Below are positions 1 to 64,000 of a stretch of DNA of 64,000 nucleotides, one piece after another. Positions within the stretch are counted from its first letter, which is position 1; each line of letters begins with the position of its first letter. Under the pieces are notes generated by a model. That model searched no databases. It was not told the DNA's origin and saw only the letters and a list, made by a program, of their open reading frames with translations. A program made the position numbers and the translations under genes. Source of the DNA: Dipteris shenzhenensis (lineage: Eukaryota); the NCBI GenBank assembly GCA_047967505.1, contig CM106538.1. One strand, 5' to 3'.

Positions 1-495
1 CAAATCAGGGACCACAAGCATGAGATTTCCCTGCAGGTAATGGTTGCTGCAGATGGTTCATCATCGCAAGGAGTGCAGAATTGTCATGACAATGCTGTAT
101 TTTCATCTACCAATGTTTGATTTGGTGAGACTCAAACTAAATGTCGTCAAATCAAAGAGCCCAAGAAGAGTCACACCTCTCATAAAAGACCTTAGGACCC
201 AAAAGATGGAGAGATTCCATAGGGAGAAGGATCCTACTTTTCTTCGTTTATTTCTTGTATGTGTAGGCTTGCTTATTTCTTTGGCCATTGATACCAAAAT
301 CAAAATCAAAGAAGTAAAACTAGAAGGTCCTCATAAGAAGGAGGTCCTCGAGGTTGGTCAAGGTTGGTGAACTGGAGAAAGGTCCTCATGAGGGTAAGGT
401 CCTCATAGTGTGGGGAAGGTTATTGTTAGCCCTCTCTACTCTGAAGACTAACTCGAAACGCACTACTGCGACAGATTTACATGCGTAATCGGACT

Positions 496-2850
496 TCAGA
501 ACTGCGTATGAAAATTCATAGAGTAGAACAGTGATCGACAGAGCAACACCCCTCCCACACGGCTGTTCTCCAGTGTTACGGAAATTACCGGGACCGCTTC
601 GTCAAAAACAGGAGGCTGTACTTCCGCTTCAGGCTTTGCAGATCCGTCGGACGACACTTCCATTGTTACCGCTTCCATCTCCGACTCCATCGCCCTGACT
701 GGTTCCGTCAATTGTTTGATGAGAGAACTCCGGAAATTGGGTACCAATGCTAACAATTGCTCCATTGTCATGTGTATTTGCTGTTTCCGCAAATCCTGCC
801 ATAAATCATATGGTTCAACACCCTCCTCGCCAGTCATCAGGCTGTCCTTCTGACTGGTAGGTAGACAAGTCGCTTCTGGCTGCTCTCCTTGCAGGCGCCT
901 TGCCACCTTCGCACCATTCTCTGTCACCGAGACTGCCTTTTCCGTGCTCGGCCTAGGTAACACCGTTGGGGTTTTCTGGACCCATTCACCGACCGTCGAC
1001 CGCACCTTTTGTTGTGCCTGCCAGTCCAACGCCGTAGGTCTCCCCTTCTCTTGCGGGGCCTTGTATTCCCGCACCTTTTCCTGGGATCGTGTGACCACGA
1101 GCACATCTCCGATCGCACTTCCTCCCACTTTGCCTTCAACAGGGACACCCGCCGGTACTTCCGGTACTTCTTCGGACTTTGGACTAGGCTCCTTGCTATC
1201 CTGTTGCTGACTGGCATCATCGCATTCGATAATCAGAACCGCATTTACTGCTGGTGCGGACTTGCCTTCTCCGGATCCCCGGGTTGCTTCCCTTTCCGCC
1301 TTGTGGCGCTTAAATAATTCGCAATCTACCTTTCGATGTCCGGGTTGATTGCAATAAAAACATAGGAACGTCCGTTCCCCTGCTGGTTCATCTGCACCTG
1401 TTCCAGCCGTTCTCGGCCGCCAAGGTCTTTTCGCCGGTGCGGCTGGTACCGCGGCTGGTGCTGCGGCTGGTGCTGCGGCTGGTGCCGCAACTACCGCCGC
1501 CACCGCTGGTGTCGGGGCTATTCGTGCGTTATAGCGGCAGATCTCCGTGGTATGCGTCGCTGTTTGGCAAATCGCACACCACCGCTCATTCAAACCGCAT
1601 TCCTCTGCTAAGTGTCCTGCATTCCGGCACCGATTACACCAAGTATCCTTGCGAACTTTTGAAGAGGACCCTATTCCACTATCCCGGCTTTTGGCTCCAG
1701 CAGCAGATCCTTCCGGAAATAACTTCCCTGCCGCTTTTCCAGCCTTCCGCCTCATGGAACGTTTGTCCTCCTCCTCATCCGACTGATCCGACTCCTCCTC
1801 ATTATCGGTATCGGAGTCTCCCTCAGCCTCCTCATACTTCACTTTTCCTTTCCTTCCCTTGGAAGTAAACAGAACTTGTTCCGCCCTCACCGCTGCTTGG
1901 ACGACTTCTTCCAATGAAAGAGCTTCCAGATCCAACGATGCCAGGGACCTTTTCAATCCTTTATTCAGCCCCTCCATGAAGTAAGCATTTTGAATGGGGA
2001 CTGCCGGGGTAGTTGCTGCATCGAGGCGGCGGATCAACGACCGAAACCTGGCCGCATACGCCTCCACTTCTTGGTTCTTCTGTTCCAGTTTCCCCAGTTT
2101 GGCCAGGACATGAACACGGGTCTTGTCCTCCCGAAACCGGAGCAAAAAGGCATCCCGCAGTAGATCAAACGTGGCGAAATGGGTAGCTCCATATTGCGCG
2201 ATCCATACTGCCGCCTGCTTCTGCAGTGTCGGGATGAAAGTCGCCATCTTCATAAGATCTGTCGCCTGCACTGGTGGAGCCGTATTCACCATCCATGCCA
2301 TCTCAAATGACAGTATATGTGCATCCGCATCCTCCTTATCCCGTCCCGAAAACTTGGGGTACTTCACCGTCATCCTGGGTACCAGTGGTGGAATAGCCGC
2401 GCTACTTACCGCCGGAACTCCACCCCCGCCTCCGCCTCCACCGCCTCCACCTCCCCTACCGGGATCTGGTGACGGACCTGGGGCTCCGCTTCCTGCAGGC
2501 ACACCACCCCCCCGTCTCCTGGGACTCGGTGGTGGGGAATTCCGCAACGGTGACGCTTCGTCTTCCGGAGGAGTACTTGTTAAATCGAACGGGCTACTGC
2601 GTCCGGAGGATTCGCCTTCCTCCTGAACACCGGAAACGACTGGACCTTCCTCTCCTGGGATCAGCGGAGGTGTGTCAGAGCGGCTACTACTCTCACTATC
2701 CGTGAAGAAGCCGAAGAGAAGATCACGTTGAGCCACATATCTGTCATGCCGTTCCTCGCGGGTTGTACGTGCCGATACTGGAGTTGCAGGCTGCCGAGGC
2801 CGTTCCGGAGAGCGCGATGTTCCCCCTGGCGCACTCCCAGCGTCATTCAT
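496..2850 (-). CDS. gag: Gypsy Gag polyprotein with three CCHC zinc knuckles, truncated just before the protease active site
   Basis: YPKFSG..DADAHI capsid-like start; CNRCRNAGHLAEEC, CAICQTATHTTEIC, CFYCNQPGHRKVDC; ends ...RVGGVLL and then reads into LTR sequence. Confidence 0.88.
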   Translation of the reverse strand: MNDAGSAPGGTSRSPERPRQPATPVSARTTREERHDRYVAQRDLLFGFFTDSESSSRSDTPPLIPGEEGPVVSGVQEEGESSGRSSPFDLTSTPPEDEASPLRNSPPPSPRRRGGGVPAGSGAPGPSPDPGRGGGGGGGGGGGGVPAVSSAAIPPLVPRMTVKYPKFSGRDKEDADAHILSFEMAWMVNTAPPVQATDLMKMATFIPTLQKQAAVWIAQYGATHFATFDLLRDAFLLRFREDKTRVHVLAKLGKLEQKNQEVEAYAARFRSLIRRLDAATTPAVPIQNAYFMEGLNKGLKRSLASLDLEALSLEEVVQAAVRAEQVLFTSKGRKGKVKYEEAEGDSDTDNEEESDQSDEEEDKRSMRRKAGKAAGKLFPEGSAAGAKSRDSGIGSSSKVRKDTWCNRCRNAGHLAEECGLNERWCAICQTATHTTEICRYNARIAPTPAVAAVVAAPAAAPAAAPAAVPAAPAKRPWRPRTAGTGADEPAGERTFLCFYCNQPGHRKVDCELFKRHKAEREATRGSGEGKSAPAVNAVLIIECDDASQQQDSKEPSPKSEEVPEVPAGVPVEGKVGGSAIGDVLVVTRSQEKVREYKAPQEKGRPTALDWQAQQKVRSTVGEWVQKTPTVLPRPSTEKAVSVTENGAKVARRLQGEQPEATCLPTSQKDSLMTGEEGVEPYDLWQDLRKQQIHMTMEQLLALVPNFRSSLIKQLTEPVRAMESEMEAVTMEVSSDGSAKPEAEVQPPVFDEAVPVISVTLENSRVGGVLLCRSLFYSMNFHTQF

Positions 2851-2940
2851 GCGCTAGTCCACGCACCGAGGAATCAGAGTATTACAGATGGGGAGCATCC
2901 AACCTCTCCGGGGTATCCACCGCGACAAACATGGAAATCT

Positions 2941-2953
2941 TCCGTGGTCGCCA
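2941..2953 (-). promoter_or_regulatory. Primer binding site (TGGCGACCACGGA, tRNA-Arg-like)
   Basis: Starts with TGG 3 nt inside the LTR on the minus strand; the tRNA identity is inferred. Confidence 0.7.
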
Positions 2954-2956
2954 AAG

Positions 2957-3445
2957 TGTTAGCCCTCTCTACTCTGAAGACTAACTCGAAACGCACTACT
3001 GCGACAGATTTACATGCGTAATCGGACTTCAGAACTGCGTATGAAAATTCATAGAGTAGAACAGTGATCGACAGAATCATTCATGATAAAACAATAAGGT
3101 AGATGCAATAGAATCTCTGTATTACATTTCTCCGAGCAGTACAACACCGTACTCTCTGATACATAACACTGATCCTTGCTCCGATCCTCATCAATGAGCC
3201 CCAATGATCCCCAATGAGCCCCAATGAGCCCCCTGAATGATCGCTCTCTTCTCTCTTATCTAACCGGCACACATAACTCCTTCACGGTTGCCGTGACGGT
3301 TGCCGTGCCTATTCAGTTCTCCGCCTAGTCCTAGAACTTCCGTCTTTTCATATCCCACTATAAACTAGATACAACGTATTAATGATAATAATCTAAGGAC
3401 TCCCCCCCTAGTTCCTCTTTGCTGTTGCTGCTTTTGCCCTTTACA
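2957..3445 (-). repeat. 5' LTR of the Gypsy element
   Basis: TGTTAG...TTTACA; its first ~119 bp are repeated at 424-542; PBS is adjacent. Confidence 0.88.
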
Positions 3446-4399
3446 GTTATTGAAGTGGGGAAGGTCCTCATGATGGTGCATGATAGTGAGGCATGGTCAA
3501 AAGGTCCTCATTGAGATTTGGGGCCCAAAGTGAGGGAAAGGGTCCCAATTGGGATTGGTGAGTGACATTGGGGTGTGGGGGAGGGGCAGGAGGGCGGGGA
3601 TGACTCACTGAGGAGTATCATACTGTTGAGGGTATCAATGAGGGGGTCTAGAAAAAAAGGAAGGGGGGGGGAGGGGATGGGGGGGTTGTGTCAGAGGGGA
3701 AAGACACAATGAGGGGAGGATAAGGGGTGGAAGGCCTCAATGAGTAGGAGAGCTCAAAATGCAGAGATATGGAGAAGGAGGCGAATAGTCAAGAGTAGAG
3801 GGTGTGAGAAGGGGAACTCAAAGGGGATGGGTTGAGTGGGAGGCAGTGCACATAAGGCAAAAGGGCGGTGCCTATAGAGGGTAAAGGAGAGGGTAATGGC
3901 GGCAAGATAAAGGAAAGGGTGCACATCAAAGAGAACACCTATATGAGGGAGGGAAGAGGGTAATGGAGGCAAGATAAAGGAAAGGGTGCACATCAAAGAG
4001 AACACCTATATGAGGGAGGGAACACACGTGAGAGAGAGTGTGAAACGATGCAAGTGAGGGAAGCCCACGTGAGGGAAATGTGGACCCCTTTCTATGAGAT
4101 GGCTTGTCCTTGATGGATAAATCACCCCCCCTTTCCTCTTCTCATTTGATCTGATTAGATGGTAGTTTAGATTGTTTAAGGTCTCTTCATGACATCCTCT
4201 TGCCTGACCCAATCACCCTCGACTTCTATCTCATTTAGGTTGATGTGTTTTTCCAAGGATGAAGGTACTTCAAAAGCCATCTCTTTTGGAATTCCCTCTA
4301 AACATACTATAAATGTGGAGATCTGGTTCTTCTAGGGACACCTCTACAAGTTCCACCTAGTTAACTCCCACCACGTCACTATGAGTCAATCAAATACAT

Positions 4400-7100
4400 T
4401 AGACTAGGTATCCAGTTAGCAGTCCACTACTCCATCAATCCCAATGCCTTCTGTAGTCATTCTTGGATTCAATTCTACACCACTTGGGCACTCCATTCTT
4501 GTCTATCATTGCACATTTTAGAAGCTCCCCCTCACTCCATTGGCACTTGCATTATCAAGGGAACACCTCAAGCATGCCACAGCCATAAGGTACCATGAGT
4601 TGGTCTGATCCCCAATCAAGGATCCCCTAGGCCACTCTTACCGGATGGCCAATGAGTAAGAGATAGTGGGATCTTTTCATCTCCATCATGGTGAAATTCA
4701 TAATGAATGTTAATCCATTAAGTTGTGCCTCCTTGACTAGCCCAAGGGCTCACATTGTCCTTTGATTTGTAGGCCAAAGCACAAAAGCATAAGCATTGGA
4801 TATGGGTAGTCCCATCCTCTCCCTAGTTGCCTCTGGGAGTACGTTCACCCCCGATCCACCATCCACAATCACAACCTTGATAAGGAACCCTTCTAGAAAA
4901 ATTGTGAGCTTCAAGGCATGAGCATCAACCACTTTACATCCAAGGAGACACACACCCATAGTTTCTTAAGGTGGCAAAAAGATCATGTCCCTTATCATCT
5001 TGTTTGTCTTGCCCAAGGGATCTTGGTGTCCCAATTTCTAGTCAAAGGAGATAAACACTTGTTGACTTTTCAGCGCATAGAACTGAGGGAGAGTTATTTG
5101 TAGCCGTGTACTATTAGGGGAGACTTCCACTCATCCCTCTATTTTTCTTCCTGAGCTTTCCTTCTTCTTTATGTGATTCTTTGTTGATCATTGAGTTCCA
5201 CCTGCCCCAAGGTGGATTAGGGAAGGACCATGCCTATGGGAGGGATAGCTCTTGGGAAGGGGGGCTCACTTGGATGGGGAAGCTCATATCATAATCGATG
5301 TCCTTGGTTTTCCTCTAACCAAAAGCCCTCAAGATTGGATACCATGAGGGGAGTTCTAAGCAAGAGGGACGGGAGCCCCAAATTATGAGGCTCCTAACTC
5401 TACGAATCCTTCCAAGAAAGCATACTCTACCATCAGTTTGTTGGGGGGTTGAGGATGTAGGAGATGAAAGGCTAGAATCTTGATGTGCTATGTCTTGGAT
5501 CCTAGTGATTGCAGCCACTAAAGTGGGGTCTAGGACTCCTTCCAACACTCCTATAAAATTGGTAGAATGGTTGGATGGGCTAGGGGTACCAAGGAGGGAT
5601 TGGATGGTTGATTGATTGTGAACTTTGGGTAATCCTTTGTTTGATGATCCTTCATATCAGGGCGATTTTTGCAGCGTGTAATGATCCTACATATCAAGGC
5701 AATTTCTACAAGGTGGAGATCCTTTAATCATGAGGCATCTACTCTAGAAATGCTCATACTCATTGCATTTAATGTTCATTATGGGGCCTATGAGAAGTGG
5801 ATGAAGTTGTATTAGCATACATTTGCAGAGTAAGAGTTGGCACATAGCCAAGACTATGGACATATGCAGGAGGGGCAAAAGGGGCTTCGTGGGGAGTATA
5901 ATCAATGATGAAGCTTGTTGAGAATAGGGGAAGGAACTAGGGAGGTATGTTGGTGTAGCAAGAAAGTGTAAAAAGGAGAAAATGTTTGAAGGAATGAGGA
6001 AGAGGTACGAGGGTGCATAGCATTTACCATGTAATCCTCTACAAAGGGGTCATTCCCAGTTGCTCTTCCTCTTCGCATTTTTTCCATTCCCTTGAGGTAG
6101 TAACAGTCACCGTTGTCATGCCCAAGGAACTCACAGAAAGAGCAATACTTCTTGTTGGGGCACTTCGAGGCCACAAGAGAAAATGATGTGCAAAATGAGC
6201 ACCAAGTTGCAACATTCTAGGCCTTCTTAAGTTCTTCTAGATCTCTCTTGATTTGGGCCACCTCATGGCCTTTTTCCCTTTGGCACAACTCTTCCATATC
6301 ATTCTTGAGTTGAGTCGATTCCTTATCTTTTGCTCTATGTTGGTATAGCTCTTCCATTTATTTCTTGAGATGAGTGACCTAATCATTAGGGGTGCATGCT
6401 GTAGGGGTTGCCACCATTAAGAAGACTCATTTAGACACGATATGTGATCCATGGCAATCACTCTGTGGGGATTTTTAAATTCAAGGGACTTACCGACCAT
6501 TTGCAAACAAGAGGGGATGAAAAAATAGTTATCTAATATTATTTGATATGTACATTTTGAGGAGGGTACTTGTAAATTCAAAATTACAACATTTATACAC
6601 ATGAAAGAGGGATAAATTTTTTTGAAAAAAAAAGAAATATTTTGACGATGGGTAAATTTTACATGTGTGCTTCGCACATGTGAGGGTGGCCATCTAGGAA
6701 AGGGTCTCTCATATCTTTCTTTGAGTCTTAGGTGGTAGTGCCTTCATGACCCACCCCTTGATGAGTACTATACTTGGATCAATGGATCTAGTCGAGCTAA
6801 AAGGACTTTGACTCTAGTGACCAAATCGGCTACCATCTTCATTGGGCCCATGTTTAAGGAATAGAACTCTGAATGATGACATCATATAAATTGCATTCTC
6901 CAAATGTCCTAAAGAAAGCTTCCTTAAGGTCATCACAAGTGAGGAAATGCCGCGAGTCATAAAATGGCTATACCAATTATCAACCTCTTCTTCCAAATTG
7001 GAGGTGAAGAGAAAAAGATGCATGCCTCCCCTTTCCACCCCCTTGAATTTACATGCATGAAGCTATGGATATGGCTATTGTTGTCCTTTGTCAAGGTGCC
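4400..7100 (-). pseudogene. Old degenerate Gypsy gag/protease remnants
   Basis: Fragments VIVDGGSGVNVLPE (aspartic protease, 4750-4959), CSFCEFLGHDNGDC (zinc knuckle, 5902-6174) and LEEEVDNWY (gag, 6814-7038), with many stops. Boundaries are approximate. Confidence 0.72.
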
Positions 7101-9697
7101 TTTGACTTTGAAATCCTAGTCAATAACCCCCACAAGAAGTTGTCTTAGTGTTTCCATTGGCAGAAGAGGCAGTGAAGGAGAAGGATGTGAAGAGAAGTTG
7201 AGGTGGCTCAATGTGGAGGGTCTCAAGTGAATAATATAATCACTCTCATAAGCAAAAGACCATGGGTATTTAATTTTGGAAGAAAGCAATAGGAGTAAAT
7301 CAAGAATCCAAAGCTGCGGATGAAAGCAGGACAAATAGTTGCACTATATGCATGTTATTGCTTCGACAACAATTGGCAATTTCTCTTGTCACTGAGAAGA
7401 TACAATCAAGCATACAAGAATTGTGATGAGATGACCAAGGCATCTCTAGATACATCTTTCATCCTGCTTCTTACTTTTTACTCATGTCTCTGCTAAAAGT
7501 TATGGGTCTTTGTGTCTTATGATAGTTTGGAGAGTGTTTTGAGCTAAGTGTAAAGGTGTCTTTGAAGGAGGTGCAATGTTTCCTCGGAACCTACCCATCC
7601 GACCCAATCATCCCCTTCAAAATCCTTGATATATATCAGTTCATGTCATGTTGAGCTATAAGATCTTCTTTCAACAACGTATCACTCTTCTCTTTGGCGC
7701 AGATCTCGGCTTGCTGAGATTATGGCCTCTGCTGATCCTTTCCTTCTCCCTATGCTTGAGTACAACATCACTTGGGAGTTACCATCTTCATTCTCATCTA
7801 AGGGAGGATAGTATGGGGTGGTCTCTTGGTATAAAAGCTTCTTTTTAATGTCCCCTTCCCAATGATGAATATCTCTATCACTCAGTTCAAAAGCAGTAGG
7901 AAGTGAAGAGGTGCGTGAAGTTTATTTCCCCCAACTTCATGTCACAATGGGCACTTAAACAACCAAGGACTTTGGCACATGGGCCTCAACTAGGGCTCAA
8001 CCACATGAGCCTCACCATAGTCACAAACATGTATGAGAGAAAACATGAAATCCAAGTCATCCAAGGAGATTTAGACCTCCTAATCCATGTACATGAGAAA
8101 TCAAAAACTTTTTCATTTTACATCCTCTCCCTAGTCCTTTTTTGTTTTAGAGCATTCATATTCCATAGTCCCCTTTTGTTGAGGCTAACATAAATTTGTA
8201 GTTATGCGATGGCATACTTTTTAGTACTTCTATTTGATGTGGCCATTTTGACAACTATATTGATGAGAAACTTTTTATAGCTAGTTTGAGGTTATGTTTG
8301 ATGGTTTGTTTCATTTTCTTTGATATCCAGAATGGACTAGGGTGTTTTGGGGTGGTGTGTTTGGTGTTGAAATTTTTTTGTATTCTTACCTATTTCAGGG
8401 TGAAGAAACCTTCATAAAAGCCAATATGTTTGGTCTTTAGGAATTTATAAAGCTCACAAGGATGCAACTCAAAAAAAGTAAGTTGTAGTTATGCTTAACA
8501 AATATTGATGTTGTCTTGGTAACAGATATTGTTGATTATGATAAACAAATCTTGATGCTGCATTAGTAATGAGGAAAGTGGGGTTTTAATAGGATACAAA
8601 CACAAGTGGCTTGGAATCCGTTTCCTATCCATAATGTTGGGAGATAAATACATCACGAATATAATACATGCTTAAAATATAATATAAAGTCTAACCCCAT
8701 GCGTCGACTTTTTGAATTCATAAAGAAAATGAAATGGAATAGTACACCTTCACATCACAAGTACAGAATTTTGGGTTTTGCTACCTATAGAATACATAGG
8801 GCTCGCTAGATAGAATAGGAAAACTTACCTTCATCAACATAAAGTCACATGGAGTAGCATACAAGTGGTCTTCAAGAATTTAGGATCCAAAATCTTTTCT
8901 AGTTAAATGAGTTAACATTGAAATGCTAGCTTCTCATTGTTGGAGGGGTGATCCTTGTAGGACTGGAACCAAAGACTAAGGTTTGTAGACTACTCACGAT
9001 TGGTTGATTCATGTTGGTTGACACTTGATCATTGGACCGTGCAAGTGATCAAGTGTGATTGGAGAATCAAGCAGGACGTGGACACTTGGCAGTTCAAGAG
9101 AAAGAACTAGATGTTGCATGGAGGCAGTGATCGGGTGACAATGATCCTTGATGATTACAAAAGACTTCACGTCGATTTGATATGTCCTTTTGTTATGATC
9201 AGGAGCATGAGAGCCTTGAGGTCGGAGTCTGATAGATAGTCCTCTATTGTGCAGCTATTCATTAGTATACTAGGGTCGATAGTCGAGTCTTCTTGTCTTG
9301 TATTAAAACAACAAGCTCGATAGAGTTGAGGGGTAGATTTTGATTGAATAAAGGGATTGCTTGTGTGATCTATTTCACCTTCATATGATCGTGTCACAAG
9401 ATTATCTATTGAGTGTTTCTTTCTTAGTTTATGTGAAGAGTGAATCTCACAAGAAAAGGATTGTCTATTCACTTTGATTTCCAACATTTGGTATCAAAGC
9501 ACGGTCACGAGGATCCAGAGGAGAAGAATTCATGAGGAGAGTTAGAAGACTCAGCTCTGGTAGTCTTAATATCAACGATCGTGTGCTAGTGTGGAAGACA
9601 AAGAGGCTAAGGAGTAAAGTACATCATCATTCCAAAGCTCCTTTAGAAGTATTAGCAACTGTATGCTCTCAGTTGTTGCTCAAATCAGTTGGGAGCA

Positions 9698-10400
9698 TGG
9701 AATCACTGAAGAAGACAGAGACATCTATCATCAAGTTCATTGCTAGGAACTTTGCGAGTTGGCAGCTATGAGCCAAACTATGGTTCATGCAGAAGGGCTT
9801 GTGGGAGATTGTGTCCAGGTCAGAGAAGGAGCCGACAATTGGAGAAGTAGAGAAGCGATCGTGGAAGAAGAACAACGACAAAGCAATTGGTATGATGGGA
9901 CGAGCTCTAGGAGAGGAATACTTTCATCATCTTGAGATTATAATGTCAGCAGCAGCAAACTGGTCAATTGTAGAAGCACTATTCGGAACAAAAATGCGTC
10001 ATTCAAAAGCAACTATATGGTCTGCGTATGAGGTCTGCGTATGAGCGACAACGAAGATATGGCAACCTTTTTGAATCGTATGCAAGCACTCTTGAAGCAA
10101 CTTCAAGGAGTTGGTGCCAAAGTTGAGAAAGATGATCAGAAGGCAATACTCTTGAAAAGTTTTCCTTCTAGGTTCAATGAGATAGCACAGATTCTGAGGA
10201 TGGATGATGAAGCCGATTTTGTCAGCTATGTGGGACTTCTCATGAGTGAAGAAAAGAGGGAGTAGGATCTCTATGGCGGCGACACTACATTTTCTATAAA
10301 GATAGGAGAAATACAGAAAGAGACACTCGTGCATGTTATTACTGTGGTAAGCCTAGCCACATTGAAAGGCTCTATGTTAAGAAATAGAAATACGAGGGAG
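9698..10400 (+). pseudogene. gag: Copia gag pseudogene
   Basis: NFASWQL..MQKGLWEIV..WKKNNDKAIG, MSDNEDMATFLNR..AILLKSFPSRF and a decayed knuckle (CYYCGKP); frameshifts and stops. Confidence 0.8.
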
Positions 10401-11079
10401 CAAGAAAAGAAAAATATAAAGCTTGCATAACCAAGGAGACAACAGCAGAGAAGATAGTCGGACTAGTGAGTGATGATATGCCAGCAGACCAGGACTGGGC
10501 ATTCTGATGATTCTATAGCTTGGCTACAATGCCGACCACTAGGCTTTGATGCTTGGAAGGATCTATGTGATTGAGCTACGATGCTCAGGAGTGTGTTGTG
10601 TGGACTGTGATGACCTTTGTTTCATGAAGCTATGAGGTTTTGATTTTGTCTGAGTGGTTAGTTGTAATGGTGACAAGTCTGATAGGAATGAGCCAAAATT
10701 TTTGTTGTGATTTACTGTTGACTCCCTATTCAGATTAAGGAGGGTGTTGGAGGGGTGATCCGTGTAGGAGTGGTAGCAAAGAATAAGGTTTAGAGACTGC
10801 TCATGATTGGTTGATGTGTGTAGGTTGACACTTGGTCATTGGACCGTGCAAGTGATCAAGCATGATTGGAGAATCAAGCAAGACATGGACACTTGACAGT
10901 TCAAGAGAAAGAACTAAACGTTACATGGAGGCGGTGATCGAGTGGCGGTTATCCTTGACGATTACAAAAGACTTCATGTCAACTTGATATGTCCTTTTGT
11001 TGTGATCACGAGCCTGAGAGCCATGAGGTCAGAGTTTGATAGATAGTCCTTTGTTGTGCAGCTGTTCATCAGTATACTC

Positions 11080-11870
11080 TACTTGGAAAGCAACTTGGAC
11101 CTCTCAACTTGTCAAGTTTATCATCAAGGATGTAACTCTCCCCCACTAGTAGGATAAACTTATAGGACTCTCATCCACCCAATAGAAAAGACCTTATAGG
11201 TATCCTTCTCATTTAGCTCATCACTCAATACCAGACCACATGTAGATGCACATTTTTTACATTTACTATGTAATTTTTTGACTAAACATGTGGTGATGTA
11301 AATGGAGTGTAAATGGTATTTTGCATTTCAACTCCATTTAAACATCAAACAATCTACTACACAATTTAAATACTACGTAGTAGTAGTGGTGGTGGTGGTG
11401 CCTTGGTGGTGGTGGTGGTGGTGGTAGTAGTAGTAGTAAATGCCTTCCTCCCTAAGCTTCATTTGAAGTAACCAATATGAGTCACTGACATTTAAAGTGG
11501 GAGCCTTACAAGAAACATCAATTAACCCCTTAATAAGACCTTAAAGAAAAAAAAACACTTAAGAAGACCTAAAAACTATGCCATTTTATGAAAAGAGTTG
11601 CACCTTAGTTTTTAAACAACACAATTTATTTGCAAAAAAGCTTCCCAAAATGATCTTAAACAAATAACATATTGTGAATTCATAGCATTCCATATTTGCA
11701 AGCTCAAAAGAAATGTAGTCATTGGGCTTGAAAAATGCATTGTTTCTTCCAAGCTTAGAATGTCTTGAAAAATTAATGTATCTCATCATGAGTCTGTCTA
11801 GTACAAAAGAGTTCAACTTTACCTTATCAACATACATGTATCGAGCATGTATGCAAGAAAAGCCTTAATT
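11080..11870. repeat. Dispersed non-coding repeat, unclassified
   Basis: Collinear similarity to 49920-50410 and 50795-51640 (CTACTTGGAAAGCAAC, TTATCATCAAGGATGTAACTCTCC, CCAATATGAGTCA, TTGGGCTTGAAAAATGCAT). Confidence 0.75.
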
Positions 11871-12884
11871 TTTATTTTCCCTTATTGTATAGGTTCTATG
11901 CACCACCATGAGTCATGAAATACTAACTTTTTTGTGGTTAATGGCTTTACTTTACAAGCATGTCAGCATGCAACGAGTGTTGGAAATCAGAGTGAATAGA
12001 CAATCCTTTGCTTGTGAGATTCACTCTTCACATAAACTAAGAAAGAAACGCTCAATAGATAATCTCGTGACACGATCAAATGAAGGCGAAATACATCACA
12101 CAATTAATCCCTTTATTCAATCAAAATCTACGCCTCAACTCTACCAAGTTTGTTGGCTTAATACAAGACTAGAAGACTCGACTATCGAACTCGTGACTTG
12201 AAAGTTTACAAAATGACAAGGTCAAGGTTGCCTTCCAAGTAATTTGATCGTGCAGCAAATACGGGCAAGAAAAGGCACTTCAAGAGCTTCTTGCCACCAA
12301 TTTAGGAGATAAAAATCATCACAACATCGTGAAACAAGGCAACAATAAGCATGGATATCGAAGCTCCACCATCTTCACATCATGAGAGCAAAGTACTATG
12401 TTCTACCACATAGGAAGTATGGTTGTTTTCTCCTAGCACAACACACGAAGGAATAGGGATGCTATCTTGCTCATGGCATCCCCCTCATTGGTCTCAAATT
12501 TTCAACTAAAAACTTCTTGCAATTCTCTAGCTAAAGCTTTGTGCAGCAACCTTTAGGGCAGTGTTCACGAAAAGAAACAAAGGTTTAATATTGGGTGAAT
12601 GGCAAATTTTGTAAATCAACCTTTAAATTTGAAAATGTAAGGCCTACAAATTTCAAGGCATTTTAGTTACAGTTTTCTTTAGAACCTTGAAAATTTCGAT
12701 AAATTCCTTTAAATTTTCAACTTAAAGTTAAAAAAACAAGGTGAATGATATTTAATCATTGATAAGGCCTACCCAAAATCAAAAAAGTAAACAAAAAGGA
12801 ATCCACTAGAAATGGTGTGGAGGAAGCTTGAAGGAGATAAAGGGGGGGAAGAGAGAGAGAGAGAGAGAAGGGAGGAGGGGGTGG

Positions 12885-13607
12885 TGTTAGATATCAATGC
12901 TCCACTCTCATGTAACTACGCGGGAACCAGCTAACTCTACTTGTAAGCCCCCCCATATGAGGAGAAGGCATTTGAGTAGCTCGGTTATCTGGTAGGTCCT
13001 GGTTTGGACACCAGATTGGGACCATGTGTGGCCTAATGGCTGGACGGCTTCAGATAGATTTGGCACACTGCCAACTAGGCTACATGCAAGTGCAGGAGGG
13101 CATCCCATGACTGACCGCATTGGGCAACCCACTCTTTGGTTGCGGGGCCCGTTTGGAGCCCCAAATGATCCCGGATGGGTCTGGGCCCAACGGCAACTGT
13201 AGGTTAGTTGCTGTATTCTGTGCCACGGTTCTAACATGTGGTCGGTGGCCTATTTCGGGACCGACCTCCCATCGATCGTTTTGGGCCGACTGGGTTGGTC
13301 TCCCAATTGGGTCTAACCGACTAAGACTAATGGCTATATAAGAGCAAGCCCATGAAGCCCATACTCATCACTGGCTACAACAACCCTGATCCTTAGCATC
13401 CAGCCTCTGTCCTCTATTGTTTCCAGCTCGCCATCGAAGCTTCTCACACAAGCTTCTCACACAGGAGTGCACGGCTAGGAGGTAGCGCCATCTATTGTAT
13501 CAGTTTTATAATAATCAAATTTTTGATTCTCCATACTATCAGCTTTTCTCTCTTGCATACAAGATCATGTTATCTGTTGAGCACAGTCATTGTATTGTTT
13601 TCTTTCA
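12885..13607 (+). repeat. Copia 5' LTR
   Basis: Aligns end to end with 44473-45205, with many substitutions and small indels. Confidence 0.95.
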
Positions 13608-13619
13608 TGGTATCAGAGC
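13608..13619 (+). promoter_or_regulatory. Primer binding site (initiator tRNA-Met)
   Basis: TGGTATCAGAGC directly after the LTR. Confidence 0.93.
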
Positions 13620-13677
13620 TTGGGCTCTAGCAAGAAGATTTGGTAGTGTGTTTCTGTTTGCGAGCAGATTGTGAGAG

Positions 13678-14577
13678 ATGGCCCAGTCCGCAAGACTGCG
13701 AATCCCACCATTCAGCGAAAGCGAAAAGTTGGACGGCACTAACTATCCACTCTGGAAGTTCAAGATGAAGACCATCCTAAGCGCATATGAGCTTTGGGAT
13801 ACTGCTACTGGGGTGGACGTGAAGCCGGTTACAAGACCGAATCCAGCTAATGCAGGACAACAGATAGTACCAACTGTGGATCAGATTCTCACATGGACAA
13901 GAAGAAATGCAGATGTGCTATGTTCTATTGTTTGCGGTGTAAGTGATTCTGTCATGGCGTTAATTCAACATGTCACCACACCGAAGGAGGCATGGACGGT
14001 CTTGAAAAATCAGTATGAGACCACGAAGCACACGTGGATTTAGAATCTGGAGTCAACTCGCGAACGAGAAATTGTCTGAGTCTGAAACGGCAGAGAAGTT
14101 CATCACCAGAGTGAAGAATCTGTGCGATCAGATGACTACGATTGGCATCACCATCACTAGTGAGCACGAAGGTGCATACGGATTCTCCCACCAAAGTACG
14201 ACGGTCTTGTTATAGCACTGAATACGCAGAACAGAAATCCGCCCCTCAACTTTGAGGATTTTAGCGCAATGCTTCTGGAGGAGATGCGTCAAAAGATGAG
14301 GACTGGAGAAGATTCGGCTTTCTTGGCTGGATCAAAGAAAGGTAAGGGTAAGGACTATGGTAACCCATCTTCTTCTGATAATAAAAAGAGAAAGAAGAAG
14401 ATCAAGTGCTTCTATTGCAACAAGGCAGGGCACAAGCACAATGAGTGCCAAAAGAAGATTGCAGATGAGAAGAATGGAGTAAAGAAAGAGTCCAGCAACA
14501 GCGCGCAGGCAGTACCAATAGAGCTGTTTGTAGCAATTGAGGACATTTGCACGGAGGCAGTTCATGTACTTGCAGAT
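13678..14577 (+). pseudogene. gag: Copia gag (stops/frameshift), cut by the DNA transposon
   Basis: KLDGTNYPLWKFKMKTILSAYELWD; knuckle CFYCNKAGHKHNEC. Confidence 0.92.
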
Positions 14578-14603
14578 AACACCTATTTCATTAATTTTGG
14601 ACT
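14578..14603 (+). repeat. Left TIR AACACCTATTTCATTAATTTTGGACT
   Basis: Exact reverse complement of 42311-42336. Confidence 0.97.
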
Positions 14604-14699
14604 TTTTGTGTTGTTTTTGGACGAAGCCCAAAAATCCTTCCCAAATGAAAACTTTACTTTATGAAAATATCCTTTCCAAATCAAAATTTTACTTTCTAA

Positions 14700-15270
14700 A
14701 AAGTTTCTTCCCAAATCAAAAGTTCACTTTGTGGCACTATCATATTCACATAAAAATATTGTTTTTTCAATCTATACTTTTGCACCAACATGCAAGAATT
14801 TGAAATAATCCTATATTAGAAATTCTAGCTATATCTAAGTTATTTGTTAATTTAATTATTTTTAATATTTTTCCTTGACGTTTTTCCTTCCCAAATCAAA
14901 AGTTCACTTTGTGGCTCTATCATATTCACATACAAATATTATTTTTTCAATCTATACTTTTACACCAACATGCAAGAATTTGAAATAATCCTATATTAGA
15001 AATTCTAGCTATATCTAAGTTATTTGTTAATTTAATTATTTTAAATATTTTTCCTTGACGTTTTTCGTTGGGTTTTTCCTTCCCAAATCAAAAGTTCACT
15101 TTGTGGCTCTATCATATTCACATACAAATATTGTTTTTTCAATCTATACTTTTACACCAACATGCAAGAATTTGAAATAATCCTATATTAGAAATTCTAG
15201 CTATATCTAAGTTATTTGTTAATTTAATTATTTTAAATATTTTTCCTTGACGTTTTTCGTTGACGTGATA
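14700..15270. repeat. Left subterminal tandem repeat, 3 x ~180-193 bp, AT-rich
   Basis: TTCCCAAATCAAAAGTTCACTTTGTGG recurs at ~14708, ~14888 and ~15080. Confidence 0.9.
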
Positions 15271-15534
15271 AATTTATAAATCCATGAAAGGAGACTTAAA
15301 TATTTCATGAAAATAACATTGTCACTCGGCAATATGCACAAAATTTAACAAAACTTTTAATAAATAGAAAGAAGACATGATGCCATAAGACCAAAGAGGG
15401 ATAATAGCAATTGTAGCTTTATGTATATGATTACATTGAGAGACATTGCTCTTAGCTACAGTCTTTATATCCAAAATGATATAGATTGAACATATGTTTA
15501 CAATTTAAATTGTTGCTCTTAAAGAGCCTCAATT

Positions 15535-15910
15535 CATGCCATCTGCATAATTTGACACCCCATTGTCTTATTGCTCAATGTCACGACAGTCCCTTGCCAG
15601 TTTCCATCTGCATAATTTGACCTAGGCTTGTCTTGCCAAGCCTTGCCCCTTGGGTGCATTGACTCCCCATTGTCTTATTGCTCAATGCGATAGTCCCTTG
15701 CCAGGTGCCATCTGCATTAACTCCCTGTTGTCTTGCCAAGCCAAAATACAGGTGCCATCTGCATTAACTCCCACAAGTTATCTTGCCAAGCCTTGCCCCT
15801 TGGGTGCATTGACTCCCCATTGTCTTATTGCTCAATGTGATAGTCCCTTGCCAGGTGCCATCTGCATTAACTCCCTATTGTCTTGGCAAGCCTTGACCCT
15901 TGGGTGACAT
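15535..15910. repeat. Short degenerate tandem repeats 3' of the transposase
   Basis: GCCATCTGCAT / CCCCATTGTCTTATTGCTCAATG / TCTTGCCAAGCC recur several times. Confidence 0.8.
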
Positions 15911-16040
15911 CCAGTGCATATTTTGACTCTCATTTGACATACGAGGTGATGACTCTGATTATAATTGTCTTGGATTGGCTCCTTGCCTAGTACCCAAATA
16001 AAATCCTTCTGAATCAATGGACTTCAATACAAAGCTTTAA

Positions 16041-19000
16041 TCATGGACATTCTTCATTTGCGCTATCTCCTTCTACTTCCTCCATGGCGAGCATCCTTAA
16101 AAATTCGTGTATATGCAAAATAGTTTGCTGTGGTATTTTTATTTTTCCTTCTACCTCATATCCCATGTGCTTCTTTGATTTCTTTGCCCTTGAATGCCAA
16201 GACACTATGATTGTCTCCGTCGAAACTTGAGAGACTGCTTCATCATTTGGGACCCACTCCTTCATTATACAATTAGTATATAATGTGTTGTTATCCATAT
16301 TCTCCTTCCTGCCCTTTGGCTCATACCATACCGCTGTAAATGTTGTAGCTCTCCCTTGGTCATCTCTTTGCACATCAACTACTTTTGCAACCCAAAACTT
16401 CACATTCTCATATTCATCATCCGATGGCCGAACCACAACAAAACAATCAACCTCTATATCTACTTGTGGCATAAACTCTTCTTCGGTCCACAATATGGAC
16501 GTGGGAGTAATGATACAAAATCATTTTCAAAGACTGGAGCTGGGCGCAAATCGTTATGAACATTTGGCCAAAACATATTGCATTCTTCCTTGACATCCTT
16601 TGAGCCTCGCATTCTCTCAAGGTCCTTTATTAAATTTCGTGTCTTGTTAATTACAGTGGTAGTGTGTTCTCTCCAAGCAGGCTTCGAATCAGGATATCTC
16701 TGGAGCATTTCCTCTTTGTATGTAATAAATGCTTTTAATCCATCTATTTCACAATTAGACCTCTCATTAAATTCTTGTATAGGAGCCCATGTTGGATACC
16801 TTTCCTTGCTGGGAATTGAAGTTAAGAGACTGTCAGGTTCTTCAGGTTCCCATTTTGTATCATGAGAATATTGTTGCCATTGCATTACGGGTTTTTCATC
16901 TTTAAAAAAAAAACAAAAGTAGTGTGGATTGGTATGACCTGTCAATGCATCACCACCCGTTTGTATGAAAGGTAGAATGAAGCTCTTCCAATCATACATT
17001 CTTTCGAGCCTCTCACATACTGTACTTTCCTTACGACCACCAACTTGCCTGCCACATCTTCTTACCAAGTCATCTATTGTCTCCACATCCTTGCATTTAA
17101 GCTCCCTTGAGACTGTGCAAAAAACCTGATCGATATCCTCATGTGTATGCCCAACATACAAAAATCCACATTCGACCTCATTGAAGATTCGATGAGCAAC
17201 TAGCATGGAGCAGAAGGCAAACATAAGTACATTCTTATTTTCTTGCCAGCAATTATCAGCTTGTATTCTCAAAGTCGGTGGCAGGCGACCTTTTTCTGCA
17301 TGTACATTGCGAATTGCCTTCATAATAGATGTTACAACTTGATTGCTATCATGTAGATGCAAGGAATCAATCCATATATCTGCAAAGAACTTAATTCCAT
17401 GCACTAACACTCCACATAGATGTGTCTTTAGAAAGTGCTTTCCTTGTAATTTAGGTGGAGTGGCAACAAAACGAGGCAATGTTGTTGTATTCTGATCCAT
17501 GCCATCTACAATAAGACACATGTAGTCATCAGGATGCGAAATAGCTTGCTCCTTCCAAAATGCATATTTTTGTCTGGAATGTCGAATAAGGTCATGATGA
17601 GATTTTCGGTTTTTTTTGTATAATTCCCTTTGATTTGGACATGTTGCACTCTCAATCGCTCGCTTTAAATCATCACAGACATTGCACTTTGACATTTTTT
17701 GCCTCCTTGGGATTTTAACATATCCAAAGTTCTTCTTCCAAAGAGTATACAAAGTATGAGAAGAAGCTACAGCATCCCCTCTTTGCCTTTGCTTTTCTGC
17801 AATAGAGTCAAATACTTCGAGCTTTGTCAAGCCCATTGGAAGGTGCATTTCAGTGATCGCGTCACCGTTAGGGAGTTTGGTAGATATATGGGGTTGAGGC
17901 AAAGCATTTTCATGTATGAAGTCTTGTAAAATTGATGCTGCCCTGACAGTTGAGATTCTTGATTTGGACCTTCCTCTATTACCGTGAATGCTAAATTTGT
18001 TGCCGCCCTTTGCCTTGGTGACTAAATCCCAATATGTACCATGGGATAATCCAGTAATATTGCGATATGCCTTATTGCAAATCCTTTTTCCATTTACGAG
18101 AGGTTTTACCTTTTGTCTTGAACTTAGCCTTTTATTGCCATTCTGAAGACAGCAAGAGAGACTTGTGAGAAGGTATTCATTTCTTTCGCTTCCCCTTCTT
18201 TGCCACACGTGTCCTCTACATTCCCTGATGTCTGGAAGATCAATGAAGCGCATACATCTTCGCTTGCAACATAGATATCCCAATGCATTTAACATGTTCT
18301 CCTCCTTCATTACTCTCTTCCTCTTTGGTTGCTTTTGTGGATCTGCCTGGATTCTCTTTCTCTTCATGCATATGTATGATCGTTTTCGTCCCTTGTACAC
18401 ATTGTTATCTGTATTTATGCACTTCTTCTCCTCACATTTGTTTGTAACCAAGCATCCATGATTGGTCGTTGCATCCTTGTTCATATCACAATCAAAGTTA
18501 AATATTGAATAATCCTCTGTTGATCTCATCCTCATTTTTAACATACTCTTAGGACCATTCAATGAATTCAATATTCTACGAGAGTATTGAGAACCTTGAA
18601 ACTCTTCCACTCCTGAGAGAACATCACTCATTGGGACATCTTGCATGGCTTTCACAAATCCACAACCTTGATTGACACCAGGTTTGTTAATATGCATGAA
18701 CTCATCCACACTTGACAAGACATCGCTATTGAAACCTTTGCCCTTCTCACTGTGCAAGAATTCATCCACCCCAGATAAGGCTTCGCTTCTAAAATCATTT
18801 TGTTTCTTGGAACCAATGAACTCATCCACTCCAGATAAGATGTCACTTCTATAATTGAGTATATTGAAATCATCCACATTTGAAGTGATAGAGCCTGGCA
18901 CATGGGCACGCTTTTTAGGTCCTTTGATATTGTAGTATGCGTTGTCTTTATCATTGAAAACCACGTGCCTCTTTCTCATGTTTAAAAATTGCATGCTCCA

Positions 19001-19536
19001 TCTCATATTCTTGCCTACCTCATAGTAGGGATCACATAAGGATGTTATGTTATCAACCATACCATCATCAGTGACTTTTAGAATCCTCATCTGTGCAAAT
19101 GACCATTGCTCCACTTGTTCAAATCCCAATACTTCACCTTCTGCTACAATCTTATTTGCAAATGATCTCATTTGTAAAATGTCCCCTATAGTAAAATCCA
19201 AGGTGGTGCTGTTTGTATTCTTGATAATGTCTGTTGCATAAGTCTCATCTTTGTCCCATGCTATAAATGATTTATTGGATGTATTGTAGGGCATAACATC
19301 TCCAAGTGTTTCCATATCTCCACATTTATACTTTAGCTCAACATGTGCGCTAAGAATCTTTGATACAGTAACTGCTACCTTATCTTCGCCAAGTCTTCGA
19401 AAGTGGCAAAGTGAATTGGGATCACTATCATGGATTGTAGCAAATGCAACTACTTCTCTTTTGCTACATAAAATCACATCCATCCCTAGAACAAAATCTA
19501 TAGCCATCTCCTTTGTGAGAGTCCTTCGCAAGCAAG
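16041..19536 (-). CDS. Sola1-like DDD transposase with one frameshift near 16490
   Basis: ORF 16460-19531: KMSKCNVC..H, LIVDGMDQ, LRIQADNCWQENKN, FLYVGHTHEDIDQVF. It continues in ORF 16041-16493 (FVVVRP..FWVAKV..VWYEP). A CTGCAG acceptor at 19537 precedes the ORF and the first ATG is at 19507. Confidence 0.85.
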
Positions 19537-19632
19537 CTGCAGTGGCAACAATTACATAAATATTAGTCTCTTTTTAATAATCTACTTATTTATTATAATT
19601 TTTAATTAGTACTTAATTTATTAGTGGGAGAA

Positions 19633-22600
19633 GTTATCCGATCAAGTACTCATCAGATGGACATGCCAAGTTATCCTTTGCATGGTCAATCAAGCATTAA
19701 ATACTATTTTTGCTCTAGTGTCATGCACATCCGTAAAAAAACATGAGCCTACTAGGTACGTTATCCAATCAAGCACTAATGGGATGCGGGTGCCACTTTG
19801 CATGTAAGTCAATTCCACCTATTTGAGGTGTACAAAAAGTGTTGTGCCCATCGGATATGCTTTGCATGGTCCATCGAGCATTAAATACTATTTTTGCTCC
19901 TGTCATGCACATCCATAAAAAAAACACGCTGCTAGGTGTGTTATCCGATCAAGTACTTATGCGATGGGAATGCCACTTTGCATGTAAGTCAATTCCACCT
20001 AGTTGAAGGTGTGTGCAAAGTATTGTGCCCATCCAATATGCTTTGCATTGTCGATCAAGCATAACACACTATTTCTGCCTTACTGTCATGCACAACCATA
20101 TAAAAACACGGCCATAGGTGTGTTATTCAAATAAGTACTTATAAGATGGGGGCTCCACTTTGCACGCAAGTCCGTTTTAACTACGTTGAGGTGCGTGCAA
20201 AGTATTGTAACCATCGGATATGATTTGCATGGTCGATCACGCATTATACACCATTTTTTCCCTAATGATATGCACATTCGCACAAAAACACGCCATTAGG
20301 TGTGTTATCTGACCAAGTACTGATCGGATGGGTGTGCCTCATTGAGAACATTTCAATACCACCTAGGTTAAGGCGTAAGAAACGTTTTGTGTCCATCGGA
20401 TATGCTTTGCATGGTCGATCGAGCATTAAATACTATTTTTGCTCTAGTGTCATGCACATCCGTCAAAAAACACGTTGCTAGGTATGTAATCCAATCAAGC
20501 ACTTATGGGATGCGTGTGCCGCTTTGCATATAAGTCTATTCCACCTAGTTGAAGGTGTGTGCAAAGTATCGTGCCCATCGGATATGCTTTGCATGGTGGA
20601 TCGAGCATTAAATACCATTTTTGCCTTAGTGCCATGCACATCCGTAAAAAAACACGCTACTAGGTGTGTTATCTGACCAATTACTTATCGGATGGGTGTG
20701 CCTCATTACGAACATTTCAATACCACCTAGGTTGAGGCGTACGAAAAGTTTTGTGCCCATCGGATATGCTTTGCATGGTCGATCGAGCATTAAATACTAT
20801 TTTTGCTCTCGTGTCATGCACATCCGTCAAAAAACACGCTTCTAGGTATGTTATCCGATCAAGAACTTATGGGATGGGCGTGCCACTTTGCATGTAAGTG
20901 GATTCCACCTAGTTGAAGGTGTGTGCAAAGTATTGTGCCCATCGGATATGCTTTGCATTGTCGATCAAGCATAAAACACCATTTTTATCTTAGTGTCATG
21001 CACATTCGTAAAAAAACGCAGTCCTAGATGTGTTATTCAAACTAGTACTTATCGAATAAGGGCTCCAATTTGCATGCAAGTCCGTTTCCACTAGGTTGAG
21101 GTGTGTGCAAAGTATTGTCACCATCGGATATGATTTGCATGGTTGATCACGCATTATACACCGTTTTTTTCCTAGTGGTATGCACATCCGCAAAAAAACA
21201 CGCCCTTAGGTATGTTATCTGACCAAGTACTTATCGGATGGGTGTGCCTCTTTGACAACATTTTAATACCACCTAGGTTGAGGTATGAGAAAAGTATTAT
21301 GCCCATCGGATATGCTTTGCATGGTCGATCGAGCAGTAAATACCATTTTTGCCTTAGTGCCATGCACATCCGTAAAAAAACACGCTGCTAGGTGTGTTAT
21401 CCGATCAAGCACTTATGCGATGGGAATGCCACTTTGCATGTAAGTCAATTCCACCTAGTTGAAAGTGTGTGCAAAGTATTGTGCCCATCAGATATCCTTT
21501 GCATGGTCAATCGAGTATTAAATACTATTTTTACTCTAGTGTCATGCACTTCCGTCAAAAAACATGCTGCTAGGTATGTTATCCAATCAAGCACTTATGG
21601 GATGGACGTGCCACTTTGCATGTAAGTCGATTCCACCTAGTTGAAGGTGTGTGCAAAGTATTGTGCCCATCGGATATGCTTTGCATTGTCGATCAAGCAT
21701 AAGACACCGTTTTTGCCTTGGTGTCATGCACAACCATGAAAAAACACGGTCCTAGGTGTATTATTCAAACTAGTACTTATCGGATAAGGGCTCCAATTTG
21801 CATGCAAGTCCGTTTCCACTAGGTTGAGGTGTAAAGTATTGTCACCATCGAATATGATTTGCATGGTTGATCACGCATTATACACTGTTTTTTCCCTAGT
21901 GGTATGCACATCCGCAAAAAAACACGCCCTTAGGTATGTTATCTGACCAAGTACTTATCGGATGGGTGTGCCTCTTTGACAACATTCTAATACGACCTAA
22001 GTTGGAGTATAGGAAAAGTATTATACCCATTGGATATGCTTTGCATGGTCGATCGAGCATTAAATACCATTTTTGCCTTAGTGCCATGCACATCCGTAAA
22101 AAAACACGCTGCTAGGTGTGTTATCCGATCAAGCACTTATGCGATGGGAATGCCACTTTGCATGTAAGTCAATTCCACCTAGTTGAAGGTGTGTTCAAAG
22201 TATCGTGCCAATCGGATATGCTTTGCATGGTCGATCGAGCATTAAATACCATTTTTGCCTTAGTGCCATGCACATCCGTTTAAAAACACACTTCTACGTT
22301 TGTTATCTGATCAAGCACTTATGCGATGGGCGTGCCACTTTTCATGTAAGTCAGTTCCACCTAGTTGAAGGTTTGTGCAAAGTATTGTGCCCATCGGATA
22401 TGCTTTGCATGGTCGATCGACCATTAAATACTATTTTTGCTCTAGTTTCATGCACATCCGTAAAAAAACACGCTGATAGGTATGTTATCCAATCAAGCAC
22501 TTATGGGATGGGCGTGCCACTTTGCATGTAAGTCAATTTCACCTAGTTAAAGGTATGTGCAAAGTATTGTGCCCATCGGATATGCTTTGCATGGTTGATC

Positions 22601-25600
22601 GAGCATTAAATACCATTTTTGCCTTAGTGCCATGCACATCCGTAAAAAAACACGCTGCTAGGTGTGTTATCTGATCAAGCACTTATGCGATGGGTGTGCC
22701 ACTTTGCATGTAAGTTAATTCCACCTAGTTGAAGGTGTGTGAAAAGTATTGTGCCCATCGGATATGCTTTGCATTGTCGATCAAGCATAACACACTGTTT
22801 TTGCCTTAGTGTCATGCACAACCATATAAAAACACGGCCATAGGTGTGTTATTCAAATAAATACTTATCAGATGGGGCCTCCACTTTGCACGCAAGTCCG
22901 TTTTAACTACGTTGAGGTGCGTGCAAAGTATTGTCACCATCGGATATGATTTACATGGTCGATCACGCATTATACACCGTTTTTTCCCTAGTGGTATGCA
23001 CATTCGCAGAAAAACACGCCCTTAGGTATGTTATCTGACCAAGTACTTATCGGATGGGTGTGCCTCTTTGACAACATTTTAATACAACCTAAGTTGAGGT
23101 ATAGGTAAAGTATTATGCCCATCGGATATGCTTTGCATGGTCGATCGAGCATTAAATACAATTTTTGCCTTAGTGCCATGCACATCCGTAAAACACGCTG
23201 CTAGGTGTGTTATCCGATCAAGCACTTATGCGATGGGAATGCCACTTTGCATGTAAGTCAATTCCACTTATTTGAAGGTGTGTGCAAAGTATCGTGCCCA
23301 TCGGATATGCTTTGCATGGTCGATCGAGCATTAAATTCCATTTTTGCCTTAGTGCCATGCACATCCGTAAAAAAACACGCTGCTAGGTGTGTTATCTGAT
23401 CAAGCACTTATGCGATGGGCGTGCCACTCTGCACGTAAGTCAATTCCACCTAGTTAAAGGTATGTGCAAAGTATTGTGCCCATCGGATATGCTTTGCATG
23501 GTGGATCGAGCATTAAATACCATTTTTGCCTTAGTGCCATGCACATCCGTAAAAAAACACGCTGCTAGGTGTGTTATCTGATCAAGCACTTATGCGATGG
23601 GCGTGCCACTTTGCATGTAAGTTAATTACACCTAGTTGAAGGTGTGTGCAAAGTATTGTGCCCATCGGATATGCTTTGCATTGTCGATCAAGCATAACAC
23701 ACTGTTTTTGCCTTAGTGTCATGCACAACCATTTAAAAACACGGCCATAGGTGTGTTATTCAAATAAATACTTATCAGATGGGGCCTCCACTTTGCACAC
23801 AAGTTCGTTTTAACTACGTTGAGGTGCGTGCAAAGTATTGTCACCATCGGATATGATTTACATGGTCGATCACGCATTATACACCGTTTTTTCCCTAGTG
23901 GTATGCACATTCGCAAAAAAACACGCCCTTAGGTATGTTATCTGACCAAGTACTTATCCGATGGGTGTGCCTCTTTGACAACATTTTAATACAACCTAAG
24001 TTGAGGTATAGGTAAAGTATTATGCCCATCGGATATGCTTTGCATGGTCGATCGAGCATTAAATTCCATTTTTGCCTTAGTGCCATGCACATCCGTAAAG
24101 AAACACGCTGCTAGGTGTGTTATCCGATCAAGCACTTATGCGATGGGAATGCCACTTTGCATGTAAGTCAATTCCACTTAGTTGAAGGTGTGTGCAAAGT
24201 ATCGTGCCCATCGGATATGCTTTGCATGGTCGATCGAGCATTAAATTCCATTTTTGCCTTAGTGCCATGCACATCCGTAAAAAAACACACTGCTAGGTGT
24301 GTTATCTGATCAAGCACTTATGCGATGGGAATGCCACTTTGCATGGAAGTCAATTCCACTTAGTTGAAGGTGTGTGCAAAGTATCGTGCCCATCGGATAT
24401 GCTTTGCATGGTCGATCGAGCATTAAATTCCATTTTTGCCTTAGTGCCATGCACATCCGTAAAAAAACACGCTGCTAGGTGTGTTATCTGATCAAGCACT
24501 TATGTGATGGGCATGCCACTTTGCATGTAAGTCAATTCCACCTAGTTAAAGGTATGTGCAAAGTATTGTGCCCATCGGATATGCTTTGCATTGTCGATCG
24601 AGCATAACACACTGTTTTTGCCTTAGTGTCATGCACAACCATATAAAAACACGGCCATAGGTGTGTTATTCAAATAAATACTTATCAGATGGGGCCTCCA
24701 CTTTGCACGCAAGTCTGTTTTAACTACGTTGAGGTGCGTGCAAAGTATTGTCACCATCGGATATGATTTGCATGGTCGATCACGCATTATACATCATTTT
24801 TTTCCTAATGACATGCACATTCGCAAAAAAACACGCCATTAGGTGTGTTATCTGACCAAGTACTTATCGGATGGATGTGCCTCATTGAGAACATTTCAAT
24901 ACCACCTAGGTTGAGGCGTACGAAAAGTTTTGTGTCCATCGGATATCCTTTGCATGGTCTATCGAGCATTAAATACTATTTTTACTCTAGTGTCATGCAC
25001 ATCCGTCAAAAAACACGTTTCTAGGTATGTTATAGGATCAAGCACTTATGGGATGGGCATGCCACTTTGCATGTAAGTCGATTCTACCTAGTTGAAGGTG
25101 TGTGCAAAGTATTGTGCCCATCGGATATGCTTTGCATTGTCGATCAAGCATAAAACACCGTTTTTATCTTAGTGTCATGCACATTCGTAAAAAAACGCAG
25201 TCCTAGATGTGTTATTCAAACTAGTACTTATCGGATGGGGGCTCTAGTTTGCACGCAAGTCCGTTTCAACTATTTTGAGGTGTGTGCAAAGTATTGTCAC
25301 CTTCGGATATGATTTGCATGGTTGATCAAGCATAACACACCGTTTTTGCCTTAGTGTCATGCACAATCATATAAAAACACGGCCATAGGTGTGTTATTCA
25401 AATAAGTACTTATCAGATGGGGGCTCCACTTTGCACGCAAGTCCTTTTTAACTACACGCTGATGCGTGCAAAGTATTGTGACCATCGGATATGATTTGCA
25501 TGGTCGATCACGCATTATACACCATTTTTTCCCTAGTGGTATGCACATCCGCAAAAAAACATGCCCTTGGGTATGTTATCTGACCAAGTACTTATCGGAT

Positions 25601-26944
25601 GGATGTGCCTCTTTGACAACATTTTAATAACAACTAGGTTGAGGTATAGGAAAAGTATTATGCCCATCGGATATGCTTTGCATGGTCGATCGAGCATTAA
25701 ATACCATTTTTGCCTTAGTGCCATGCACATCCGTAAAAAAACACGCTGCTAGGTGTGTTATCCGATCAAGCACTTATGCGATGGGAATGCCACTTTGCAT
25801 GTAAGTCAATTCCACCTAGTTGAAGGTGTGTGAAAAGTATCGTGCCCATCGGATATGCTTTGCATGGTCGATCGAGCATTAAATTCTATTTTTGCCTTAG
25901 TGCCATGCACATTCGTAAAAAAACACACTGCTAGGTGTGTTATCTGATCAAGCACTTATGCGATGGGCGTGCCACTTTGTATGTAAGTCAATTACACCTA
26001 GTTGAAGGTGTGTGCAAAGTATCGTGCCCATCGGATATGCTTTGCATTGTCGATCAAGCATAACACACCGTTTTTGCCTTAGTGTCATGCACAACCATAT
26101 AAAAACACGGCCATAGGTGTGTTATTCAAATAAATATTTATCATATGGAGGCTCCACTTTGCACGCAAGTCCGTTTTAACTACGTTGAGGTGCGTGCAAA
26201 GTATTGTCACCATCGGATATGATTTGCATGGTCGATCACGCATTATACATCATTTTTTTCCTAATGACATGCACATTCACAAAAAAACACGCCATTAGGT
26301 GTGTTATCTGACCAAGTACTTATCGGATGGGTGTGCCTCATTGAGAACATTTCAATACCACCTAGGTTGAGGCGTACGAAAAGTTTTGTGCCCATCGGAT
26401 ATCCTTTGCATGGTCTATCGAGCATTAAATACTATTTTTACTCTAGTGTCATGCACATCCGTCAAAAAACACGTTTCTAGGTATGTTATAGGATCAAGCA
26501 CTTATGGGATGGGCATGCCACTTTGCATGTAAGTCGATTCTACCTAGTTGAAGGTGTGTGCAAAGTATTGTGCCCATCAGATATGCTTTGCATTGTCGAT
26601 CAAGCATAAAACACCATTATTGCCTTAGTGTCATGCACAATCGTCAAAAAACACGATCGTAGGTGTATTTTTCAAACAAGTACTTATCGGATGGGGATGC
26701 CACTTTGCACACAAGTCAATACTGCCTAGGTTGAGGAACGTGTAAAGTCTTGTGTCCATTGGATATGCTTTGCATAGTCTGTCTCACATGATACACCATT
26801 TTGTTCCTAGTGTTATGCACAATCGTCATAAAATACATAGGAGGTGTGTTATCCGAACAAGTACTTATGAGATGGGTGCACCACTTTGTATGCAAGTCAA
26901 TAAGACCTAGGTTGAGGAGTGTACAAAGTTTTGTGCCCATTGGA
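19633..26944. repeat. Tandem array of ~40 x 182-bp hairpin-forming monomers with three variant types
   Basis: CCCATCGGATATG-like core recurs every ~182 bp from ~19846 to ~26936; ORF-track offsets of 182, 910 and 1638 bp agree. Confidence 0.97.
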
Positions 26945-27649
26945 GAAATGTAGATGCGATAATATTAGAAAATTCTCGGTATATGTATATGTGTGTGTGT
27001 GTGTGGCAAACAATTTTGGCACAAAGTAAACACCTAGTGCACAAATTATGCACTTCATACCTTGAGTAAATAAGCTTGTTGATGAGGATAAATATACCCT
27101 TGAATAAAAGCACAGTTGTTGTATGACCACAATAGGATCGCTTTGACACCTGTGATTTTGCCCATATGTAAGTTTACAAATAGTATAAAAAATCATGTAA
27201 TAATATATTAATAGTTTGCAAATGTGTATAGCAAGTGAGTAATGGGAAGTGGAAGTGGGAATGAGGAGGGAGGAGTGGAATAGGATAGGGAAGTAATAAG
27301 GGTGTATGATAATAAGTATAAAAAATAGTATAATAATATATTAATAGTTTTTAAATGGCAAGTGAGTAATGGGAAGTGGAAGTGAGAGTGGGGAGGGAAG
27401 AATGGAATGGGAGAGGGGAAGGTAATAGGGGAGTAGGCTAATAAGGGAGTGAAATGAGTGAGGAAGTTAATAGGGGATGAAAAAGAGGAGGGTGAGATGG
27501 GGAAATATGGGATTTTGGAAAATGGGAGGAGTATGGGACGTGGTGGAAATGTGGGATGGGAGTGGTGGCAATGGGGAGGAAGAAGAAATGGATGGATGGG
27601 AGGAGGGCTAATGGATGAGGGATGGGGGTTCAATAGGAGAGGGGAGTAA

Positions 27650-27880
27650 TGGGAGCCAATGGGAGAGGAGATAAATGAAAAGCCAATAGGAGAGAGGGGA
27701 GGAATGGAAAGCCAATAGGAGAGGAGGAGGAAAACCTAATTTTTCTTATATATAGTCTTCCTTCATTCATTCATTCTCCTCTCATTTCATTCAAGCAAGA
27801 AAGCAAGGACGATCAAGAGAGCAAGGAAGGAAGAGCAAGAAAGCAAGAAAGAGCAAACTTACAAACTGTTTCCAGGTACT
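27650..27880 (+). promoter_or_regulatory. Putative Pol II promoter and non-coding first exon of the cargo gene
   Basis: CCAAT at 27656, 27683 and 27712; TATATATA at 27747-27754; pyrimidine patch; CAG|GTACTT donor-like site at 27876. Confidence 0.55.
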
Positions 27881-27944
27881 TGCAAACTTTTTTTTCTAGT
27901 TTCTTTTTTAAAATTTGAAGAGAGAGAAACTAGAGAGAGAAAGG

Positions 27945-30130
27945 TTCAGGGGAGGGGAGGGAGGGGAGGGAGGAGGAAGGGAGGGGAGGAAGAGGGTGGG
28001 ACGGGAGGGAGGAGGAAGGGAGGGGAAGAAGGGGCGAAGAGGGAGGTGGGTGTGAGGGAAGGGGGTGGGAGGGGAGGCTGGCGCGGCGGGTGGGAGGGAA
28101 GCGGGTGGGTGCGGAGGGGGGCTGAGAGGAGTAGGGGGGAGCGGCTGAGAGGGGGAGGGGGGGGCGCGGCTGAGAGGAGGGGGGAGCGGCTGAGAGGGGG
28201 AGGGAGGCGGGGCGGGGCGCGGCTGAGAGGGGGAGGGAGGCGGGGCGCGGCTGAGGGGGGGAGGGGGGGGAGGCGCGGCTGAGAGGGGGAGGGGGGGGGC
28301 GCGGCTGAGGGGGGGAGGGGGGGGAGGGTGAAGAGGGGGGGCTGGCGGCCGCGGCTGCCAGCCCGGGAGGGTGGGGGAGCGGCTAGGGGGGGCGCGGCTG
28401 AGGGGGGGGGGGGAGGGTGAAGAGGGGGGGCTGGCCGCCAGCCCGGGAGGGTGGGGGAGCGGCTGAGGGGGGAAGGGGGGGTGGGGGAGGGCTTGCGATG
28501 GGGGAGGGGTTGCGAAAGGGGGGGGGGGGGGGGTGAAGAGGGGGGGGCTGGGTGAGAGGAGGGGGGGGGGGCTGGCGGGAGGGTGGGTTGCGAAGGGGAG
28601 GGGAGCGTGGGTTGCGAAAGGGGGGGGGAGAGTGAAGAGAGGGGGGCTGGGTGAGAGGAGGGGGGGGGGCTGGCGGCCGCGGCCGCCAGCCAGGGAGGGT
28701 GGGTTGCGAAGGGGGGGGGAGCGTGGGTTGCGAAAGGGGGGGGGAAGAGTGAAGAGAGGGGGGCTGGGTGAGAGGAGGGGGCGGGGGGGGCTGGCGGCCG
28801 CAGCCGCCAGCCCAGGGAGAGAGGAGAGGGGGTTGCGAAGGGGTTGGTGGGTGAGAGGAGAGGGGAGGGGTTGGGTGAGAGGAGGGGGGGGGGGGGCTGG
28901 CGGCCGCGGCCGCCAGCCAGGGAGGGTGGTGAAGGGGGGGATGGGTGGGTCGCGAAGGGGGGGGGGGGAGGGTGAAGACCCCCCTGGGTGAGAGGAGGGG
29001 GGGGGGCTGGCGGCCGCGGCCGCCAGCCAGGGAGGGTGAAGGGGGGGGATGGGTGGGTTGCGAAGGGGGGGCGGGAGTGTGAAGGGGGGGGGGCTGGGTG
29101 AGAGGAGGGGGGGGGGGGCTGGCGGCCGCGGCCGCCAGCCCAGGGAGAGAGGAAGGAGAGGGGGGGGGCTGGGTGAGAGGGGGGGGGGGGCTGGCGGCCG
29201 CGGCCGCCAGCCAGGGAGCGTGAAGGGGGGGGATGGGTGGGTTGCGAAGGGGGGGGGGAGGGTGAAGAGGGGGGGGGCTGGGTGAGAGGAGGGGGGGGGG
29301 GGCTGGCGGCTACGGCCGCCAGCCCAGGGAGAGAGGAGAGGGGGGGGGCTGGGTGAGAGGAGGGGGGAGAGAGGAGAGGGGGGGGGGTGGCGGCCGCGGC
29401 CGCCAACCAGGGAGGGTGAAGGGGGGGGGGATGGGTGGGTTGCGAAGGGGGGGCGGGAGGGTGAAGAGGGGGGGTGGGTGAGAGGAGGGGGGGGGGGCTG
29501 GCGACCGCGGCCGCCAGCCCAGGGAGAGAGGAGAGGGGGTTGCGAAGGGGCTGGGTGAGAGGAGAGGGGGGGGCCTGGCGGCCGCGGCGGCCAGCCAGGG
29601 AGGGTGAAGGGGAGGATGGGTTGCGAAGGGGGGGGAAGGTGAAGAGGGGGGGGTTGGGTGGTGAGAGGAGGGGGGGGGGGCTGGCGGCCGCGGCCGCCAG
29701 CCCAGGGAGGGTGAAGGGGGGGGGATGGGTGAGAGGAGGGGGGGGGGCTGGCGGCCGCGGCCGCCAGCCCAGGGAGAGAGGGAGGGTGAAGGGGGGGGGG
29801 ATGGGTGGATTGCGAAGGGGGGGTGGATTGCGGAGGGGGGGGCTGGGTGAGAGGAGGGGGGTGTCGCCAAGGAGGGAGGGAGGGAGGGGGGGCCAAAGGG
29901 AGAGTGGGGAAGAGGGTGGAAGGGTTGGGGGGGTCGCCAAGGGGGGTGGGGAAAAGGGAGGAAGGTTAAAAGGGGGTAGGGGGAAAAAGGGGTAGGGGAG
30001 GAAGAGGTTAGGCGACGGGAGAGGGGAAGGGTAGCGGGAGGGGAGGGGGGAGGGGGAGGGGGATTTTGGGGAAGGAGGGGGGGCGAGGGGAAGGGAGGAG
30101 TTTTGGCGGCGGAGGGAGGGGAGGGAAGGA
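27945..30130. repeat. Extremely G-rich minisatellite with recurring GC palindromes
   Basis: Long G runs, GGGTGAGAGGAG, GGGTTGCGAAGG and GGCTGGCGGCCGCGGCCGCCAGCC modules. Confidence 0.93.
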
Positions 30131-30839
30131 GGTTGGAGGAGAGGATTGGGTCGAGGGATGGATGGAGGGAAGGAGAGGAGAGAGAGGAGAGAGAGAGAAG
30201 GAGAGAGAGAGAGGAATGAAAAGGACTTACGAGAATGAAAAGGACTTACATGAAAAGGACTTACGAGAATGAAAAGGACTTACGAGAATCGAGAAGAATG
30301 TTGAAAAAAGTATCAAGAAGAATGTTGAACATAAATTTGAATTCAAAAGGAACGTATAAGAAGAAAGTATAAGAATGTTGAACACAAATTTGAATTCAAA
30401 TTTATAATGAATTCAAATTTCCCTCTCTTTTTTGAAAATTCAAATTTATGTGTAGGAGTGGACTAGTTTTAACTCTCTCCTCGTTTCATTGAAGCAACCA
30501 AGAGCGGAAGAGAAAGGATAAGCCGAGCCTTACTTTTTTCACTTTTTCCAGGTACTTGCATTCTTTTTTATTGTCTTGTAATTCTATTTCTTTACTTACA
30601 ATTCTTTTCAATTAGTTTCTTGTTAAGGTTTTTGAGTTCTATTTCTTAAAATTCGTATTGTAATTCTTTTTCTTTACTTATAATTCTTTTTCAATTAGTT
30701 TATTCTTAAAGTTTTTGAGGAGGGTGGTCTTTTAGAAGGCATTACAATTCTTTTTAAATTAGTTTCTTATTTGAGTTTTTGAGTTCTATTTTAATTAGTT
30801 TTTTATTTATATTTGAGTTTGTAAATTTGAGAAATGGGA

Positions 30840-31253
30840 GAATAGGGAGGGAGGGAAAGAGAGAAATTAAGAGAGAGAAGAGAGGCTCCTTAAGAGAGGG
30901 AGAGAGAGAGAGAGATTCACACAGAGAAGAGGGGCTCCTTAAATGAGAGAGAAGAGTAGGGAGGGAAAGAAAGAGAGAGGAGAGAGGCGGAGAGAGATTA
31001 AGAGAGAGAAGCTGGTAAAGAGAGAGGAGAGAGGGGGAGAGAGATTAAGAGAGAGAAGCGGGTCTCTTGGGGGCCGTGGCTACTTGAGGGAGGGAGAGAG
31101 TAGGGAGAGAGAGGGAGAGAGAAAGAGAGAGAGGGAGAGAGAGAAAGAGAGAGAGGGAGAGAGAGAGAAAGTTTATGGGAATGAAACGTGGCGAGAGGAG
31201 AGAGGAAAAGAGAGAGAGAGAGAAGAGAAGAGGGAGACTTAGGGAGAGAGAGG

Positions 31254-31319
<66 letters not shown>

Positions 31320-31843
31320 TGAAACTTCTGTGCTAGAGGGAGGGAGAGGAAGAGAGAGAATAAGTGGGATGAGGATAGAGAGAAAAATACTTAAGAGTTG
31401 TCAAAGAGAGAGAGAGAGAGATTAAGAGAGAGAATGAGGTGTCTTGACTATGGCTACAAGGAGATTTAGGAGGAGAGAGAGAGAGAGAGAGAGAAAGTAA
31501 AGAGAGTTTTATATATTTACATCTTTTATATTATATTTTTAAATGAGAGAGAAGAGTAGGGAGGGAAAGAAAGAGAGAGGAGAGAGAGGGAGAGAGATTA
31601 AGAGAGAGAAGCCGGTCTCTTGGGGACCTTGGCTTCTCTTGGGGACCGTGGCTCCTTGAGGGAGGGAGAGAGTAGGGAGAGAGAGGGAGAGAGAGAGAAA
31701 GAGAGAGAGGGAGAGAGAAAGAGAGAGAGGGAGAGAGAGGGAGAGAGAGAGAGGAATGAAAAATACTTAAGAGTTATAGAGAGAGAGAGAGAGATTAAGA
31801 GAGAGAATGAGGTGTCTTGACTATGGCTACAAAGAGATTTAGG

Positions 31844-31878
<35 letters not shown>

Positions 31879-31920
31879 TAAAGAGAGTTTTATATATTTA
31901 CATATTTTATATTATACTTT
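30840..31920. repeat. GA-rich microsatellite block with an internal duplication (600-bp offset)
   Basis: AAATGAGAGAGAAGAGTAGGGAGGGAAAG at 30941 and 31541; downstream segments are shared. Confidence 0.85.
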
Positions 31921-32349
31921 TAAAAAATTATAAAAGAGTGAATTTATGGTTTGTTTTGAAGGTGAGATAATGTTTTTATATATATTCATCTTTTAAATTG
32001 AAAAATGTTAACTTTTCTTTAGATACTTGTTCTTTATTTATATCACATGCAGGTTTAGCCTCTACATCACAACCCCTTCTTTTGCATATTTAAGCCTCTT
32101 AAACCCCAGCACATTAAAATGAACACAGAAAAAGAAATTATTTATTGCTTTTCTTCGCTTCGACGGTTGGTTTAGCATAGTTTAGCATAGATTAGATTGC
32201 CTTAGACGAGAGACAATTCTCCAAGTTGCCAATCGAAGCCATGCTCAAATTTTTCTAACTAGTTCCTAATCGTTGTCAGTCCCTTCGCTCACATGCGGTT
32301 TAACACTCATAACATGCTATTAAATAAGACCTTTTACCATTTACCAAGA

Positions 32350-32960
32350 AGTTTATCAGTGGGCAGATTGCATGAGCAGATATCAGTGGACAGATTGCAT
32401 GAGCAGATATCAGTGGACAGATTGCATATATCAGTGGGGACAGATTACATGTCATGGGACATATTGGAGCTTGATGATTATTGGTTATTTTTATTGCATT
32501 TGTATAAATATTTAAGCTCATTTATTGTCATAAAAATCCTTGTAAAGCCTTTTATGCTATTTTTTACATTTATTGTCATATGAAGCGCCTTGTAATAAAC
32601 CCGACCATCCCGACCATTCACTAATTAACGAGTATCAGTGGGATGCATAAGTGGATATCATGTGGGCTGCATAAGTGGATATCAGTGGAACAGTTTTTAG
32701 TGGATAGATTGCACCAGTTGGGTATCAGTGCTCAGATATCAATGGATGGACAGATTACATGAATCTTCACGAAGATTGAAGCTTTATTACTAGACGACAT
32801 TTTATATTACTTGTAAAGCTTTATTGGCATTCTTTTACATTTGTACAAATATTTAAGCCTTGTAAAGCCTTTTAGGCTATTTCCCACATTTATTGCCATA
32901 TAAAGCCTTGTAAAGCCTTTTGGGCTATTTTCCACATTTATTGTATCAAGGGTTGTATAT
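32350..32960. repeat. Short repeats (27-bp ATATCAGTGGACAGATTGCATGAGCAG; TTGTAAAGCCTTTT)
   Basis: Directly visible tandem and near-tandem copies. Confidence 0.75.
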
Positions 32961-33012
32961 TGTACTTTACTTGTATGTATCTAAATTCTTCATTATCTTT
33001 TCTTGTAGGATT

Positions 33013-36000
33013 ATGGAGCAATCAGCTAATGTGATGGCTATGCTAGATGACTCTGAGATCAGAGAATGGGTTTCTGATGTCACTTTGAATTTCAAAGGAA
33101 AGGAATATAGCCCCAATGGCTTTGGTAGGTGGACTCGATATCACATGGGTAGAAGAGCCTGGTTTCTTTATCAAAAGGAAAAGAGACTCTTTCTACTTAT
33201 GTCAAAAAGGGAGTTCAATGGTGTTGAAGATCCATGGGATGCTACTTTCTTCAAAAAAGATATGACTTCAAGCCTTGTAGTAGGCATAATAATTCAGCGA
33301 AAAGACACCTTTGTGGATATTTTAACAAAGAGTTCAGATCCTGAAGTTGGCGGTATGCATTTTATTGTGTCAAGGAGAGACGCAAAGACCTTTGTGATGC
33401 CTCCTCCTCAACCATCAAAGTTTCCAGAGTTGCAAAGGGCATTGGAGACTCTTTCATATACTTGGGAGCAATTTCCTAGTGTGGTGGCAAAAAGGATGCA
33501 TGCAAAGATAATGTTTGAATACTTTAAGGATGCAGAATATGCTCTCCATATGCAAGAATCATCACATGAAGGAGATCAAAAAGCTCAGACTTCAATGCAG
33601 GGACAAGAAGAACAGGCACACTGTCACAAACCTGTAGAACATGAGCGCAAACTTCTAGAGCAAGAAATGGTGAATGTAACTAAGGATGATGAAAAACAAG
33701 CCTTGAGTGCACGGGAATTAGCAAAAATTGAAGAAGATCAAGGTCGATCCACTGCAGTTATGCTAGAAGCTCTTGCTAGCAAACCACGACGTGAAATGCA
33801 AAAGGCTAGTACTGCAAGAGCCACGGTTCCAAGCAGTAAGAAAAGACATCGTCCCACTGTAGAGAAAGATAATGTGGATGAAAAACGGTCAAAAAAAGAG
33901 AAAGATGAAGAAGACTCAGAATCCGAGGCTGAAGATGATCAAGATGAACTCACATCAATTAAAAATCTTAATCTACGTCTTAATGAAGCAGTTACAGATG
34001 ATGATGTGGGATATATCTGGGGTCAAAGGACGTGTTTGTGAATGCCAAAGATGTGGAAGCTGCAGCTCTGTTTACTAATAGCCGAAGCCTTGATATATCC
34101 TATGCAATGCAAATATACGAGGCTTTGAGAGATGGTAAGAAACCTGTGGCAAGTAATGTGGTCTTGCACCCAATAATGTTTTGTCCAACCAAAAATAGTT
34201 TTCTGGATCAAATAACATTTACAGGGCCTACACATTTCGAGGAGATCTTCAGTCAATTCTTTAAAAACACTCTAAAAAATATTCCACATGAACAAGGCGA
34301 AGAGGCACAAGGAGAGAATATGCTAAAGGAAGTCAAGAAGGAATTTCTCCTTCATTGCAGATTCCAACCCATTGATGGTCAACATTGGGCTTATGCTTGT
34401 AATCAGATCGCAAGGGAAGCAAAGGAGGGCAAAAGACTCACTCCAGAACAATTTGTAAAGATAAGCTCATTCCATTATTATCCTGCAACGATCTGTATAT
34501 TCAAGCATGAGATTAAGTATTTGATTGAGTCCGAAAGACTTAATCATTATGTCCATGGAAAGCGTAAGATATCCTCAACATCAGAGGTCTTACAGAAGGC
34601 AAGGGTGATATGGACAACATTTGGTTCCCCAAATCCTGATTTGAAGCGAAAGGTCACAAAAGCAGACGCCGACACACTCACAAACTTTTATACTTCTTTG
34701 AGTGCAGTTGTGCCTAGGGGAACCCAAGAGCGGGAAGAAAGTATGACAAGCCTCAAGGTGGTGAGGGACAGATATGCCGACTATACTTCTATCATATTTC
34801 GTCCTGTTGAAGTGTTCAATGAGATGCTTGAAACGTGCATTGCTTGTGAGCGTGGACAGCTGACCTATGAAGCTCCTTTGTTTATCTCCGGCAAGTCAAA
34901 GGTAATGGATAAGAAGGAGTTGACGGCAAGGATGTGGAGGCCTGTAAAGTACTTACCTGATAAGTATGCATCCATGGCAGCACAAAGAATTTTAAAGAAA
35001 GAATGGTTTTTTGGAAAAAAAGACAAAGACCACTGCATGGAAGAATGCATCAATGTACAGGTGAGGCGTGATGCAGTGCATAGTGCCATCAAGTATTTGC
35101 TGTCAGAGAAACAAATTCCACTTACTCATTGCAACATTGACTATAATGTGGTGAAGCATATAGCTTCTTTGTCAACACCCAAGGTAAAGCTATGGGCCAA
35201 CAGGTGGATTAAAAAGGATGAAGATGGGTCGGAAATAGTAACCTCTTATATGAGAAAAGAGATCCCACAACAGGTGGTTGCATATATGGAAAGATTAATC
35301 AGCGAGATAAGAATGCCGACAGATATGCACCAAAGCTTTCAATTCAATGTAGAGGTTACGGCAGAGTCTGGAAAGCTTGTCAACTTCAGGGGAGTCTCAG
35401 AAGATGACTTCTTTAAGAATGAGTCAGCATGGGATAAGCCACAACTATTCTTTATCAATGAAGTTTCTAGCGATGATATCCATAACTTCATTGATAGAAT
35501 AGTATATACCACCATTAGCAAAGTGGCGATTTGTAACATTGTCATATTTGTTGATAAAAAAGACAAAGAAGCCATGCAGGTTACTCTAGAGCGAGCATAT
35601 TCATCAAATTTGAAGATCTATAGTGGTGTTTATGCAGCAAAGAGAGGCAAGAGAGAATGTGGCATAGCGATTCAAACTCTTGAATCATTCTTTCTATGTA
35701 TGCGGAGTCCCAACCCTGATCACTCTTTACAAAAGAACATAAGAGGGAATTCAAATAATTTGAGATTGATGCTAGAAGAGCAAGATATTCCCAGGTCCAT
35801 ACATTATCAAAAAAACAACTACGGAAGTCCTGCAAAAAGTGGGAGTCTCTTGCTTACCATGATGGAGAATTTGCTGCCGGCAGGTTGGGAGGTCACCTTG
35901 TGCAGGATGGGATATTTATTTGAGGATCTCCTAAGAAAAGGCAACTCCACCAATATTATTGAAAATAAGCATTTCATGGCCTATTTCCAGCTTCAAGCAG

Positions 36001-39000
36001 ATCTAACCACAGGCTATGAAAAAGAGATAGACCACAAGGACACCGATGACATGGATGATTACCTTGAAGATCATAATGTCCCAGTTGTTGATGATGAAAA
36101 GATGGACTTACATGACCCATTCACAGAGAGGTTGGTGGATGAAGACAAATATGATGATGCCCTCTTTGATAATTATGGCTCGCAGGGTTATGAAAAAAGG
36201 CCACTACGACAATACTTAGCGGTATGAACTCTCTATTTCTCAACTAAATACAATTTTTTAAATAAGATTTAAATTTAAAGATAATGAATCTAATCTCTCA
36301 TATTTGTTTACAGGCAATAGAGGGAGAAGAAATGGATGAAGTCAATACGGAGGCACTCCCTTCTATTTCAACAATGCAACCACCTCTAAATTTGATTGAA
36401 AAATCAAATTTAGCTGCATTAGATAAAATGGAGAGCTCATTTCAAGTTAAGATCGTTTTGAAACGAGAACCTCAGTATTTAAGCTTTGGTAGAGAGGAGG
36501 TTTCAATCCTCTCCAATCCTTTAAAAGAGGTTAATGACAATGTTATCTTGGCCATTCTCAGGTAATGTTTATTTATTTATTGCTACTTCAATAAGCTAAC
36601 ATTTGTTTATTTATTCACAGTTCAGTTATATATCAGTTTCCTAGTGCAGAATGCAAATCAATTCTATGAGCTAATGTTTGTTTATTTCTTGGTGCAGTGT
36701 AGTTATTTCTCAACAGTGCAGCATCGTGTCTACATGCTCGATGCTCTCCTTTCTTCTATTCTTAGCTCTCCTCAAAAGACTATAGAAGATGTTTGTACCT
36801 GGTTAAGCCCTTTGAATTTAGATGGGGTGCAAGTCATCTTAATGCCTTATCATGAGGCGTAAGTATCAACACTAACCTTATTTTTACTATTTCTTTGGCA
36901 AGTTTGTGTAAAACAATAATCATTTTTATTCTGGTCGTGTAGCTCACATTGGAGTCTGATCTTCTGGGACCTTGAACTCAACCATTTATGGTTTGTGAAT
37001 TCAATAGAAGGCTATCATGCCAACTCCCCAAGGTAATTATTCTCTTAATATTTTTGATACTTTCTTATTTTGTATCTTATGATCATGACATATTAATATA
37101 TTTCATATGTCATGCTGGACAGTGCTGCATATCGGCTAGTATCTGCTGTCAGAACAACCACGGAGCAACAAGATCAAGTAGAATTCAAAAGACGTCTGCC
37201 AGTGGAGCAAAAAGATGGACACAGCTATGGGTGGAGAGTCGCCTACAACTGCATGTTGTTTCTTAGAGAGATTTTTGATCTGGAGTTACCAGTCAAAATG
37301 GAATCATATACAGAAGCTGATCTGCTAGCATTTCGGGCTGAGAGTATTCAGCATCTAATTACTACCATTGGGAAACAACATGAAAATATGACTACATTGC
37401 AGCATGTATAAAACCTTATCTTTATACTTGTATACTTGTTCCAGCCTTTAATTGGGATGTATAAATCTCATAACTTTTTTATATTTTCTTCCAAAAGGAG
37501 AAGAGAATGAGTTTAATGAAAGCATGCTATCTTTATACTTTTATAATTATTTAAACCATTAATTTTATTTGGGATGTATAAATCTCATAACTTGTCTAAT
37601 GAAAGCATGCTATCTTTATACTTCTATGATTATTTAAACCATTATTTTTATTTGGGATGTGTAAATCTCATAACTTTTTAAATTTTTCATCCAAGAGAAG
37701 GAGAGACTCACTCTAATGAAAGCGTGTATGAAACCTTTTTAAATTTTTGCTCCAAGCAGAGGAAAGACTTACACTAATGAAAGCATGTATGAAACCTTAT
37801 CTGCTTGTTTAAGCCTTTATTTGGGATGTGTACATCGCATAACTTTTTTATATTTTTATGGCAGAAGGAGGATGTGGAAGACATAGCAAGTAAAGAAGAA
37901 TACGATGTAGACTACTCCCTCAATAAGATGAGTCATAAAAATATGAATCTATTGGAGCAGATTGGAAGTTCATTCACTGCTATGTTGTTAATTCGACAAC
38001 AACCTCATTTTTTTGAATTTGGTGAAGAAGAGATTTCAATCCTCTTGAATCCTAAGAATGAGGTTAATGTCAAAGTCATTACAACCATCCTCAGGTTTGA
38101 TGCAGCCTTTTCCTTGGCTTTATACTTTGCTTATTTTGATTAAACCCAAGAAGCTAATACTTTTTTTTTTAATATAGCAATGTTATAGCAAATTTTTCGC
38201 AAAATATACAAAGCGTTTCATATATGCTCGATCCTCGTATTTCGGAAGTGCTTAGCAACAAAGAAGAAACCATAGAGAATGTTTGCAAGTGGTTGAAGCA
38301 CATTCCTATGAATGACGCACGAGTTATTTTTACAGCATATTATGAGAAGTAAGCATCAAACCCTACTTGTTTTTTCTATTGCATTGCTAGAATTGTCTCA
38401 AACACAGTAATTATTCTTTATTGATAATGCAACTCACATTGGAGTCTGGTAGTCGTGGACATCCTTGCGAAGAAGTGCTTCTTTGCAAACTCAATGACAT
38501 CCGTCCATGGCAATGTGTTAGAGTAAGTATAGACTACACTTGTTGTCACTTCTTGACATGTAGATTGATATGCAATGCACATATTCACTGTTGTTATATG
38601 TTTTGATATGCAGATTAGCTCGAAAATTAGTAGATGCTATCGGCATAGTAATGCGGCAATGTGACTTGGCACAACAAATAGAGTATATAACATGTCAGGT
38701 ATCACATCAAGATAATAGCCACATCTATAATTGTGGATGGAGGGTGGGCTACAATTGCTTTTTGGTACTTGGTCAAATTTTTGAGATGCAAAATGACACC
38801 ACACTATCAACATATACGGATTTGCATCTCTATGCATTTATAACATGTACCATTCGAGCAATCATTGATTGCGAAATGAATGCCATCAAAGAGTCAAAGA
38901 GGATAGATGACCTCAACTCTACAAACATGGCCTCATTAAAAGAATTGGGAAGCTCTTTTAATGTTAGGGTTATGATTCAACATAGACCTCAGTATCTTGA

Positions 39001-40221
39001 ATTTGGGGGAGAAGAGATTTCAATTCTCTCTAGAGCTTCAAATGAGGTCAATAACAACGTTATGATGGCCATTCTCAGGTTTGATACAAACTTTTTCTCT
39101 ACTTGATAATTCAATATTTTGATTTAATCTAATAAGCTAATAAGCTAATATTCATTTATTTTGATTAAATCTAATAAGCTAATATTCATTTATTTGTTGG
39201 TGCAGTATAGTTATCTCACGATTTGGTAGAGTCGTACAAAATCGTGCGTATATGTTGGATTCCCTCCTTTCTCCTATACTTAGCGATAGCAGAAAGACAA
39301 TAGCCGATGTTTGTAAATTATTACAGCCTTTACATTTACATGGCGTGCGAGTCCTATTTATGGCATATCATGAGATGTAAGTATCATGGCAACCTTTATT
39401 TTCATCTTGTACTGGCAACATTGTGTTAAATAATAATGGTTCTTAGTTATTCGTGTAGGGAACATTGGAGTCTGGTGGTTTGGAACCTTGAAGACAACTA
39501 TTGTTGGTTTGTTAACTCCATTGCAGGCTTTCATGGCTCAGTGCAAACGTAAGTATTCTATTAATCTGTTGTTACTTCTATATTATGTACCTTATGTGAT
39601 AGATACACTAAGTTTTTTTAATATGTCACGATGAGCAGGTCAATTGAGAAGTTGGTATCTGCTATCAGAGAAACAGGACAGTACAAAGACTCGGTAGACT
39701 TCCAAAAGCGTTTAGTAGTAGAGCAGGAAGATGGGCATAGTTGTGGGTGGAGAGTTGCCTACAACTGCATGTTGATTTTCAAAGAAATTTTCTCACTTAT
39801 GCCACAGATCTCATCGGAAGACTCTTTAGAGCTCAAATATTCAGAGGAGGATATACAATTGTTTAGGGCTGAAATCATTCGAGACCTAATTGCTGCCATT
39901 AGAATACAACGTGCAACTGAAGCAATACCAGAGCTTCCCTTTAAGGAAGAGGAGACTGAGTTTACTATGAAAGCACTGCATACTACAGAAGAAGTAGAGA
40001 CCCAATGTACACCTACAGCACCACAGCCTCCACTGGAAGCATCAGAAGAGTTGCCACCGCCTCCACTTGCATTTAAGGAAGAGGATACTGAGTCTACTCC
40101 GAAAGCACTACATACTACAAAAGAAGTAGAGACCGAGTGTACATCTACAGTACCACAGCCTCCATTGGAAGCATCCGAAGAGTTGCCAGAGTCTCCACTA
40201 GAAGCATCACAAGAGTTGTGA
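33013..40221 (+). pseudogene. Multi-exon transposon cargo gene: ParB/DGQHR-like + methyltransferase-like + 3 x Ulp1/C48-like protease; several disabling lesions
   Basis: ATG at 33013 after a TTGTAG acceptor; frameshift ~34002-34040; phase-0 GT-AG intron 36222-36313 joins the 731-aa ORF to the protease exons; repeated exon pattern; stop at 40219-40221. Confidence 0.75.
36314..39900 (+). CDS. Three tandem spliced Ulp1/SENP-like (peptidase C48) modules
   Basis: HWSL at 36947, 38437 and 39463, each followed by F.NS and then Q.D..(S/N)(C/Y)GWRV.YN (37226 Tyr, 38732 Cys, 39742 Cys). Confidence 0.8.
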
Positions 40222-40319
40222 TGCATGTATGATGTTGTGTTTGTAGTTTTTGTTGATTATACACCAATTTGTGACTTATTACTTAAGTGGCATAATCATG
40301 ATATTTATATAATTTCTTT

Positions 40320-41330
40320 ATGCACACAATTTTATGATATGAATGTGTGATGATGTGATTATTTGGAAATAAATCCTTGTGTGATGAGAATTCTGATATG
40401 AATATGTGATGATGTAATATTTGTAATATATTTATTTCATGCACACAATTTTATGATATGAATGTGTGATGATGTGATTATTTGAAAATAAATCCTTGTG
40501 TGATGAGAATTTTGATATGAATATGTGATGATGTAATATTTGTAATATATTTCTTCATGCACACAATTTTAGGATATGAATGTGTGATGATGTGATTATT
40601 TGGAAATAAATCCTTGTGTGATGAGAATTTTATTCAGTTGGACAGTCTCCACTCACTTAAAGTAGAGCATTCGCAATGCTTCTCTCACTTTATTCCAACC
40701 CTTATCCTTATCATCTCCACTCACTTAAAGTAGAGCATTCAATCTCCACTCGCTTTATTCCAACCCTTATCATAGTGAACACATCGTGCCACTCACTTTA
40801 TTCCAACCCTTATCCTTATCGTAGTGAACACATCGTGCCTTAGTGCACTTGTATTCTTCCATCCTAGTCTTTCCACAAACACTCTCTTATTTCTTACATC
40901 CTAGTCCTTCTGAGTAACTTGTATTCTTCTATCCTAGTCCTTCCGCAAACACTCTCAGAGTCTTCTTTCATCCATCCTGATAACCAAGTATTCTTCTATC
41001 CTAGTTCTTCCACAAACACTCTCTTCTTTCATCCATCCTAGTGCTTCTCATTAACTTGTATTCTTCTTGTATTCTTCTATCCTAGTCCTTCCGCAAACAC
41101 TCTCAGAGTCTTCTTTCATCCATCCTGATAACCAAGTATTCTTCTATCCTAGTTCTTCTGCAGACACTCTCTTCTTTCTTGCATCCTAGTGCTTCTCATT
41201 AACTTGTATTCTTCTATCCTAGTCCTTCCGCAAACACTCTCAGAGTCTTCTTTCATCCATCTTGATAACCAAGTATTCTTCTATCCTAGTTCTTCCTCCG
41301 CAGACACTCTCTTCTTTCTTGCATCGTAGT
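40320..41330. repeat. Right-side tandem repeats: 3 x ~118 bp, then nested GTATTCTTCTATCCTAGT units
   Basis: TGCACACAATTTTA.GATATGAATGTGTGATG at ~40321, ~40440 and ~40558; repeated TATTCTTCTATCCTAGT..CAAACACTCTC at 40850-41330. Confidence 0.85.
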
Positions 41331-41361
41331 CCATCTCCCTTTCTTTATCATCTCCCCACCC

Positions 41362-41814
41362 ATGGATGTCCTTGGCATTGTCGAAGACGTGGAGTTCGGA
41401 ATTAACAATCTCAAAGAATGGATTGCTGACCAAGGAGCACAGAGAGAGGCCAGAATTCGACAAGGTTCTCCTTTGACACACATGGAGAGAGAGGAATTTG
41501 CTGCACAAAGGCACGCAGAGAGGGAGGAGACTCTCAAGATAGCAGACAGTGAAAGACTTCTAAGATGTATGATAAAAGCACGACAAGATCTATTAGACTT
41601 CTTAAGTAACCTGCGTTATCGCAGCTCTCGTCATGGGCGATTTGATGCGGATGCTGAGAGAACAATAAGAGCCTCTCAGAGAAATTATAAAGAAACAATT
41701 TGTGATTGCTTAAACTTCTTCTTCGCATGTAATTATGTTGAGGATACAGCTGTGGAGGCAGTGAAGGATTGGGTTCTTGAGAAGATAAGAGAGACCAATG
41801 ATGAGATCTTCTAG
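41362..41814 (+). CDS. Orphan 150-aa charged, probably helical protein
   Basis: Clean ATG-TAG ORF with protein-like composition, flanked by repeats; no recognisable motif. Confidence 0.5.
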   Translation: MDVLGIVEDVEFGINNLKEWIADQGAQREARIRQGSPLTHMEREEFAAQRHAEREETLKIADSERLLRCMIKARQDLLDFLSNLRYRSSRHGRFDADAERTIRASQRNYKETICDCLNFFFACNYVEDTAVEAVKDWVLEKIRETNDEIF

Positions 41815-41829
41815 ACTTAGATAAGAGAG

Positions 41830-42030
41830 ACTGTATTAAGGTGTTTTTTGACACCATATGGCTTTGTATTAAGGTGTTTTTTGACACCATATGGCCTTGT
41901 ATTAAGGTGTTTTTTGACACCATATGGCTTTGAGTAATATGAGATTCTACTTCTTGTACAAATGTGATGTTAAGATGATGTTAAGAGAGACTGTATTAAG
42001 GTGTTTTTTGGCACCATATGGCTTTGAGTA
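41830..42030. repeat. ~36-bp subterminal repeats TGTATTAAGGTGTTTTTTGACACCATATGGC
   Basis: Three adjacent copies plus a fourth at ~41992. Confidence 0.88.
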
Positions 42031-42310
42031 ATATGATCTACTTCTTTACAAATGTGATGTGCTCTTTTTGAAATGTACTCTAGTTTTCATAACATGTCAC
42101 GCCATTTTTTCTAATTTGATTTTTTAAAATCTTACTTTTTTGTCTCTTTTAACAATGTGATGTACTCTATTTTTAACATCTCACGTCATTTTTTCTAATT
42201 TGATTTTTTAAAATCTTCCTTTTTGACTCAATGTTTTGTTTTATAAGAGCCTCTTTTTTTGAAATGTTTTATCCAGAATTATCTCACAAAATGAATTTGG
42301 ACAGTGCAAG

Positions 42311-42336
42311 AGTCCAAAATTAATGAAATAGGTGTT
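42311..42336 (-). repeat. Right TIR
   Basis: AGTCCAAAATTAATGAAATAGGTGTT followed by AGAT. Confidence 0.97.
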
Positions 42337-44443
42337 AGATGAACCTTGGATTATTGACAGCAGTGGTGCATCGTGCCACATGACCGGTCGTAAGGATTGG
42401 TATACCTCTCTACATCCGGTAGGGAATGACATCCTGGTAGCAGCCGGCAATGATGCAAAATGTCTAGCAAAAGGAAAAGGTATGATTGCTCTCAAGTCAG
42501 ATGGAGTTGTAAAACAGTTGTCCGATGTTCTTTATGTGCCAGATATCAAGAGGAACTTGTTGTCCATTTCTACGATCACGGATCGGGACCTCAAAGTTCA
42601 CTTCGATAAGAATGGCGCACAGATTTTGGATCTTCAAGGGAAGGTCATTGGTAAAGGTACACAACGCAACAACATCTACGAACTCTCAGTTTTCAGTGCT
42701 CAAGCCGATGTGAGCAACACTAAGCTGTGGCATGAGAGGTTTGGTAATCTAAACCATAGTTCTTTAAAGGAGATGCATAAAAGTGGGATGATTGCAGACC
42801 TACCTGAAATTATAGATCAACCCGATGTATGTGAAGCTTGCATGATGGACAAGTAGCATCGGCAGCCCTTTCCTAAAGAGGCCAGTAGGGCAAAGGCTCC
42901 TCTAGAGCTCGTTCACATGGACCTCTGTGGAAAGATGGAGACGGAAGCTTTGGGTGGTTCCTACTACTTCATGACCTAATCGATGACTACAGTAGAAGGA
43001 TATGGATATACTTCCTGAAGACTAAAGATGAGGCTTTTAGTAAGTTCAAAGAATGGCATGTAATGGTCGAGAAAGAAACGGGGAGGAAGGTGAAGAAGTT
43101 GAGATCAGACAGAGGTCGTGAGTTCACCTCAAGTGAATTCAAAAGTTACTGCAAAAGTCACGGGATCAAGAGGCAGAAACCCTAGCAAAATGGAGTAGCA
43201 GAGCGCAAGATGCGCGTCATCTACGAAATGGGTAGGAGTATGATGAAAGGGAAAGATTTGCCAAAGACTTTCTGGGCTCAAGCATGTAACACGGCAGTTT
43301 ACATTCTGAATCGTAGCTACACGAAGGCTGTGAACGGGATGACTCAAACTGAAGAAGGCACTTTACGGGCTGAAACAGGCCCCACGAGCATGGTACCAGC
43401 GAATTGATGCCTACTTTCTGCAAAACGGGTTCAAGAGGAGCCCATCTGATGCAAATTTGTATATCTACAGAGAAGGAGGCAGTTGTATGATCGTGGTCCT
43501 TTATGTGGACGACCTTGTAATAACAGGGAACCATGAAGAAAAGATATCGCAGACAAAGCAGTTGCTATGAAGAGAGTTTGAAATGACAGACCTCGGACTC
43601 ATGCATTTCTGTTTGGGGATTGAAGTTTGGCAAGAGCCAAAACAGATCTTCATCTCACAGCTGAAGTATGCTAGAGAGATACTGAAGGCATTTGGCATCG
43701 CTGAGTGCAAGACACTTGGCACCCCTATGGAGGTTGACGTGAAGCTCTCAAATGAGGATTCATCACCACTGGTGGACGAAGTGAAGTACAGAAGGCTTGT
43801 GGGCAGTTTGATTTACTTGTGTAACACGCAGCTGGACATCAGTTTTGCGACCAGTGTACTAAGCAGGTTTTCTAATAAGCCCTGGGAGAACCATTGGAGG
43901 GCAGGGATGCGGGTGCTGAAATACATCAAAGGCACATTTGATTATGGCATCACCTATACCAAGGGCAACATCTTGACCGGATTATGTTACTCGGATTGGG
44001 CAAGAGATGTGGACAGCAGGAGATCAGTGACAGGTTACTATTTCTCACTTAGATCTGGAGCTGTGTCATGGGTCAGCAAGAAGCAACCTACAGTTGCTCT
44101 TTCTTCTACCGAGGCTGAGTACAAGTCAGCATGTTTTGCTTCTTGTGAGGCAGTGTGGTTAAGGAGGATTTTAGGGGACATGGGTGCAGTGCAGAACAAG
44201 CCTACGCAGTTATCATGTGACAATCAGAGTTGCATGGCAATTGCCAAGAACCCGGTGTACCACGCTCGCACAAAACACATTGAGATTCAATATCACATTG
44301 TACGCGAGCTCATCATGGATGGAGAGGTCGACTTAGTGTACTGTCCGACTACAGAGAATGCTGCGGACATCTTCACGAAGGCTCTTGGAAGAGACTTGCT
44401 GGAGAGGCATCTTCATCGACTTAGCATTGGGTCGAAAAAGTAG
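42337..44443 (+). pseudogene. pol: Copia pol (protease, integrase, deleted IN-RT junction, RT, RNase H)
   Basis: WIIDSSGASCHMT, LWHERFG..CEAC, LELVHMDLCG, LKKALYGLKQAPRAWY, YVDDL, SKKQPTVALSSTEAEY, ADIFTKAL. Confidence 0.95.
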
Positions 44444-44472
44444 TTCACTTACGGGTGGACATTGAGGGGGGG

Positions 44473-45205
44473 TGTTAGATATCAATGCTCCACTCTCGTG
44501 TAACTACGCGGAAACCAGCTAACTCTACTTGTAAGCCCCCCCATATGAGGAGAAGGCATTTGAGTAGCTCGGTTATCCGATAGGTCCTGGTTTGGACACC
44601 AGATGGGGGCCATGTGTGGCCTGATGGCTGGACGGCTTCAGATAGAGTTGGCACACAGCCAACTAGGCTACATGCAAGTGCGGGAAGGCATCCCATGACT
44701 GACCGCACTGAGGGTAGATGGAGCATTTCTCGGGGCAGTCCACTCTTGGGTTGCGGGGCCCGTTTGGAGCCCCAGATGATCCCGGATGGCTTTGGGAGGA
44801 ATGGCAATCGTAGGTCAATTGCTCTATTCTGCGCCACGGTTCTAACGTGTGGTCGGTGGCCTATTTCGGGACCGACCTCCAGTCGGTCGTTTTGGGCCGA
44901 CTGGACGGTTTCCCAATTGGGTCTAACCGACTACGACTGGTGGCTATATAAGAGAAGGCCCGTGAAGCCCATATTCATCACTGGCTACAGCAACCCTGAT
45001 TCCTTAGCATCTAGCCTCCGTCCTCTACTGTTTCCAGCATGCCATCGAAGCTTCTCACACAGGACCGCACGGCTGGAAGGTAGCGCCATCTATTGTATCA
45101 GTTTTACAATAATCAAATTTTTGATTCTCCATACTATCAACTTTTCTCTCTTGCATACGAATTCTTGTTATCTGTTGAGCACAGACGTTGTATTGTTTTC
45201 TTACA
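44473..45205 (+). repeat. Copia 3' LTR
   Basis: Follows the PPT, ends in ACA and is followed by the GGTGG TSD. Confidence 0.95.
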
Positions 45206-45292
45206 GGTGGGGGGGGTGAGGGAGAAAAGGTGGAGATGGTGTATAAGAAGACTTGAGGAGATAAAGCAGGGGATATATATATATATATCTAT

Positions 45293-45327
<35 letters not shown>

Positions 45328-45843
45328 CTCTGAAGAAGAGTCAACATATTGTCCAATAGGAAAAATGCATTTTCAAAAATTTTTAAAATGCCTGATTTCT
45401 GCTTTGCCCAATTTGAAGCATTACCAAAGGGCAGGCCAAAAATAGATCTCAGCGGGCAAAGGCCCTTTGCCTGTGATCTAAAACACACACACACCCCTTC
45501 CACTAAAGCACCGTGAGATTAAGGCCGTTGGCCTTTGAACGTGTTAAGAAGAATGTTGAGTTGAATGTCTTAACGTGTAAACTTTGAACAGTTCAACAAA
45601 CCGAATATTCTTGGAGCGATGGGGAAACACTTTTATTAGCCTATAGTTTTATTTCTGGTGTCGCATTGGTTCCAATAGATAATGCTCGTCGTCATCGTTC
45701 CTCGAGTCCTTTGATCTTTGCCTCTTTCGTACGCATCTCCAGCCCTTCTCACCTCATAGCTTCACTTACTCTCCGGGCACACTCGACAATCACTTGGTTG
45801 AGTCCTAGAGCTTCAATCTCGGAGTTTCTTCTCAGTCTGTTCT

Positions 45844-48378
45844 ATGATGTTTCCTCCTTGCCCAGTTAGGCTCCTGTGGCTTTTATTTTTGGCTCTGCTG
45901 CATCATGTCTGCTCCGGTCAAACTGCTTTACAATCTCGCGTGAAGCTTAATTTCAGTTACACCATGGCGCCATCGGATTATGCACAGGATGCTTTGGAGA
46001 ACCTTCTACAATCTCCGAACGGTACGTTTCAGCTTCAGTTTGGGACGCTGCCCGGCCAATCCAATCCGCATAGCGTGGGGATTGTACATACTCGATCCGC
46101 TACTCTTGTGTGGTACACTTACCGGGTCAGTACTAATCCCGGCCAGTACGATAACTTGGGCGGTAGTTATACTTCGCTATCTCTGAGGCAGGATGGAAAT
46201 CTTGTGATTACGGTGGAAGGCAAGGGTGTAGATGTTTTGGTTTGGAACAGCGGCACTACAGATCAAGGCGTGCAAGCCATGGAACTGCGGGAGGAAGGGA
46301 ACTTAGTTTTGTTGAACGCCTCCGGGGGAATTGTCTGGCAGTCTTTCGATCATCCCACCGACACTCTGCTTCCTAATCAGCGGCTTCTTCCTGGGATGAC
46401 TCTAGTGGTGTCTGCCCGCAATCGATACCCATCCGTCGGAACAAACATTCTGAGACTGGAGCAGCACCGACTGGTTGCCTATGCGGACTATGTGGAGCAG
46501 GAGCCGTATTGGCAGCTTCACTTTCCTGACAATCGTCAAGTTGCATATGCTGCCATTGTGAACGGAAGCATCTCTCTTTTCGACAATAATGCAAACATAG
46601 TAAGTCACGCAGGCAACACTAGCAATAGTCCCGCCCCAAGTGCGCTGCAGCGTTTCATCATCGCTGATGACGGTAACATGCGGCTCTTCGAGTACATCAA
46701 TGCGAGCAACTCGTGGGCTCAGCAGTTACAGGTCATCCAGGAAGCATGCGCTCTACCAGACGACTGTGGATTCTACGGCCTCTGTGTTCCCGGCCAGGCT
46801 TGCGCCTGTCCTCCCACCTTCAATCTTCTGGTCACACTGAACGGCTGCGTCCCTCCCCGTGGCCTGGTTTGCAACAGTCCTCACGGTAATGACTTTGTCA
46901 AAGTTCCCTACGCTTCTTACTTTGCTCTGCCTCTATCATCGCCCCCAAATCTCAGTTTTAAGCAGTGCCAAAGTCTCTGCACGAGCAATTGTTCCTGCCT
47001 GGGCTTCTTCTATGCTGCGAATGGATCGTGTCTGGTTACACATCAGATGCGCACCTTCAGTGCGTCTGTGTATGGGAACTACACCCAACAGTATGCTTAC
47101 GATCTGTATGTAAAAGTACAGGGAAAGCCGCGGTCTCCGCTAGCGATAATCCTGGGGGTATGCATACCCGTAGTGGTGATTGTTTTCTGTTTACTACTAT
47201 GGCGGTTTGTGAGGTACAACGTGAAGGTAGCGCACGTGGAGGAGGAAGAATTCTTGCTGGGGGCATTACCGGGGCTACCACCGAGGTATTCATACAGGGA
47301 GCTGAAGGCGGCGACGAGGGGGTTCAGCGAGAGGATAGGGGGGGGATCGTTCGGGTCGGTGTACGGGGGGGAGCTGGGGGATGGGACGAGGGTGGCGGTG
47401 AAGCAATTGGAGGGGGCGATGCAGGGGAAGAAGGAGTTCCATGCCGAAGTAGCGACGATAGGGACGGTGAGGCATTTGAATCTGGTGAGGCTGAGGGGGT
47501 TCTGTTTGGAGGGGAAGCACAGGCTGCTGGTGTATGAGCACATGGACAGAGGATCACTGGACGGATTGTTGTTCAAGGAAGGCGGAGGAAGTGACGGACT
47601 TTCATGGACGGAGAGGGTGGCCGTGGCCGTCGGAGTTGCGAGAGGATTGACGTACTTGCACGAAGGTAGCCCCGATTGTATCATCCATTGCGACGTGAAG
47701 CCCGAAAACATCTTGGTCGATGCTGACGGAAATGCCAAACTGTCGGACTTCGGGCTGGCGAAGCTCATGAGCCGCCGGCAGCAGACTTCGTTCGAGACCA
47801 ACGTACGCGGCACCCGCGGATACCTCGCGCCGGAATGGCTCACCGGACGGCACCCGATCACCGAAAGGGCCGACGTATACAGCTACGGCGTGGTTCTCTT
47901 GGAAATATTATCAGGACGACGGAACTACGACGGTTCCGTCGAGTCCAGCCGGAGTTATCTGCCGGAATGGGCGCTGCGCAGCGCCGGAGATGGCTCCCGG
48001 GTGCCGGAAATTCTCGATACGACGCTCGTTCTCGACGCCAACGACGACCTCCTCGCCGACGCTCAGCGTCTCCTGCTCGTCGCCCTCTGGTGCCTGCAAG
48101 AGGACCCCGCCTCTCGCCCCGCCATGAGCCGTGTCGTCCGCATGCTCGAAGGCGACCTCGCTATCTCCGTCCCGCCTCCTCCTCCCTCCCCGCCCTTCGA
48201 CGACGACTCCTTCGCCGGCTCTTCGCCCTTCCAGATCGATGCTTCTCGGCCAGCCGGTGCTCGCCTCACCACCAGCGAAGTCACCCTCCCCTTCCTCCGC
48301 CGTGCCTCCCGCTTCTTCTCCTCCTCCTCTTCCTCGTCCAAATCTGCCGTCCCCTATCATGCCTCCACTGCATTCTGA
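45844..48378 (+). CDS. G-type lectin S-domain receptor-like Ser/Thr kinase (SD-2-like, non-RD), intronless
   Basis: Signal peptide; B-lectin (LRQDGNLV, GNLVL..WQSFDHPTDTLLP); EGF-like CALPDDCGFYGLC; PAN CQSLCTSNCSC; TM helix; kinase GGGSFGSVY, VAVK, HCDVKPEN, DFG, GTRGYLAPEW. Confidence 0.96.
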   Translation: MMFPPCPVRLLWLLFLALLHHVCSGQTALQSRVKLNFSYTMAPSDYAQDALENLLQSPNGTFQLQFGTLPGQSNPHSVGIVHTRSATLVWYTYRVSTNPGQYDNLGGSYTSLSLRQDGNLVITVEGKGVDVLVWNSGTTDQGVQAMELREEGNLVLLNASGGIVWQSFDHPTDTLLPNQRLLPGMTLVVSARNRYPSVGTNILRLEQHRLVAYADYVEQEPYWQLHFPDNRQVAYAAIVNGSISLFDNNANIVSHAGNTSNSPAPSALQRFIIADDGNMRLFEYINASNSWAQQLQVIQEACALPDDCGFYGLCVPGQACACPPTFNLLVTLNGCVPPRGLVCNSPHGNDFVKVPYASYFALPLSSPPNLSFKQCQSLCTSNCSCLGFFYAANGSCLVTHQMRTFSASVYGNYTQQYAYDLYVKVQGKPRSPLAIILGVCIPVVVIVFCLLLWRFVRYNVKVAHVEEEEFLLGALPGLPPRYSYRELKAATRGFSERIGGGSFGSVYGGELGDGTRVAVKQLEGAMQGKKEFHAEVATIGTVRHLNLVRLRGFCLEGKHRLLVYEHMDRGSLDGLLFKEGGGSDGLSWTERVAVAVGVARGLTYLHEGSPDCIIHCDVKPENILVDADGNAKLSDFGLAKLMSRRQQTSFETNVRGTRGYLAPEWLTGRHPITERADVYSYGVVLLEILSGRRNYDGSVESSRSYLPEWALRSAGDGSRVPEILDTTLVLDANDDLLADAQRLLLVALWCLQEDPASRPAMSRVVRMLEGDLAISVPPPPPSPPFDDDSFAGSSPFQIDASRPAGARLTTSEVTLPFLRRASRFFSSSSSSSKSAVPYHASTAF

Positions 48379-48792
48379 TCTTCTGCTCCTGCTCCTCGTC
48401 CTCTTTCAAGTCTGCCGTCCCCTATCATGCCTCCATTAGATTCTGATCTTCTCCTCCACCTCTTTTACCGAATCTGCCGCCCCCTATGCCTCCTCGGGAT
48501 TCTGGCCCCAACGTTGACAGCCTGTTATTAAGGGCTCTGTGATGGTGAGAACAAGCTCTGAATGGTCTACAAGACCGCTTTTTTAACATGTAAGGAGTCT
48601 TCTTAAGTTGTAGCCTTCAGTATAGAGTGTATACTATATTAATTTTTTTCCAGAGAAAAGATAATATATATTTATTTATTTTTAAAAAGTACAAAAACAG
48701 TGGGTACATGGCGTATTCAATATTGATTCTCGCTTGTTTCATAACAACATAAAAACAAGATGAATTTCATTGAGAGAGAGAGGGGGGGGGGG

Positions 48793-48831
<39 letters not shown>

Positions 48832-49739
48832 AGAGGGGAGAGAGAAGAAGAAAGAGAGAGAGAGAGGGGGGGGGGGCAAGGCCAAAGAGGACAAAGTGGA
48901 CAAAGTCACTAAATGCATGCATTAAAGCCTCTTACAAGGAGCATACTTGGACCAATCATCTTAAAATAAAAAGAAATGTTTAAAAAATACCTATTTTACC
49001 TTAGGGAAGCTCCAACCTTCCATAGGTAGGCCAACAACCAATATGGCAAACTTTAATGAAAGGCCGAGTAGTTGAGTTACTACCAAAGAAAGGCAACCAT
49101 TAACAACACCATCCTAGAAAGGAAGAGTAGTTGAGGTACCACCAAAGAAAGGCAACCATTAACAAAACCTTTCTAAAATGGCCAACTGCCCTCTTTAACC
49201 AAATGAAAAATAGATGAGGTAGTAGGTCAGGATTAGGGCAAAATGCTTCATACATGTTTAAGGTGTAATTCTCTTTTTTTAATCTTCTTTAAGGTGTAAT
49301 TCTCTTTTTTAATCTTCAAAAAAGTTCAGCTTGACCCAATACACTCAAATGAAAGGAACACTAGTTGCTAGTAGGTCAGGATTAGGGTACACAACACATA
49401 ACTCAAGTTAGGTTTTCAAATACCCTCAAAACGAAAAATAAAAACAAATTAGGCAAAAGATTTTCCTAACTTTCCATAGATGTAACCCACCATTTGAGCC
49501 TTTCCATGCCTTTGGCATTGCGTCTCTAATGCTCCTCATAATTATTAGGACCCTTAGCAAAACATGCTAGCTTTCCATAGATGTAGCCGACCATGTGGGC
49601 CTTTCCATGCTCTTAGCATTGTGTCTCTAATGCTCCACATCATTAGTAGACCTTAGTAGGGCCAATGTGCTCTCACATTAAAAATGTTATTGATTTCTTT
49701 TCTCCTTTTTCCTAGTCATGCTCATAAGTCGCATGACTA

Positions 49740-52700
49740 AATAACTACTTGGAACACAGCCTTGACCTTCTAATATTGTAGACTTTCAAGTCACTAAACC
49801 ACTTTGAAAACAACCTAGACTTTCGAGTTAAATAACTACTTGGAACACAGCCTTGACCTTCTAATATTGTAGACTTTCAAGTCACTAAACCACTTTGAAA
49901 ACAACCTAGACTTTCGAGTCACAGTTATCATTAAGGATGTAACTCTCCTCCACAAATAGAATTGACCTTATAGGTAACCTTCTCATTTAGCTCACGACTC
50001 AAAACTATCCTTTCTAGACAACACATGTAGATGCACTCTTCAAACATGTGCTTAGAATATTTATAATATCATAATCATAATCATAATCATAATCATAATG
50101 CCTGCTTCCCTAAGGTTCATTGGAAATAACCAATATGAGTCATGAAATTTAAAATGGAAACCTCTAACCCTTTAATAAGACCTAAAAACTATTCCATTTT
50201 TAAAAAAGAGTTGGACCCTTGTTTTTAAGCAACATGATTTATGCAAAAAATGATCTAAAAGAAATAACATTTTGAGGATTCATAAAATTCCAAATAAGAA
50301 TAAAACCCACATGTGTTTGTATATAAAAGTGAAGAATACATTCTACACTTTGCAAGTTGAAAACAAAATGTAGTCATTGGGCTTCAAAAATGCATCATTT
50401 CTTCCAAACTTTGTCTCTTTTGTCCTTTTTTTCCCCTTTTTTACCCACGCGCCCACTTGTGTTTCCATCGAGGGGCACATCTTCCTTGGACCTACACTCT
50501 TTGAGTAGGACAACCACATAGGTTGGCAGATGCCTGACCACTTGAGCTATGGCTGCACCCCACCCATCTTGTATTATTAATAAAGTGCACCCTTTTTTGT
50601 CAAAACAGAAAGAAAAATATTGTCAAGTCTTCTCCTTTCAAGGTCATTAATTTTCACATTACAGGGGGAAGGGGGGGGGTATTGCAATTCAGCTTTTAAT
50701 TTTGTATACGAGGGACATATTGTGTTCATAACAACATGAAAAAGACTTTTGTCCCTTTCCAAGGCTCCTCAAAGTCCTCTCATGTTACAATTGACTACTT
50801 GGAAAGCAACAATGAACCTCAACCTATCATGTTGTACATTTTCAATTCAAGCTTATCGTCAAGGATGTAACTCTCCTTCACCCAACGAAGTCAAGGTTAT
50901 CATCAAGGATGTAGCTCTGCTCCACCCAATAGAATATACTTTATAGGATGTAGCTCTCCTCCTCCTCTCCTCCACCCACTAGAGTAGAGTATCCTTCCTA
51001 TTTGGCCCACCACTTAAAACCATCCTTTTTAGACCACACATGAAGACACACTCTTTATACATGTGCTCTACAATTTTTTGCCTAACACATGGTGATGAAA
51101 ATGCTATTTTTGTTTCATCTACTATGCAATTTAAAATACTACATAGTATATTTATAATGATAATTATTATTATAAATGCCTAAGCTCCATTTGAAATACC
51201 CAATATGAGTCACGACATCTAAATGAAGACCTTAGTAGAAACATCAACTAACCCCTTAACAAGACCTAAAAACGATGCGAATTTATGAAAAGAGTTGGAC
51301 ATTAGCTTTTAAGCAATGTGTTTCACAAGCAAACAAGCTTTCCAAAATAATTTTGATGAAAATACATTTTGATAATTTATGAAATTCCAAGAAAGAAAAA
51401 AATCCACATATTTTCATTTATGAAGGTTTCCACACTTGCAAAATCAAAAGAAATGTAGTCCTTGGGCTTGAAAAATGCATCGGCTCTTCCAAATTCTTCT
51501 CAGAATTCTTGAACATTTGACCTATTAATCGTGGGGCTGTCTAATATAAAAGAGTCCAAATTCAACTTATCAATAGCTCCCTTATCTATATGCATATGCA
51601 TGTATATGGAGCATGTATGCAAGAAAGGTTTATTTTACCTTGTTATATTGTCAAGCTAAAAATATAACATTCTTTTGCCCAAGATGTGATAATGTCATGA
51701 ATTACAATGAGAGGTGAATTTTGATCATTGTAAAATATGGGCTTCAAATTTAAAAGTTCATATACTCTCAGTCTTCTCCAAGTTTCTTATGATATGGAAA
51801 GCATCCCACATGATACACTTGCACAAACATCTCCTTCTCCAACTCTTTGGTACTCACATAATAAGACAAATATTTATCTAAAAATTTAAGCATTTCCTTC
51901 TTTCATCATGCTCTTCAATGATGTCTATTTTGGCACTTATTGCATCTAACGGTGCTTAAGAGGGTGTCTAATTTGAGTTGCAAAACAATATGCATACAGA
52001 AATTCAATAAAATTTTAAGAAGATTTCAAAGAAGCACAACAATGAAAAGCATCTTAGTTGTGCATGTACTACATAAACTAGTGCTACAAAATGCCAATCA
52101 AGCTCAAACAAATTACAATACAACCTCTAATTTTGCATAACATCTTCACATCCAACAATGCAAGTTTCAACTCTAAATTAACCTAACCCATTTAAATTGA
52201 ACTAGCATGAATCGACTAAATAAACCATAGATATATCTTAATCCACAAGCCAATAGAGTGAACACCTAACTAAAGCACACAAAATTAACTACTCCTCCTC
52301 CCCCTCCCCTCCCCACATGCACGAAACTAACTACTCCTCCTCCCCCCTCCCCTCCCCACACACGCATGTGCACGTGCACGCGCACACCCACACACACATG
52401 TGCATGTGCACGCGTGCGGGCACAACCTTGGATCTTGAATTGCCGGAAAGATTCAGCATTTAAACTTTGTATTACAAATTTGGTTAAGATCGACTAGTTT
52501 GTTATCCCACATCTGAGCTTTTGCATGAAATAATCCTCTGGTTGAATACTATTTCATTCGATTCTCTGGATGTAAAGGTCTGACTTCTATTTTATCCATT
52601 TTAGGTGCTTTTATTCACTTAATCCTAATGATGGATTAACTATATGGTTCTATTTTGATGGGACTATTAAATTTGAAAACACACACACACACACACACAC

Positions 52701-53510
52701 ACATGCACATGCACTATGATAAGGGAGCTACTTTCACTTTATTGACAACTCCCTTATCTACAAGCATATGCATGGCATGTATGGAAGAATTTTCATTTTT
52801 TCTTATTGTACTGTCAAGAATATTCTTTTGCCCATTAGATGTGATAATTTCATGAGTCACTTTGAGAGATAAATTTTGATAATTGTGAACATTGGGATTT
52901 AAGTTTAAAAATGCATTTACTTGGATTTTTCTGTAAGATTTTTTATAATACAGATAGCATGCCATGCAATACATTTGCACAAACATTTGCTTTGGTACTT
53001 GCATAACATGTGGTCCATTTTCCTCTTTCTATCCATGCCATCCATATAGATCCTCAAATATTTATCAGGATACTTTATGGAATTTCCTTTTATCATCTAT
53101 GCTTTCCCATGATGTGCATTTTTTGCAATTATTTCTTCTTATGGTACTTAAGAAGATGGCTTATTTAAGCTACAATACAATATGCACACGAAATTTTTAA
53201 ATGCTTCTAAAGAACAAAAAATAATAAAAAGCATGCTCGATTACCATTCTCGTCTTTTTGTCATATACCCTTGAGCTTTGCGCATGTACTACATATGCTA
53301 GTACTTCAAAGTACCAATTAAGCTCAAACAAATAGCAATGCAACTCTAATTTTGCAAAACATCTTCACACACAATGATGTAACTAGCACCTCTGAAATCA
53401 ACCAACCCAATTATAATGTAACTAAACTAACCAAACCATAGATATATCTAAATCCACCAACTAGTGGAATGAGCCTGGAATGAGACACCTCATGAAAACA
53501 CAGAAAACTA
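49740..53510. repeat. Cluster of diverged local duplications of an unclassified repeat
   Basis: ~91-bp tandem duplication at 49739/49830; 49920-50410 resembles 50795-51500; 51580-52290 resembles 52750-53510. Confidence 0.7.
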
Positions 53511-53516
53511 ACTACG

Positions 53517-56500
53517 TGTGGGAGAGGAGAGCACACACAAAGGGATAAATAGACACCAGAAGTGGTGGAGCAAAAGCTACTCTAGCTTATTACTCTATCA
53601 TATATATATGAGTATATATGGGCCCTGTACAAGTGGGCGAGCACACTGCCCTTTACCCCAACAACCTCCCACTTAAAGGCAGTGTGCCTTTAAGGGAGTT
53701 TAGTACACATATAATACAATCAGCCATAGGCTGAAAAACAAGATGACCAGACCGTCATCCAAGATCTCATGTCAGATCTCACTGGGAGAGTGAAATCTCA
53801 CCACCACGTGCTCTTGTGCTAAGTCCATAGCATCCGAACTCTCACTGTGCAAAGAAAATGTCTCTGTACCACCTGTGACCATAAGCACATGCCCTACAAT
53901 AGACCTCTGCTGGTCTACCCAACCTACATCACCTGCATGCTACTCCTGGAAGCATAAGGACCTAATGTCCACAACCGCTTCCCTATTGCCAAAATCTGCC
54001 ATAATCATGCTACCAACTCCCACTGCAATGGAAGCAAGAACCATAAGTGTAGCCCCAATGGCAAACATGTGAGAACCAAGTCTCAACACAGTCATGGATG
54101 CATGAAGTACTATGGCTGCCATATCAACCATAGCTTGCTGCTCAACTGATCCGTGATTGTCAAACCTGCTGTGTTTCAAGTATGGAGCCAATACAGGCAA
54201 TGGTGTACTCAGTAACTTCCCCCTCTCCATACTGAAACAACCAAGTATCAGAAGACAAACATCATCAATACCATGTAGCTCCCATTGCAAAGCATCCCTG
54301 TCCATAAAGGACCATATGGCAAGTAACCTCAGAAGGATAGCAACCTCTTGAATACTGAGACCATAACCTGTCTCACTGCGCATCACATCCTGAGCTCTCA
54401 TAACGGTATCAAACCTATGAAGCCAAGCTCGAGGGGACTGCTTCTAGCCATGGAGGCACTTATGAAGCAAACGTATCAATGATTCCTGCCCATACGCAAT
54501 ATGACCTGAGTCAATAACTGCAGAAACCACATCTGTCCTGGCATAACCAACCAATGGATCATACCGGGCATCATTAGCCAAGGTATCCTCCTCACCATGC
54601 ATAGCCTCATCCTCATCTGCAAGAGGCACTCTGCATCCTGGGAGCAAATTGTAACTGTCCATAGAAGATGCATCAACAATCTCCATAGGAGTATAAACCT
54701 ATGGAATACTCGAGACATCTAACCATCTCTAACCAAAATCAGGAAGTAATCATGGCTGTCCCAACTTTATAACTTGCTCACCGTGGGAAAAACCTCCCAC
54801 TCCAAGGGATATGGGCTGCCCCTGCAAAGAATTCGAAGGTATCAGTGCACTTACACCCTCTTGGAACACCACTCTCCTGCTATCCACAGTCCTAGGCTAT
54901 CTAAACATAGCATCCTCTCTGAAATAGACATTATGGCTGTGTATTAGCTCTCTAGCTGAAGAATCCCATAATTTGTAGTCCCTACTAGACTCACTGTATC
55001 CAAGGAAGATACACCTCCTCGATCGGGAACCATGAGCATAAGACTCGCAGCCAAACACACGTAAATGCTCATAACATGCTGCCCTGCCTGTCAAGAAGTC
55101 AAATGGCACTCTCATCCAGAGATCTCCTGGGTGACCTGTTAAGCAAGTATGCAGCTGTCTTACATGCATAAGCCCAATAGCATTCGGTAAGACGCATATC
55201 ATAGCATGCTACCAATCCTGTCCAATAGAATCCAATTTATGCCTTCTGCCAAGGCATCATGAGCAGAAGATGAGGAGTGGTCAACACCCTCCTGATACCA
55301 AGTGTATCACATAGATGCTGAAATATAGGAGAGGTAAACTCTGCATCACCATCAGTCATCAACCTCAATAGCTTCTTTCCTGACTGATTTTCAGCATTAC
55401 CTAAGAAGCACTGAAATGTATCATATACATCATGCTTCTGACAAATTGGATATACCCATATGTACTTTGTAGCAGCATCAATAAATGTCACAAAGTAAGA
55501 GGCGCCACCCAGTGAAACGGTAGGCATAGGCCCACAAACTGCACTATGAACCAACTACAATGGCTCAACATACCTCTCACTAACTACCTTCCTCACAAAA
55601 TAGGATCTTGACTGCTGACCATCATGACAATCATGACATAAAATCTGACATCCAATCACCGAGAATGGGTACATCAGTGGCCAAGAAGGAGGTGTCAGAC
55701 ATAGACAAAAGAATGCCTTCATCACTGCTACTGTGAGTGGAAACCCTGGCATCCACGCCTTGAAGCTCAACATGCTTCTTCTCCTTCTTCTTGTCATTCT
55801 TAGCCTTGCTCTTCTTCTTGCATTTTCTTAGCCATTTCCAGCATTACTTTTTCATGTGGCCATACTTTCCACAATAGAAACGTCTAACACAAGTCCAAGA
55901 GCTAGACTTGCTCTTGGAATTCCCCCTTGAACATGACCTGTTTCTACCAATTGATCTACCTCTGAAGTGCATATCAAGGCTGTATTTCAGCCCATCAGGG
56001 CATTTCAACCCATCATGCTGTAACATAACACTATCATGGTCATACATCTGGCATATACGAGTATAGAACTCATATGCATGGCAATCTACACTATGTACAC
56101 CATCCTGTACCTGCAATTAGACTGACTTCGAGAGTGATGACTAAATGATAGAGCATGCTTGCTCATCCATGTCATCCCAATCACTCTATTAAATGCTATT
56201 AGGCTTGACACCTTTGCATTGAATGGGCTTATGCTACCTCTTTTGCACTAACCCTTTGCCAAAGAGTAGATCCTGGTAAAAAACTACTGCTTGCAATCAT
56301 GTATGAGCTCACAGTGAGCTCCCATTACCTCCATGACACACTTTGTAGCCTTCTATAAGAAGCTTCTTCACTCCAAAACTAGTAACGTGACTAGATTTTG
56401 CACTTTCATCAAGAGAAGAGCCCTTTCCCACAGTGTAGAAGCTCCCTTGAGCTTCTCCTTCTCTCTGATGAAGCTCCCTCTCTGCCGATGGCTATGGAAG

Positions 56501-56754
56501 CTTTGCACACCACAAGAAGCACATCGACTCGAAGCTCCTCGAAGCTCGAAGCGCCGCCTATGCCCACACACACCACAAGCCTGAAGCCATGGTGCTCTGA
56601 TACTAGTTGTGGGAGAGAAGAGCACACACAAAGGGATAAAGAGACACTAGAAGTGGTGGAGCAAAAGCTACTCTAGCTTATTCCTCTATCATATATATAT
56701 GAGTATATACGGGCCCTATACAAGTGGGCGGGCACACTGCCCTTCACCCCAACA
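53517..56754 (-). mobile_element. Short Copia-derived non-autonomous LTR element with 147-bp LTRs
   Basis: LTRs 53517-53663 and 56608-56754, CTACG TSD, mutated Met PBS at 56594-56605, PPT ~53664-53675. Remnants include VHSAVCGP..YFVTFID, HLRVFGC..RCIFLGY and a gag knuckle. Confidence 0.92.
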
Positions 56755-56893
56755 CTACGCTGCCCCCTATCAAAACAAAACACACACACACACGTGCGCA
56801 CACGCGTGTGTGCACACACAAATGCATTTGCACAAAAAGGAGAGGGGTTGCGATGGGCCATGATGCAACATAAAGGGAGAGGGGAGGGTGTTG

Positions 56894-56894
<1 letters not shown>

Positions 56895-56990
<96 letters not shown>
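56895..56990. repeat. Compound (TG)n(GA)n microsatellite
   Basis: Direct reading; similar (GA)n tracts lie at ~45297, ~48770 and 59660-59820. Confidence 0.95.
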
Positions 56991-57899
56991 GGGGTGACGT
57001 GGGACTCGGGATCGGAAGCCCTCGTGATATCTAATGGGCTGGGTCATTGTTTGCTTGGGTGTAGCCATTTTTGGTGAGGTTCAGGGAGTTTTCTGTATAT
57101 AGGTATATTGCGTGACCCATAACTTATGCATTGCTCAACAAAATTTGGCAAACTTTATCTTCATGTTGTAGTACACATTCCAACTTGAACATAAGACCAA
57201 AAAATTATGGAATAAGGATATGGAATGAGACCGTTAAAGCATTACAAATGCTATGTTGCATGTGAAGCATGCATCCTGAAGACTATAGGATATAGCAATT
57301 TATTCAAAAACATCAAAATTTTGTTTTATACATACATGCAACCAAGTAATCATTCAAAAGTACACTACGTGAGCTTCTCCTCAACCCAAGGATACACCTA
57401 AATAAGAACATTAGACATGGATTAACAGGCCTCCAATGTTGTGCTCCAATGATGCACACCCATTTGAGGGTGCACTCCATACCTTTTTTTTATTTTTTGA
57501 AAACCAAAACGGATTGAAAATATGGAATCCAAACTAGTGGGACTACTACATGGTGGTCTTAAAACATTGATACTTGTTGGTATTGGTATCTAGATTCACC
57601 CTAAAATGGAAGAAGTTGAAAAAGTGCAATTTGTGCATGTGCAAAGATCTTTTAATAAATCCAACATATTTATGATTTTGAATTGTTTCTTTTTCCATGC
57701 ACTTGCTTGCTATATGGCTCATAACCATGCCAAAAGTCATTGCATTTCATAATACATAGCATCAAACCCGATAGCATGCCCTTTGGTGGCCTATTTGTGT
57801 TTTGAAGAATTTGAGGCCACATTGCACTCGTTTGGGATATCCAATTCTGCTGATGTGTATAGCTGGAGGAGGGAAAACCAATGGCTGAAAATTTTGCTA

Positions 57900-58575
57900 C
57901 TGCATGAGTGACCATCTAATTTACAGGCTCAGATTAGCATTGAGCTAGAATCAAACTGTAATAACAATGAATTTGCATGGGGGACCATCTAGTGCACAAG
58001 CTTAGATTAGCATTCAGTCGATTCATCAGGCTATAACAATAGTTCTCGTTCTTATGAATGAGAACTATTGTTATTACAGTCTGATGAACCGATTCAATGC
58101 TAATCTGATGTCCTATTTTGATATTACCTTTCTTTAATTGACTATAATAACAATGACTTTGCATGAAGGGCCATCTAGTTCACAGGCTCAGATTAGCATT
58201 GAGTCGGAATCAGACTATAATAACAATGACTTTTCATGAGGGACCATCTAATGCGCATGCTCAGATTAGCATTAAGCTGGAGATAGACTGTAAGAACATA
58301 TCAGACTGTTAGACTTTTCCGATCATCGAGAAATTCTCCCATGGCAACCATCTAGTCACATGTCATGGCTAGACGATGATGTATATGACCGCCTATCCTA
58401 AGCTAGGCTACCAGTAAGCTGGGTGTATGTGCCACTACTCCTCCCCCCTCATCCCATTGAATTATTATGATCTTAGCTCCGATGACTGATAAATTCTCCC
58501 ATGGAAACCATCTAATCGCACGTCATGTCTAGACGATGATGTGTATGACTGCCTATGCAAGACTTGGCTACCAGC
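57900..58575. repeat. Degenerate tandem repeats of two types
   Basis: CCATCTA..CAGGCTCAGATTAGCATT occurs four times (57912-58275); AAATTCTCCCATGG..CTAGACGATGATG occurs twice (58331, 58491). Confidence 0.75.
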
Positions 58576-59658
58576 AAAATCCAACAAGTGGATTGTGTGC
58601 TCTTAGCAAAGATAGGCACCCAGAGTCGCACAAACTAACATAAATGCAGCCATTAATTCATAAGGTGCTCATAATCTACATAATCAAAATAAGTATTAAA
58701 AAAATCTGCATGCCGCACATTTTTTTATTAGCGAAATGATTAAATAGAAGCACTTGATTTGGATAATTGACCACTTGATTTTAAATAACCAAATTTCATG
58801 ATACTAGACACATAAAACAATGGACAACACATGTCTGTCAAATAAAATGGATACAATCACTATGATAACCCAACTAGTAGAGTACAAAATTGATCTAAGA
58901 ACTAAGAAGAATTAATTGTATGCAAGAAGTTATGGGCTAGTGCTCGTGGAGCATGGGAAATTTTCATTTATTATACGGAGAGAGCTATAGATAATGTGAT
59001 ATTTTGCATAGATGTACATTGTTTAGCTTTTAGTGATTAAGTTGCTTTTAGCTTGCTAACTTGTAGCATTGGTGTGCCCCAACATAGAAATTCATGCACT
59101 TGTAACTTATATCACCCCAAAAACTAACAATAGGAATGTAATTGAAGTCTTTAATAAAGACAATGTTTCATAGATAGGAACACAATGTTCGATGGATGGT
59201 AGCTATGAGTGAACATTAGGTCGTACTTAAGAGATCATCTTCCTTTGCAAGGCAATCAAGATAGATACAAATCTCTTTTTGAAGGCAAGAGATAATTCTA
59301 CAAATAGGTAAAGAACATGCTTGTCATAAAGGGAAGGGGGTGGGGGGGCATGGTGGGGGTTCTTCCATGAAAGTAGAACTTGTAATTATCGATATGGATG
59401 TGAAAAGATTGTGCCACCTTTGTATAATAGATGGTCCTAAGGATGTAAATAATGGATGGGTGGTTCTCTATTATAGAATATAATGGCATGGCATATATGC
59501 TTTTAAAGTAAGTTTTCCCTTGAGGGCACCCATAGGCATGTCTCTCTTTAGATCATGCATCTTGTTTTGGAGCTTATGTGGATGAATCAACAAGTATGAG
59601 AGAGTAAAGATCATGCACTTGCATGGACTAATTTTGGAGCTTGTGTGAATGAATCATG

Positions 59659-59703
<45 letters not shown>

Positions 59704-59766
59704 AACCGCCACACCAACATGCCATGTCATCTACCATGTGTCTTGCCAACTCAGCACTACCATGTG

Positions 59767-59820
<54 letters not shown>

Positions 59821-62800
59821 CATATTTGCATCAAAAGTAGAAAAAGCTAGGTCTTGATGGGCATGCATGAAATAATGAAGGACCACATGAACAAGTGACA
59901 TTGGGGGCTATAAGGAGAGATTGTGGGACCCTACGAAGAGGGAAGGTAGATCTCATTGCACTCTCAAGAGGTTTGTGCCTCCTTTGATGCCATTGTAGAC
60001 CTGACACACCATCTTATTGTTAGTTATGTATTTTAGAATGACTTTGTGGATGTAAAAACTCTTCCCAGCTTGGTGCAAAGCATGAGGTAGTCTACCAATA
60101 GAGATGCAACCAATTACTATAGCAATCATAGGTGTCAACACCAATTCATGACAGAGTCCTATGTAGTCTCACGGTGTGACTAAAGAGCACATAGGAAGAT
60201 ATGTGAATACAAAAATGAGGGGGCTAAGTAGTTGTTTTTAAAATAAATTCTATTTAATGTGGAAAAAGCCCCAAGACTCAGGGTTTTTAAGGCAAGATTA
60301 CACCATGCATAGTGTCTGAAGAAATCGGAGGGGGTCGAGGCCTACTCCAGCAGTAGCAAGGCATGGTGAAGATCTAGGGTTAAAAATAAAAGTGCCACTC
60401 TCAAACTTGTAGAGACATTGAAGAAGAAAGGAAAGCATCTCGATTGCCTGAGGAAAATGGTCAAGCAGCCCTCGAAGACCCCTACATGATAGAGGACCAA
60501 ATAAAGGCTTAAATAGTTTTTGAAAACATGTTTCAATTCGATTAGAAAATGTCAAAAAGGAGACGTGGCATAGGGGGGGTGTGAGGGGCACATGACGATG
60601 AGTCTAGGTAATAACCAAGGGTGACATGGAGGATGTGGCAAGTGACATGGAGGATGTGGCATGTGACGTGGACAGGGAACTAAAGTTAGGAGTGACAATG
60701 TCTATTGAGACTGGCAACTCAATGCTCCAGCTCTGGTGGTGATGGCTTTGGCTCTGGCGATGGTGATTTTAGATTGGAAAGCAACATCTTCTTGCGAGAC
60801 TCAATTAATCGACATGAAATTCTGGTTTATGTAAACAGCCGCATTATCTTTACCCTAGAAATTTGGTGAACATGCACTTTAGGCTTGCTACCCATGGATA
60901 TATTGCCATGAGTGGCATTGTTCCCAATATGGACTATGGTGGTGATGTCTGATTTGCTATTTGTTTTGGCATCAAATTTCATGTTTGTTCTAGTAATTCC
61001 CTCGGGCGATGTATTAAGTGGATGTTCTTTTTGCTCCACCCATCTGGTTAGAGGGGTCAAACTATAACCTATGGTTGGCCTACCCCACTGGACCAAGGCA
61101 ATAGTTCCAACAAATGCTATAAAACCTCGATCCACCCTCACCAATTTGGCTCTTGGACTCACCATAAGCATCTGGAATTTGGGCATTTGAATTATGTCCT
61201 CCACCAATGGTGGATCTTCAAGATGGAGTTTGGCATCTACTGATTGATTTGATCAACACTGCTTCACTACCAGAAGCACTCCAATCTGTGTCATGCTTGA
61301 AGTCTTGTATTATAGATTTGGCAACCTTGGGCATCTTTGTTTGACATGCAGCCTTATGCATTTGAATTTCCACTCCCCCCATCTTAGAAATATCACTGTC
61401 AATTAAAGAAATCCAAAATGGTACCTAATTCTAGAATTGTATGGAACTATGATAGTCTGAAATCACTAGATTGGGGCGATCGGAGCTCCAAACCGGAATT
61501 ATTTTGAACCCATCTTTCCAGAGCCTTATTTCTTAGATTGAAAACACTGCCATTGGTCTTGAATTTCCATTTTTTATGTATCCTACCCATTTTTCTATGA
61601 CTTCCTTGGTCTCCAAAATTGATTAGACCCCTCAAATCTAGAGGATTGCCAATGTTAATTGGTTGAAATGGCTCCAAATCATGCAAGGTTGAAATTGGTT
61701 GAATGTGCTCGGACTAATTTTTAGAATGGAAAATGTAGAACTAATAATCATACTTGAATTGGAAACAAATATGATCTTCTCAAATACTAATGCAAAAAGA
61801 AATCGATATGATTCATCTTTAAGATCACTCAATACAACAATGCATCCTCCATGATTTAGAAAGAGAAAGTATATGAGTAGTAGACAATAGTATTCGTTCA
61901 TTTATCACAAAAGTTGGTATTCAAAAGACTATTTATCTACAACATGCACATTGCATTACAAGAGAATAATAATATACAAATAGTCCATATCCCAAAATCA
62001 TAAAGTGAGAGTCCCAAAGGTGCCATTGGATATATTTTGGGACTTAATTTTATTTCGACTGAATATGGACTAGATAAATATGTAATTATCTTGTAATACT
62101 TTTTTCTAACCCTAAAATTTTATCATGTTTCTAAAATGGAACTATAAATTTTGTGCACATTTTTAAAAAACAACTAGATTTACCTTGATTTTTAGAGAAT
62201 CTCTAAAACAAAACGTTTGCAACTACCCAGCTAATCCTCAATAGTGTTTTGAAAAGGAAAGGTGCTTATAAATGGTAGTAGACTTTGGGTATTTGAGCAC
62301 TTTTGGCACAAAATCTCTGAGCCTTCAAAGTATTATGGCTTCTCCACATGGTAGTGTGACCTTAGCACGAAATAAAGAAGCATCATTATTGGAAATGAAA
62401 GGTTTGTGGATCTACCCTCATTCAAATAGAGAGTCTCTTATAGAAAGGGCACTTATGGCTACATTGACTGCTCATAATCAGCTAGGCAATGTATTCCATT
62501 AGCAAGGAAGAATCTAGTTTCCCCAAATGTGCAGCACTTTTCCAGTAGCATGGGGTATCCTTGCTCAAACACAATGAATGTCACCTTGAAGTAAGTCTTT
62601 CTTATCTTAAAGCATATATTCTTTAGCATATCCTTTTGCATCATTAGTCCTTTTCTCATCCACCATACAAATATTCAAGGGTATTAGTTTCAAGTTCTTC
62701 AGTTTGTTTGGACTTCTTTTGAGATGCTGCAGACTTGAGATCCTCAATAGGTTTTCTTTTATCTAGTATCTATTTTCTATCTTAATGGATCCTAGCTCCA

Positions 62801-64000
62801 ATTAAGAGAATGTATGATAATTCAATACAAGCTTCTTCTTAGAGTGTGCACACTCTACTATCTTGCATTTCTGCCTCCATGGATCATGACCTAATCAAAG
62901 CTATTGGAGAGGATGAAGCTTTGGTAGATGAACTCTTGAATAAACGTAGGTCATCATTGTGTAGGACAATGAGGATCTTAATAGTATTGTGTGCTGATGT
63001 CTTCAATTTTTTGAGGAAGTTGTGTGGCCAATGCTTTCTTTACCCAAGATTTATTGTTGGTCCCAATAGTATTTTTGACGATTTAAGAGATGATGTGGTA
63101 GTTCCTATATAGAATATTTCCAAAATGCATTTGATGATGCTAGCTCAATGTTCAAATGGGATTGGCATTCAAGTTTGGCAAGGTATTTTCTTTCCTTCCT
63201 AGTAGACAAGTGGAGATTGACTATGCTATGATCGTGGAAGTTTAACAATATCTCTATCATTGCCCCCATTTCTTTAAAATAGTAGGTGTTCCTTGCTCAC
63301 CTACCTTCCTCTACATTGGAGAAATGTAGGCTTAATGCATTAAATGGGATTCACTTAATTCCTATTAACTAGCTTTACATTGTAAAAGTCTTTTTAGATG
63401 GTTTATAGGGAACCATCTAAATGTTCTTCCCCAATGGGAATATACACCCCACAATAAATGAATCATGAATTTCAAGGAGGAGGATAGTGATACTTGTTGG
63501 AGGATCAAGGTAAGGAAGTAGAGTGCAGAAGATAGCTAATTATATACTACATTGTATCGAACATAAAGATGGATATATACATGAACCCAATCAGGATTAG
63601 GGGGCTCAAGGGGAGAGAGTGGAGTGAAAAACTAGTGAAATTTACAAATGTTTTATTGAATATAATATGAATACATACATGAACCCCTTAGGGTTAGGAT
63701 AAGGGTTAGGGTTTGACCCTATGCCCTATTTTTATGGCACAATTTACACCATCCTTAAGACACCATCTTAAATTGAAGTGGATGAGTAGAGAGTGCATGC
63801 ACAAGATCTGTTTTTGTTCATTGTTTGTGATAGCAACCAAAATTGAAAAAGAAAGGCTAGAAAGCTCCAAGTAGTATGTGCATGTGTGAGCATAGTGACT
63901 ATATAATGATAGATTTCGATATAAAGAAAATCTATCCAATGAGTACAACTAGAGGATCTCCCCCTTAAATTGTAGATCATCCTTCTCCTTTGGGAAAAAA

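Follow-up and report, generated by a model that had tools for sequence, protein, structure and literature searches.

A proposed multi-exon gene with a TNxR/DGQH core and three clan CE protease-like modules in a 27.8-kb plant DNA transposon

The host element and its genes

The window analysed here is a 64,000-nt stretch of Dipteris shenzhenensis contig CM106538.1, and within it lies an insertion of 27,761 bp (14577-42337) that splits a Ty1-copia open reading frame (ORF). The insertion is bounded by two copies of one 27-nt terminus, which matches nowhere else in the 64,000 nt at up to three mismatches (two matches in all, 0 expected), and it carries a 2-3-bp target duplication. Excising positions 14577-42339 restores a continuous Ty1-copia gag-pol frame of 310 codons.

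The element encodes a DUF7869 protein of 1037 aa that we presume to be its DDE-type transposase. All 37 of the 37 homologues among the matches listed for this ORF bear the same Pfam domain. The protein resides within a bounded, target-duplicating insertion flanked by terminal inverted repeats (TIRs), and a transposase role is thus likely for this unnamed Pfam family. No paper naming DUF7869 was found in a full-text literature search. The element also contains a 7-kb stretch of a 182-bp satellite, as well as G-rich and GA-rich simple sequence amounting to 4 kb.

Features of the element and of its second gene, as positions in the 64,000-nt window.
Feature	Coordinates	Strand	Details
Left terminal inverted repeat, 27 nt	14577-14603	+	Perfect inverted match to 42311-42337
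Open frame with DUF7869, 1037 aa	16460-19573	-	Pfam PF25273, E=1.9e-51
Multi-exon gene	33013-40221	+	Proposed second, non-transposase gene of the 27.8-kb element
First coding stretch	33013-34023	+	337 codons from first ATG; globular start, charged Lys/Glu-rich linker
Frame change	34019-34025	+	GGGG run (34019-34022) between overlapping ORFs 32914-34041 and 34005-36227
732-codon core	34026-36221	+	TNSR (residue 17), DGQHW (117), SERLN (169), helical middle, alpha/beta region, acidic tail
Protease-like module 1	36314-37405	+	Exons 36314-36561, 36703-36858, 36943-37032, 37123-37405; Tyr codon 37226-37228 for Cys
Protease-like module 2	37865-38896	+	Exons 37865-38094, 38178-38348, 38433-38522 (AA before, not AG), 38614 onward
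Protease-like module 3	38897-39930	+	Exon 38614-39078 continued intronless from module 2, then 39206-39376, 39459-39548, 39639 onward; His codon 39463-39465, Cys codon 39742-39744
C-terminal tail	39934-40221	+	Acidic, Pro-rich repeat of 132 nt (44 aa), present twice at 87% identity (direct repeat family D18); TGA 40219-40221
Right terminal inverted repeat, 27 nt	42311-42337	-	Flanking GA (or GAT) duplicated

A spliced gene within the transposon encodes clan CE-like modules

An earlier reading of the sequence alone had proposed a spliced gene at this locus, and its splice sites are borne out. The last exon base of the long ORF is 36221 (TTAGCG/gtatgaac), and the frame is picked up again in phase 0 at 36314, where GCAATA follows catatttgtttacag. 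The introns of module 1 (36562-36702, 36859-36942 and 37033-37122) likewise keep the frame as claimed, and all are GT..AG. The long ORF itself measures 740 aa from stop to stop (34005-36227), or 731 aa counted from its first GTG, and the core taken from it (34026-36221) comprises 2196 nt, that is, 732 codons.

The spliced model from 34026 to 40221 joins 12 coding segments across 11 introns into 4773 nt, or 1590 codons. It has a single stop, the terminal TGA, compared with 102 and 126 in the other two frames. For the module part alone (2577 nt) the corresponding counts are 1 versus 60 and 59, and base shuffles of this part (n=2000) averaged 56.9 stops and never fell below 33. Ten of the 11 introns are bounded by GT..AG, and their GC content is 27.4% versus 40.2% in the exons. 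Intron positions are common to all three modules, and a single uninterrupted ORF (38564-39106) runs from the last part of module 2 into the first part of module 3. The gene is real, multi-exon and coding, and it lies within a transposon, in agreement with the original proposal.

The modules had been described as three deSUMOylase-like domains, a description that is upheld by a profile search. A profile built from all three modules was run against 177,635 PDB sequences (E<=10) and gave ten matches, every one of them in clan CE, the group of the Ulp1/SENP-type proteases. The best were SENP8/NEDP1 chains (PDB 2bkq, 1xt9; E=0.0012 with 21.3 bits, and E=0.0027), followed by ChlaDUB1/2 and relatives with E-values of 0.16-1.1. 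Compared with SENP8/NEDP1, Ulp1 and ChlaDUB1, the modules align at His, Gln and Cys, and clan CE provides the sole PDB sequence matches of their joint profile. In the SENP8 alignment, HW falls on HW, VNS on YDS, and Q..G..(C/Y)G on QQNSYDCG, and the spacing from His to Asp/Asn is 17 residues. Module 3 has HW and then Q-x5-C-G, aligned with the HW and QQNSYDCG of SENP8, and is the only module in which His, Gln and Cys occur together. Two additional residues separate Gln and Cys in module 2. The canonical Asp position is occupied by Asn in all three modules (VNS, ANS, VNS) versus Asp-Ser in SENP8. Identity to SENP8 is only about 20%.

Several other sequence queries did not recover these proteases. 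Pfam, PF02902 included, gave no family at E<=1 in eight ORF pieces. Module 1 read through its introns (seven stops, read as X) matched nothing in Pfam at E<=10, nor in the PDB as a single sequence. Single-exon profiles run against the PDB hit no protease and produced only chance matches (E 0.68-1.5), and word-index searches yielded no homologues among 113 candidates with exon D as the query or among 2720 candidates with an alignment of three module ORFs. In the fold check suggested for these domains, made on a poor AlphaFold model of module 1 (mean pLDDT 51.5, pTM 0.28), 8 of the 42 Foldseek matches listed were ChlaDUB1, NEDP1 or Ulp1, but none reached E<=0.001. On the same poor model, VIA scored NEDP1 at Z 2.4 and an unrelated chain best, at Z 5.0. 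The clan CE match of the module profile is weak but specific.

Between modules 1 and 3, pN (0.30) is lower than pS (0.53), and between-module dN/dS ranges from 0.42 to 0.58. Two of the three intron classes (B-C and C-D) are 60-70% similar between modules, versus 46-69% for the exons. These introns are as similar as the exons, so the coding constraint on the modules is modest. We read the three tandem modules, each built from four exons, as old and divergent cysteine-protease modules of Ulp1/SENP type.

The basis for joining the front half to the modules is only a phase-0 GT/AG pair 92 nt apart. The locus could instead hold two genes, with the long ORF ending at the TGA of 36225-36227 and the modules forming their own transcription unit from an ATG in 36314-36340. 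This in-frame TGA comes directly after the proposed donor, one codon on, and exon A of module 1 has an in-frame Met shortly after the acceptor. Moreover, two long homologues of the front half, P0005 (1097 aa) and P0015 (1199 aa), lack a protease-like part and match no Pfam family. However, stop and Met are only about 100 nt apart, which leaves little space for a terminator and a promoter. The intervening gap is also AT-rich, starts with GT and ends in a pyrimidine-rich acceptor (..ttacag) that keeps phase 0, and introns of the same style occur ten more times downstream. We regard two genes as improbable. A single spliced product that fuses the front half to the protease modules is plausible but unproven. 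Overall, we lean towards reading 33013-40221 as the second gene of a cut-and-paste transposon, in which a TNxR/DGQH core and three Ulp1/SENP-type modules belong to one product.

The front half and the state of this copy

The gene had been delimited from 33013, but 33013-34023 and 34023-36221 are read in different frames. The two overlapping front ORFs shift frame at the GGGG run, and the gene is consequently not one open frame in this copy. The first coding stretch has no stops, versus 19 and 34 in its other frames. It matches no Pfam family at E<=10 and has no aligning homologue. Homologues align from 34029 onward only, in the second frame. A G-Y-I/V-W-G motif just upstream of the frame change, in the first frame, is also present in P0007 and P0015. 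An intron joining the two ORFs was considered and rejected, since homology to P0008 and P0015 begins at 34029-34038 and leaves no space for one. Either this copy has a 1-nt indel at the frame change, or the assembly is in error there.

Two further defects are found downstream. Module 2 has AA instead of AG at the acceptor of the intron that precedes its His exon, and module 1 has Tyr at the position where modules 2 and 3 have Cys. This copy is probably no longer fully functional. It is quite possible, although we do not favor it, that the gene is a decaying pseudogene whose family perhaps once worked but which now yields no full-length protein, the open frames being the remnant of a fairly recent insertion. 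The frame change, the lost acceptor and the Cys to Tyr replacement all fit such decay, as do the B-C and C-D introns that match the exons in between-module conservation and the satellite and simple-sequence content of the element, which resembles that of old or bloated copies. Against it, duplication of the modules is old (dS about 0.9-1.2), yet their 859 codons lack an internal stop where about 57 would be expected, and pN is lower than pS. All 27 TIR positions remain identical between the two ends, and the target duplication has stayed intact. The frame change falls in a homopolymer, a common place for assembly errors, and both the Tyr of module 1 and the defect of module 2 could be features of long standing, with module 3 alone being catalytic.

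A search of 1.84 billion representative sequences identified 13 homologues of the core at E<=1e-3, one of which is a lycophyte hypothetical protein. Judged by these relatives, the core family is real but rare and lineage-restricted. The alpha/beta region of the core is conserved with P0004. The bacterial FG-GAP/cadherin protein P0011 (1927 aa) was discarded as a homologue, being a chance low-complexity match. The variability of alignments A1 and A7 was considered too high for scanning.

Motifs were surveyed in the 15 rows of alignment A1, which comprise the window protein and its homologues. D(G/S)QH occurs in nine rows, and the residue that follows is never Arg, but W, F, I or V. TN.R is present in eight (TNQR in five, TNSR in the window protein), and S.R.N in 8 of 15. 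The SAM-binding motif F.G.G is missing from the window protein, and rows that do have it carry it upstream of DGQH. The proposed ParB likeness of the front half is weak: the TNxR...DGQH motif pair is there, but the signature Arg is replaced in every motif-bearing row and no model matched. In Pfam and NCBIfam, ParB_N (PF02195), DGQHR/DndB (PF14072) and TIGR03187 matched neither the window protein nor a single one of the 15 A1 rows at E<=10. PDB profile searches with A1 and A7 returned only chance matches, with no ParB, Srx or DndB chains among them.

DGQHR domains, known from DndB and GmrS/DUF262 proteins, have a ParB/Srx fold and are described with a QR ... DGQHR ... FxxxN signature (PMC4619093). 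The core resembles them in the order of a QR-type motif, DGQH and a later x-x-x-N. It differs in having SR in the window protein in place of QR, in the replacement of the signature Arg by W, F, I or V across the rows, in lacking an HMM match at E<=10, and in being a eukaryotic, transposon-borne protein. The core is possibly a degenerate DNA-binding domain of the DGQHR/ParB-Srx type without the signature Arg.

The suggestion that the front half also includes a methyltransferase-like domain is not supported. None of the 15 rows contains motif IV, [DNS]PP[YFWH], and there was no match to a family (PF01555) or a structure. The sole lead is a language-model similarity of 0.77-0.78, below threshold, between homologue P0005 and phage ParB_N/N6_N4_Mtase clusters. 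In the fold check of the front half, made on a poor AlphaFold model (mean pLDDT 45.6), neither Foldseek PDB/BFVD nor a wide VIA search produced a clear match, and no ParB, methyltransferase or DUF3723 structure was among the rows, a result that with such a model points in neither direction. With this poor model, Foldseek PDB placed a chain of the Dnd complex at rank 14 (E=0.39). A tblastn search of the front half against phages gave six records, all of them a 12% stretch under a helicase gene (E 0.3-4). The front half was not found in viral contigs, nor in metagenome contigs with P0018 and the window protein as queries.

It is also conceivable, if somewhat unlikely, that neither label, ParB-like or methyltransferase-like, fits the front half, which would instead have a fold of its own or be a relative of fungal DUF3723. 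Language-model features of the 732-residue core place it nearest to DUF3723 clusters (0.93-0.94, 153-168 of 256 features shared). In addition, no model or structure of ParB, DndB or a methyltransferase matched, motif IV is missing throughout and the DGQHR Arg is lost. However, the recognition value of the core is low (1712) and the shared features remain below the guide of 170, so the similarity is a lead only. PF12520 (DUF3723) had no Pfam match at E<=10 in 15 of 15 family members, P0005 points weakly to the phage clusters instead, and the TNxR/DGQH pair fits the DGQHR description. Full-text literature searches found nothing joining DUF3723 and ParB, and nothing relevant among the matches listed for ULP1, transposon and ParB combined. 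DUF3723 is described as a conserved cargo gene of the fungal Starship giant transposons, and that description assigns it no function (PMC9156397). The two systems share a large protein carried by a giant cargo-bearing transposon, but there is no sequence-model match, and Starships are mobilised by a tyrosine recombinase instead of a DDE-like enzyme.

Proposed role and relation to known systems

If the favored reading of a second transposon gene with one product is correct, the protein would have about 1,927 residues, read via 11 introns and across one frame change. It would consist of an N-terminal region with a charged linker, the TNxR/DGQH core, three protease modules and a repeated acidic tail, all encoded by one mRNA. 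Its front half would bind DNA or chromatin, and its protease modules would serve to strip chromatin or repair proteins at the element of SUMO or some other ubiquitin-like modifier. Removal of the modifier could aid transposition or evade silencing, as proposed for other ULP-bearing transposon genes. An anti-silencing or tethering role, which the sequence-only reading had put forward, is an analogy to the ULP-bearing VANC/KI genes and not a result.

A far bolder interpretation strikes us as very improbable. A hitherto undescribed group of giant cut-and-paste transposons in plants, with a DUF7869 DDE enzyme to mobilise them, would have this gene as a standard accessory. The encoded protein would combine a catalytically disarmed DGQHR/ParB-type DNA clamp, perhaps a distant relative of the DUF3723 cargo protein in fungal Starships, with a working SUMO-type protease. 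The element would in this way anchor a deSUMOylase on its own DNA and clear SUMO-dependent silencing or repair marks. If true, the VANC-KI strategy would have been invented a second time, independently, and giant transposons would be linked across kingdoms.

As the second gene of a cut-and-paste transposon, which is the reading we prefer, the locus would be a further independent case in which a DNA transposon has acquired Ulp1-type proteases, as MULE/VANDAL and Ginger1 elements repeatedly have. Here, the element is of a different kind, the modules are three in tandem, and the front half may bind DNA. The gene would add a data point on why mobile elements recruit SUMO/ubiquitin-like proteases and offers a concrete protein to test.

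Zisupton transposons are named after their element-encoded zinc finger and SUMO protease domain. They have an 8-bp target duplication, and their transposase differs from that of the element described here.

Ginger1 transposases of hydra and other animals carry a C-terminal Ulp1 domain with a proposed role in transposition or repair (PMC2836005). Both systems have a Ulp1 protease domain encoded by a cut-and-paste transposon. In Ginger1, as described there, the protease is fused to an integrase-like transposase and matches pfam02902, whereas here protease and transposase-like ORF are separate genes on opposite strands, 13 kb apart.

The closest parallel in plants comes from the KAONASHI (KI)/VANC genes of Arabidopsis VANDAL elements, which are MULEs without TIRs. 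These genes contain a Ulp1-type domain, and the account of them links the gene family to escape from epigenetic silencing and reports similar ULP-bearing MULE genes in melon, rice and grapevine (PMC13317346). As in KI/VANC, a plant DNA transposon carries a non-transposase gene with a Ulp1-type protease domain. The host elements differ: perfect TIRs, a target duplication of 2-3 bp and a DUF7869 protein characterise the one described here, whereas the hosts of KI/VANC have a MURA transposase. Transposon-borne ULP-like genes are thus already known. The present gene is set apart by three tandem modules, too divergent for PF02902, where KI/VANC has one, and by an unusual, largely orphan front half that belongs to an unrelated family.

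The host element and its cargo setting

The studied gene lies within a transposon of 27,761 bp bounded by a perfect 27-nt inverted pair (14577-14603 and 42311-42337), which matches nowhere else in the window; chance alone would yield no match. The element splits a Ty1-copia gag-pol frame: once 14577-42339 is deleted, a single copia frame of 310 codons is restored, extending through the zinc knuckle and on into the protease region. The target was thus duplicated as GA, or as GAT when a shared T is counted. The element encompasses, in order, subterminal repeats, a DUF7869 ORF, a satellite, G- and GA-rich simple sequence, the studied gene and further tandem repeats. The inverted termini, the interrupted copia frame and the DUF7869 ORF in the same element give good support to the sequence-only reading of a cargo gene.

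The DUF7869 ORF is likely a DDE transposase; the literature searched has no name for its group. Among the matches listed, 37 of 37 relatives carry the same domain, from sources that include coral and protists, and a literature search for DUF7869 found no paper naming the family. A second minus-strand ORF (16041-16520) overlaps it and may be its last exon. The simple sequence comprises ~2.4 kb with 76% GC and a strong G skew, followed by ~1.6 kb of GA-rich microsatellite. In its G-rich part a 26-nt palindrome (GGGCTGGCGGCCGCGGCCGCCAGCCC) recurs many times, and the long "ORFs" of the region are Pro/Ser-rich repeat artefacts. The short tandem arrays flanking the studied gene may be subterminal binding-site arrays or promoter/terminator regions.

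The window is plant nuclear DNA, with a kinase ORF, Ty3 and Ty1-copia fragments and AT-rich introns. The kinase ORF, directly outside the copia element, looks intact. A separate 2.9-kb element (9276-12188) has inverted repeats of 211 nt, with 92% complementarity, at its ends.

Coordinates of the features in the window
Feature	Coordinates	Strand	Details
DUF7869 ORF	16460-19573	-	1037 aa; E=1.9e-51; D..D..E-like motifs by eye
Satellite	19800-26800		182-bp unit, ~38 copies, 7 kb; 60-98% identity between copies
G-rich and GA-rich simple sequence	27900-31900		~4 kb
Short tandem repeat arrays	32340-32750; 40307-40662; 40851-41296; 41832-42046		both sides of studied gene, inside element
Studied gene, coding segments 1-5	34026-36221, 36314-36561, 36703-36858, 36943-37032, 37123-37405	+	
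Studied gene, coding segments 6-9	37865-38094, 38178-38348, 38433-38522, 38614-39078	+	
Studied gene, coding segments 10-12	39206-39376, 39459-39548, 39639-40221	+	
G-type lectin S-receptor-like kinase ORF	45802-48378		intronless, 858 aa; B_lectin, S_locus_glycop, PAN, Pkinase domains

Gene model and repeated modules

The sequence features of the first intron proposed earlier are borne out. The ORF at 34005-36227 (740 aa stop-to-stop, 731 aa counted from the first GTG) ends at GCG|GTATGA, with its last exon base at 36221, and resumes in phase 0 at 36314, where a pyrimidine-rich stretch ending in TTTACAG is followed by the next conserved coding stretch. Manual inspection and a script extended the model to 12 coding segments. 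Joined, these span 4773 nt with one stop, the terminal TGA, compared with 102 and 126 stops in the other two frames. The module part alone has one stop against 60 and 59, and 2000 shuffles of it contain 56.9 stops on average and never fewer than 33. GT..AG borders occur in 10 of the 11 introns, which are rich in stops and have a GC content of 27.4%, versus 40.2% in exons. The open spliced frame is far beyond chance expectation.

Upstream, 33013-34023 is also open (no stops, against 19 and 34 for the alternative frames), in a different frame from the 732-residue core; these ORFs overlap, with the switch of frame at a run of GGGG. An intron joining them is ruled out, since homologues align from 34029 onward only and leave no space for one. 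A G-Y-x-W-G motif directly upstream of the switch recurs in two homologues of the core (P0007 and P0015). The switch reflects either a 1-nt indel carried by this copy or an error of assembly in the homopolymer.

The back half consists of three modules of ~250 residues with an identical four-exon layout, followed by a C-terminal tail with two acidic, Pro-rich repeats of 44 aa each. Amino-acid identity is 51% between modules 1 and 3, 35% between 1 and 2, and 39% between 2 and 3. The dS between modules is 0.9-1.2 (near saturation) and dN/dS is 0.42-0.58. Between modules, two intron classes out of three reach 60-70% similarity, as high as that of the exons (46-69%), so constraint is moderate. Modules 2 and 3 share an ORF (38564-39106) with no intron at their junction, which directly shows that these two modules, at least, lie in one reading frame. 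Between modules 1 and 2, the intron at 37406-37864 (459 nt) contains three copies of an 80-nt repeat (starts 37447, 37647 and 37816), the third overlapping the acceptor and first codons of module 2.

An orphan front half

At E<=1e-3, a search of 1.84 billion representatives matched the core to only 13 sequences (best 4e-17). Most are short ORF fragments; the others include a hypothetical protein from the lycophyte Diphasiastrum complanatum and two long proteins without introns, of 1097 and 1199 aa, that come from metagenome assemblies. No Pfam family was found in the true relatives. The core's motifs TN.R, D(G/S)QH and S.R.N, present in 8, 9 and 8 of the 15 family rows, recall in their order the QR pair, DGQHR and FxxxN described for DGQHR domains of the ParB/Srx fold (PMC4619093). 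However, the core family never has the Arg that follows DGQH in those domains, the ParB_N, DndB and TIGR DGQHR models do not match it at E<=10, and a PDB search with the family returned no matching chain. The ParB-like part of the sequence-only reading therefore stays a motif-level hypothesis. Its methyltransferase-like part is unsupported, with motif IV absent from all 15 rows.

Language-model features offer two differing leads. The homologue P0005 is nearest to two Streptophyta clusters (0.96), then to phage ParB_N/N6_N4_Mtase clusters (0.77-0.78). Both Streptophyta clusters are annotated "hypothetical protein", and their representatives are 813 and 1673 aa long; the longer might be a fusion resembling the proposed gene product. 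The window protein is instead placed near fungal DUF3723 clusters (0.93-0.94, of low recognition value). In Starships, DUF3723 is described as a conserved cargo gene whose function is unknown (PMC9156397). The AlphaFold model of the core is poor (pLDDT 45.6), and fold searches with it gave no decision.

Divergent protease-like modules and their known relatives

A Pfam search of the ORF pieces matched no family, single-exon module profiles matched no protease in the PDB, and a word-index search found no module homologues. Because all three introns of module 1 are multiples of three in length, this module was read through its introns with stops set to X. As a single sequence the read-through had no match in Pfam or the PDB. 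A profile from its alignment with exon pieces of modules 2 and 3, searched against all PDB sequences, matched 10 chains at E<=10, every one a clan-CE Ulp1-type protease. SENP8/NEDP1 scored best (E=0.0012 and 0.0027), followed by ChlaDUB1, ChlaDUB2 and a relative (E 0.16-1.1). The module SHWSL aligns on SHWSL of SENP8, VNS on YDS 17 residues further, and Q-E-D-G-H-S-(C/Y)-G on Q-Q-N-S-Y-D-C-G, at the positions of His102, Asp119 and Cys163 of NEDP1. The AlphaFold model of the module 1 read-through is poor (pLDDT 51.5). With it, Foldseek gave nothing at E<=0.001, with ChlaDUB1, NEDP1 or Ulp1 in 8 of the 42 matches listed, and a VIA search was uninformative.

We conclude that each module is a highly divergent domain of clan CE (C48-like). 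Of the triple deSUMOylase-like region proposed earlier, three clan-CE-like modules stand, but the clan-defining Asp is Asn in all three and module 1 has Tyr in place of Cys. In module 2, two residues are inserted ahead of Cys, and AA stands in place of AG before the His exon; His, Gln and Cys are kept together in module 3 only. This gene copy is probably impaired. Most likely, the product would act as an element-encoded SUMO or ubiquitin-like protease that the front half may bring to DNA or chromatin.

Zisupton elements also encode a Ulp1 domain. In plant MULE/VANDAL elements, Ulp1 domains are reported in KI genes, and the carrier VANC family counteracts silencing (PMC13317346); they are likewise known in Ginger1 transposases (PMC2836005). 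The studied gene shares with these a Ulp1-like domain in a transposon, a setting that is not new. It differs from MULE/VANDAL KI genes and Ginger1 in the kind of host element, and in having triplicated, extremely divergent modules predicted to be fused to an orphan front half; these features are new here.
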